In this document: positions 1 through 64,000 of the stretch, piece by piece
How the letters are laid out: the number at the start of each line of letters is the position of its first letter
How positions within the stretch are numbered: the first letter of the stretch is position 1
From: Okamejei kenojei
Taxonomy: Eukaryota
Direction: 5' to 3'
Length of the DNA: 64,000 bases
Assembly: GCA_035221665.1 (NCBI GenBank)
Contig: CM069169.1
Location: forward strand, 17,484,001 to 17,548,000
Made by a program: the position numbers and the translations under genes
The notes under the pieces: model-generated
The model's database searches: none
Seen by the model: only the letters and a program-made list of their open reading frames with translations
Told to the model about the DNA's origin: nothing

Positions 1-3000
1 CATAGATTGCTAAAGTTGAATTGTAATGCATATACAGTGTATGAAGGGCGTGGTTATTCAGCCATGTATTATGTCCCTCTACTCTTACAGCCTGATGGAT
101 TCCAAACTGGCCACTTTGTACCCACTTGGAAATTGTGCAGGGTAAGAATATTATAAGCAAACAAAAATAGACTGCAAGATTCCAGCATTTGCAGCTTCTT
201 CCTTCTCCACTTTAGTTTACTTTCTAATAGCAGCTCGTAATCAGATCTAAAGTAAAGCTCTTCCTGGTATAAGTGATGAGATCTAATTAAAACAACATTG
301 TTCAGCTGTTTGGTTGTCAGTCAGTTCATTAGATGCTTGGTGCGGAGAAGACAAGGCAAATTATTGACCGTTGAAGTAAAATTCCAAGTTATGCACAAGC
401 TTAGTGTTCACTTGGTGAAAGAAACTGCAGGATGTCTTTGGTGGTAATCACAGCTTCTTCATTTTAAAATCAATGAAGTGCAGAGGATTGGTTCAACACA
501 CATTCTACACTATTACTGATATAACAGGGGATTTTTTTAAATGTATGACTCAATTAAGGTACTTGAACTTTATTTGTTTTTTGCCTGACATTCTTAATTA
601 ATCATCATGGATAGTAAGTCTCTACTGATTGATCAGACATTACGTAGCTGGAAGCTTTCTCCAAACATGATCACAGACAGGAGTGTCAGTATTATAGTTG
701 TACCCCTGAATGTTTCCCACCGTTTGTTAAACTTTATTACAATTCCCGTGACAAGGCTGAATAATGCCCTTTTACAAATGTGGATGAGGGGTAATAAACG
801 CTCACATTTTCCAAACGGTTCAAAGGGTCTGACAAAAGAATGTCTTCACAGAGTTTGAGCAGAGAGGATTTGCAGATCTCACATCCTTGAAATATTATTT
901 AAGGTGACCACAAAGAAGTATGTTTAATGTTTATGGAGTGGCACAGTTGAAGCTACAGAGATAATTGGGTAAATCTGACATCCTTTGTGACAAGAGTTAG
1001 GAGAGGCCTGGCTGAATGTCACTTGCACAGACACATTGTTCTGCCAATAATTTATTTCCCCATCCTGTCTTAAGCTCCCCTCCCAAAAGATTGCCGTTGC
1101 TTTGGCTATGTGTTAGAATGTAGAGGACGTATTTTGTAGCAGATTGTCGTGGAGTGCAGTGCAAGATGGGGGTGTACCTTATGAACAAAGCAGTATGTCT
1201 GTACAATGGTGCAGATTTTTGCAAGAGGCATATTCCCGCATTGTCCTTAAATTAACTCGAGAATTAGGTGTAAACCATGCTGCCTCTTGAACATGGAACA
1301 TCGAACAGCACAACAGGGGAACAGCACCTCCGGCCCACAATATCTGTGCCGAACATGATGCCAAGACCAACTCTTATCTGCCTGCACATAATCAATATCC
1401 CTCTATTCCCTGCATATTTATGGGCCTATGCAAAAGTCTCTTAATTTTTATGCCACTGCCGTATCTGCCCTGACTTTTAGGTTCTTGACTTCTAATAAGT
1501 TGGGGTGTGTTTTGTGAAATAGTTTCAGATAAAGGAGAAAACATGCTTGTTAGTGATTCAAAAGTGATAACATTGAGGTTTAATTTCAATTTTGTATGAA
1601 TTTGATTTGGTTTTTTTAAATCAATCGCAGCAATTATTTCTACAGCTCAGTTTTGGGGGTAACATTTCCTTTGAAGTCAAAACCTGGATCTTTACGTGAA
1701 CAAGGACAATCTGATCTCCCCTCTCCGAATTTGAACCTGCTGATTGCTGCATGGACAAGTGTGCAGTGAGACCGGTCACCAGCCAATACTAATGACACAC
1801 TGCCACCCTCAGGCTTCCATGGGCACTAGCTGTCTTCTTTCACATGTAACCCATGATAGATAACCTTTGCATTGTTTCATAGCAGCTGCTCGTCCTTTGT
1901 TCAAATCATTCATATAATTTAAGTGTATAGAATTTGAGTGGGTATGAAAAACGATTTATAATTTATTAAAATAATATCTTTACAAAAAAAAGTACAGGAT
2001 TTAATTTCATATTAGTCAAGACTGTGCATTCTGAGTCTTACAGCTGAATAATTGAGAGGGAATCATGAAGCTCTCTGTTTGAAGTGAAATCGCCTTTATG
2101 GAGCAGTATGTTTAAGAAAGATGCTGGAAATATCGAAGATAGACAAAAATACTGGTGAAACTCAGCGGGTGAGGCAGCATCTATGGTCCTTCGCTCTGTA
2201 GATGCTGCCTCACCCACTGAGTTTCTCCAGCATTTTTGTCTCCCTTTTATGAAGCAGTAGATGTGTACGGAGCATTTAGAGTAGGATTGTTTAATCACAG
2301 ACACTCTTAATTTCATGGAAGGACCATCATAGCAATGGAAGATAGACACAAAATACTAGAGTAACTCAGCGGGACAGGCAGCATCTCTGGAGAGAAGGAA
2401 TGGGTGACATTTCGGGTCGAGACCCTTCCTCAGAGCAATGGCCTTGGTTGTTTTATCCCCACTCCCCCAAATAGATTGAGGTCACGGAGTCAGTGATAGA
2501 GTCAACAAGTTAGCTTGAGCTGTAATGTGTCAGCTTGATACAGAGCTGTGTCATTTGGACAGTGCAGTATTCACGGAGTTATCTCAATTCCTCAACCACT
2601 CATTTTCTTGCCAAAAGACAATACCTTTTTATTTCAATTTGTTTCTGTTCCTTTCACCTCAATATATTTAATAGTAAATTACAAAATGCTTTATAATTTG
2701 GGAATACATTATTCTGTACAAAGTAATAAATGTTGGTAATCTGCACAACTAGCTAATGCAAGTTCATTTTGCAGCTTATGGTTTCATTCCTACTGGAAGT
2801 TGGTCTCAGTTGAAGCCCACGGAGACTTCTTCAACATTAGAGATGAAATTGTCTTCCAATAATTCAGTAATTTTCATTCTTGCATGATGCTTCCACCTGG
2901 ATGATAAATTTTCCATTCACTTTACATAAATGTGTGGTGGCTGGTGGTCAAATTTGGCAGGTTACAGTGCAGTTTTTCATATGTTTGTTTGTCGAACTTT

Positions 3001-3826
3001 CAAAATTCACAAGCTGAACTCTTTCCATCACCCATTATTCATTTACATTAATTCCAACACGCTGTGGAAACTTTGAGTAAGGAAGTATTTCAGTGCACTC
3101 AGTCTTGTTCAATGCGGAAACCTTATTTGATTTAGCTTATCAGAAATATTCCTTGAAGTTTGCCCTCCACTTTTCATAAAATGTGACATATTTGTACTAA
3201 ACCCAAAAACAAAACCATGGTTAACAATAGATTCAAAACTAATGAGTTCTTGAAGTTTTTTCCCATTTTGGATGTGTCAGTTAGTAATACATCTAATAAA
3301 GGAGCAATATTTAACTTTGCCAAGATGAACATTTGTCATATGAGCAGGACTTGTGTTCCATCCATGAGTAGACCAACCTTCAGGTTCTGTAAGTGGCCAG
3401 AAACGTTACCCCTCATTACTTAATTTCAATTTGTGTGAAACTTTCTTAGTCTTTCAAGGTGGACGTGATGTGTGCTAACTTTCGAAATTTGAAGATAATC
3501 TGACTTATCAGAAGAGATGAGCCTTTTATTTGGCCAAAAGGTTCTTTATAATAAAGTGCTTACCAGTTGAATCATATAAAGTCAAATTTCAGATTTGTAT
3601 TCTAAGGATTCAATTCCCTGATCATCAGTTTTTATTCAGTATTAAAGTATGTGGTCTTTGAATTGATATCCATTTATATGTTTCCAGTGACTAAAATGCA
3701 TTTTAAATATAGAATTCTGCAAACAAACAAAAAATATTTTATTTTTTATCAGTAAACTACCAAATGAATGGTAGGCAAATATGGTCAATAATCTCAATAG
3801 TGCTAGCTTCTATTCTGTGTTTGCAG

Positions 3827-3933
3827 ATGCAATCTACTAAAAACGAAGAGCAGAAGAAACTGCACAAAGCGCAGTCTCAGGATGAATTGGGTAGATCGGA
3901 CTCAATTCGGAAGAGTAACGTCCCAGATGGAAG
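3827..3933 (+). CDS. MYO9A: MYO9A internal tail exon (MQSTKNEEQKKLHKAQSQDELGRSDSIRKSNVPDGR)
   Basis: ttgcag acceptor, AG|GTGAAA donor, phase 0->2; resembles mammalian MYO9A 'EQAKLHKTMSQGEI'; phase fits the next exon. Confidence 0.85.
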
Positions 3934-3991
3934 GTGAAAAAGATAAGAGTGTTTATTTCACATTGGTGCTAATTGGGCAAGATTTGAAGTG

Positions 3992-4120
3992 TGTGGGAAG
4001 GAACTGCAGATACTGGATTAAACCGAAGATAGACACAACATGCTGGAGTAACTCAGTGGGACAGGCAGCATCTGTGGAGAGAAGGAATGGGTGATGTTTC
4101 GGGTCAAGACCCTTCTTCAG
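3992..4120 (-). mobile_element. Penelope-derived short repeat
   Basis: 12-bp TSD AGATTTGAAGTG on both sides. Confidence 0.8.
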
Positions 4121-4167
4121 ATTTGAAGTGCTTCAGGTCATCCTTCAGTCTGCTGCAGAGTGGAACC

Positions 4168-4519
4168 AGACAATAGGTGCAGGAGTAGGCCATTTGGCCC
4201 TTCGAGCCAGCACTGCCGTTCAATGTGATCATGGCTGATCATCCCCAATCAGTATCCCGTTCATGCCTTCTCCCCATATCCCCTGACTCCGCTATTTTTA
4301 AGAGCCCTATCTAGCTCTCTCTTGAAAGCATCCAGAGAACCTGCCTCCACCGCCCTCTGAGGCAGAGAATTCCACAGACTCACCACTCTCTGTGAGAAAA
4401 ACTGTTTCCTTGTCTCCGTTCTAAATGGCTTACTCCTTATTCTTAAACTGTGGCCCCTGGTTCTGGACTCCCCCAACATCGGGAACATGTTTCCTGCCTC
4501 TAGCGTGTCCAAGCCCTTG
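4168..4519 (-). mobile_element. CR1-clade LINE 3' end
   Basis: RTRGHSLRI...FFSQRVVSLWNSLPQRAVEAGSLDAFKRELD C-terminus plus 3'UTR. Confidence 0.88.
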
Positions 4520-5372
4520 TCATCAGTTGTACGTGTTCTTGTAATAGTGATTCAAGGCTGAACAAATTGCAAATATATTCAGGCTGTAGCCACAGCAAAC
4601 TAGATCTATTATTTCTAATTTTTAAATTAAGAAAAAAAGAAAATGTGCTGAGTTTTTAATTTTCTGCCATGTCATCTGGAGGCAAAATGGTTACTCGTAC
4701 GTGTTTCTGTCCAGAACTTTTAAGATTCAGGTGACCAAAACGCACGATGAGTTTCTTTTTTTCCCCTCTGATTTTCTACCTGTTTTGGTTAATGAATCGT
4801 GAGTTGTGCTCCCCACTTAGTTTCCAATTAGTTGTCGCTCAAAGTTTTAATTCAACTGCTGAAAACTAGACATAAAATTCAGGTTACTTAAAACTTTTAA
4901 TCTCACATTTCCAAAGATTCAGTGTTATATAAAAGGGTTTCTGAAAATCCAGCAACATTGATTCAAACCGCTGCCAATATTTTGATGCCTCCAGCTGATC
5001 ACAGGAGTATTTATGATCTGCAGCCATGACCCGCTTTTCAAGTATGTTTATGAGGAAGCTGAAAATCATGACTGAAATGAATAACAAATAATTCAGAATA
5101 AAAGACACAATGCGCTGGTGTAACTCAGTGGGTCAGGTAGCATCTCCGAAGAATGTGGATAGGTGACATTTTGGGTCGGGGGCCCTGCTTCAGTCTGAAA
5201 CGTCACTTATCCATGTTCTCTGGAGATGTCAGCACTTTGTCTTTTTCAGTAAACCAGCATCTGAGGTTCCTTGTTTTCAACAATTCATTCCTGGTTGGAG
5301 TTTACTGTAACGTTTTTTTTTAATCTAAATTCATCAATGTATGTTTTTTTGACATTTGATTTCTAAATGCAG

Positions 5373-5578
5373 AGCTCTGAAGGGTCGAATGAAATTCTGG
5401 GGGAATAAAAAACAGGGAGAAAAGAAATTGTCAAGGGAGAAACTGGCTACTCAGTCAGAACTCCAGGAACTGAGTATGGATCAGGACATACAGTCACCAC
5501 CGTGGTATCAAGAGGTTAAACCGAGTGGAAAATCACTCAGTCTACCACTACCAGAAGGAAAAGACAGTATGTTGAAAG
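5373..5578 (+). CDS. MYO9A: MYO9A tail exon (ALKGRMKFWGNKKQGEKK...)
   Basis: tgcag acceptor, G|GTAAAA donor, phase 2->1; matches mammalian 'AKMRFWAKGKQGEKK'. Confidence 0.88.
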
Positions 5579-7473
5579 GTAAAATAAATAAATAACATTT
5601 AAAACAGTTTTTACCATTTATCAAATACTTGGTGTTTTACAGAAATCCTTCACGATTCTTCATAGATGATTATTGCTATACATCGCAGAAGCAATTTTTC
5701 TTTACTTGTAGCACTTTCACAAGGAAATGTTATGAATATAATTTACATGTTTGGTGGTGTTTGGAAGAGCATTGGCCAGGGCACTAGTTTAACCTGTTTC
5801 CTTTACAGTACCATACAGATTTGTTGCAAACTCATTTGGAAAATTCTGCATATAATATTAATAGATTATTAGCCCATCTTTGGTTGCTGAAGCTTTTGAT
5901 ATCTTCAGCTGCTTACATTCACACGCGGAGACTATATATATGGAGTGTTAATCAATTTTTCCCTTACGATTGTATTTTCATGTGACTGATAGTATTCTGT
6001 ATTTATTCACCGTGAGGCGTATTTCTTAGTGAAGATTGGAAGCACAATGACGATCTTGTTGCCTGAAATTGACAGCTAGATCGTATTGGAAGGAGTGTCA
6101 TGAACCCATTGATTATACATTCATCATGTAACAAAACTTCAACTCAATCATCTCACTCATAATTTGAACCAAAATAATATGGTTCAAATCCCATTCTCAC
6201 CTTAAAACTGTAGCTGCTTGCAGTGTGGCCGCTTGCAGTGTAGCTGCTGCTGCTGGCGCCGTCGATGTCTGCCACGGTGTACTGCTGCACCAAGGCAAAT
6301 TCCTTGTATGTGAATACTTAGCCAATAAACTTATTCATTCTTATTCATTCATATGGTAGAATTGAGTTGCATTCAACCTGCCTTCCACTAAGTTGGGCTG
6401 GACAAGGAAGTCTGAATGAGCTGATCCTCTACATCTGGGAGGCATAGCAAGGTGTCTGAACCCCGCAAATGACAAGGGAAAGGCTAGGGATGGAACCTTG
6501 TTTTGTTAAACAATTTCATGTGATTGATGTGCAGAAACATTTAAAAAACCAAGACTATTTTAAAAATAAAAATTTAAAGTTTAAAAATAAAAAGTACTAA
6601 ATACAAAACACTTGGGAATAACTAAAATAAATGAGAAATATAACCAGGCGTACCTTTAACTAATCTACAGGCTGGGAATCCCCATTTGAATTGAATTGCT
6701 GTTCTTCTGCCAGGTCTGATGGGCATAGGATCTGAAGATGGATTGTGCAGTATAAGGCGTGATTGGGCTTCACTGTTGGCTCTAGCTGGAATGATAGATG
6801 CCCTGTAACACCACAAACTTGCAGCACTTTGAAGAGAAGGGCACAAGCCCGGTCAACTTGATTTGGCCATATATCGTCTCAATATTCAAACAAAATGCCT
6901 TTCATCCCATCTGGGACAGGAGTTAACAGAATCTTAGACTCCTTTAATGTCTGTAACATGGTGCCTTTAATAGATTTAATGTGCCTTTTAAGCCTCAGAC
7001 AATCTCCGCCAACCTCAGGGCACAATTTGCATACTCAGCTCTTAATTTGAATTTAAAAGTGGATCTTAGAATGTTAATTAATGTTACAGTACATCCCCAA
7101 GGAAGTATAAAATCAAAGGGAAGGAATGAAATAAAGTACAAAGTCTCATTTAAAAAAAAGTTATGTAGGTTGGCAATACCACGGGGCAGGTTGCAATGTG
7201 ATGGAAGATGTACTCACTCTGAATGAAAGCACTGCAATGTCAGATTTCGGGCTACTTAGTCAAATGCATTCTCACTTTGAACTATAATTTAGTGTGCATT
7301 TTCAGACTAATTGAACCCAAATGGTTAATTTATTACATTGCAGGGAGAAAATTTTATAGGAATTCGAGGGCCAATTTTTTTTACATGAAGGGTGGTAAGT
7401 GTATGGAACAAACTGCCTGAGGGGTAGTTGAGCCAGAAACTATCTCAAAATGTATGAAACATTCAAATACATG

Positions 7474-7854
7474 AAGATAGACACAAAATGCTCAAGTAAA
7501 CCAGCGGGACAGATAGCATCTCTGGAGAGAAGGAGTGGGTGACGTTTCGTGTTGAGACCCTTCTTCAGACTGATGCCAGGGGAGAGGGAGATACATAGAT
7601 AAGGAAATGTAAGGTGTAAAAATAGGACATAGCGAATGGAGATCAAGGAAAATGTAGACTAGATCATTGTTCGCTGGGAGAAGATAACAACAAAGCAAAC
7701 AGAGACAGTACGACTAGTCGGAGAATTGGGAAGGAGGTGGGATGGAAAGAGAGGGAAAGCAAGGGTTACTTGAAGTTAGTGAAGTCAATGTTAGCTGCCT
7801 AAGTGAAACATGAGGGGCTGTTCTTCTAATTTGCACTGGGCCTCACTCTGACAG
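7474..7854 (-). mobile_element. Penelope-like 3' fragment: GIY-YIG C-terminal remnant plus the common short repeat
   Basis: The - strand reads CQSEAQCKLEEQPLMFHLGS...NIDFTNFK*, homologous to the end of the 44.1-44.7 kb ORF, and continues into the abundant repeat. Confidence 0.8.
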
Positions 7855-8710
7855 AGAGTGACAAGGTTTCTGAGGTTGGTGTAGAAAAGTAGCATTGAGG
7901 TAGAAATTTTGCCATCTTATTGGATGGTGGAGCGTGAGCAAGATGGACTATTCATGTGACAATTTAAATTTTATGTGATTAATATTTTCAAATTTCTTGC
8001 TTTGAATTGAATTTTATATTCCTGGATAACATACTTGTACTCATGGGTGAGTTTGAAAAGGAGTACGGTACATGTACATAAACTCATTGTTTGGTTTAAC
8101 GGGTATATAGAATTGATCGGGACTATTAATGTGGGATTTTATTTTGAATTTGGAAAATTTGAAATTTGACCAAGTTCAACTGATTTTGAAAGATTTATTG
8201 AACTGCAAAAAGAAAATGGAGATTTCTTTATATAATTAATGGCAAAAACTGAAGGCTGAAGAGAACAACAGTTCATATGTTGGGCGTTGAAAAATCTAAA
8301 TATAGCAATAATGAACCCATTGTTCCTGTCCTGATTTGGGGTCCAATAGTAAAGCATGACAACAGAATTAAAGGCATATCTATCCCCGCTGTGATGCATT
8401 TGGTGAGGAATTTAATAAAAGTAGAACTATTTAATAAGTTTAGAGCTTTTCCTATGTTTTCCTCTGGGGATGTACTTGGCCTCCGCTTAGCACAATAAAT
8501 TGAAGCGACCAGTAAAGTTACATAATTAAAACTGGGAGCTCTTGGTGCAATCAATACAGGCAAAAACAATTCCAATATTCTTGTCGCCTAAAGTTCCTGA
8601 ATATATCATTGGGATTGTAACATATATTGAAAGATTGATGAGAAGAAAACAATACTAGATGAGTTTGTTGCAGAGATGAGTTTGGTGATGCTTTTGCTGT
8701 TGTCACGCAG

Positions 8711-8940
8711 GTCAGGCTCCTTCACCTCCGAACCTAACTCCTCCTCGAAGTCCTGATTTAGGAACAGAGGGAGGGAAAGAGTTCAAAGAGAACAGAGAAC
8801 CGTCACCCAAAGTGAAGAGAAGGAGAAGTGTGAAGATCAGCAATGTAGGCCTGGAGCTCTTTCAGTTGCAGCATGACACCTTACAGATCATCACCTGTGC
8901 CAATGATTTCAAGTATATGAATGAATTCCTGCAGAAGAAG
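8711..8940 (+). CDS. MYO9A: MYO9A tail exon (...KEFKENREPSPKVKRRRSVKISNV...MNEFLQKK)
   Basis: cgcag acceptor, AAG|GTAAAT donor, phase 1->0; strong match to MYO9A 'KEFKENKEPSPKAKRKRSVKISNV'. Confidence 0.95.
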
Positions 8941-9202
8941 GTAAATATGAAGCTATATGTTCACCAATATTGGGAGAGGTGGTGCAGTGAGGTGGGATGG
9001 CATCTTTTGTCCCTGGATCCAAGTTTCCATCTAGACCAGACAAAGGCAGGAGGCATTTTATTGTCCTGCATTTGTAAATGAGCTTGGACAATTGCAGGAC
9101 AGTTCATAATGGATTGAGACTGGGCTGGGAGAAGTAAAGAGTTGGGGAGGAGGTATGTTATATGGGCAATGCATTTTACTTTGCATCATAGTACCATAAT
9201 AC

Positions 9203-10279
9203 CAGGCACGTGCCATGAGTAATTACTCAGGGTGGGCACTCAGTCCGCTAAAAAAAAATATTAAACCGCGCATGCGCAGATTGTTCGCTCCGTTAAATAA
9301 ATAAATAAATAAAACCAGTGACATTTCAATTTGCCTAAGGCTTCCTAGTCCTAAACCAATTGGGGGAACAGTTCCTTTCACAGCGTGTGGAGAGTCTGTG
9401 TCAGGGATAAAGTTGTGGGGAGGGCACGAGTGTTGAGAAGGAGGGTGTCGGGAATAATGCCAGAAACTTACTCACTCACCGCTGCCGCAGCTCACCGGGC
9501 GCAAGGCCCCTGCACTGTAGCGGGGGATAGAAGCAACTCGGGTAGCTACGAGCGGCCGCCGGTACCCGACAGCAGAACTGGCCGCCACTTCAGCGCCTTC
9601 TGACGGCCCGCTCACCTTTGGCAGTGCTCTCCGTCGGAACACCTGTCACCTGGTCGTTCGCCGACTTCGCTCATGTCAGCGGCTTCCTGCAAATCCTTAA
9701 ATTCCCACAGCCGAGTAACCTCAATCGCGTTGTCGGAATTTAAGGACATGAGTGAGGCCAGCGAGCGGCAGGAGAGTGGTTTGTAGACGGAGAGCTGCGG
9801 AGGTAAGCGGGGACCGGCAGAAGGAGCTAAGGTGGCGGCTGCTTTCGCATCCGGCCCAGCGGCCGCTCAGCCACCCGAGCTGCTTCCCTCCCCCCCCCCG
9901 GCCTCAATGCGGTGGCATTCCACGCCTCCGTGCAAGGAGCGTCGCAAGTGGCATTATCCCAATCCCCTCATTCATAACATTCGTGCCCTCCCCGCAACCT
10001 TACCCCGGGCCAGACTCCCCAAACACTGTGAAAGGAGCTCTCTTCCCTCCCCCCCCCCTCCCCCCACACTCCGGGTAATACAGTATTTAAAAACATAAAC
10101 ACAAAATGTACTTGCCACATTATTGGTACACAAGTTCCATTCTTCTCTCCTTGTTACCTAACATACACTTAAAATATTGACAAACCATATTTGAAAATCC
10201 CGCCGAGAAACTTGCTCTGCGCATGCGCAGTAGACCGACAAGAAGTGCCTACCTTGCCTACCCTGACGGCACGTGCCTG
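9203..10279. mobile_element. Non-autonomous hAT DNA transposon (MITE-like)
   Basis: Perfect 12-bp TIR CAGGCACGTGCC/GGCACGTGCCTG; perfect 8-bp TSD CATAATAC (9195-9202, 10280-10287); CpG-rich; no transposase ORF. Confidence 0.9.
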
Positions 10280-10416
10280 CATAATACCAAGGCATTGGAA
10301 AATTTTCAATTGCAATGCTGAAAATGTAATTTTCCAACCATGTATAATCTTCTGATAAAATATGGATGTTCTCATGTTAACCATTGTTCACGTCAATACT
10401 TGTATTCTGCTTGCAG

Positions 10417-10533
10417 ATCACTGACCTGGACACTGATGACAGCAAGAAAGATACATTTGTGGATGTAGTTTTCAAGAAATCTCTGAAGGAATTCCGTTTA
10501 AATATCTTTAACTCTTATTCGACAGCTTTAGCG
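10417..10533 (+). CDS. MYO9A: MYO9A exon (ITDLDTDDSKKDTFVDVVFKKSLKEFRLNIFNSYSTALA)
   Basis: ttgcag / GCG|GTGAGT, 117 nt, phase 0-0; near-identical to vertebrate MYO9A. Confidence 0.96.
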
Positions 10534-10865
10534 GTGAGTATAGGCTTTTGGCTTGTTCATAGGGTGAGATATGAAGCAGGAAATAACTGAATGAGTAGTT
10601 TTTGTTGTGGCTCTTGGGTTTTCTGGAATTAACATTTCTTTATTGGTTCAGTGGAACTGCCTGAAATCCTTTCTCTGAATGGTTGTTTTGTGGGGAAAAA
10701 AAACAAATTGAGCTATTAGTGAATCATCAGTGTTCCAGGATGGAGCGACTTGCTTTTCTGCTCTGTGCAGGAGTGATTTATAAAGTGTATGATGTGAGTG
10801 AATTCATGATGGAGTGCTTTGACATCCCGTTCCTTTGTTTAGTTGTAATGTTGTTTCTGCTGCAG

Positions 10866-11054
10866 ATGGACGATGGGAAGAGTATCCGGTACAAGGATCT
10901 GTACGCACTGTTTGAGCAGATCCTAGAGAAGACAATGAGGCAGCAGCGACGGGATTGGAATGAGTCACCTGTCAAAGTGTGGGTCAACACCTTTAAGGTG
11001 TTCCTGGATGAGTTCATGTTAGAACACAAAATCCTGGACAGTGGTACTGGGAAG
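10866..11054 (+). CDS. MYO9A: MYO9A exon (MDDGKSIRYKDLYALFEQILEKTMR...SGTGK)
   Basis: ctgcag / AAG|GTGAGA, 189 nt, phase 0-0; diagnostic MYO9A peptide. Confidence 0.97.
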
Positions 11055-11389
11055 GTGAGATGTTTCAAACATTTTTGTTTTTACTCTGAATGACATTTAT
11101 TTCAGTGGATAACATGGTGAATCAAAGGCCCACAATACAAAGCCCCAGATGTGAAATTAAAACACAAAGTAAGGAAAATGGAGGTCATGTTTATAGATAA
11201 CACTAAGTTTGGTTTTCAAATTTCCTTTGAAAGGAAAGACCGTGGAAGGTAGGGAACTTTGCAGGTGAACATCTTGATGGTGTGTGTACGTGACATGCGG
11301 CATCAGTGGGGGATAGAAAGCATGGGAGATACTTCATAAGCAGCTGAGACCAGAAGAACTACTTTCCTAGTAAAGTAATGGATGGAGGG

Positions 11390-13735
11390 TATAGCAACCT
11401 CGCATTCATGCAAAGTGAACGTGAGTTCCCACCTGGGGAACTCAGACCACCTCTCTGTTATGCTAATTCCAGCTTGCAGACCTCTATTGACCAGGAACAA
11501 GCCGTCTGTGATGCAGATCAGAGCATGGCCAGAGGGAGCCACCTCAGCTCTCAAATTCTGTTTTGACTGCACAGATTGGACTGTTTTTAGGGAGGCTGAT
11601 ACTATCAACCATCATGTCAATTTGACGGAATACACTGAATCTGTGACCGGATATATATTCAAATGCATGAAAGATGTGACCGTCATCAAAAACATCACCA
11701 TGAGGGCCAACAACAACCCTGGTTCACCAGGGCGGTACGTGAGCTCCTGAGAGCACGGAATGCTGCTTTCAAGTGCGGGGACAAAGATGCCCTTACTACT
11801 GCTAGGGCCAACTTGAACCGGGGTGTGAGAACAGCCAAGCGTGTCTATGGACAGAAAATTCAAGCACACTTCACAGACACTAAGGACCCCAAGCGCCTAT
11901 GGCAAGGCATCCAGTCTGTCACCGGCTACAGGCCAACACCCCTACCGTGCAAGGACAACACAGACTTCCACAACACACATAACACCTTCTTCAACCGGTT
12001 TGAGGAAGACAACACCACCACACCAACAAAAGCCCCTCCCTGCCCAGACCATGAAACACTTCACTTGGACCCAGCTGATGTGCGGAGGACCCTATTCAAG
12101 GTGAACCCCAGAAAAGCTGCAGGTCCTGACAACATACCAGGGCGTGTGCTCAGAGACTGCTGACCAACTCACAGATGTTCTCACGCACATCTTCAATACC
12201 TCTCTGAGCCAAGCCATCATACCAGCATGCTTCAAAGCCACCACCATCATACCGTTACCTAAGAAATCTCCAGCCTCAACACTGAACGATTACCGGCCCA
12301 TAGCACTCACGTCCATCATGAGGAAGTGCTTTGAAAGGTTGGTCAAGGCCCACATAACATCCAGTCTCCCCTCTACACTTGACCCATTACAGTTTGCATA
12401 TCGTCCCAACCGTTCCACTGATGATGCCATAGCAACAGCACTCCGCCTAAGCCTGGACCATCTGGAAAACAATAACAGTTACGTGCGGATGCTGTTTATC
12501 GACTTCAGCTCCACCTTCAACACAGTCATCCCCCAACACCTGGTGAATAAACTCGGCGAAATAGGCATCAGCACTCCACTATGTAACTGGTTACTGGACT
12601 TCCTTACTGACAGACCACAGACAGTAAGAGTTGGCAAAAACTCATCAGAGACTACCATCATGAACACCGGGGTCCCACAGGGATGTTGTGCCAAACACAA
12701 TTCGAACCACATTATCAAGTCCGCAGATTACACTACAGTGGTGGGCCTCATCAGCCACAATGACGACTCAGCCTACAGAGAGGAGGTTGAACAACTCATC
12801 AACTGGTGTGACATCAATAACCTTCAACTCAATGTCAATAAAACAAAAGAAATAACTGTGGTCTTCAGGATGAAACAGACAGTACACAACCCACTCGCCA
12901 TCAATGGCAATGCAGTTGAGTCTGTGAAAAGCACCAAGTTCCTGGGAGTGCACATGACAGATGATCAGACATGGTCTACCAACACCATCTCCCTAGTCAA
13001 GAAAGCACATCAACGCCTCCACTTCCTTCGACGGTTGAGGAGAGCCGACCTACCCCCTTCTGTCCTCACCACCTTTTACAGGGGTGCCATTGAGAGCATT
13101 CTTACCAGCAGTCTCTCAGTCTGGTACGGCAGTTGCTCTGCTGCTGACCAGAAGGCCCTACAGAGAGTGGTGAGGACAGCGGAGAAGATCACCAGATCAC
13201 CCCAACCAGCAATCCACGACTTATACCCATCTCACTGTCGCAAGAGAACACCCAATATCATCAAAGACACCACCCATCCAGCACACAAACTGTTCATCCC
13301 CCTTCCATCCGGCAAGCGCTGTCGCAGCATGCGGTGCAAAACCACCAGTTTCAAAAACAGCTTTTTCCCTCATGCCATCAGACTACTCAACTCACTCAAG
13401 AAAATTCCATGAACATTACACAAACAAAGATCAACTGACTGTCAAATAACTTTAACTCAATGTCTGCAGTATGCTATTTGCACTTTTCTATATTGTACCT
13501 TTTATTATTGCACTTTAATACCATACCTCAAAATGTTATTAGACTCTAGCACACTATATAATGTCTATTTTTAATGGTATATTTTTTAATGGTATTTTTA
13601 ATGGTAGATTGTCTGTGTTATAAATAAATATTACTTGCACATTTGGAATATGGGGAAACGCAATTTCAACCCTCTGTGTAACTACTTGTTGCATTATTTG
13701 AATTGACAATAAAGTTGAGTTTGACTTTGACTTTG
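11390..13735 (+). mobile_element. 5'-truncated, frameshifted Rex1/Babar-type non-LTR retrotransposon
   Basis: End of APE domain (HLGNSDH), RT motifs [40 protein letters not shown]; FADD mutated to SADY with an internal deletion after PQGC; C-terminal [11 protein letters not shown]; AATAAA plus (TTTGAC)n tail. Confidence 0.88.
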
Positions 13736-13972
13736 AAGTGAATGATATCAATTGGAGAAATATTACAATGTGTGTTGGTGTATTCACCCGGAAATCCTGC
13801 CCCAGTAATCTTCCCGGTGGATCTTGGTTGACTGCAGGTTTCAGTTTAGCTGACATTCTTCAATACTTGCAAGTTGGCAAACACTTGTTTTCTGAGCTGG
13901 CAGATGCCAGAAAAACTGTTGGTGTGGCTTGAACCTCAAGACTCAAAATTCAGAAAGGAGAGCAAATTGTGT

Positions 13973-14065
13973 TTAAGACGGAACTGCAGATGCTGGAAAA
14001 TCGTAGGTAGACAAAAAGCTGGAGAAACTCAGAGGGTGAGGCAGCATCTATGGAGCGAAGGATAT
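13973..14065 (-). mobile_element. Truncated Penelope-derived short repeat
   Basis: Perfect 14-bp TSD AGAGCAAATTGTGT (13959-13972, 14066-14079). Confidence 0.82.
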
Positions 14066-14336
14066 AGAGCAAATTGTGTGTTTGAAATTTGTCTTGTGTT
14101 CATTCTAGTAGCACAGTATGTATACGTATTATTCATGTATGGTAGAGTCATTCAGTATGAAAACAGGCCCTTTGGCCTAACTTGTCATACCAATCAAGAC
14201 GCACCATCTAAGCGAGTGCCGTTTACAGCATGTGCCCCATATCCATAAACAGTAACAACAAGGGCTTTATATTTTTTATATTATATTAGACAAATGTTGT
14301 TGCACACTCAGTCCAAAATTCAAATTTGTTTTTCAG

Positions 14337-14384
14337 ATGCAAAAAACTGAAAGGAAAAAGAGACGGAAAAAAGAAACTGACATT
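14337..14384 (+). CDS. MYO9A: MYO9A 48-nt basic exon (MQKTERKKRRKKETDI)
   Basis: tttcag / ATT|GTAAGT; matches mammalian 'KTERKKRRKKETDL'. Confidence 0.95.
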
Positions 14385-14397
14385 GTAAGTTGTCTGA

Positions 14398-14610
14398 TTC
14401 TCCTGTCATGCGTGTTCTGTGCTTGGTTCAGAGTTCTCCTGTCATGCGTGTTCTGTGCTTGGTTCAGAGTTCTCCTGTCATGCGTGTTCTGTGCTTGGTT
14501 CAGAGTTCTCCTGTCATGCGTGTTCTGTGCTTGGTTCAGAGTTCTCCTGTCATGCATGTTCTGTGCTTGGTTCAGAGTTCTGTCATGCATGTTCTGTGCT
14601 TGGTTCAGAG
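14398..14610. repeat. 36-bp minisatellite, 6 copies (TTCTCCTGTCATGCGTGTTCTGTGCTTGGTTCAGAG)
   Basis: Four identical units, one with G>A, one with G>A and a 3-bp deletion; no spacers. Confidence 0.97.
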
Positions 14611-14882
14611 GACAACATCTTATGTCCTACAACATCTTTAAACTGCACCTAATTCCTGCAATGACAAGCTGTATTTCTTCATCCCTCTAATTGTGAATCA
14701 TGCTGACACCCTATCTCTAAATGTGTTGATCAGGCATCTGTTGGTTGAGCTTTCTCTGAATTACTTCCTATCTCACAGTTTTCATTATTCCCAGGACACA
14801 GTATTCCTGATTTTGAACAGAGTTCTATTTTCATCATCATCATTGTTGAAAACATCAACGGGCACAGTGCCTTACAATGCCG

Positions 14883-15084
14883 TGTACAACAGTGATCGCA
14901 ACTTCTACTGAAGTGTGGATGGCTGTTGGCTCGCTAGGAGCTCATCAGCCCTTTGACAGGTCTTGTTTTTGGTCCTGCTGGGGGTCCACAGCCCCCTCCT
15001 CACCTGGTAAACCAGGTGAGGTGGACGGTTTAGTCGCCGACTATCCGACCATGGAGCAGGTAGCACGGGATTACATGGTACCAC
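14883..15084 (-). mobile_element. Probable RTE-clade LINE 5'-region fragment
   Basis: GGCGACTAAACC and CAGCAGGACCAAAAAC motifs recalled from RTE 5'UTRs; 10-bp perfect hairpin at 14998-15021. Confidence 0.45.
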
Positions 15085-16136
15085 CTATAAAGGTCTGAAG
15101 GATGGACTCGACTCAAAACGTCACCTATTTGTTTTCTCCAGAGTATGACCTGCTGAGTTACTCCAGCTTTTTGTGTCTATCTTCAGTGTAAACCAGCATC
15201 TGCAGATCCTTCCTCCACCTATCACTCGCCCATATTTGTCCCGCCCCTATCTTCCGGATTTTACTTCACTACTACAATCAGTCTGAAGAGGTGTCCTGAC
15301 CAGAAATGTCATCTATCCATGTTCTCCTGAGATGCTGCCTGAGCCACTGAGTCACTCCAGTACTTTCTATCTTTTAAGGAGGCATATGTTTTCTGACTAT
15401 TAATCAAACACAAATTGCTTTGGTAATAGGTGTTTGTGCTCATAAGACACTATTTCCACACAGGAGTGAGACAGAAAATACCAGTGGCTCAGTTGAAGGC
15501 TGAGTTGTTTTTCTTGCTTTAGAGACCAATTTTCGATCCATTTTTCCGTGTCCTGCGGTTTGCCACTGACATTTCATAATCTGTGAACCTCATTTTGCTG
15601 CTATCTCTGGAAATGTTGACTCATTCTGTGAGGTAGAAAGATCAGCTGATCATGATCCATCAGGAAAAGTTGAGCTCATTCTGCTTGTAAAACAATCACT
15701 GATAGTTAGTGTGCAAGGTATCGCCTTGGCACAGTCCATGGGCTTTATCGCTTGCAGCTGTTTAGCCCTTTTTCCCTTCATATTTCTGAGATTAGTAGCC
15801 TTATCCTGGGTCGTACTTGAATGTAATCCACCATCCACATGTAAAGGCTATTCCCAAAATATTCCTCAACTCTGACTTTACCTTTTCATCTGATGTGAAT
15901 ATGTTTAAATCCTTGCATTAACCACACTCTTTTAGAGAACACTCTTAAAGAATGTTGAGGATAAAAGGCCTACTCTTATTGTATTTCACAAGGTATTGCA
16001 CATGATGTGAAGCTAATATTCCTTTTAACCTTTTGGAAGTCCATTTCATGTGTAACAATCTGCTTTCAACATGGCAGCTTGAATATAATGATACAGGATA
16101 ATTAAGCTGATGTCAAAGATTAAGATGCACAAATCG

Positions 16137-16690
16137 AGTCATACAACACCGAAGTAGGCCCTTCGGCCAAACTTGCCTCCTGCTGACCAAGGTGGCCCAT
16201 CTGTTTACGTTTGGTTATATCCCCCTAACCTTGGTACCTGTCCAAATGTCTTTCAAATGTTGTTATAATACCTGCCTCAACCACTTCCTCTGTCAGCTCA
16301 GTCCATATATTCACCACCCTCTGTGGGGAAAAAGTTGCCCCTCAAGTCCTATTAAATCTTTCCCCTCTCACCTTAAACCTATCTCCTCTGGCTCTTGATT
16401 CCCTTACTCCAGGTAAAGGACTATGTGCATTCATCTTGATTATCCTCTTGTGATCTTATACCCATCTATAAGATCAGTCCTCAGCCTCCTGCGCCCCAAG
16501 GAATAAAGTTCTAGCCTGCCCAACCTCTCCCAATAGTTTGGGCCCTTGAGTCCTGGCAACATCCTTGTAAATCTCTGCACCCTTGCCAGATAAACAACCT
16601 CCCCTACAATACTTCAAATGCAGCGTCACCAACTCCTTGTACAACTGTAACGTAACATCCCAACTTCTACACTCAGAAGGCCAATGTACC
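16137..16690 (-). mobile_element. Degraded CR1-clade LINE 3' fragment
   Basis: DVTLQLYKELV..HLKYC peptide remnants and ccgaagggcct-type tail. Confidence 0.7.
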
Positions 16691-17325
16691 GAAAGCCTTG
16701 ACATGACGTCTCCGGAATACTATACTTACAATAGAGGGAACACAGAAATGGTTCAGCAGGTTGTTTCCTGATTTGGAGTGATTACACAGGAGAGGTGATA
16801 CATTCTGGTCTGCTGCCTGTTTAGAAGATTAACTGATCTCAATGATCCATATAAAACTGTTATATGCTTTGCAAATGTAGATGCAGGGATAATACATCTT
16901 CTAAATGGACACACATTGCCTGATAACTCAGCGGGCCAGGCAGCATCTGTGGAGAACATGGATAGGCGAAGTTTCCAATCGAGATCCTTTTTCAGACTGA
17001 ACGCTGATCTGTTGAGTTATGCCAACCCTCATTCAGTGATCTGTTGAGTTACTCCAACACTCTGTGTCCTTTTGTGTATTAGCCATCACCTGCAGTTCAT
17101 TGTTTCTACATAATGCATCTGCTGGCCGGTTGATTCCCTTGTTGCTTTTGTTCTGGTGTTTCACAGATGCCGAGTGTTTACTTGTCAGATTTATTCGTGC
17201 TATTAAATTCAGTGTTACATTCATGGAACAAAACAGGTGAGGATGTTTTTGTAGGTTTGTTTGGATCTGTAATGGTGACAGTGAAACAAGAATGATTTAA
17301 CCAACCCAAGTTTGTCTATTTGCAG

Positions 17326-17437
17326 GTTGAGGAATACAATGGTCACATTTTCAAATCAACACAGTACAGTATTCCCACTTATTGCGAGTGCTGCTCCTCT
17401 CTCATCTGGATGATGGAGAGAGCCTGCGTGTGCAAAC
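17326..17437 (+). CDS. MYO9A: MYO9A C1 zinc-finger exon 1 (VEEYNGHIFKSTQYSIPTYCECCSSLIWMMERACVCK)
   Basis: ttgcag / C|GTAAGT, phase 0->1; C1 His/Cys pattern. Confidence 0.97.
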
Positions 17438-17994
17438 GTAAGTTCCCAGCAATATTTCAGCAGGATTTAAGGAAGGGGGAAAGCTTTATGTCACAGCAAA
17501 TGCCTTGTTGTTAATTGATTCCTGTTTTACCGGATCCCTTGAACTCTTCTTTGAAATCCATTTAACTATTCGCAATGTCCACTTCAGAGGCCGACTGCCC
17601 TTGCCTAGTAACATATTCCATGATCACATGGGTAAAAATGCTCCCGCTACTTTTTACCATCACATTGTAACTTTCTAATTTCCAAATCTCGCAATTTTAT
17701 TCATATTGATGTTGGGTGGGGAAGAATGCAACATTTCGTCATATCTTGACTTTTAGAATTGCTATTTAAATATTTGTCTGTCAAATGATTATCAGGTTAA
17801 CTTATTTGTATTTTTTTGCCTAACTGTACATTGTACTGGCACCTCTAAAAAGGTCATTATTCTGTTTTCCAGCACTTGATACATATGCTTATTAATCATG
17901 TGAACTGGGACTTCTATGTACAAAACAAGCACTGGTATAAATCTCTCAGATGTTCAAATGAATGTTATCCCACTTATACACTTTTGTTTTCCAG

Positions 17995-18056
17995 TGTGTC
18001 GGTATGCTTGCCATAGGAAGTGCTGTTTGAGAACAAACATCAAATGCTCTAAAAAG
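17995..18056 (+). CDS. MYO9A: MYO9A C1 zinc-finger exon 2 (LCRYACHRKCCLRTNIKCSKK)
   Basis: ttccag / AAG|GTAGGA, phase 1->0; not in the ORF track; completes the C1 domain. Confidence 0.96.
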
Positions 18057-19154
18057 GTAGGAAGTCTTGTGTAGGCATAGTTTCAAAACCTTTTCATGAT
18101 ATGCCGTCTGAATATAAGGGCTGCATGTTAAACCGTAATCATTGTTCACACTTATGTGATCGTCATAGAGTCATAAAGTACAGAAACAGGTTCTTTACAA
18201 ATAACAAATATGTATACATACTAATCACATCTACAGCACTTAATCTGTATTTGCCAATTGCCAGGACAATTTAAATGCTCATATAAATACTTTTCAAAAG
18301 TTGTGAGAATTTCTGCCTTCTCCACATTCTCAGGTAGTGATCCAGATTAGATCTTGACCTTAAGTTTGAGTGTTCTCCAGCTGAGCACGTGAGCTCCTTG
18401 TACGGTTAATTGACGGCTGTGAGTTACCTGTAGTGTGGGTGAATAGCAGGAAGATGATGGAGGATGAGTTCACTTCCGATCACCCTAACTTTGACACGTT
18501 AACCTAAGCTATGCTTGTTCAGTTAGTTGGAATGCAAGAGGTTTCTATTTGCTCTGAGCTCTTTTTCTCCACTAAATTACACAAATGCTGCAGAGAGATT
18601 TAAACTCGATGACTGGATTATTTGTCCAAGCTCCGTTCATACAGCTTCGCCACTCCCAGCAATGTAAGCTGATGTGTGCTCTAATGAACAATGTTTGCCC
18701 TGATATATTGGTTCTCTTTCCCTGCAGATATTGCTTGACTTTTTAAGTGCTTCCAATCATTTTCTATTTTTGTTTCCATTTTCTCCACTCTTGCCCACAA
18801 TGACTGATTGTGGGAGACTAACTGTGCATTGGTGCATTGTCCGTGTTGTTGTTCTTTAGATGGTGAGCATTGGCAGTCATTCATGTTTGACCCAATGTAA
18901 ACACACCCATATACATTGGCAGAGGGGGAACTACATATTCCCAAGGTTCATTATTTTTCCCCATCTATGTTGTTGAGGCTAGTTATAATTCCACTAGCAG
19001 CTCATTCTACAGACTGCAGATAAAGGTTTGGTCTTCCCTTTATTAACTGCTTGCTTTGCACTGGACCGCACGTATTAGGTTGATTGGAGGTACAGAATTT
19101 GAACATCACATTTGGTTGCCACATGGCCTGACCCTTGCCTTTCCTTCTCCACAG

Positions 19155-19347
19155 TATGAACCTGAGCTATCGTCTCGGCAGTTTGGACTGGAAGTCTCCC
19201 GTCTAACCAGCGATGAGAGGACAGTACCACTTGTGGTGGAGAAGCTGATCAATTACATTGAAATGCACGGCCTATATACAGAGGGAATTTATAGGAAGTC
19301 AGGATCAACTAACAAAATCAAGGAGTTGAAACTTGGCCTGGATACAG
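19155..19347 (+). CDS. MYO9A: MYO9A RhoGAP exon with arginine finger (GIYRKSG)
   Basis: ccacag / G|GTAAGA, phase 0->1; YEPELSSRQFG...EGIYRKSGSTNKIKEL. Confidence 0.98.
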
Positions 19348-19696
19348 GTAAGATCAATAGGAGGGAATCAATAAGTATCCATGAATTTAAAAGTGTAAAA
19401 AGAAAGGCAAAGGAAATTTCTATATGAGGAATATGTTTGTTATTGAGGATTATAATACATCATAATAATGGCAGGGAACATTTTAGTACATCATTGCTCC
19501 TGGATCAGAGTTAGAGAAATGTTTAACTCCACTTTGGAAGCACCTTCACCTTGTGGACTGCAGGTTATGGAAGAGAGCTCAGAATGGCACTGAGCCTTAC
19601 TAGGGCCATCCACAGACTTCAATTCTCCATTCATAGAGGGTTGAGAGGAAATGCAAGGTAGTTGCTTCTGGAACTGACTGGGATTTCTTCCTGCAG

Positions 19697-19825
19697 ATAT
19701 CAACAGCATGAATTTGGATGAGTACAACATCCATGTTATTGCCAGTGTTTTCAAACAATGGCTGCGAGATCTCCCTAATCCTCTGATGATGTTTGAATTC
19801 TATAATGACGTTCTACGTGCAATGG
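19697..19825 (+). CDS. MYO9A: MYO9A RhoGAP exon (INSMNLDEYNIHVIASVFKQWLRDLPNPLM...RAM)
   Basis: ctgcag / G|GTAAGT, phase 1->1; RhoGAP 'KQWLRDLPNPL' box. Confidence 0.97.
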
Positions 19826-20564
19826 GTAAGTGCAAGTTTTAATCCCAGTTCTCTTTTGGAACCAATCATTTTGACAACATACAAAGTAAGAATTACGTTT
19901 AAAAGTTGTGGTAATACTGTACTGTACTGATCAGTAAATATGCTGAGTAGTAAAATATATTTATTTATGGCTCAATTAGTTGCGCTTTGTTAAAATCAAA
20001 TGTTCTGGGGTGAAGCCAACTTCTAAAGATTTGAAGTCTAATGTCTTGCTGAAGAGGTGATGAATCATTGGATAATTCTACTGTTGCCCCACAATCATTT
20101 AGATAAATAAAGTTTCTGTACCATCCTCACATGAGTATCAGAGGATTATTCAAAGTGAGTGACAGTGGGGCAACTCTTCCTCTTCGCAGATTCCACAAAT
20201 GCCATCTCGTCTCTTCTCACCTGCATAAGTTTTTTATTTGGAATTAAAGTTAATGGTATATAAAATCGTGTGATCATTTCTCCTTTCGTAAACAAGATGT
20301 AGCATTTGTGCTGCTGCATTTAATTAGCTAATTCATATCGCTGCAGAAATGGTACCCAAAACATCACCCATTCCTTCTCCCTAGAGATGCTGCCTGACCC
20401 GCTGAGTTACTCCAGCATTTTATACCAAGAACCTTGATCTGTTTGGTGAAACATTTTAGAATATGTTAACGGAATTGATCACAACTACAGTTATTCCGAA
20501 ATGTGACTTGCCTACGTGTGATTAAAATATGGCTGGAGATGAAGGTTGTCTTCATTGTTTGCAG

Positions 20565-20670
20565 GACTGCAGGACCGGAAGGAAATGATTCAAGGTGTAT
20601 ATTCTATAATTGAACAGTTGTCACGGACTCACGTCAACACACTAGAACGACTCATCTTCCATCTTGTAAG
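20565..20670 (+). CDS. MYO9A: MYO9A RhoGAP exon (LQDRKEMIQGVYSIIEQLSRTHVNTLERLIFHLVR)
   Basis: ttgcag / AG|GTAAAT, phase 1->2. Confidence 0.97.
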
Positions 20671-22348
20671 GTAAATATTCAACCGAGATGCTTCAGGATT
20701 TTGACATTGTAATTCCACATTAAAGGATTATATCAAGTAGATCATTTTTGGAAAGATGAGGGACTTGATGGGTGCGGGGAACTGGCATGGAAGAGGAGAC
20801 GAGGTCAGGTGCAAGAACTGGCAAGTGATAGTGGATTCAGGTGAGGGGGGGTGGGGGTGGTTGGTAGGTCAATCACCCCATCTCACCTGAATCCACCTCT
20901 CACGTCAACTCGTGTACAGCCCCTGTCCCCCACCTCTCTTCACCAGCTACTTTCTCCCTACATCTGAAGTTTGAAGAAGGATTCTGATCCAAAAGATCAT
21001 CTGCCTGCTTCCTTCAGTGAATGCAGTTCGGCCTGTTGAGTTTCTCCAGTGCTCTATTTTTTTGCTCAAGATTCCAGAATCTGCAGTTTCTTGTGTCTCC
21101 CTATTACCCATGTTAGGGTAATTGCTCTATAGTTCACTTGCCCTCCTCTTTACAGCATTAATCTGCAGGAACTATTCCATTATACATGGAATTCTGGAAA
21201 ATTATTATCGACCTCTATTAATATTCTGGCAGGCACGTTATGAGCTCCTGGGGATTTATTGACTACTTTCCATTAATCATACCTGTGCTATTTCTTTCTC
21301 ATAGTAATTTCCTTTAGCTCCTCGTTACACATTCATATTAAGATTTGGATTAGTTTATTGTAATAAATATCCATCAAGGTACAAAGACGTTCTTTATTCA
21401 CATGAAGCTCTTGGGTTAAAGAGTAATGATAAATACAAATGCAAAACAACACCAAGATGCCAGGCTAGCGCGGTTCCGAATAGAGCAAAAAACACCATTT
21501 CTAATTCACATTTTATCTTTACGTTCTAATCTTTGTGATCTGAAATTCAAAAAATTATTCGTTTCACTTCCTGGTTTGTGATCTACAAGAATTCTTCAGT
21601 CTGAATTCAGCCCAGCTTCCGTTATTGCTGGAAGCAAAAGGTCCTTGAGAAGTGACATACGAACGCAGTTGACATCAGGAGCCGACGTCCACGCATAGTG
21701 ATCTAGATCCTTAGCAGCAACTCTCTCTATTGTGAGCAGTGAGTGGTGTTACTGCACTGGAGAGTAACAATCCCAGTACTTTGTATATTGGCGGTGATAA
21801 CAGAAAGTTACATCAATTGCTGAAATATTTTATTTCTTTTTTTTAATGCAAAAATGCGTTTAATAACTTGGTCAGATGATATCCATCTCTGAGGCAATAC
21901 CATGGGGTTATGGCTGACATTAAATATATGCTTTTCAGAAAAACTTCCTTTAGTTTATCAAACTTTTTTGCAGCTTATTCAGACCACGTTGATGTGTGAG
22001 GTCTCATCAGACTGCTGTTGATTGCATGAAAGCGGGTTTTTGAAAGTGTAATGGCTCAGATTTATTTATAGACCTGATCGCGCCCCCCCCCCCCACGGAG
22101 CCCCATGTGTTCTGCTGTCTAGCTCTAATCCAACAATCGCAGGGTGTTGCGGGATTCTGCACTATATTGGGCACAGGTGCTGATGATGAAATACCTTCTG
22201 TTTCCATTCACAATTATCAAATGGAAGACGGAAATTTTCCCCAGACGTTTATTCGTGGATCTGTAGCAGACCTTTTCTGATCATACTCGGAGGAATGTAT
22301 GATTGTCATAATTGTTTCACCCTTCTTCTGTTTTGTGCTGCTTTCTAG

Positions 22349-22480
22349 AATTGCTCTGCAAGAAGACACCAACCGGATGTCCTCAAATGCGTTGGCCATC
22401 GTCTTTGCCCCATGTATTCTTCGATGTCCAGATACCACAGACCCATTGCAAAGTGTTCAAGATATTTCCAAAACAACAGC
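22349..22480 (+). CDS. MYO9A: MYO9A RhoGAP exon ([43 protein letters not shown])
   Basis: ttctag / GC|GTAAGG, phase 2->2; RhoGAP '[12 protein letters not shown]' box. Confidence 0.97.
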
Positions 22481-22977
22481 GTAAGGATGCTTCAATTTCT
22501 TGAAGTAAATCTTTGAATAAAAGAGTAATAATGATGCAGCAATCATTCCATGGAAATAAGCTATTGATAGCAACAACTTTGTTTTAAATCAGCTAAATCT
22601 CAGGAAATGTCCTTTATATTAATATATCCTTTAATTCCTCCCTTCATGTGATTCCCCAGCATTTTTGGGAAGTTACCTATGTCATCTTCTGTGAAGCTAG
22701 AACCGAAATACTTGTTTAATTGCTGTGCCATTTCTTTATTCTCAATTAAGCTACTCCCCGTACTGACTGCATGGGACCTCCTTTTGTCTTCACTGGTCCA
22801 TCTTTAAATATATTTGTAGGTTTCACATTATGCGTTTGTTCTCTGTAAGTTTACTCTCATACTTTGTTCTTGCTTCCTATCAAATTCATTGCCGAATTCA
22901 AAGTGAATTAACAACATTTAATTCACAAACATTTGCAGTAGTGAAAGGCTGAAATACTGAAGATACAACTGTGAGAA

Positions 22978-23280
22978 GTGGCACAACTAGTAGAGCTGAT
23001 TCCTCACAGCACCAGAGACCCGGGTTCAATCCTGACCTCGGGTGCTGTCTGTTTGAAGTTTGCATGTTCTTCCGGTGACCGCGTGGGTTTCCTCCAGGTT
23101 TTCCAGTTTCCCTCCACATTACAAAGGCGTGTAGGTTTGTTGGTTAATGTGTAAATTTCCCCTTGTGTGTAGGGTGTCAATAAGTAAGTGTGATAACATA
23201 GAACTAGTGTGTATTGGAGATCATGTTGGGGAGGACTCAGTGAGCCGATGAGTCTGTTTCCAAGTATAACTAAACTAAGT
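22978..23280 (+). mobile_element. tRNA-derived V-SINE (HE1-like), more diverged
   Basis: B box GGTTCAATCC, V-domain, aactaaact tail. Confidence 0.75.
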
Positions 23281-23581
23281 AATTTAAGGATGAATCGGGA
23301 AGAGCAGGATACTTGAATGCAAAAGATGAGTTGTGGACCTGCTGGGGGCTGGTGTCTTGAGGTTAGGTGAATAACACAGAGACTGCTTTCTTAGATCAGT
23401 TTAATGCGTTTCTGGGCAAGAGAACTGGTTGGGAGAGTGTTGAAAACAAGAATAGATGTTAATCGGTGTAACTGGAATGGAATTGATGGTTTCCAGTTTC
23501 TGAATGTTTCATTGTTCCTTGATGAGGTGTGTGTTTAAAGAAAACCAGAATGCTGTAGTAACATGCTGACCCTTTCTGCAG

Positions 23582-23705
23582 GTGTGTGGAACTGATAATT
23601 GTGGAGCAAATGAACAAGTACCGAGCGCGCCTGAAGGACATCAGCAGCCTGGAGTTTGCAGAGAACAAAGCCAAGAATAGATTGTCGCTCATCCGATGCT
23701 CGATA
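23582..23705 (+). CDS. MYO9A: MYO9A exon (CVELIIVEQMNKYRARLKDISSLEFAENKAKNRLSLIRCSI)
   Basis: ctgcag / ATA|GTAAGA, phase 2->0. Confidence 0.97.
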
Positions 23706-25548
23706 GTAAGATGTCTTCATTTAGATTTTATACTGAAATATATTACTGCAATATTGTTTCTTGTTCCTGTTGCATTAAATAGAAACTTTTACCCTTTTAA
23801 AAAAAACATAACAAAAATGTGCCGATTAAGAATCCCAGTACTTTTAGAACAATTTGTACATTCACCACCTTGTCTGTTACATTGGTTCATCATTTGTTTT
23901 CATTTTGTCTTTCTGAATACTAAGTCACTGTTGCAGTCCACCACGGTGTCGATTCAACATGCATGTATGTGGCCACTGTTCTATGGGGTTGTTAAAATAG
24001 GTGCTGGAGTAGGCCACTTGGCTGTTCGAGCTGCCATTCAATATGATCATGGCTGATCATCCAAAATCAGTACCCCGTTCCGTACTGTTTAGTTGCACAA
24101 ATAAATTGGTGGCTCTGTTTAAGGTCAACTTTAATTGACCAATTGAGTGACCTCCCGGTTTCGTTTCATGCAGTCTCCCAGTGGTTTTATATGAGTGTTT
24201 GGGAAAGAGTACTGTTGGTGGAGACCAAGTACTGCCCTGTATTTCTGAAGTAAATGTAGATTATTTCCTTGGCTGTTTCTTCCCAGTATGTCTATAATCC
24301 TAGCCTATGATCTAAGGTGATATCTCAAATTAATTTCTGTTGCAGAGCAGTATCATATCATCTTGGGTAAATTCATTCCACTTTTGTTTGAACATGAATT
24401 CAGCATGGAATGCATTGTTTTCAGAGTGGTTGGGGTATTTCTTGAGCCACTTGAAAACTGTACTATTACAGAAACTTGGGGCTTTCACCTTCCACTCCCA
24501 AAATGTGGCATAACTGGCTTGTTAGGGTATGCCATTTGTTTTAGAAATACAAAAGTATAGGAGGGAAATCTTATCACATTGTGAAGTGCTCTGAGGAGTC
24601 TCCTGTTCAGATATAGTCTATCTGGCAAGGTCTACATGATTATGGAATCTCAGAATTGTACTGCATGGAAACAGACCATTCAGCCCAACTAGTTCACCCA
24701 CCATTGGGCTCCCTTTCTGTGAATCCCGGTCCATAGCCCTCTACATCTCGGCAATTCAAGTGCTCAGCTAAACACTTTAAAATGTTTTAAACATCGGATC
24801 TTCAATCACTCTCAGGCAGTACATTCCAGGTCCTTATTACTCTCTGGGCGAAGAAGATCCCGCCTTCATCTCCCCACTAAATCTTTTCCTTCTTACCCTA
24901 AACCTATGCGGTAGCTGTATCTGACTCTGGTACGGGGAAATGTTTCCTGCAGCTCTGCAACTTCGTCATTTTCTTACTCACCATACCCACCTATTGGAGA
25001 GAAACGTTTGCAAAGATTTTTCTGTCATGCAAAAAATAATTTCAAATTTGACATGGGTTTGAGTAACTCACGACAAAAGCGATGTTAAACTCATTCTCTA
25101 CAAGAGCCATGAAAATCATCACCCTTGGTTGATGATTCAGAAAATTCCATGCAGCATTGGTTCTATTTTCCTTAAACGTATTAAAGTTGCAGCTTTACCG
25201 TTCACCTCTTGATTTCACCTTGCTATAAATGTAATCAGTGATGTTTGACACTGTTAGCTGCCATTTTATATCTCATGATGCAAGTTATTAAGATAGCAGA
25301 ATATATACTGATTGTGGAACAGCAAAATAAACTTTAGTGCTGCTTCTTCTAAAAGCAGCTTGTTGCTTTGTGACTCCCACCTCCAAAGTGCAGAAGCAAT
25401 CCATAAACGTTTTTAAGAAATGCGCACTCATAGAGAAGTGCAAATAAAAATTATCTTTTCACTTTTCTTTGTGCTATCGGGTCGGACGGGTCTGTGTTAA
25501 CCCAAGCAGTCTCTTTGTTTCCAGCTGAGGATTCCATATTGAGTGTTT

Positions 25549-25853
25549 CAGTTTAGTTTAGTGTGGAGATACAGCGTGGAAACAGGCTCTTCGGTCCACC
25601 TAGTCCACGTCAATTACCATCACCCGTATACTAGTTCTATCCTATACACTAGGGAACAATTTACAGAAGCCAATTAACCTACCACCCTGCACGTCTTTGG
25701 AATGTGGGAGGAAACTGGAGCACCCGGAGAAAATCTACGCGGTCACAGATAGCACATACAAACTCCGTACAGACAGTGCCCATAGTCAGGATCAAACCCA
25801 AGCCTTTGTTGTTGTAAGGCAACAACTCTGCTGCTCTGCCACTGCGCCATCCC
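25549..25853 (-). mobile_element. tRNA-derived V-SINE (HE1-like), antisense
   Basis: Reverse complement of the same family (gtgggaggaaactggagcacccggagaaa). Confidence 0.8.
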
Positions 25854-27119
25854 TTTAGGTGGTGTCAAGGTAAGAGTTTGATCACTTGTGTGTGAGGCTA
25901 TACTATGTGTACGTTATAAAGGTTATGTAGGTGTAAGCAGTGTCATCACATTCACAAATGTTGGATGCATAATTCCACGTTTATATCCTCATTTTTTGTC
26001 TGACATCTTTTCTTTATTTAAATATACCAGTTCATCTGGCTTGAAGATTGCAAAGCAAGGCTCATCTGCCCACGTGGGCAACAAAGTCAACATTTATTTG
26101 GCCCAGATATTTAATCCCTGACTAGTTCTGTACTATGTAATATCCGGTGTCTGGTTGGTTTGAATCACGCTATCCATGTGTCTGGTTGATGGCAAATCTT
26201 TTTCTGACAAATCTCTTTAAATCTTGTCAAATCTCCCATGATATCACAATCCTGTTGTGTGTGTCTCTGTCATAATCATTTCCAATGTAGGTTGCACTTA
26301 ATCTTGGGAAAGCTGATTATTTGTAGAATATTACCATGACTGGCAATTCTTCCATAAAGAAAATCAAATAAGTTTTAAGTTTAATAATAGACTTTAAATT
26401 CCCAGCATGTGTAGGAAAGAACTGCAGATGCTGGATTAAATCAAAGGTAGACTGGTTTAAATTCCCAGCAGTTTAATGCGTAAAAGGTTGTGACAAACAG
26501 TCCCTGGTCTGTGTGTGAGTTGATCTCAGGTGTAATGGAAATTGGGAAGCTCCAATTACTTCACAATTTCTAGGTAAAACACGTTACAAATCAGTGTGAG
26601 CTCCCACTCCTGCTGCCGTGACTGATATTGATCAATGTACACGTGAACATAGATGAAGTCAGAGTTAAGAGAGTCTACTGATAGCTGTAAGCTGTCCCAA
26701 TACATGGATATTGACCATTTGGTTGAGGTAATAAGTGCTTAGAGTTTCAATCCAGTTAGTCTTAACTTCATAATGAGGAAGAGAAAAATAAGTGGAGATG
26801 GGAAAGGATGAAAAACAGAAAGTTATGTGGAATTTACAGAATAGCAACATATTTTAATTTTAAATGGAAGCAGAAAATGCTGGAAGCACTCATCATGAGA
26901 GGCGGCTTGAACGGGACTGGTGTGCCACGTGAAAGACATTTATCAAAACTGGAAGAGTGTTTCAAGTTGCAGGGAGAGTGACAGGAGGAGAGACAGGCAA
27001 TATATTGTTATTTACTGACCCACACAAAAAACACTAATTTTCCTTTAATCTGTATGTTTCTGTTGATTGCACAGTCAAACTAACCTGATCCTCTACTTTT
27101 CATGTTCTTTCCACTATAG

Positions 27120-27173
27120 AAACCAGTAATAATAGCGGTTAGATTCATGAGCATGAATCACAGTACAATTCCG
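27120..27173 (+). CDS. MYO9A: MYO9A 54-nt cassette exon (KPVIIAVRFMSMNHSTIP)
   Basis: ACTAAC branch point, pyrimidine tract, ctatag acceptor, CCG|GTAGGT donor; phase 0-0; resembles a 'KPVLIAVRFMS' insert recalled from mammalian MYO9A isoforms. Confidence 0.8.
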
Positions 27174-28053
27174 GTAGGTATTCCTCCCTCCATGTCATTA
27201 ATTCCTTGTCATGATCTGTCCCGTTCATCACTTCCAAGTCTATCCCAAGCCAAGAAAATGAAGCAGATGTGTGTTGTCCCAGAACAGAATTCAGTTGTGT
27301 TACTTGGAGTTTTTGTTCTTCACTTGCAGTTGTGTTTCTGTTGCCCGTAACATTTTTCACTCTTGGACTTCAGTTCTGGTATGAAGGTTACATTGTGTGA
27401 TGGGTTAATGGTACAATCATATAAAATGCTGGTGAGTTGCCAGTGAAAAGTTTCCACATGTACACAAAGCAAAAAGCCATAAGAAAAATAGAAGTGTCTG
27501 AATAAAAGAGGTTCACTTGAGACTTTCTTTCAAAATTGTTTCAACAGAGCCTCGATGACCACTCTGGTCAATGTTGTCTGCAGTGATCAATAATCAGTTT
27601 TCATATTTTGTTCTAATTGTATCAAATTATTTGGGTAAATGGTTTAATAACAATTATACACTTCAATAAAAGTGGTGTTTCAAAAATATTTGCATGGTAT
27701 TTGGATGCATACATTCCTTCATGCCATCAACTGCCTGGCATTTGCCCTAGCTTTGTAAAACTAGTCTTTTCCGGGACCATTTAATCTACCACATCTTAAA
27801 TTGTCTTCGCTGGTGCTAGTAAACAGTTAGATGACGTTGGGTATTTTCCTATGCACAGTATCATCATGATGGAATAGCAATCAGAGTGGCCATTGATATA
27901 CTTAATCCATATATTTTGCATAGATGATAAGCCAAAAGTAAGGCTGAAGGATTTGCAAACAGCAATCAAAACTGCTGAGTGCAGGATTCAACTTTGCCTC
28001 CTCCACTATCACTGAAATCAGTCTTCAGTTCAATTTGATTTACTGCAAATTTA

Positions 28054-28349
28054 GGGGCGGCACAATGGCGCAGTGGTAGAGTTGCTGCCTTGCAGCACTT
28101 GCAGCGCCAGAGACAGGTTCGATCCCGACTACGAGTGCTGTCTATTAGGTGTTTGTACATTCTCCCCGTGACTGCGTGGGTTTTCTCCGAGATCTTCGGT
28201 TTCCTCCCACATTCCAAAGTTAATTGGCTTGGTATAAATGTAAATTGTCCCTAGTGTTTAGAAGATTGTGTTGATGTGCAGGAATCGCTGGTCGGTGAGG
28301 ATTCGGTGGGCTGAAGGGCCTGTTTCCGCGCTGTATCTCTAAACTAAAC
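28054..28349 (+). mobile_element. tRNA-derived V-SINE (HE1-like)
   Basis: Pol III A box TGGCGCAGTGG and B box GGTTCGATCCC, V-domain GGTTTCCTCCCAC, tail tgtatctctaaactaaa. Confidence 0.85.
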
Positions 28350-28617
28350 AAAGGTTATCAAGAAATGGCTGTAAGCACTATGTAGCAAAGTCTTCCTGAC
28401 CATGCAGTATCTGGCAGTCATGTGAAGACTAGTTCACCTCTCGGCCATCTAGCCTAGCTGTTACAGTACATTTACACCACTGCCATATACCTAGAAATGA
28501 AAAATTGCTTAGATATTTCATATCTACAAAACGTAAGATCATTTCATTCAGCTAATTATTGCCCTGTTGGTCAACTATCATTCATCAGCAAAGAGTTGGC
28601 AGATGTTGAGAGAGACA

Positions 28618-29065
28618 TTAATAGAATATTGACTGGCCTTGAGGGGGATACGACATATATTGCCTGAAGTAGAAGACGAGGGCAATATGGATCTAGTGAG
28701 GGCAATATATGTCGTATCCCCCGAAAGAGGACAGTCAATATTGTTATTATTACCCATATCAGACATCTAGAGGAAAATCTTCTGTCAAAAGTCGCGAACC
28801 TCTTCTCGCAGGTGGCTGCCATTTTGCTTGTTTTGTCGAGAACAAATTCTAAATTTCCCACGCAGCGTCACATTGCCAAGTTCCCGGATGTGAGACCAGG
28901 GGAATATAAGACTATATTTACCGCTGTTTTAACACGTAAAGTCCATAAGCGTTCGCAAGAAAGGGGAATACAAGAAAATATTCCTGTTAACCCTGCTGGC
29001 ACTCAAAACGAAGGGAATACAATTTTGTAAAAGCATAGCTCAGATGTGTGATATGGGTAATAATA
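28618..29065. mobile_element. Unclassified non-autonomous element with two inverted-repeat pairs
   Basis: Perfect 22-bp IR 28643-28664/28701-28722 plus 11-bp extension; 24-bp IR (1 mismatch) 28745-28768/29042-29065. Confidence 0.6.
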
Positions 29066-29366
29066 CATGATATTTACTCAATGCTTAGTTTCACTTTCAT
29101 CAAAACCCTCATTACAGCCATGTGCCAAACATGGGCAGAAGAGCTGAATTACAGCAGCAAGATGAGGGCAACAGTGTTTGATGGGATGCTTTATCCGTGA
29201 CATTCGTGTCAGATCCTTGCATTGAGTGTCCTTGGAGTGTGTTTATTACATTTGGATCGAGGTGAGGATCTGACACTTCTCCCTTCAATGAGGTTATAGT
29301 TGGAGATGTGGGTGTATAAACTTAGTTCCATTCACAGCTCCTCGAGCAATGAAACACCCTTGCTGC

Positions 29367-30105
29367 AAGACCAAGACTACAAGTGGCACATGTGTCAATT
29401 AAGGTACAGTGAAATTTGAGTTGCCATACTGCCATACGAAGTGAAAAGCAACAAGATACACAACCACATAAAAGTTAACATAAACATCCACCACAGCAGA
29501 TTCCACATTCCTCACTGTGATGGAAAGCAATAAAGTTCAATCTTCTTTCTCTTTGTTCTCTCGTGGTCGGGGCAGTCAAACCATCCGCAGTCGGGGCGAT
29601 CAAAGCCCACGCAACCGGCGGTCGAAACACTAGTCGGGGTGATCGAAACTCCCACATCGGGGCGGTTGAAACTCTCTCTTCAGCATGGAGCTCCAGAGTC
29701 GGCCTCTTCTTACCAGAGACCGCAGGCTTCACGATGTTAAAGTCCACAGGCCCTCCGGTTGGAGCTTCGATCCCCGGCAAAAGGATCGCAAGCTCCGCGA
29801 TGTTATAGTCCCGCAGCTTAGAACGCCAGGTCAGTCGCCAGGAAAGGCCGCCAACTCCGCGATGCTAGGCTGCAGTGCGAACGGAGATACGATACGGAAA
29901 AAAATCACATCTCCGTCAAGGTAAAAGATCGGACAGAAAAGTTTCCCCCAACTCCCCCCTCCGCCCCCCCCCCCCCCCCCCCCCCAACATAAAACAAGCC
30001 AAGGAACACTAAAACATACTTTTTAACACATACTAAAAATAACAAAAAAGAAGAAAGAACAGACAGGCTGTTGGCGAGGCAGCCACTGCTGGTGGTGCCA
30101 CCCTG
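29367..30105 (-). mobile_element. CpG-rich non-coding retroposon-like repeat; related copy at ~62076-62360
   Basis: Shared ends with the 62.1 kb copy (cagtgaaatttgagtt..ccat, catcc..cacagc.ga.tc), internal ~22-25 bp subrepeats gtcggggc. Confidence 0.55.
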
Positions 30106-30174
30106 TCTAGCAAGCTAAATATTGTGACCAGAGATTCTTTTTACTCTATTAAAACCTGTTTACCTTGAAGACAT

Positions 30175-30448
30175 TGTGGCGCCACCCGGTGGTTAGGCCA
30201 CTTATTGAGCGAACCCTCGGCCCTTGGACTGGCAGGGTCACGTTACTAGGTTTGGCGGGAAGAAGTCGTCACATGGCTTAGGAGTGTGCCCTGTGTTTTT
30301 TTATGAAGTATATATATATATGAAATATATATATATATATATATAGAACTTTGGGAGAACCCCCCCCCCCCCCCCGTCATGTGTGAACTGTTCTTTGTTC
30401 AACTCAATAAAGATGACTTTGTTTAACAACACGTGTCTCTCGATAACA
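30175..30448 (+). mobile_element. Possible solo LTR
   Basis: Begins TGT, has a TA-rich box and AATAAA near its 3' end; ACAT flanks both sides if the end is 30445. Confidence 0.4.
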
Positions 30449-32009
30449 TGTCAGAGTTATGATAGGATGCTTAAATTAGTAGCTGCAACAATATTCAAGG
30501 TCAATACAACCAGAACAAAGAAACCCACTGGGCCAGCATATCATTCACCACTCTAAATATGTGATTCCGCCCCCACTAAATGCTTGTTTGCTCCTTCAAC
30601 CATAACCGTCTCACAGTTTCAAGGTATGCTCTCTACAATATGTACTGCTACAAAGTACCAAAGCATTTTTGTGCACCTTTCGAGACTGCTTTTGGAGCAT
30701 ATGGAAGGACTAGGGCAGTCAATGTTAGGGTCTGTGTGTGATCCTTCAAGATGCACACCATCCTAACTTTCACTGTTTGTTCATCGTTGCTGTGTTTTTC
30801 TTGCACTCCCTGTTCAACATACTAATGAGTACCATTCCCAGAAATACTCTATTGGTTCAAAATTGTAACAGCATTACTACCTCACCTACGGGGGTGTTGC
30901 CATCGATACTCAAGACATAGGAACACAATGAGGTCATTTGGTCTATTGAGTCCGCTCCACCATTCAATCATGGTTTATATATTTTGTCATCTCAACCCCT
31001 CATCCTGCCATGGAATAAAATGTAATGTAAAAAAACTTGTAGAAAGAAAATGTAACAGCATGAGAGTCATGCTGAAACGAGTCATGCTTTCCATCTCTCT
31101 CCATCCCCTTCCCCTTCCCAGTTCTCCTACCAGTCTTACTGTCTCCGACTACATTTTATCTCTACCGCCCACTCCCCTGACATCAGTCTGAGGAAGGGTC
31201 TCAACCCGAAGCGTCATCCATTCCTTCTCGCCAGAGATGCTGCCTGTCCCGCTAAATTACTCCAGCATTTCGTGTCTACATTGCTATATTGAAATATGCC
31301 TTATGGCATGGTAAAAATAAAGTGTTCTGCGAGTTTAAAACCTTCAAAAAAGTAATCAGGTATGAATGACATTACCCTCCCTGACTCTACTGTTCAGCAA
31401 GGTTTTCAGAAACTGTGCCAAGGAGATCAGTCAGACAATAGGTTTCATTGTTTGTTCTCGTTGTCAGAAGATCCCTTGGGAAGCAGGTAGGAGTGGGGGG
31501 CGATGGGGAAGGTAGTTAAATTTGCTCTGATTCCCGTGTGATACTGAGATGAAAACCTAACCTGAATTCAACATTCTGTTTATTATCTGTGACAACAGCT
31601 TGAAAGGCATCTCTGATCCATTGATCTTGCCAATGCCATTGATCTTGATTCTGTACATTGCAGCAGCAGGGTGCCTCTTCCCAGTTGCTCCTAACATTCA
31701 TGTTAAGCACACTCCAACAAAAATTAGTTCTTAAGTTTCCTGTCTCATCATTTCTGCTTCTGATTTGGTATTAACTGCAACAAACTTACGGGTAAAAAAA
31801 AAATCAATAAAAGAACTGTTGCTAAAACAGTTCTGTCTGATTTATTCAAAATCCATTGGCTATTCATGCATTCTAGTCAATTTGTTTATACATGTTAGCA
31901 TTGATTGCTTTTGCTATAAGGTTTGTTCTTCTGGCAAATCTCTTTACATGGGGGACCATTGGATAGCATCATTGAGAATCTGAAGTGTTTGCTCCCGATT
32001 CATTTTCAG

Positions 32010-32232
32010 TGTAGGAAGGAGCTGCAGATGCTGGTTTAAACTGAAGATAGACTCAAAAAGCTGTAGTGAATCAGCAGGACAGGCAGCATCTCTAGAGAGA
32101 AGGAACCAGTGATGTTTCGGGTTCAGGCCCTTCTTCAGACTGAAGGGTCTCGACCCGAGACATCACCCATTCCTTCTCTCCAGAGATGCTGCCTGTCTCG
32201 CTGAGTTACTCCAGCATTTTGTGTCTTATCTT
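32010..32232. mobile_element. Inverted dimer of the Penelope-derived short repeat
   Basis: Arms fold back around cttcagactgaag. Confidence 0.8.
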
Positions 32233-33163
32233 CTCATTATCAGTACTTGTTATCTTAGGATATTATCTCAGCAGTGGTCATTTTAGGACAAAGGTTGGCC
32301 TTTTAGATCAAGATGGAAATTTCTTAGGAGCTTAGCGAATTTTTGGAATACTTGACCTTGGTTGTGTTTTCTCAATCATTGATAGATCTAAGGCAAAGTT
32401 TGATGTGTTATTGAATGCTGAGGAGAGCAGTGGGGAAAAGAGAGGTGCGGGATTAGAACCACATTGTGGAGGACTCAAAGGTCCTTGTTTGTCCATGTCT
32501 CTTGGTTTCAAGTGCAGTAACATCATCATGGTGCTCACATTCCTTACAGTATTGTAGTTTTCTCCACCATTTTGGCAGTACACTGAACAGTCTTATTCAC
32601 TGTTCAATTAAGCTGTTGTATTCTGGGGATATGATCTTTGTACATTAATGTGTTAAGATTACACCGTGGGCTTCCAGATACACGAATAAAAGGGAACAGA
32701 GAAGTGTGTCAAGTTGCAGCATTAACTTTTGTTCCTGTAACTTAATTCTGCTATTTGATGGTGTAAAACTCGGGCAATGATGCATTTTTAATTAATCAGC
32801 CTTGAAATTTTCATTTCTGGATCGTGCATAAGTAGAATAGTATGTATGTAATAGTTTAAGTATTAGACTGCCTTATCATGGCAAGCTGCGTATGCTCCTA
32901 CACATGGTATGGTGTTCAAGTATTGTATCCTTAGGAATCATTAGGGACTGGTTACCACACTGATAGCACATGAAACAGTAGCAATGTAAATGCCCACCAT
33001 TACAATAATATTTATTAAATATGAGATTTGTGCAATTGATTTGATTGAAGGTCTGAACCATCTTGGCCTACAGCATATCTACAACATTTTCACAAATCAC
33101 TTTATCTTTCCGCAAGTAATAGTCGCTGAAACTTTTCATGTTTTCTCTTTGTTGCTCATGCAG

Positions 33164-33181
33164 CCGAATGGTAATAAAAAG
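33164..33181 (+). CDS. MYO9A: Candidate 18-nt MYO9A microexon (PNGNKK)
   Basis: Pyrimidine tract ttttctctttgttgctcatgcag, strong AAG|GTAATT donor, frame-preserving in a phase-0 intron; splice-signal evidence only. Confidence 0.5.
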
Positions 33182-34059
33182 GTAATTTGGTTTGTCTGTT
33201 TTATGTGCTTGTGGTGATATCCTTCTCCTGGTGACGGCTCTTCCAAATGAAAGCACCAGAACTGCAACCGCTCCAGCACACGAGGGATGTGCAGCAGAAG
33301 TTTTAAAATGCACCAAAACCTGCGTCAAATAATTAAAAAAACACAATTCTTTAAGAATTCAGGAGAATGGGGTTGGGAGGGAGAGATAGATCAGCCATCA
33401 TTGAATGGTGGAGTAGACTTGATGGGCCGAATGGCCTAATTCTTCTCCTACAACATAATGTTATGAATTCTCAATCCATTTTCTATTCCTTTATGGTTTA
33501 CTCTGACCATGATGCTGCAAGTTTTTAATTTTATACTTTTGCAATTTGTCCAATCAGTTCTACATTAATTGAGTATCCTTTCTTGGTTTAAAGTGGTTTG
33601 GCTCGGAGTACCCCGTGGGTGCAGGTTGTATGAATAACAGTGACATTGACTTAACTTTACAATCAAGTTAGGTGTATACTTTAACTTTGCCAACATGTGT
33701 TGAAACAGGAATGAGTTGGTCATTTCATAGTGGTCCTTAAAGGCAGAAGAAGATTTCATTCCATTAGAACTATAATTGATTGCATATGCAAGAGCCAGAC
33801 AAGCTGAAGAAATAGTCTATGGCATTACACAATCAAATGAAAAGTAACTTGTTAAAAGGGGCAGTTGCATGGGAATGAGAGCTGAAAGTCGGAATATTCC
33901 AGGCCCTGCGGGGTGGCTGTTTACCTCTGCTAAAAATTACTTTACATGTATCAGTCTACATTAATCAACTCATTTATTCATTTCCTCAGAGCCCAGAATT
34001 GATGAGATTCATGCCACATGCTGGAGTGGGAGCAGGCTGGGTTTGGTTCCAATGTGACC

Positions 34060-34215
34060 NNNNNNNNNNNNNNNNNNNNNNNNNNNNNNNNNNNNNNNNN
34101 NNNNNNNNNNNNNNNNNNNNNNNNNNNNNNNNNNNNNNNNNNNNNNNNNNNNNNNNNNNNNNNNNNNNNNNNNNNNNNNNNNNNNNNNNNNNNNNNNNNN
34201 NNNNNNNNNNNNNNN
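34060..34215. other. Assembly gap (156 N)
   Basis: N run inside the long MYO9A intron. Confidence 1.
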
Positions 34216-35609
34216 TCTTTGTGTATTTATGAGTGGTATCTAGCTGTGGGTGAGTTGGGTAGGATTTAAAGATTGGGTAGGATGTTCAGATTGGATACAA
34301 AAATCACTCTCCCTCATGCTTGATTCCACGCAACCGTGGGTAGGTAGAAAGTCCACCTGGCCACAGCAGTGCTTCACTGCAATCCTCAGCTGAAGAATAT
34401 GGGTATGTTTCAAGTACCTACAGAATCTCTGTGCTTTACGATGAAATAAACTGGAAACTTGCCTTTCAACTTTCAGAATGAAAGTCCAATCCTTTGGTCA
34501 GCTATTAAAAGACTTTCCTTGACACATTGTAATGAAAACGTGTTGAACATTGGATTCTGCCCTGCAGCTCATTCAGCTATCTCTATCTGAGACAGATTGA
34601 GACTCTCTGTGTTTTTTTCATTATGGTACAATAAGATGTCTTCCGTGGCAAGGAGAAAGAAGATATAAGTACTTCACGGCATGTCAGTATTGTGTGGACT
34701 TTGACAGTTCTGAGTGTTCAGTAGGATTTGAGAGTGCAACGATCACACTAATTGTAATATTGGAGAACTAATCGAACCTTAGCGGAGATTATTTGCCAAG
34801 ATGAAGACTGGTGTAATTGAGAGCTGTAAGCTACCCACTCTGCAATGATTGTTCTGTGTGTCCTTATCTGAATCTAAAAGTTTGTGATTTTATTTCTTTT
34901 GTACCAAATTTTGTCTTCTGAAGACAGCCGCAGAATCACTGCATAGCCAGTCATATTCGCTTTGTAAGGGGAATGGTGGGAGTGTTTAGATTTGAGGTGA
35001 TTTTGAAAGGAGCAATATTTGAATTGGGTTATCATGTACAGATTGCAGACTTTTAAAACCAAGCTTGTTGACACCTTTTCAGTTTATTTTCTGTTTGTTG
35101 ATTTTTCATTTATTATTGCTCATATGTGGGAGAAGATCTCTCACTGAGACATAGTCTTCAAACTAGATACTCTCTGGTACATCCTCTAAGCCTTATCTGC
35201 CAGCTATTCAACTATGAGGGAGTTGGCAGAGCAATCTGAACTTCACCCAATATTCACGTATGATTCAGTCAGTGACCAGTGGAACTCAGTGGTGAGCACG
35301 AACCCTGCAAGATCAGCTCAATCAACACAGACTAAGGGTTGAATATTACATCTTTATGGTTTATTTGGTTTAAATACTCATAGGATACTCACACATTTTC
35401 CAACTATTACCTATCTTGATGACACCTGTACCATGATCTTGACCCAGTTCTATGATTTTCCATTGTTAAGATTGAAACGCTATTAGCCAAAAGGGGTGAA
35501 TGTTATGACGTTAATAGTTAATGTCCTATTTTTTACTAATGGCACAGACCTTTTGCATTTCAATTCCCTTCGCTTTTTGACTAATTGGGTTGTTCCGTAA
35601 CTTTTGAAG

Positions 35610-35812
35610 GGAAAAGGTCGTCTTCGTCGCTCCAACCACAACAGCCCCACCTCTCCCGTAGGACTGCGGTTGCTTTCAGTCGCAGATGTTCCAGAAGAAA
35701 TGGCCAGTGCTGACGAGTCGATCGATGTGGATTTGACAGAGCAACAGAAAGCAGCCATGCAGCAAGAGGAAAGAGTGTTAACTGAACAAATAGAGACGCT
35801 ACAAAAGGAAAA
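35610..35812 (+). CDS. MYO9A: MYO9A exon (GKGRLRRSNHNSPTSPV...QQEERVLTEQIETLQKEK), coiled coil
   Basis: ttgaag / AA|GTAAGA, phase 0->2. Confidence 0.96.
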
Positions 35813-36444
35813 GTAAGAGGCGCAAGCAATTAGAGTACATGACTGGTTTTGAGAGTTTTGCGCTGCAGACAAGAGTTCAAATAGCCACGTGGTATAATAT
35901 TTTAATTAAATTATAGCGAATGTTGATGAAGAAAGGGAATGCAATGAATATTGTCACTATTGATTTTCTAAAGCTATTAGCCAGAATCCCATAGAGGAGA
36001 AGTTAGCAAAGTTGCAGCTATGGAATCAGTGCAGCCTGGATAATAAATTGTCTCAAGAATTAAAGCAAAGAGCTCAGGTAAATGATTGATTTTTAGGTTG
36101 GAGAATAGCAGGCGGTGATGATTTCCAAAGTTTGCTTAGTTTTATGTATACCCAGGTCAAACTACCTTCAGCTGCATCATCCTATCGTAAGGGAAGTTTG
36201 CTTCCCTTGCATAACATCATTGCATAATGTTCAATTCCATCCACAACTTGGTCGGCATGGGCAAGTTGGGCCGAAGGGCATGTTTCCAGACATACATTGC
36301 CATTTGCTGCTGATCTAAATCATGGATCTCCCAAACCGACAACGTTGTGGGAGTTCCATTAGAAGGACTGCTTTGGTTCAAGGAGGCAGCTCTCTCCCAC
36401 CTTCTCATGGTGACATCCAGTAAATGCTGGCCTGTGCCAACAAT

Positions 36445-36690
36445 GGACAATAGGTGCAGGAGGAGGCCATTCGGCCCTTCCAGCCAGCACCGCCATTCAA
36501 TGTGATCATCCCCAATCAGTACCCCGTTCCTGCCTTCTCCCCATATCCCCTGACTCCGCTAGCTTTAAGAGCCCTATCTAGCTCTCTCTTGAAACTATCC
36601 AGAGAACCGGCCTCCACCGCCCTCTGAGGCAGAGAATTCCACAGACGCACAACTCTGTGAGAAAAAGTGTTTCCTCGTCTCTGTTCTAAA
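36445..36690 (-). mobile_element. CR1-clade LINE 3' end
   Basis: RVVRLWNSLPQRAVEAGSLDSFKRELD; near-identical to the 4.2 kb copy. Confidence 0.85.
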
Positions 36691-38592
36691 CAATGACACC
36701 ATTCTGCAGAAGTATACAATTCAACAAACGAGTTGGAAAAGTTTGTGCAGAATAATACTTAAATTTGAAGGTAACACTGGACTCAGAGGTGTGGGCAACA
36801 GTGCAGAGAATAGTATGAAACTACAGGGGATTCGGCTGATGGAATGTGCAGACAGTTGGCAGATTAAATTTTAATAACCAAAGTGTGAAGCGATACATGT
36901 TGACAGAAAGAAAAAGGAAAGACAATATAAGGTAATTGGCATAGTTCTTAAAAAATAAGCAGGAGCAGACGAACCTCAGTGTGGATGTGAAACAATCTTT
37001 GAAATGTCAGTACATGTTGAGTGAAATGCAAGTAATGCATGTGGGCCTTGTGCTTTGTAAGGATCAGCCAGACACAAATACAGTCAATTAATATTGAACA
37101 CGTATAAAAAAATCTGGTTAATGATAAGTGGATTATTGACTAACTTTTTGATTGCTATATTTTATGGAGAAAGTGAAGCGCTTAAAGAGATTGCAGAAGA
37201 GATTTACGGGAATGTTTCCATGGATGAGGGATTTTAGTTCCAAGGTTAGAGAAGTTGGGATGGTTTTCATTGAATCAATGAAGATTGAGGGGAGATTTGA
37301 TCTTGACGACATTAGGTAGGCTATTAGAGAGAGCTTGTTATTAATTACAAATGGCTCTTGAATCAGGGGATATAGATTTCATGTGAAGGACAAAATATGC
37401 AGAGGAGATGTGAGGAAAAAGTGCTGTGAGTTTTGGTGATCTGTTCAAGGATGTTGCGACAGAAGTTCACAGGCCTTTCTAAAAGGAATTTAATAGATGT
37501 GGGAGAAAATAATTTCATGGGGTTTGGGGAAAATAGGGAGTGAAATTAGAGCAGTGTAGGCTGCTGAGCAGGAGCTAACATAGATCCTATGGGGCGTTAG
37601 AACAATTCCCTGATTATATTTATGTGTCTTTACATAACTAGAAAAGAGCTCAGCTTTAGTGATTTCAGTTGTAGTGCTTTTTGAAATGTCATTAGTAAAT
37701 CTTAAGTCCCATGAGTCAGTTAATACGTGGCATTATGAAAGGAGTGTCAGAACACTCTGTTCTGTTCCTGAGTGCATCAACCGGCACAGTGGCACGGCTA
37801 ACAGGGCTGTTGCCTTACAGCTACAGGGACCTAGCGTTGCTCCTGATCTCCATGTGATGATTGAACAATCTCCCTTTTGAGTGCAGGACTTTACCCCACG
37901 TGCTTCTGTTTCCCCTTATTCCCAAACGATGTATATTAGATGTTTAATTGGTTTTGTAAATTAGCCCCTAGTGTAAGTGATTAAATCGTTACGGTACCTG
38001 TGAGAATAGCATACAGGAAAATTGTGCAAGAATCCGTTTGCCGTGTGAGCAGGCAAGGATGGGCAAATGGCTGCACCCTATGTCGTAAAGAAATGTAAAA
38101 AACGTTTTTTTCCGATTCCTATTCCTTTCAGCTAAGTTCATTTTCAGTTCTGTTAAATGGAGACCAATTTCTAAATCGAGGAAAAATCTTACATAGCAAG
38201 CTGCCAGCTATCCTAATTTGGGATATCCTAGTGTGATCACTGAGTATTTTGACCATGTGGAATACTGATTAGACGTTGCACAAGTAACCATGGGCACAGC
38301 GGAAAGATGTAGTTAGGCTGCAAGTCATGATTCTTTCAATTCTGCTGGGAATAGTTGTAATCAATCATAATGACTTGATCACTATTATATGCCATTAAGG
38401 CATTATTCCTCAGTAGCAGGCAGCCAACCATTGTAATTTGAGTCACCGTAACTCAACCATTATTAATCTAGCTGTTGCGAAGGCACGTGTGATAGAGCGA
38501 TCAGATTTAAGATCAGGAAGAACATGTTATTGCATTACACATCTCTTGCCTGTGTAGATAGCTCACACTTTTACAAATTATATTTTGTTTAG

Positions 38593-38735
38593 GGATGAAC
38601 TGACATTTGAAATACTTGCTCTCGAGCCACGAGCCTCAGATGATGAGACCCTCGAGTCAGAAGCATCCATTGGAACAGCTGACAGCTTTGAAAACATAAA
38701 CATGGACTCTGAGGGAGCACTGTCGGGACGCACGG
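38593..38735 (+). CDS. MYO9A: MYO9A penultimate exon (DELTFEILALEPRASDDETLESEASIGTADS...)
   Basis: gtttag / G|GTAACT, phase 2->1. Confidence 0.96.
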
Positions 38736-38821
38736 GTAACTGTTCTACGGACATTTGCTCTCAAACTCATGCAGCTTGTTAGCAGTTCATATAGTTCCAA
38801 TAGAAAAGTAAAGGGGTTACA

Positions 38822-39130
38822 GGGGCGGCACGATGACACAGCGGTATAGTTGCTACCTACAGCGCCTTGGAGACCCGGGTCCGATCCCGACTATGGGTGC
38901 TGTCTGTATGGAGTTTGTATGTTCTCCCCATCACCTACATGGGTTTTCTCCGAGACCTTTGGTTTCCTCCCACACTCCAAAGATCTGCAGGTTTGCAGGT
39001 TTATTGGCTTGGTATAAGTGTAAATTGTCACTAGTGGGTGTAGGATGGTGTTAATGTACGGAGATTGCTGGTCAGTGCGGATTCGGTGGGTCGAAGGATC
39101 TGTTTCCGCGCTGTATCTCTAAACTAAAGT
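38822..39130 (+). mobile_element. tRNA-derived V-SINE (HE1-like)
   Basis: Same head, V-domain and tail as the 28054 copy. Confidence 0.85.
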
Positions 39131-40076
39131 AAAGTTATCGCCAGTAGGTATTTCCTGGCTGGCACGTCACCTGTTGAGAAGATCAGGTAGAAAAGCCTGC
39201 AAGGCACGTTGCAGACTTGAAGCAGAGTGGAGGGGAAGAAATGGGCAAGTGAAGGGGGTTGGCGTCTCTGTGGGTGGATGGTGGGGTTGGTGTGGAGGAA
39301 CTGGGGTTGGGAGTTGTGAATAGACACAAAATGCTGGAGTTACTCAGCGGGACAGGCAGTAGCTCTTGAAAGAAGGAATGGGTGACGTTTCGGGTTGAGA
39401 CCCTTCTTCAGACAGCATGTGACGAGTGCCATGGATGTGCTGCTTCCAGGAATGATGATGACATAATGGGACTTAGGGGGTTAAGTGGGAAAGGTGGGTG
39501 GTTTAGCAGAAGCAGAGGACTGGATTAAAAGCAGAAAATGCTGGGAAGATTTCTGCAGGTCAGGCAGCATCTGCGGAAAGAGAAAGTTTCAGGTCAAAGA
39601 GCCTTGGTCTGAGGAAAGGTATTTTCAATCTGAAATACTCACTATGTATCTTCTTCCACAGATGTTGCTTGATTTGCTAAGTCTGTCCAGTATCAGCAAT
39701 TTTATTTTTATCTATCGCTGAAACAAGAAGGAAAGGGTCAAGGACAGATGACGGGGGTCTGATCAAAGGGAAGAGAGTACTGCTTTAGGGGTATGGGGAT
39801 CAGTTGTGTGGGAGGGTGGAGTATTGAGGTTCGTATCGCAAAGGCATTCAGTTGGTTTAACCAAACTTTTCTTTCTTGCCTTCAGCTACTAACTTTCCCG
39901 AATCCTTCGAAATCTGGCTTGGCGATATGATCTAAAAGATGCATTTAAAATCTGATTTAACTTATATTAAAATATTTGAGAAGCGAGTTTTTCTTTGATT
40001 AAGTTTGGCAGCTTCAAGTAGAATCAGTCCAAGGGGTGTGCTGATGCTAACATCTGACTTTATTGTTCATTGACAG

Positions 40077-40543
40077 AAAGAGGTTCAGTTGTAAGTTCCG
40101 TTGGCCACCACCGATCTGAAGCAATGAGAAAGCTGAGGAGGCCACAGAGGAAGAAAACGGAACCTGTTGTGTCGCTTGATTCAACTGTTCATTCCTCTCC
40201 CACGGCGTCACAATCATTGTCATGTTTACCGCAAGGAGGAAAGCGATTCCGTTTCCGCTCAAAATCACCTTCGCCAGCGTTTTACCGTTCGCACAACACC
40301 ATTGAGCAAAGGGCAGATGGGAATGGTGCTAAAGGTCAGGATGAGAGGCCGCAGTTTACAACCAGAGGGACCTTCAATCCGGAGAAGGGCAAACAAAAAC
40401 TTAAGATGATGAAACGCTCGGCGCAGAAGTCCAAAGACACAACTGACGGGGCCTCGGGCTCAGAGAAAAAAATCAATGCTGAGCCTGACTTTGGAGCAAC
40501 ACAACAGCTAGTGGTATTTGGGAGCAATGAGTTCATGGTGTGA
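40077..40543 (+). CDS. MYO9A: MYO9A terminal coding exon ending ...FGSNEFMV*
   Basis: tgacag acceptor, phase 1; 'PQFTTRGTFNPEKGKQKLK' and the C-terminal NEFMV match mammalian MYO9A. Confidence 0.96.
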
Positions 40544-43235
40544 GACCAAGACCTTTGAAGGTTTCTGTACTAATCGAGTGGAGGTCTTTCATCCATCCCA
40601 ACACATCTTCCTCTGGTAGCTGCTTTCTCAGTGCATCACACGCAATACGTCCAATCCTCATAGGTGGCATTATTGCCTCAAGGAATGACAAAGGGAAGAG
40701 ATTTCTCTCTGTTTAAAAAAAGCCTGCCAGAAGGTTTGTACTGTGGCCTTAATCAATTAGACACTGAGAAGACTCTGCACCTGTCGGTGTTCCAAGAAGA
40801 GGATCTGGGCTGCAGGTGTAATCACAAACAGCTGTTCTTGTCGGTCACCAAGGGTATCTGCAGTCCAGAGGGTTGTGGTAGCAAGGCCATACTTGAAGAA
40901 GCACTTGTTTTAAACAGTGTTTGCCATCCAGAAAAGGGGACTTTCCAGAATACTGAAGGAAAAAGGTGGATTTAAATGTCATCCCATAGTTACACTCCAG
41001 CAATGCTTTTGGTCAAAGATTATTGAGAGAGCTTATTTAAGAAATTGTAAATAGCAAGATGCTCACAATCAGACAATAGCACTTCTCACTAACCTGAGGC
41101 ACTGCTGTTGGAGAATTTTAAAAAATGTTTCAGAAACAGCCAGTGGTCACTGGGAAATGTAAGCCAAAATGTCTGTGCACAAAAAAATGCATTAACCATA
41201 CATCCTATGTCTGGCATTTTTACAGGGTTTCAGGAACCACTTTACCAGTCAAGTAATGCTGCTCCTCCCTGGGCGTGTAGCGTTTAGGAAGCGTGGAATT
41301 AAAGGGACCAACCTGACTAGTCATTGTGCTTGCAAATCCACCACCCGTCCACATAGCAGTGGACATGAGCAACAGTGCAGTTATATTACAGCTCATCAAC
41401 TGTGATGCATGATAATAGTGTAGGTAAGCCAATATCATACATGGTCCTTGAAATTTAGCCCAGTACAATATCTTTTATTGAATTGTCAGTATTAAAAGCA
41501 AAGAGGACTTGAAGAGTTTTTAGTCTGATTTCTAATGCTTACTGTTAACTCGAATGTTTTTTGTTTTTAACCTTCCATTTAAAAAAAAAATTTTTTTTTT
41601 TAAATTTGATTTCTGTGATATAAGATTGTAGCTTCCTGCCCAAAGGAAGTATCTGTGGAGTAGATTAGGAACAAAACTGAATGTAACAATCACTGGAATG
41701 GGCATGCTGGGCTTCTTGTAACTTATAGTATGCTCATGACTGTATATTTCAAGAAATCTGTTTGTAAAGGATATATTATCCTGTGTCATATTCTATAATT
41801 ACTCATAAACTGCTCAGTAACCTTCATCCCAACATACAAGAGGTTTCTGGACAGTTTCAGCTCTGTATTTTTGACATTGGCAGTTGGGGTGGCATCTTAT
41901 GTATAAAGTGCAATTTATCTAATATTTCTTAAATATATCTGTGTATGGTGTACAAACAAGTTCATGAACAAATAGCCCACAGCTTATTAAAGAAGAAGCT
42001 GTAAAACTTGCATCCTGACATTTTTCTTGTGTATAGAAGAGGAAGCTGAAAGAAATTGTAGTTAAATCAATGGGCCAGAAAGAGTGGATGCAGCATAGCA
42101 TTAAAAAAACAAACCTCTATGCCCCGCTTATGGGGACAGGTAGATAATGAAAGACTTATTGTTCTTTCTACGTATGTGTGTGTGTGTATGTCTGTGTATG
42201 TATTAATTTCTCCTTTTCCTAGAGCAATCTTTGAACAACCGGAGAGCAGCAAGCAAGCTGACTTGAACTGCTCACATCTAAATATTTCTAATTCAGTCAT
42301 AAACAGTCAATGATTACACCCTTGAGTTTGCATAATTCAAACCTGGTTCTGCTCGAAGCTCTTGATTGATTCACAGCAGCTGGAGAGTTGATCTTCATAA
42401 AGCTTTGTGGAAAGGGAACGGTTCAACTCTGAGTTAATTTTTCTCACTGACAACAACAAATATTTAAAAAATTGTTTGGTATTGACAATTTTGCACATGG
42501 ACAGGGATATAGAGAGGAACAAGATCTCATACAGGAGGACAAAGTGCAAGAGTAGAACTGATCATAGGTTGGAAACGATGTGTTTCCCTGTTTGAATGAG
42601 AAATATATTAGCCTTGCTGGTCTCGCATACATTAGTTTTGTTTGTTGTAATTTGCATGAAAGTTTATCAGTTTGTTAATTCTCAGCCTTCTCCTGCAAAC
42701 CAACCCCCACTTCCCCTCCTAAAAACGCTCTTTGATTCCCAACCTCGTACTGCCTTCAGCCAATATGTTCAAACATATTTTCCTGCATTGATGACTGGTC
42801 AGAAACAAGCTCTTGCAGATGTGTTTTCCATTTTGTAGCATGGTATGCTGAGTTCAGTCTTTGCATCCCCTCTTGGCATGACAACTAACAAGTGCAAAGT
42901 ACACAACATAGGCTTGTGGATTCATGTATAATGGAGCATTTGCAACCATCTGTCCAATGGTGATCGAGCCACAGGAGCACAAAACTCTGCCTCTCTGACT
43001 CTTCAGCTGCTTCTTGTATCTGATGTGATAAGGACATAGCTGGGGGAAACCGTTCCCTTTCTGTCAGAGAACTTCAACAAAAGTATCATACAGATTTTAA
43101 CACAAAAGTCAATGGAATGGGGCTGATACATTGGTATTACAGGGTTGGTTTTTGGAATACATTTCTGGGTTACTTTTTCACTTGTATGCTAATTTAATAA
43201 TTTGCCATCTAATAAAGTACTTTGATGTCTTTTTA
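40544..43235 (+). other. MYO9A: Probable MYO9A 3'UTR
   Basis: AT-rich and free of the interspersed repeats seen in the introns; Pumilio-type TGTAAATA at 41046; ends near AATAAA at 43211. Confidence 0.55.
43211..43216 (+). terminator. Candidate polyadenylation signal AATAAA for MYO9A
   Basis: Preceded by TGTA and followed by a GT/T-rich tract. Confidence 0.5.
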
Positions 43236-44123
43236 TGGAGTTGTAGCCAATATGTTTCTTTAATACTTATTGAGAGATTATGATACTGCAAGTTTAATGT
43301 TCTTGTTCAAAGCTTCATTACTCTGAAATAATCTCTTACTCTCCTGATGGTGTTGACGGCATATTGCATATAAGTTCATTAATATTGGCTGACCTCTGGT
43401 GGCTCTTGAACCACAACAATGAATTAGCAAGTTTAGAAAATGAGTGCTGATATTAGAGCCACAGGTTTATTGAATAATGTAGTATGTTGGATTGTTTTTC
43501 TGCAATTTGAAATTTTTTTTGTTTATTTCTGGTGCAACTTATACTTTGGGTTATTAACTGTTCCTTCTATGAACAATGTGTCTCCTTATTCATTCTAGCA
43601 AATTGCACGCTAGTTTCGTGCTGAAGGCTTGTGCTGTAGAACTAGCTGTGCCTCTAACCAAGCTACGTAGAACTAGTGTGATCGATCGTCAGTGTGGACT
43701 CGGCGGGTCGAAGGGCCTGTTTCCATGCTGTATCTCTAAACTAAGCTAGGCAACACTGGAAAATGGCCCAGTTGTCTCATGCTCACAATCAGCAGAACAA
43801 ACCCAATCTGACTGGTTACCATCCAGTCATTCTACCCTGTCATCAGCAAGCTGATGAATGTACAAGTGATGCATCGGTATTGTTCCCCTTTGTGTTGAGT
43901 ACAATAATTCAGAGATAAATTGCCAGAATAGAGAAATTTAATATATTATCTATGTATATGACATACAGGTATGTACCTTTTAAATTGACAAAAAATATTG
44001 AGGTGCAACTGTGCAAGTAAACAAAAAACGCAAAAAGGACGGATAACTTCTGTAGTTATTATCCTGCTAGTAGCCCGTTATGTCATTTATGTTATTTCTC
44101 CGGAGAAATAGATCATCTTGGGT

Positions 44124-44899
44124 TCTCCGCCAGTTTCGCCACCTCCAACGTGACCCATCCACTCGCCACATCTTCCCATCTCCCCCCCCCCCCCCCCCCC
44201 CCCCCCCCCGCGTCTGCCTTCTGCAAAGACAGCTCCCTCCGCAACTCCCTTGTCAATTCGACGGCCTTCCCTCCCGCTCCAACCCTTCTCCGGGCACTTT
44301 CCCTTGCAACCACAAGAGATGCTACACTTGTCCCTTTACCTCCCCCCTCCACTCCTTTCAGGGACCCAAGCAGTCCTTCCAGGTCCGACAGGTTCATCTG
44401 CACCTCCTCCAACATCATCTACTGCATCCGCTGCTCCAGATGCCAGCTAATCTATATCGGCGAGACCAAACGGAGGCTTGGCGATCGTTTCACCGAACAC
44501 CTCCGCTCGGTCCGCAATAACCAAGCCGACCTCCCGGTGGCTCAGCACTTCAACTCCCCCTCCCATTCCTTATCCGACCTCTCTGTCCTGGGCCTCCTCC
44601 ACGGCCAGAGTGAGCAACACCGCACGTTGGAGGAACAGAACCACATATTCCACTTGGGGAGTCTGCATCCTCTGGGCTTGAACATTGAATGTTCTCAATT
44701 CTGTTAACCCTTGCTGTCTCCTCCCCTTCCCACCTCTCCCTCAGCCCTCGGGCTCCTCCTCCTCCTTTTTCCTTTTTTCTCCCCGCCCACCCCACCTCCC
44801 ATCAGTCTGAAGAAGGGTTTCGGCCCAAAACGTTGCCTATCTCCTTCGCTTCTTAGATGCTGCTGCACCCGCTGAGTTTCTCCAGCCTTTTGTGTACCC
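44124..44899 (+). mobile_element. Penelope-like element 3' fragment with GIY-YIG endonuclease
   Basis: IIYCIRCSRCQLIYIGETKRRLGDRFTEH...VAQHFN...GLNIE; pyrimidine-rich tract, then the pLTR-like repeat; 11-bp TSD TCATCTTGGGT (44113-44123, 44900-44910). Confidence 0.9.
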
Positions 44900-46307
44900 T
44901 CATCTTGGGTCTTGGTTGGATCTTGGTTAGGTCTCAGTAATGATTATAGATTTACACTACAGATTCAAGGCACTCCAAATTACGGGAGTTGTCAGACCAC
45001 AAAATGTTGAACAAGAGTTTAAAACTACACTAACTTTTTTTTCTTGCAAATTGTTGCTTCCTTCTCTGCCTTCCTTTCCGCCCTTGGTGTTGCCTTCAAA
45101 ATTCAAGGTCGTTATCCATTAAGAGAGTAGCATCTTTAATCTGATAATATTTTGTGTCCAGAGCTGTGAGAAAATTACATGGTGTATGAATCGAAAAAGT
45201 AAAATTTGATTATTTTCCTCCCTCTACCCGCAAAAATAATCGGTCATGCAGAACTTCCTGTTGTTTACATTCCTGTCACTGATTCAGATTGCTTGCATTT
45301 GGAGACTGAGTGCAACCACTTGACCCGATTTCCCTGACCAGTTCAAGCAGATTATCAAATTCAATTTACATTGTGCCTGAGGACGTTGGCTAAACGCCAA
45401 AGCCTTGAACAATCATGTGGTCTTCTGTTTAATACCTTGTTTATACAGAGGAAAACAACTTTCAAGTGTTTGCTGAATAAACAACTCTTGTCTGTTGATA
45501 CTCCCAGTGGAGCACTGAGTGCTATTCTGTCCAGTTCCCATCTTGCACTGAGATAACATTCTGATGTCCAAATGTTGTTTGCAATGGATTTTAAGAGAAC
45601 TCAAACACAATTTTCAGGAATAATTGCAGATTCTAAATGACGTTCTGACCAATATATATTCTGCAATCAATATCTAATAAAAAAGGACAATTTGGTCACC
45701 ATTCTTTGTGTGCAAATTTTCAACTGCTGCGTTACCGCAGTTAATGCACACATATAGTTCGATAACTGGTAAGCTGTAGAAATGAGATTTAATGAAGAAC
45801 ACTATTTCAATTATGGTAAATTAAGATTATACTTGTACTTCAGTTGCATTTCTGTGAAGTTATTTAATGTTAAGATCTTCTGAATCATCACTCCTCTTTC
45901 ATTTATCTCCTGATTACTTCATTTAAGCCTATCATCTCTTCTACATTATCTTACCTTACCTTCATACAGTCCATCATGTCCCCATGAGAAATGTCTCATT
46001 TCAGGTTCATTTAAGGCTGTGGAAAGAAAGGTATGTATGGCTGCTTAACACAACTTACAGATATTCACGTCTGAAGCATTCTTCCAGACCTCCACAGCAG
46101 CTCAGTTCAGGCGCTTCTCTGCGTTGTGAAGGAGAAATATACCTCATGTTTAACTAACGCACCTGCGTGAATGATTGATATGTCCAAAATCCATAAAGAT
46201 CTCTAATATTTCTCTTCATAATCTTTATACTTAGCTAAAGGAGGCCTGAGCTGCAATGAAACAAAGTATTGTTTTGAAAATGACACCAACTTATATTGGG
46301 ATTTTGC

Positions 46308-46435
46308 TTAAGAAGGAACTGCAGATGCTGGAAAATCGAAGGTAGACAAAAATGCTGGAGAAACTCAGCGGGTGAGGCAGCATCTATGGAGGGAAGGAAA
46401 TAGGCAACATTTTGGGTCGAGACCCTTCTTCAGAC
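46308..46435 (-). mobile_element. Single Penelope-derived short repeat
   Basis: Perfect 12-bp TSD TTGGGATTTTGC (46296-46307, 46436-46447). Confidence 0.82.
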
Positions 46436-47241
46436 TTGGGATTTTGCGGATATCAAAGAAAGGACATAGATTTGGCATCTGCTTGGATTGGCATGAAGAA
46501 AGAAATCATGGAATGCTACTTGTGTCTTCCAAGCAATCTCTGTAAGATTTATTTTTATACAGCTGTGGCCTATTGGCAATCAATCTAGGGGATGTCTTGA
46601 TTGTTCAAGAAATCAGTAAATATTTATTTGACTGACTTCCACATCACAACTTTGACTGTACTTGGAATCAGACAACAGGTATTTCTCACGGAAAATTCAT
46701 TTAATTGCCTTCACTCATTCCTTCCCATCATAGAACTCCTCATCTTCCTGTCATTACCTGCTGTGTTGGATATAGTTTAACATTCAAGTTTTACTTAACT
46801 TGCCATATTATTTCTGCAATATTGACAGTCCTCTATACTTCACATTTTTCTAGTCCTTTGTAGAATTTCAATTGAAAAATTCATTTCTTGTTCCAGTTTT
46901 CCCAATTCCTTTTCCCACAAGTGGATTTATTTTGGAAACAAGGAACTGCAGATGCTGGTTTACTCAAAAGGGGACAGTGCGGGAGTAACTCAGTTGGTCA
47001 GGCAGATAATGGAGACCATGGATTTTGGGTTTGGACTCCAACACTGTGTGTCCTTCTGGATTAAAAAAAATATATCTTTTTGTTTTCTGTAATTCATCCA
47101 CAATAGTCATGCTAGCTATTGTCATTGAATTTTTCATAACTCCATATTGCCTCATTACCAGTAGCTATACAGGACAATTCTTACTGAGCCATGATTAAAA
47201 ACGTAGCACTTAAAACACACAGCAGGTTTTATAACTTTGGT

Positions 47242-47268
<27 letters not shown>
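47242..47268. repeat. (AG)n microsatellite
   Basis: Seen directly. Confidence 0.9.
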
Positions 47269-47273
<5 letters not shown>

Positions 47274-47852
47274 CTGGCATTTTACTTAGTTAAATAGAAC
47301 AAAATAGCATCAAATGAAACACTAACTCTGTTTCCGCTTACACAGATGCTGCCTGACCTGTGGAGTACTTCTGCTATTCTCTTGTTTTATTTCAAATATT
47401 TGCCGCTTGTAATTTCTTGCTGTTCTCTCTCTCTGCACGATGGTAGTTTTGTATTTTCCATGCGAGGGTCTATGTCCTTAAACTTTTTGCATCATTATTT
47501 CTAGTGTGAAATCATCTTCTTAAACTTCAAAATCACACTGTTTGTTTCTCTTAGTTCTTGTATATTGACATTGTCTCATTATATTCCCAGCAAATGAAAC
47601 TTCAATGGGCTATATTTTCCTTTTTCAAGCACATTTTCATAGTTGGGGGATAAATTCACACCAGGCCACTTAGGTAACAGATTCCATCTTTATTCTAATA
47701 TAGAAATATATTCATAGGTTTAAGTATCATCAGGATGTCTGACTGTAAATGTTGGGGTAGTCTGGTGTTGAGGAACTCAGTGCATACATGGAGATGTTAA
47801 ATGGTTAAAGTAACATTGGGATGATCAGGAAAGACACAGTGTCACCGTGGAG

Positions 47853-48070
47853 ATCGAAGATAGATGCAAAATTCTGGAGTAGCTCAACGGGACAAGCAGC
47901 ATCTCTGGAGAGAAGGAATGAGTGACGTTTCGGGTCGGGACTGAAGAAGGGTCTCGACCCGAAACGTCACCCATTCCTTCTCTCCAGAGATGCTGCCTGA
48001 TCCACCGAGTTACTCCAGTATTTTGTGTCTATCTTTGATTTAAACCAGCATCCGCAGTTCCTTCCTACAC
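47853..48070. mobile_element. Inverted dimer of the Penelope-derived short repeat
   Basis: Left arm is the reverse complement of the right arm over about 85 bp. Confidence 0.8.
47941..47968 (+). ncRNA. Minimal hammerhead-ribozyme motif (perfect copy)
   Basis: Identical to the 54672 copy; sits at the centre of an inverted dimer. Confidence 0.6.
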
Positions 48071-48093
48071 GTCACACTGGAGAATGCAGATAC

Positions 48094-48141
48094 GGGGGGG
48101 GGGGGGGGGGGGGGAGGGGGGGGGGGGGGGGGGGGGGGGGG
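48094..48141. repeat. Poly-G tract (~48 nt, one A)
   Basis: Seen directly; ~75 nt downstream of the NR2E3 stop codon. Confidence 0.9.
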
Positions 48142-48216
48142 AGCTTTTTATGTGGGGAGACAGCAAATTGGATGAAACAAAACACAGGGCAATCCAAAGA
48201 TGGCTACTTAGGAAGT

Positions 48217-48349
48217 TCAGCTCTTAAACATGTCACAAAGAAGTTTTTCCATGGGAGTGTTCCCGATGGTCCTGTGAAAGAACAAAAGTTCGATTCGTTC
48301 TGCTGAGACAAAGCGTAGTGAAGGCAGCAGCAGAAGCAACTTTCCAAAT
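48217..48349 (-). CDS. NR2E3: NR2E3 exon 8 ([43 protein letters not shown]), AF-2
   Basis: ctcag acceptor, phase 2, TGA at 48219-48217; the 8 exons sum to 1218 nt (405 aa + stop). Confidence 0.97.
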
Positions 48350-48711
48350 CTGAGGAACAAAAGAGGATAAAAATAAATGCAGGCCACTGACATTCTCCTC
48401 CCCACTCCCACCAAACTGAGGGTGAAATCTCTTGCAAATAAAAATCGTGCTGTAATGCTATATCTTGCATTCTGATATTTTTCTCTTTACACTTCCTGTT
48501 GTACTTGTGTATGGCTTGATGTACTCGTGTATAGAATGATTTAATTTGACTAGATGGCAGGTCACACAGCTTTTCACTTTATCTAGGTACAAATGACAAA
48601 AATAAACCAATGCCAATCCAAAACAATAGACTTGACAATCAACAAGCTAAGTAGAGAGATGCTGCTATTAAATAGTGTCTTAATAATAGTCTGGAAATAC
48701 CCAGAGTACAT

Positions 48712-48862
48712 GGGGAGGGCGAATGCCACCTGAACACAAGTCGGGGTCTGATCAACCACGGCTGGGTCGCCTGGGCGAGGGTGTCTGATGTTGAAAGTCC
48801 CGGAACACCCAATGACCCCAGGTTACATCACTGACGATGTGTTCAGGAGCATCAAAAGGAGT
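48712..48862 (+). mobile_element. Probable Hero (R2-superfamily) LINE 3' end
   Basis: ggctgggtcgcctgggcgagggtgtctgatgttgaaag...cacccaatgaccccaggttacatcactga resembles recalled fish Hero 3' termini. Confidence 0.5.
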
Positions 48863-49855
48863 ATTTTTTATCAATCACTATGTAATGAATAATGAGCATG
48901 TGGTAGGTATTTTAGTAACAAGACATTGTTATGTTGGTTGATATAGGAACTCCTTGTTTCTCTCCATGAAAAATGAATGCCACCGTATCTTAAACCTCAG
49001 AAAACTGCTGTGAGCCAGGGTTTAATATTTCACTTGCAGGAATGCCTATTAGATTTATAGCTAAATTTTGCAATATGTCAGTTGGGCTACACCGTGAATA
49101 CGGAATGCATTTAGTTATGATGACTGTGGTGCGTACATTCTGAAGGCCACTCAGAGTTGTGTGATTATCCCAGTAAACATGAGGAAAACCTGAATAATTT
49201 AGTGATAGGAAATACTTGGGAAGGTACGTTATGCAGGGTAGCTTTCAATATTGAGAGGTTGAGGAAAATATCAAGCCAGTAAATCACTTGGATAACATAC
49301 AGGTTCAAACCGATTTTTTGCAAGTTAATATGTGCCAATGACACGCAGTATAGATTTCTGGATTTTCCCACTGGAAATATGAAATAAAAAGATATGAAAC
49401 TTCATTTGTGTGAAATATTAAATGGTTTCTCCACATACGCTGCTTTACCCACTGAATATTGTCGGGTTTTCTGTGTAAGTTCAGATATATAATTTGTTTC
49501 ACCGCATGAATGGATGATCCTGATTAGCATAGTAAATTTCTCCATCCATGTTGATAGGATAAAAAAAAATCTAAGTGCACGAAGCACTGAATCTGCAGCA
49601 CCAGACCATTGTCTCTGAGAAAGATCTACCAACTTAGTTCCATTTCTCTGTTCTTCCCAGATTTTTTATTTTGCTTTTCAAGTAAGGGTATATTTGTTTT
49701 TTTGCCAGTTGGTATAATTCTTCTTTCCTTCTGGGCCGGTGTTTCCGTAAACCTCGTTGTGTGTATAAAACAAAAACAATTCCTGTTGCTTAATTTCTTT
49801 TCTTTCCCCTTAAACCTGTAACCACTAATTACTGCTCTATTATCAACGCTTCCAC

Positions 49856-50319
49856 CATAGAAACATAAAAATTAGGTGCAGGAGGAGACTATTCGGCCTT
49901 TCGAGCCAGCACTGCCATTCATTGCGATCATGGCTGATCGTCCCCAATCAATAACCCGTGCCTGCCTTCTCCTCATATCCCTTGATTCCACTAGCCCCTA
50001 GACCTCTATCCAACTCTCTTTTAAATCCATCCAGTGATTTGGCCTCCACTGCCCTCTGTGGCAGGGAATTCCACAAATTCACAACTCTCTGGGTGAAAAA
50101 GTTTTTTCTCACCTCAGTCTGAAATGGCCTCCCCTTTATTCTAAGACTGGCCCCTGGTTCTGGACTCGCCCAACATTAGGAACATTTTTCCTGCATCTAG
50201 CTTGTCCAGTCCTTTTGTAATTGTATATGTTTCTATAAGATCCCCCCCCTCATCCTTCTAAACTCCAGTGAATACAAGCCTAGTCTTTTCAATCTTTTCT
50301 CATATGACAGTCCCACCAT
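49856..50319 (-). mobile_element. CR1-clade LINE 3' end
   Basis: LSYEKRLKRLGLYSLEFRRMRG peptide and matching 3'UTR. Confidence 0.85.
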
Positions 50320-51469
50320 TACCAGTGAGATAATGAATTCTATTAAAACCCAGCATCTTTCAACATTGCAATTAACTGTGCCCTTGGCCATCTCTGCAAT
50401 CAGGTGAACAATCCTAGCTTTTCTAATCTCTTTATGTAACTGATGTCTTTCATCCCTGGTATAATTCTGGTAAATCTCTCCTGTGCCTTTTCTACAGTCT
50501 TGATATGCTTGAGAAAGGCACTCAGAATTGAATACATCATTCCACGTGAGGCAAAACCGGTTGGTTAATATGTGCAATGTTAGGGGCTCATTTCTGTGAT
50601 TGTGCAATGATCAATAATGCTGTTGTAAGAATGAACAACTGATCATCATGACAGCCATTTTGAGGGATGGAGCTCTTTGCCATGAACAAAGTTCAAAATG
50701 GATGCTGAAAGCAGGGAGGCTGTTAAGCACTGGCCCAAGATTATGTTAAAATAGGAATGAAATTCAAACTGAAGGGTTTTAAGAGCTGAGAGACATTGGA
50801 ATATCTGTCACAGTAAGTGCTGCCGTTTTGCAGGCATTAATTTCTTACATGTTATGATAATATTTTAATATATGTTTTAAGAGGATGACTGACTTTCTTC
50901 TTGGAAAAGGACAGTGAAAGGTTTGGATAATGAAAATCAATGCAAGTCATTTCCCTTGGTATCTACCAGATTTTGCAAAAGACTTGTTCTGTACAGTTGT
51001 CTTTCTAACCATTATTAAATGTTGGTCGCATGAGCTGATTTGATTATTGTGGAAAATTCAAGAGTCAGGAGTGTTTTATTGTCATGTGTCCCAGATAGAA
51101 CAATGAAATTCATACTTACTGCAGCACCACAGAATATGTAAGCATAGTACACTGTGAACAATATGATAAACGAGAGAGAGAAAAAAAAGTTACATTTAGC
51201 CTTAGTCATTTTTCTTTGCATCCCCCCAGGAGTTAACATTTCTCATGATTGAAGAAGGATGAGGTTGCGATTCCTTAACGTTATGGTAAGCATTAATGGA
51301 AGGCCTTTCCCCACTTCTGTTTTGTTTCGTAACTAGTGCGCGTGACGGGTAAAGAGCCTTTCCACATTTACATCTGAAGCTGATGTAGTTTTTTGTACGA
51401 GAAGATGTTCTGCAAGAAATGGTTGTGGTTAACCAGCAGTGTGTTTCTCTGAGATCCACCCCTCCTTAC

Positions 51470-51575
51470 CTGACTGGCTGGATTGGGTAATGTGTCCTGC
51501 TGTGCTGACCCAACATCACTTGCGACTGATCCTGTAGATTCTCAACCTGCTCAGGGTCCTTCAGCCCTCGTGTTT
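51470..51575 (-). CDS. NR2E3: NR2E3 exon 7 ([36 protein letters not shown])
   Basis: ttcag / AG|GTAAGG, phase 1->2; not in the ORF track. Confidence 0.96.
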
Positions 51576-52973
51576 CTGAAGGAGATGACAGATTTAGTAA
51601 TTGTCTACTTCACTGCTGAAGCAACATTACGATTCCATTGAAAGTACATAAACATCTCCTATCCCAATTATGGCACAGTGGGTAATGGTGATTTGTGCAT
51701 GCAGGGAACATTTCTTAATCTCTTTTTCTCACTAAATTATCTGGTGCAGGCTGAGACATAGGTTTTGGAGTGGTACATTTAATTTTGGCACAGGAAGAGG
51801 AAAAACTGCCTAATTTAAAATTGACATCTCCTGCAGATGCATTTGACAACAACAGGTTAAGATTTACTTGGGACCTTCTCACTGTCTGGGATCAGGTGTT
51901 ACAAATAGGTCAAATAGCTACTGAACTGCATATTTGAAGCAGTTAGCACTTTCAAGAAAGAGTGAGAGAAAGTTGATGAAGAATGTTAGGAAAGACAGTG
52001 GTCCATTACATGGTTATATCGATTTAATAGCGCCAGTCTCCAGCTGTGACACAAACCTTACAAAAGGCAACTGTACCAAGGGAATGAGCAAATGTTTGTA
52101 ATAAATACAGGCCATTATAAAAGAACTGGACACAAAGTACTGGAGTAACTCAGCGGGTCAGGCAGCATCTCTGGAGAACATGGATATATGATGATTCAGG
52201 TCGGGTCCCTTCTTCAGACTGCGATCCATATTCTCCAGTGATGCTGTCTGATCCACTGAGTTACTCCAGCCCTTTGCGTCATTTTTTGTAAACCAGCATC
52301 TGCAGTTTCTTGTGACTCCCAACAAAGGAAATAATGTAACTAATTGATGCGTTCTCTCAGACGTATAATCTAGAATGTTATGAATCTCCAAGTGTCTTCC
52401 TTCAAAAACTGCGTAATATTTAAAAACCAAAAAAAAAGCTACCATCGATTTGAGTTATTATAAGTCTATGCCAAGTTAGTGTGTTGTTCTAATTACAACA
52501 AGTCAAAACAATGGATATTTTTAAGACAGAGATAGATAGATTCTTGATTAGCATAGGAGTTGGGGTTATGGGGAATGGGCTTGAGAGAGAAAGATAGATC
52601 AGTCATGATTGAATGGCGGAGTGGACTTGATGGGCTGAATGGCCTAATTCTGCTCCTATAACTTATAAAGAGTGTCTGTCCCTCAGTCATTCAGCATTTT
52701 TCTCTGGTGATATGCTCAGCCTGCCGTTTAATTCTTTAGGTACAGCACTCTACATTACAACTGAGTGAAGGGTAGTTGGTTTAACCTGGCATATTAGCCA
52801 AGGGGGAATGCAACTTGTGCAGGAAGGAATTACAGAGTCTGGTTTAAATCGAGGGTAGACACACAATGCTGGAGTAACTCAGCGGGACAGGCAGCATCTC
52901 TGGAGAGAAGGAATGGGTGGTGTTTTGGTCGAGACCCCTCTTCAGACGAAGAATTTAGGGGAATGCAACTCAC

Positions 52974-53214
52974 CTGGTTTAAACAGCACCACAGCCTTCA
53001 GGCAGGCAAACTCGGTGGGATCCACAACAAGGGCCTTGAAGCGGCTTATGGTCTCCTGCAGGATGCGGACATCTGCCATGGTAGAGCTGCTCTTTCCTTG
53101 AGGGCTGTGTGAGAGTTCGGGTAACGATAACAAAGGGCAGCCATCCAGGGGCATGGACCACTGGATGGCACAGAGCAGGAAGAGTTCATTCCAGGCTTCC
53201 TCCAACAAGATTAC
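52974..53214 (-). CDS. NR2E3: NR2E3 exon 6 ([24 protein letters not shown]...[14 protein letters not shown])
   Basis: ttgcag / G|GTGAGT, phase 0->1. Confidence 0.97.
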
Positions 53215-54094
53215 CTGCAAAATAAAATGCCTTCAGATGATGGTGTGGAACAACCTAAAGATTATCCATCAAACACCTCTGTGGTCAGAGAGGTTCTGCA
53301 CATTCCCACCTTTTGCTTCTTGGCTCTTGCTTGTCGGATGTGCTCAGGCTGTGTGCAGCTCAGGAGATTTGGCACCAAAGTAGCCGCTTAGATTGGCACT
53401 TCTTTAATCACCCCAACTTTAATTCCTGCCACCGCTGCATTGTGTACCATCTATAAAACGCGCTGCATTTAATCACCCAAGCTCTCCTGACCTATAACCC
53501 AAGAGAAACAAGGGCAACAGATTGCCGTCCAACACCGTCCTGGGTTGGAAATATCCAGAACAGACTGGATGGGCCGAATGGCCTATTTCTGCTCCTACGT
53601 CTGTGTCATGATATCACTGGTCATCTGCTATGAGATCCTAGAACGCACTAACCAATTGCTGTGGCGTACCTTCACCTAGGACTACAACAGTTTATCATGT
53701 TCCAAGCCAACTTTCAAAGGCAGATACAGGATGGGCAATAAATGCTGGCCTCGCCCATACCACCCAAATCGTGAAAAATGAATAAAAGGAGTGTACCGTC
53801 TCCCAATCAAGCCTCCATTATAATGTCCTAAATATGTGCCCTTACAAATGTTATTAACACAGACCATTTTAGTATTATTTCCCCAATACCAAATCACCCG
53901 ACATTTTACAGACATGGAACACAATATGCTGGACTAACGGAGAAGGTTCAGATGAAGAAGGGTCCCGACCCAAAATGTGACCAACCCATGTCCTCCAGAG
54001 ATGCTGCCTGACCTGGTGAACAACTCCAGCACGTTGTGTTCTGCACAAGATTCCAGCATCTGCAGTTCCGTGTGTCTCCATTTTACAGACATAC

Positions 54095-54276
54095 CTGGTC
54101 TCGGAAGGGTAGGTTGGAGAATACTGGGAGATTCTTTGCCCATTTAACTGCCATGAAGAGCAACCTCGCTGAAGCTTCATACACACTTTCGGGGCTGCTG
54201 GGCGGGTAGGTGGACATCTGGTACTCAGTGGATGTCCTCTCAGGCTCATTACTCATCACATCAATGTTCTCGTCCA
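54095..54276 (-). CDS. NR2E3: NR2E3 exon 5 (VDENIDV...[26 protein letters not shown])
   Basis: tgcag / CAG|GTATGT, phase 1->0; LBD helix 3 signature. Confidence 0.97.
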
Positions 54277-54671
54277 CTGCAAGCCCAACACACAACAGTG
54301 AAATGTAAACCAACTCTCCTCGTTGCAGTCTTTGCCTTTCACATTGCTTATAATGTACAGAAGCTTGGAAGTGCATACCAGATTCTGGAACGGCTCTTCC
54401 TCCTCTGTTGTCAGGCTTCTGAATGGTCCTTCCATAATCCAACTCACTTCTTCCCCATTTGTGGACATTGATCTCTGCAACTGATGCGCTACAATGCTGA
54501 GAACTATATTCTGCACTCTGAATCTTTCCCTTCGCTCTGCCGATTGTACTGGAGTTTGGCTCGATTGTTTATGTGTTTATTATTATTTGATTTGATTAGA
54601 TAGCATGTAAAACAAAGCTGCACCCCGGAACCTGTACAATAATAAATCTAGATCAACAGAATGATATGAGT

Positions 54672-54699
54672 CTGAAGAAGGGTCTCGACCCGAAACGTC
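54672..54699 (+). ncRNA. Minimal type I hammerhead-ribozyme motif in a Penelope-derived repeat (perfect copy)
   Basis: CTGAAGA-A-[GGGT CTCG ACCC]-GAAA-CG-TC; conserved core boxes, stem II, ACGT palindrome in place of stem III. Confidence 0.65.
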
Positions 54700-55165
54700 A
54701 CCCATTCCTTCTATCCAGAAATGCTGCCTGTCCCGCTGAGTTATGCCACAATTTTGTGTCTATCTTCGGTTTAAACCAGCATCTGCAGTTCCTTCCTACA
54801 CAGTATAGTTTCTGTGACAGCACAATGGGGTATTTCAAGCTAACCCTGCACAATGAAAGAATGGAGAATATGCTTTCATATCCTTGCATGGTTTCATATC
54901 TGACTCCCGATCCATATGGAATCCATTAATTTCACCCATGGATGCTGAGTTGCATTAGCCCATGTGCAAGTAGTGGTTAAAGGTTCTTGCTCCTGATCCT
55001 TCCTGTAGAGTGTGAGTGTGTGTGTGTGTACATGTGCCTGCGTGCACGTACGCATACAGCATTTAGCCCACTTTCTTTTATGAGTGGTATTATCAACCGC
55101 TCCGTGATAATACCAATCTCAGCATGTCTTGAGGCCAAAGGAAGATCAGAGACAGTAAAAAGGAA

Positions 55166-55378
55166 GGATAGACACAAAATGCTGGAGTAACTCAACGGGA
55201 CAGGCAGCATCTCTGGAGAGACGGAATGGGTGGCGTTTCGGGTCGAGACTCTTCTTCAGACCCGATCCGAAATGTTACACATCCCTTCTCTCCAGAGATG
55301 CTGCCTATCCCGCTGAGTTACTCCAGCATTTTGTGTCCACCTTCGATTTAAACCAGCATCTGTAGTTCTTTCCCACAC
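55166..55378. mobile_element. Inverted dimer of the Penelope-derived short repeat
   Basis: gacacaaaatgctggagtaactc... / ...gagttactccagcattttgtgtc arms. Confidence 0.8.
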
Positions 55379-55923
55379 AAAAAAGAAGTAAAAGTATATT
55401 TCCATCTTGAATGGATTTTGTGAATTGACAGCAGACCTAATTGTTTATGAAAATAAAATCGTACAGATACTCAGAGTATGCACCATTTGTGAACAGAGCA
55501 ACAGTTAACGGTTCAGGATGTTGTATTTTCATCAAAACTGGATTACATTTTTCTACATTTCCTACACTTAATGTTTTAATTCTCTGAAATAAATAAGCAA
55601 GAGTTCAGATGCTTGGTGAATGTTCACAGTTCTTTTTTTCCCCTGGATCGAAGATTCAAAAACTCAAGGGCATTGGCTTAAAGTGAGAGAGGAGAGATTC
55701 AAAAAGTGACCACAGGGCAACATTCACACAGATCGTTATATGTAGCTGGAACGTGGAAGCTAAAGAAGTGGGTACGATTACGACTTTTAAAGGACATTTG
55801 GACAGATACATGATAGGACGGGTTCACAGGGCGATGGTCCAAATGTAGGCAAATGGGACCAGCCCAACATGCCAACCTGGTCAGCATGGACAAGGTCTGT
55901 TTCCATGCCGTCCAGCTCTGTGA

Positions 55924-56302
55924 CTGATCTCATTGAAACCCGAATAGTGAAAGGTCTGGATACAGTGGATGTGGAGAGGATGTTTCCTCTAGTGGGGGAA
56001 TCCAGGACTAGAGGTCACAGCCTCAGAATTAAAGGACGTTCTTTTAGGAAGGAGATGAGGAGGAATTTATTTAATCAGAGGGTGGTAAATCTGTGGAATT
56101 CTTTGACACAAAAGGCTGTGGAGGCCGTCAGTGGAAATATTTAAGGCAGAGATAGATAGATTCTTGATTAGTACGGGTGTCAGAGGTTATGGGGAGAAGG
56201 CAGGAGAATGGGGTTAGGAGGGAGAGATAGATCAGCCGTGATTGAATGGCGGGATAGACTTGATGGGCCGAATGGCCCAATTCTGCCCCTATCACTTATG
56301 AC
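55924..56302 (+). mobile_element. CR1-clade LINE 3' end, ending ~24 nt from the NR2E3 exon 4 donor
   Basis: DLIET..KGLDTVDVERMFPLVGESRTRGHSLRIKG...RVVNLWNSL. Confidence 0.85.
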
Positions 56303-56325
56303 ATGATTAAGACGGAGCAACTGAC

Positions 56326-56568
56326 CATCCTCGGGCTCCAGCTTGGCACAGGTCTCTGCAGTCATCAGGCTAGCCATGAACCTGTGGTTGGTTTGTGGGC
56401 TGGTGGACCTTTGGCTGGCGCTGATGTTACAGCAGACCGGCCTCTGGGTGCTAGCAGACGACGAGGTTGTCTCTCTGGTTGTGGCAATGTTCTCCTTGTC
56501 AGGGTCCAGTTCGGCCGTGTCCACCCGTACCTGGGCAGTGCTTCTGGGCTGCCGTTCGTTCTGTACAG
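56326..56568 (-). CDS. NR2E3: NR2E3 exon 4 (AVQNERQPRSTAQV...HRFMASLMTAETCAKLEPED)
   Basis: cccag / G|GTCAGT, phase 1->1; diagnostic hinge peptide. Confidence 0.97.
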
Positions 56569-56756
56569 CTGGGGAACGAGGGACAAAGTGTGAGCAGACC
56601 AAGAGTGAAGATGAAAAGCAGGAAAACAAGACGAACCACCAAAAAATTAAGCACAAAGAGATTTTTCACAATTACATCTGCAAAAGCAGAAACCGCAAGC
56701 CATAATTTTTGTAGCTGCTCGCATAAACTAGCCCAGTGACATTGACATTCACTCAC

Positions 56757-56860
56757 CATCCTTGTTCATGCCAGCCTGCAAACACTTCTTGAGTCTGCAA
56801 GCTTGACACTGATTCCGATGGGCTTTATCCACAGGGCACATCCCTGTACCAGCCTGGCAT
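56757..56860 (-). CDS. NR2E3: NR2E3 exon 3, second zinc finger ([34 protein letters not shown])
   Basis: ttcag / G|GTGAGT, phase 2->1; not in the ORF track. Confidence 0.97.
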
Positions 56861-58467
56861 CTGAAAACAGGAATTAACAAGTCGCTGAGACTCTACAACA
56901 CCAAATGCTGAAGAACGCTGTATTGCTTGCATACAGTGCCAATGAACTTCCCAAGGATGTTAAACTGTATGAGGAATCTTATGTACAGAGGAACTCCTGA
57001 TGCAGAAAGTGTGGGAAAATGGAACAGTTATAGGCATAGACAATAGGTGCAGGAGTAGGCCATTCGGCCCTTCGAGCCAGCACCGCCATTCAATGTGATC
57101 ATGGCTGATCATTCCCAATCAGTACCCCGTTCATGCCTTCTCCCCATATCTCCTGACTTCAGTTGTCCAAATTTAATGAATTTTCAGGATTTAATTCTGC
57201 TTATTGTACCCGATTATCACCCGATTACCCGAGTACCAGGTTATCAGCTGAAATCGTGACAATATGTTCCATCTGAATCATTTTCTTTCCATTGAGCAAT
57301 ATTAGCTTTGCTGGAGTACTCCTGTCTTCCAGTCAGGAGGTTAAATATTTAAACATCACAGTAAATATTAAGTGTAATTTTTTGTCTTTAGTACAGAAGT
57401 TGCCAGGGGTGCTGTCATGTAAATTAAACATTAAGCTAATCCGTTATAGTGTATATAAAGACTCAAGGTGAAGAGCAGGAGAATTTACTAATCTCCTGAC
57501 TGATGGTTGTCCCTCAGCCTTCACCATTAGGATGCTCTGGGCAAATTAGTGACTCTTAAAACACTAGTACCATGATTTTAAAATCTAATATGAAGGATGT
57601 CCTGAAGAATGGACAATGTTCTATCATATCAATACATGTTTGCTCTTTTCCAGAGCATTTGCACCTTATTAATTAACCTACCCCTCAAAATTTGTCTGAA
57701 GAAGGGTCTCAACCCAAAATATCACCAATTGATTCCCTCCACAGATGCTGCCTGACCATGCTGAGTTCCTCCAGCACTTTGTATTTTGCTCAAGATTCCA
57801 GCATTTGCAATTTGTGTGGTCTCCTCTAATTTTTCTTCTCTCCATTCCTAACATCTGCTTGGATACTGATTCCAGAATTGCTAACACTTCTGATTTAGTT
57901 GATTGTTATTGCTCTTGTGATATTATTAAACAAACAATCCTCTAATCACATGAATCTTAAGCCTAGGATAATCTCCCTTCACCCACTTCTCCACCCAACC
58001 CCTTCTCATAACTTATCTTTCTGAAGTAATTCCAATGTTTAAATATGAACAAAATCAACCAAAGAAGAAGAGGACACGAGTATTTGGCAGCATCAGTCTC
58101 TGACATCCATGCAAACAGTCTGCAAGTCCTGGATATGTTTTTCCAATCCGGAGTTCCCCTCTGCAACTCTGACCCCTTCCTTGCTTCTCCTCTCCTAATG
58201 GTTTTACTGTTCACTTCTGGAGCTTTGAACCATGTCTGACATGAACCGCAAGGATTAGTCCAGTGGAATTTAATGACATCCACTTGAGGCTGGGAGGGAG
58301 CCAATTAAAGTAGTAATTTAGGGTCCTGATTAATTCTGTACATCTCATAATAACTAATATGAACTCATCCATCCCATAGTATTGAATGCATAAAGATCCC
58401 ATTCTCATCCCAGTATGTGGCATTTCAGTTCCAGATTTACATCGCCTGACATTAGTTTAGGTTTGGG

Positions 58468-58675
58468 AAAGAACTGCAGATGCTGGTTAAAATCAAAGAT
58501 AGACACAAAATGCTGGAGTAACTCAGCGGGCCAGGCAGCATCGCTGGCCAGAAGGAATGGTCGAGACATTTCTCCATCAATCTGAAGAAGGGCCTCGACC
58601 CGAAACGTCACCCATCCCTTCTCTCCAGAGATGCTGCCTGTCCCGCTGAGTTACTCCAGCAGTTTGTGTCTATCC
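58468..58675. mobile_element. Inverted dimer of the Penelope-derived short repeat with hammerhead motif at 58582-58609
   Basis: Same family arms; near-perfect core. Confidence 0.78.
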
Positions 58676-58794
58676 ACTTTATTTTACCTTTTACCCAATG
58701 AATCATTGATTTAACAATTTCAAAGTCTTGACAAGTTAGTTTAAAGAGTTTAAACTCATGATCCCATCTCTCCAATACTGCAGCAGTAACTTAC

Positions 58795-58945
58795 CTGTAG
58801 ATGAGCTTCCTTCTCACGCTCCTCTTAAAGAAACCGCTGCAACCATTGCAAGCGTAGATACCATAGTGCTTCCCACTGCTTGTGTCCCCACACACCTTGC
58901 ACATCAGCACGGGGCTGAGAGACTTTCCTGGACTGGGACTCTTTA
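58795..58945 (-). CDS. NR2E3: NR2E3 exon 2, first zinc finger ([36 protein letters not shown])
   Basis: P-box CNGCSG is typical of NR2E3 (NR2E1 has CDGCSG); tag / AG|GTAAGT, phase 1->2. Confidence 0.97.
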
Positions 58946-59225
58946 CTACAACAAGCGCAGAAGGAAAAAAAAATCTCAGTACTGACCCTGACCATCCTAG
59001 TCGGGCAAAGGAGTTCAATCAGTCCCACTATAAATACATTGACTTGATTCATCACTGACTGAGATCACGTCTGCACCAAGTGTGCGCTTCATTCCTATCT
59101 GAGATTTGGATTTACCTCATCAGATAATTAAATATAAATAACACAAGATCATAAAGATTGATCGTACTTAATATGAAAGAAGAAATGCCAGCGTTTTGAA
59201 TAACAATAAACAGTGATAAACATGT

Positions 59226-59422
59226 TTAAGAAAGAACTGCAGATGCTGGAAAAAATTGAAGATAGACAAAAATGCTGAAGAAACTCAGCGGGTGAGGCAG
59301 CATCTATGGAGCGAAGGAATAGGTAATGTTTCGGGTCGAGACCCTTCTGAAGAAACATCACCTATTCCATCGCTCCATAGATGCCGCTTCACCCGCTAAG
59401 TTTCTCCAGCATTTTTATCTAC
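59226..59422. mobile_element. Inverted dimer of a second subfamily of the Penelope-derived repeat
   Basis: Arms aaactcagcgggtgaggcagcatctatggagcga; flanked by a ~15-bp TSD CAGTGATAA(A/G)CATGT. Confidence 0.78.
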
Positions 59423-60553
59423 CAGTGATAAGCATGTGATTCTCTCAGAGTCTCAAAAGGTGGTTCTTCCTGTGACTCCAAAAAAATTAGGAATTTAGCT
59501 TGAGGATAATAGCTGAAGGGCGTCTTGGAGTCTTCTTTTCAGCATCATTATTTACAGGTACGTCTTGCTGCAGCACGATTTATGCAAAATTATTGGAGCT
59601 TGTCTCACATCTGTGTATAGCTGCACGCTGTCAACTTTCATATTTATACCATTAATACATAAATAGATCCATGATAATCAATGGATGAACACTCTAATTC
59701 TAGGTTCATACTATAAATGGGTATAATTAAGAGCAGTATTTTGTTCAATCTGAAATTTCAATAATCTTTGTTTTATATATATATTTTATACTTAAAATTA
59801 TTTTCCAAAGCAGACTGGATGCAATTAAGTAGGTTTCAGTTCCCGAAAGGGCCAGGGGTTTATTACATAAAGGTTTTTTTAGATTGAAGGCCCACATAGT
59901 ACATTTACACTTAATTAATCTATGTATGCTTCTCTGCTTCAAGAATCTGCTGTAATATTCATACGCGTTTGTAGAACCTTTATCAACGTGCCTGTTCCTT
60001 GCTCTGTTTACCATTATTTGAGCTCTGACAACATTGCACTTCATGTACTGGAACATCATCTCCAAATTCAGTGAATCTTGGTCTCTGTCTCTAGGTGTGT
60101 ATCTATCTGACTGTCTCCTCTCCAATAACACCTTTTTCTTAGACTCTCAGTCTTTCACCCACATTTTCTCAGATCTTTTACTGTTTTACCTTCCGTCACC
60201 CTTGCTTCTGGCTTGCTCTCCTTTTCACTCCACTGGCTTTCTGTCTACTTGCCAGTCCTTGCACTGCTTCCATTTGTATGGCTATCCTTGTTTGCCATCT
60301 CTCATACCTTCTCATAGATGTTATCGTTCTCTCTGTCTTCATTTCTGTTAACCTCGAAAATTTGTTCTCTCGTCATTGCACATCCCAAATCCTGGACTTC
60401 CCACGTCACTTTAATTTCATGTTTCATGTAGCCTCTTGTGTTTTATGACTGTTGACAGACCAATTTCCCTCCTGAGATAAATAAAGTTCTATCGTATTGT
60501 TTCATTCTTTCATTCTCTCAGACAAATACTCATTCATTCTGTCTTTTACGTAC

Positions 60554-60611
60554 CTGTCTGGCTGTCCTCCAACTCCGGGCTGACTGATAACTCTCTTGGA
60601 GAGCTGCTCAT
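60554..60611 (-). CDS. NR2E3: NR2E3 exon 1 coding part (MSSSPRELSVSPELEDSQT)
   Basis: ATG at 60611, CAG|GTACGT donor, phase 1 fits exon 2; Ser/Pro-rich N-terminus like other NR2E3 proteins. Confidence 0.75.
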
Positions 60612-60612
60612 T

Positions 60613-60663
60613 CTACACTTCAGAGGAAGATCTGACCTCTGAGCACACAACTTGTTGCAACAT
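60613..60663 (-). other. Upstream ORF (MLQQVVCSEVRSSSEV*) ending 1 nt before the NR2E3 ATG
   Basis: ATG at 60663, TAG at 60615-60613, then A-ATG; relevant only if the TSS lies upstream of 60663. Confidence 0.45.
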
Positions 60664-60899
60664 GGGCTGGGAGCATCCGATCAGTTGAAGCAGGATTCCC
60701 CAGTGGGGGGCTATCCAACCTTAAGAGATAAATGGACAATCCAACTCTTTAGAAAAAGGCAGAATCCAGAATTGAATGAGGGAATATTGCCGTGAGTCTG
60801 CTCCTGCCTCACTCCTTGCCGGATTTATCGCTGGAAGCCTCAAACTGTTGCTACCAGGAGTCGGAGGAGTCAATGGATGAATGAGCCTTGCTGCTTTCC

Positions 60900-61045
60900 C
60901 TGTGCTCCTCAAGCTCGCACAGCAGATTAGCCTCTTACACTAAGTAGATGCCTATTTGTCAGTCTCTTAATCTTTACCGTCCATTGGAAAGATGCATCAA
61001 TCAGTCAGTCAGCAGACAAAGAATTTAAATGTTAAAGCCTCCTCT
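60900..61045 (-). promoter_or_regulatory. Candidate NR2E3 proximal photoreceptor promoter elements
   Basis: CRX/OTX-type CTAATCT (60924-60930, - strand) and TTAATCT (60967-60973); Maf/NRL half-site TGCTGACT (61007-61014, - strand). Confidence 0.45.
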
Positions 61046-63863
61046 GTCTCAGATGGATAAGTTTCAACTCAGTTGCAGTACTACGTGCCTTACTTTTAAA
61101 TATTGCACTGCATAAAAGTACTTATTATATCTCAATGCATCTTTTTTCTATAGACTGATGGCTAGATTATATGCGTCAGTTCTGAAGAGGTGAATTATAA
61201 TGTTTGCTAGCATTAGGCGAGCATTTCTCTGTGAGTTTATGCTCAATTTCCTGATGTACATCTGATAGCTCGGGGACATAATGGTGCAACCATTTGCTGG
61301 GGTGCTCAGGTGCCTGGTAGCTCTGCTTCTCCTTTTGAAAGGGGAGCAAGCATTTCAATTACACAACTAATTGAATTTCTAATCACTGAGTTTCACTTGC
61401 ACTATATTAATTTCATTCTCAGGCAGTGAGGGCAACCTATGAATTATGAACCAGGCAAGACATAAATGGCACCATTCTCTGCTCTCCTGAATAGAACTGC
61501 ACCAGGGGTTGATCTCTTGACAGCTGGATAGTAAGGATCAAGAATAGTCAAGAAGCCAATTGGGTTTTAAACTGCATCTTAAGTTAATATTATTAGTCGG
61601 TTGTACATTAAATTTTAATACATTTTTCAGAATTATTTAATGTGTGTCTCTTACATATCTGCCTCCATTGTGTCTCTATTTTCTATGGCTCCTTCTTTGC
61701 ATTTTTGTGTCCCTCCATGTCTTTATCAACTCTTCCTCAGTCTGTATTGTTCACACGCTGGTGTAGCAAAGAGCAAGGCACATTGTTTGTTGGCCTTTAT
61801 TGCAAAGAGATTGGAATGCAAAAGGTTGTACAGGGCTTCAGTCCGATACCATTTCACCTATTGTGTATGGAGTTCTAGTCCCTGTAAACAAAACATAGTG
61901 AATTCACTGGATTGAATGTTAGGACCGCCTTCAGGTGCACACTGTTCCTCTTCTGCTCCTTGTATCATGTTCGTATGATTTCTGAGATGGTAGAGTTTTG
62001 ATGAGGAGACATTGAGGAAGATTGAACTGTAGTCTCTGGAATTTAGAAGAAAGCCAGTATATCTAAAACAACATTGAAGATTCAAAGGACAAAGGACATT
62101 CATTGTCACACACACCAATTGGTGCAGTGAGATTTGAGTTACCATGCAGCCCACAAATAAGATAATACACTATAGAATTTAACATAGAACATAAAAACAT
62201 CCCCCCACAGCGGAATCAACAAAGTTCAGTCCCTCTTCCTCATGTTCACCCATGGTCGGGGCCTATTGAGGTCACCGCAGTCTCCGTAACGGCGGCCCGA
62301 TGTTTCAGGCCCTTGAACGGAAGAACACTCAGCGGCATGGAGTTCCCGAATCGGCCGCTTCAGAGGGGTCCTTAGGCTGCCTCTCACACATTTTCTGGAC
62401 ATAGATTCTACATTTCCCATCTTTTCATTGCCTGGCCTTTGCCTGACGGTGATGTTTTGGGTCGAGGCTCTTCTTTTCAGAGACCCGAAACATCGCTATT
62501 CCTGCTCTCCAGAGATGCCGCCTGATCCGCTGAGTTACTCCAGCTTTTTGTGTCTATCTTTGATTATCTGCAGTTCACTAAAGTATCTGCTTCAACCACC
62601 AATCCTGGCAATGCGTTCCAGGCACTCACCACCCTCTGTGTAAAAAAAATTCTTGACCCACTCATCTCCTTTAAACTTTGCCCATCTCACCTTAGTGGAG
62701 GAAAACAAACAAGGCCTCTTAGAGCACAAAAACAATTATCATGTGGATTAAGGCAGGCTGTACAGATGATCCTTTGCAGAGCCCTAGATTCACACCATAT
62801 GTTAACATCAGAGTAATTAGTTGAGTGAGGCCATTGACTTTGTTTTTTTCTCTGTTTTTCTTTCATAGTGGATTTAGCTTATTACAGACTTAAGTTCAGA
62901 TCAGGCTACTGTGTCACAGAAAGCAAGACTCTGATCAGTACCTACTTAGCGAATATTTGGCATTGCCCTGTTAATAAGAGATCATAAATATCTAATGTGA
63001 GATATTGTCAAGAAATCCTTTTTTAATTCATCTCTTGTTGCAATATTTTTAATCCCTTCTCAACCAAAGTTAATGACCTCTGCTACCACACATAGTTTCA
63101 CCTTGGGGTGCTGGCTCCTGTTGCGGAAGGTGAACTCTGCCGCTATGTAGTGGCTTTTGATGAAGACACTTTCTCTTTGAGATGACTACTGGGTAGATTC
63201 TTCCTTTGACAGTGGATGCACAAAAGACTGCAGACGTGGAGTCCTTGGCAACAAAGGATCTACTGGGGGAACTCAACGGGTCTGGCAGCACCGGTGGAGG
63301 GAATTGGACTGTCCAAACATTGCTTCCAGACATGCTGCCTGACCTGCTGAGTTACTCCAGCACTTTGTATTTTGTTCAAGTATCCAGCATCTGCAGTTCC
63401 TTGTTACTCCAGCTGATGTTTTGGGTTGGGACCCTTCACCTTGATTGAAAGAGTAGAGGGGAAGTTGCCAGGAAATTGAGGTGGGAGGGGAGGTTGGGAA
63501 GAAGCTAGCAAGCAATAGATGGCTATATCAGGAAGGGCAGATAACATTGAGGTCGGGGAGGGAAGGGTGAAGATAACGGTGGTGGAGGCTGGGAGGTGAT
63601 AGGTGGAGAGTAAAAGACAGAAGATTCTGGAATCTAATGGGAAAGAAAAGCGAAGGTTGAAATGAATGAGAAGGGGTGGTGGCAGAAGGGAAGAACAGAG
63701 GGATGGTAGGGGTGAAGGGGATCTGGTGGGAGACGTGTGTGGAAGGTGGAATAGATGGGGTAGATGGGGTAAGGAAGAGAAGAAACAGGGCAATGGGGAA
63801 CTGGGGGTGTGAGAGAACTAGGGTAGACAGGACGAGAGGGAAAGGGACAGAGGGATGTCCAGG

Positions 63864-64000
63864 CTCTGGAGTTTAGAAGGATGAGAGGGGATCTCATTGA
63901 AACATATATGATTGTTAAGGGTTTGGACACAGTAGAGGCAGGAAACATGTTGAGGGAGTCCAGAACCAAGGGCCACAGTTTAAGAATAAGGAGTAAGCCA
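63864..64000 (+). mobile_element. CR1-clade LINE fragment running off the window end
   Basis: SLEFRRMRGDLIETY..VKGLDTVEAGNM..ESRTKGHSLRI. Confidence 0.8.

Follow-up and report, generated by a model that had tools for sequence, protein, structure and literature searches.

A high-copy skate repeat bearing a minimal hammerhead motif is the pseudo-LTR of a Penelope-like element

The most abundant short repeat in a 64,000-nucleotide stretch of the Okamejei kenojei genome (assembly GCA_035221665.1, contig CM069169.1, positions 17,484,001 to 17,548,000, forward strand; hereafter the window) carries what looks like a minimal hammerhead ribozyme. Is it an independent ribozyme-bearing retroelement, as a first-pass annotation of this DNA proposed, and does the ribozyme set the ends of its copies? 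The motif, CTGAAGA-A-GGGT-CTCG-ACCC-GAAA-CG-TC, is present as annotated, as an exact 28-mer at 54672-54699 (+) and 47941-47968 (+) and with one mismatch at 58582 (+) and 39384-39411 (−). Minus-strand near-copies at 7541-7568, 4093-4120, and 2406-2433 were likewise recovered, with two mismatches each, the last of them starting at 2406 and not at 2405 as first given; a copy at 44807 (+) has four mismatches. A degenerate form of the pattern, allowing at most two mismatches, matches the window 15 times against 0.42 expected, and none of 100 shuffles reaches 15. Self-BLAST depth rises to 31 in the window and stays at or below 6 for other repeats, which upholds the claim of greatest abundance. The whole repeat exceeds the 28-mer, at about 100 or 135 nt, and a profile search of the window finds 40 family copies, 22 of which form 11 head-to-head pairs.

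The motif agrees, as had been recognized, with the minimal type I hammerhead consensus of PMC4209133, including the extra A and the loopless CG palindrome. The features of the minimal hammerheads of Penelope-like elements (PLEs) are all present: CUGANGA, the extra base, stem II, GAAA, the palindromic 15.2-16.2 positions, and NUH. The copy at 54672 is laid out as follows:

54670..54701, + strand: minimal type I hammerhead, from the sequence, with the layout of PMC4209133
54670-71 with 54700-01, + strand: stem I, from the sequence
54672-78, + strand: hammerhead core, from the sequence, with the extra A at 54679
54680-83 with 54688-91, + strand: stem II, from the sequence
54692-95, + strand: GAAA, from the sequence
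54696-97, + strand: CG palindrome, from the sequence
54699/54700, + strand: cut predicted from the layout

Stem I has only 2 bp, as claimed (U-A or U-G, then G-C, with an A-C mismatch at the third position); a helix I of this length also occurs in Figure S3 of PMC4209133, at the low end of the range there. The further statement that stem II varies while staying paired is overstated as to pairing: one stem II pair is broken in each of the 58582 and 7541 copies, the 4093 copy has a broken CG palindrome, and the 44807 copy has lost G12. The stem II variants cited earlier are loop changes or one-sided wobbles. A check for covariation at the four pairs (n = 434-470) found two-sided changes at chance level, with 9, 3, 5, and 0 against expectations of 7.7, 1.5, 3.7, and 2.6. 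The three subfamilies, which are close to one another, differ by loop and one-sided changes only.

Linkage to an ORF, partial tandems, an optional tail, inverted copies, and target duplications together identify the repeat as a PLE pseudo-LTR (pLTR). The Penelope-like origin suggested at first pass is borne out in the window, where the 44807 copy follows the end of a GIY-YIG ORF by 100 nt, and by relatives with reverse transcriptase (RT), linker, and GIY-YIG. The window copy comprises:

44124..44899, + strand: 5′-truncated coding PLE copy with linker, GIY-YIG, 3′ UTR, and tailless pLTR (sequence and ORFs), flanked by an 11-bp target duplication at 44113-44123 and 44900-44910
44393..44704, + strand: GIY-YIG endonuclease fragment (Pfam PF01541, E 1.6e-4; 22.4 bits, just below the 22.6 cut-off)
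44807..44834, + strand: hammerhead of this ORF-linked copy, with a UUCG loop, a U-G wobble, and G12 lost

The 44393..44704 frame has 121,800 first-look candidates genome-wide, and the 150 that were scored are 88-91% identical, self excluded. Relatives in the genome carry RT (DKG, YIDD), a C-x4-C-x2-C linker, and GIY-YIG within one frame. The 653-aa ORF of locus L031 matches RVT_1 (E 1e-5) and GIY-YIG (E 1.5e-3), both below the Pfam cut-offs, and the linker is found in loci L031-L035 as well as in the window copy. All coding copies that we read have stops, frameshifts, or truncations. A protein search returned 1,435 relatives of like architecture, and the top named identities (Mobula 72%, Chiloscyllium 63-68%, Rhincodon 67%, Hypanus 63%) support the elasmobranch lineage proposed earlier. 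A PDB sequence search with the element ORF gave no match at E 0.1.

Linkage to the coding element extends well beyond the window. We sampled 12 hand-picked blocks (1.284 Mb, several from small contigs), where a GIY-YIG end lies within 450 nt of 48 of 777 copies. All three subfamilies are represented (A, 11 of 190; B, 27 of 119; C, 3 of 224; unassigned, 7 of 244), so that subfamily A, to which the 54672 copy belongs, has GIY-linked copies of its own. Among five fetched loci, selected for a pLTR running on into the element body, four have both pLTRs, 3.4-4.7 kb apart, and both ribozymes are present in three; three of the five show the full series of tailed 5′ pLTR, ORF, and tailless 3′ pLTR. The inverted 5′ copy, the optional tail, and the short target duplication are all present in the family. 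The tail is the ≈35 nt between two 3′ end points and runs on, in tandem copies, into the ORF start, which likely lies about 45 nt after it. At L037:2240-2260 (−) and L118 near 5100, the likely ORF start overlaps a splice-donor-like motif.

The family is a new hammerhead-bearing PLE of a kind already published (PMC4209133). By its C-x4-C-x2-C linker the element appears to be Neptune-type, though this linker is common to Nematis, and a recent preprint reports only Neptune and Poseidon among vertebrate PLEs (Li et al., bioRxiv 10.64898/2026.07.22.740005). With Neptune EN+ PLEs (Craig et al. 2021, PMC8557442) it shares RT, a CX2-5CxxC linker, and GIY-YIG at the C terminus, together with partial tandems, an inverted 5′ copy, and a 30-40-nt tail at one end. 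What differs is that about 94% of copies here are pLTR-only and most start at the ribozyme edge, a boundary that the available sections of PMC8557442 do not describe.

The pLTR copies in the window take several forms:

54669..54802, + strand: solo pLTR, subfamily A, long (tailed) form (profile search, self-BLAST), with no target duplication of at least 9 nt
54767..54802, + strand: optional tail of that copy (two 3′ end clusters, continuation into the ORF start)
47846..48071, unstranded: head-to-head pair of a tailless arm (−) and a tailed arm (+), the latter holding the 28-mer that is exact at 47941 (self-BLAST, profile)
32006..32231, unstranded: head-to-head pair joined at the ribozyme 5′ edge (profile search)
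55128..55381, unstranded: head-to-head pair (self-BLAST, profile)
58460..58685, unstranded: head-to-head pair whose + arm has the 58582 copy (profile search)
59221..59444, unstranded: head-to-head pair (self-BLAST, profile)
3988..4122, − strand: solo tailed pLTR (12-nt target duplication that stops at the first bases of the core)
46302..46436, − strand: solo tailed pLTR (12-nt target duplication; the element begins 2 nt before C3)
7462..7761, − strand: pLTR copy retaining part of the upstream 3′ UTR (self-BLAST)
39311..39414, − strand: solo tailless pLTR with the 39384-39411 motif (profile search)
2316..2434, − strand: solo pLTR with the 2406-2433 motif (profile search)

The surrounding sequence holds host genes and other repeats:

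54083-54290 and 56180-56665, − strand: exons of an NR2E3-like nuclear receptor gene (protein match)
about 10600-40543, + strand: exons of a myosin IX-like gene (the RhoGAP exon near 19155-19400 matches myosin IXb)
11379-13412, + strand: frameshifted LINE reverse transcriptase (RVT_1 and ALKBH8_N matches)
4168-4518, 25552-25850, 28053-28359, 38821-39139, 49864-50268, and 55980-56299, unstranded: second dispersed repeat of 300-400 nt (self-BLAST depth up to 6), presumably LINE 3′ ends
14398-14610, unstranded: short tandem repeat giving a repetitive frame (self-BLAST, ORFs)
34060-34215, unstranded: run of 156 N (sequence)

Because the 54672 copy is antisense in an intron of the NR2E3-like gene, it is absent as a ribozyme from that pre-mRNA. 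The introns of this gene contain several pLTR copies, on both strands, and its upstream exon is a putative assignment. Myosin IX-like exons also occur at L041:2890-4608.

Genome-wide, the exact 28-mer occurs 48,215 times (24,302 + 23,913), with none found for a reversed-pattern control, in keeping with the high copy number originally claimed. The 777 copies found by profile search of the 1.284-Mb sample fall to 672 after removal of 105 array units without the ribozyme. Since the blocks were hand-picked, we calibrated density on the exact 28-mer, of which the sample has 40; for a genome size of 2.76 Gb, the family is estimated at ≈0.8 million copies (range about 0.6-1.1 million) and, by extrapolation, makes up about 3% of the genome. 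An Rfam search of the repeat returned nothing at gathering score, and the sample contained no other hammerhead families, a distant family included.

The stubs of 100-135 nt are true insertions, with target duplications of 9-15 bp. Duplications of at least 9 nt flank 53 of 426 single copies (null 1.6%), although an exact duplication is absent today from most singles and pairs. The 3′ ends fall at the two points about 35 nt apart, and the 5′ ends cluster at about −7 to +4 of C3, spread over about 10 nt. Of 373 copies, 170 end at −10..+3, where the hazard is 0.10-0.11 per nt against 0.001-0.022 elsewhere, a value inflated by the UTRs of other subfamilies, as BLAST finds a UTR match in about 14 of the 164 "short" copies. 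These 164, out of 222 anchored single copies, lack shared upstream sequence in an all-against-all comparison, and short copies gradually lose identity to the element over positions −1 to −6. The target duplications mark the boundary independently. Removing 11 array-internal repeats leaves 42 duplication-bearing singles, of which 26 join at −7..+4 and none at +27..+29; the cut-site bin holds 15 of 587 5′ ends, below both neighboring bins. We therefore rejected the cut site as the 5′ boundary, since both ends and duplication joints avoid it. The RT would instead start 100 or 135 nt inside uncut RNA and run to the 5′ end of that RNA at the front edge of the ribozyme. We hold the whole account, in which a PLE pLTR with a minimal hammerhead gives rise to stubs through internal RT starts on uncut RNA, to be likely, with considerable confidence.

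The 5′ boundary itself may be a transcription start at a candidate initiator-like YCAGTCT, a reading to which we give slightly less than even weight. No extra cap-derived G was seen (26 of 67 against 22.9 expected), and some copies extend past the initiator-like A on its upstream side: among 77 that have AGT, the C is present in 45 as well. Contigs, which do not reveal RNA ends, from four public runs (four organisms, RNA status guessed) show a depth step and loose ends at the motif edge; this pattern follows the structure of genomic copies and of other types of UTR, and we did not use it to argue for transcription or a start. In all types of UTR, the last bases before the motif are a pyrimidine tract and CAG (90-98% of the 58 copies with a UTR), which, with the scatter of 5′ ends over about 10 nt, would also suit a roadblock: the tract and CAG would act as a 3′ splice site, and splicing factors, or a cDNA hairpin, would stop the RT. 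The Drosophila virilis element offers a precedent in an intron whose 3′ splice site lies just before helix I, with the start further upstream (PMC4209133, PMC2377424). Yet none of the 164 short copies has a join spliced at GT-AG or an upstream exon in common with others, and GT-AG appears in none of the 15 joints listed, of 56, in the RNA-guessed contigs, and we regard a roadblock as the less probable explanation. An exon-end-like base bias before short copies was present in a first sample and gone in a larger one. As a separate observation, several copies in the sample blocks lie within another copy's tail and have a duplication made of tail sequence, a possible case of self-targeting.

Neighboring copies in the sample form 119 head-to-head against 14 tail-to-tail pairs. 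Duplications of at least 9 nt surround whole head-to-head units in 33 of 98 cases (null 0.7%; about five look element-internal), and each such unit is thus one insertion. The two arms are asymmetric: with 27 pairs left unclassified, the 92 classifiable ones comprise 74 with one tailed and one tailless arm, 16 with both tailless, and two with both tailed, where 16.5 were expected (p 4e-10). Among the 74 mixed pairs, it is the tailless arm that extends further 5′ (by at least 6 nt) in 32, the tailed arm in 21, and neither in 21. Exact palindromic joints number 2,078 genome-wide, with a one-base center in 29 of the first 50 listed; their pattern differs in stringency from that for the 214 exact head-to-tail neighbors described below, and the two counts are not directly comparable.

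The Penelope families of rotifers (Arkhipova et al. 2013, PMC3846280) share with this one head-to-head pLTRs, palindromic joints, a tail on one inverted arm, duplications (8-10 bp there), an Inr-like motif, and solo pLTRs. These are few-copy families in which solo pLTRs were ascribed to recombination and inversions to self-priming, whereas the stubs here have duplications of their own and the arm asymmetry favors twin priming. Self-priming by fold-back, possibly on an antisense template, would account for palindromes at joints, for arms of the same subfamily in 53 of 56 assigned pairs, and for paired arms slightly more alike than random arms (0.86 against 0.84, p 0.015). Fold-back from the tailed arm, however, cannot produce the 32 of 74 pairs in which the tailless arm lies further 5′, and both-tailed pairs are nearly absent, though the counts are still compatible with an antisense template; overall we find fold-back unlikely. 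PAc, an Anolis Poseidon element (Frangieh et al. 2024, PMC11167929), has two internal RT start sites, and both target strands are cut and extended by what is predicted to be a dimer. Taken with the copy statistics, these results make twin priming on uncut RNA the best reading. A protein dimer would nick both target strands, priming one cDNA from each of two start sites, and the two cDNAs would anneal by microhomology, often at a short palindrome overlapping the first core bases. We think this sequence of dimer nicking, two-site priming, and microhomology annealing probable. The skate family further shares with PAc a ribozyme shortly upstream of the two internal RT starts that bound the tail and ends that are not piled at the cut site. 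The systems differ in that PAc belongs to the Poseidon clade, has an ORF that starts in stem II rather than, as is likely here, beyond the tail, and was studied in vitro, whereas the account here comes from sequence.

These observations bear on the idea of a distinct non-autonomous retroelement, which is not supported, the repeat being the pLTR of a coding PLE. An independent SINE- or retrozyme-like element would spread by dimer cleavage and a borrowed RT, and it would fit the ≈94% of sampled copies without an adjoining ORF, the target duplications of the stubs themselves, and the 214 exact head-to-tail neighbors with a few 44-49-nt arrays. Precedent exists, as pLTRs can act in trans (PMC3846280) and retrozymes derive from pLTRs (bioRxiv 10.64898/2026.07.22.740005). 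The short copies nevertheless have no diagnostic variants private to them (copies compared: A, 58 against 19; B, 38 against 28; C, 24 against 4) and no Rfam head; their ends miss the cut site, the core decays like its flanks, and head-to-head pairs dominate. The PAc template, moreover, needs ORF sequence beyond the tail (PMC11167929), which the stubs lack. We judge an independent element very improbable; the stubs need the element's protein but form no separate family, though they may still be remobilized in trans. The non-LTR retrozymes of Li et al. (2026, bioRxiv 10.64898/2026.07.22.740005), reported in one chondrichthyan genome, are likewise non-coding, hammerhead-bearing, and pLTR-derived, but they are defined by head-to-tail tandem units, which are rare here: 214 exact neighbors at 100-130 nt among 48,215 exact motifs. 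A few small arrays do fit that definition.

Head-to-tail arrays of the ribozyme part only lie at C2:52296732-52296974 (49-nt period) and C3:86332034-86332295 (44-nt period). They appear retrozyme-like and are putative natural cis-dimer substrates. Other, satellite-like arrays consist of units of about 54-66 nt from the region of the pLTR downstream hairpin, without the ribozyme core:

L040:3090-3907, L165-L174 (C1 2.0-2.2 Mb), and the C30 block, strand not given: satellite-like arrays

Core, stem II, and palindrome are together intact in 42 of 192 copies that span the motif. A hammerhead descriptor matches 68 times among the 777 family copies and never outside the family or in three null sets. 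Subfamily majority letters differ at one of 31 ribozyme columns (a loop base) against 14 of 60 downstream columns (p 0.016), and the five subfamily-fixed changes, of which two are in loop bases, two are wobbles, and one is H17 C to U, are all of tolerated kinds; the UTRs upstream of the motif are of several diverged types. This conservation between subfamilies could instead reflect a promoter or protein site. Among the copies, the core of the ribozyme decays neutrally: core and flank differ by 5.0 against 6.1%, 2.6 against 3.7%, and 6.7 against 10.0% (p 0.37, 0.35, and 0.12), and G12 is lost in 13-46% of copies, at the CpG rate. An apparent signal of selection on the core in subfamily A (p 0.004) came from alignment-edge columns selected by the profile and was gone with inner columns. 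Because the core decays like its flanks in the copies and the subfamilies yet agree in the ribozyme, selection probably acted on the parent elements and not on the copies.

Folding predictions place the core in a locked state, paired with the pyrimidine tract that follows the cut site. Among intact copies, the predicted stem II probability has a median of 0.01 in subfamily A (28 copies) and in subfamily B (43 copies) and exceeds 0.5 in nine of 84, and the motif is thus predicted to cut poorly alone; folding z-scores of the motif are unremarkable. The pairing of two copies through the palindrome, as first suggested, is formally possible. It is predicted to be unfavorable (−6.1 kcal/mol for the bare hammerhead dimer frame against −20.2 kcal/mol for two monomers), and neighbors are mostly head-to-head, which excludes a cis dimer; such pairs are predicted to fold as one long hairpin. 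The predicted off state fits published reports that motifs of this kind have low activity or depend on protein. Separately, a conserved segment downstream of the ribozyme (54720-54760 in the window, and present in all copies) may form a nested stem-loop whose loop base varies by subfamily, a candidate binding site for the element's protein.

The low stem II probability, the unfavorable dimer frame, and the lack of covariation would also be expected of a motif that is merely hammerhead-like, conserved as a promoter or protein-binding site, and never cuts; eight of nine Xenopus dimers failed to cut (bioRxiv 10.64898/2026.07.22.740005). Such a motif would not readily explain why core, extra base, G10.1-C11.1, palindrome, and NUH all fit the PLE consensus at the expected place, why the subfamily-fixed changes are all tolerated, or why the descriptor is specific to the family (68 against 0), and we consider it quite unlikely. 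The PAc hammerhead, for its part, cuts with protein and is dispensable for insertion (PMC11167929). The skate ribozyme is probably kept by selection on active parent elements only, cutting weakly as a protein-assisted dimer and dispensable for the template ends. More tentatively, the ≈0.8 million stubs may be strong-stop-like products of an RNA that starts at the ribozyme 5′ edge, with the dimer priming at two sites and base pairing to the tract keeping the hammerhead inactive.

Minimal type I hammerheads in metazoan PLE pLTRs were described by Cervera and de la Peña (2014, PMC4209133; see also PMC6155905, PMC8455134, and PMC6765202), and their presence here will not surprise specialists. The skate motif shares with those hammerheads the core, the extra base after A9, G10.1-C11.1, the loopless palindromic 15.2-16.2 positions, and a short helix I, as well as the pLTR location and the mostly single, dispersed occurrence with some close opposite-strand pairs. 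What our analysis adds is a cartilaginous fish lineage, as none appears among the species of Table S1 and Figure S3 of that work, and an unusually high count: 48,215 exact 28-mers, against highest quoted counts there of about 4,000 in coelacanth and 9,000 in Xenopus. New here are the stubs as true insertions, the pile-up of 5′ ends at the ribozyme edge, and the asymmetry of tailed and tailless arms. A literature search, with subscription journals and repeat databases, where the family may well be recorded already, mostly outside its scope, found no description of this shark and ray family or of a 5′ boundary at the ribozyme edge.

The copies can thus serve as data on two questions, how the inverted ends of PLEs form and what the PLE ribozyme does. 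Their counts favor twin priming at two fixed start points rather than fold-back, speak against cut RNA as the template, and narrow the candidate RNA 5′ end to one base region, while the 44-49-nt head-to-tail arrays offer what may be ready-made dimer substrates. If the strong-stop reading is true, the genome of O. kenojei would preserve PLE twin priming on a mass scale, and the ribozyme would not define the template ends.
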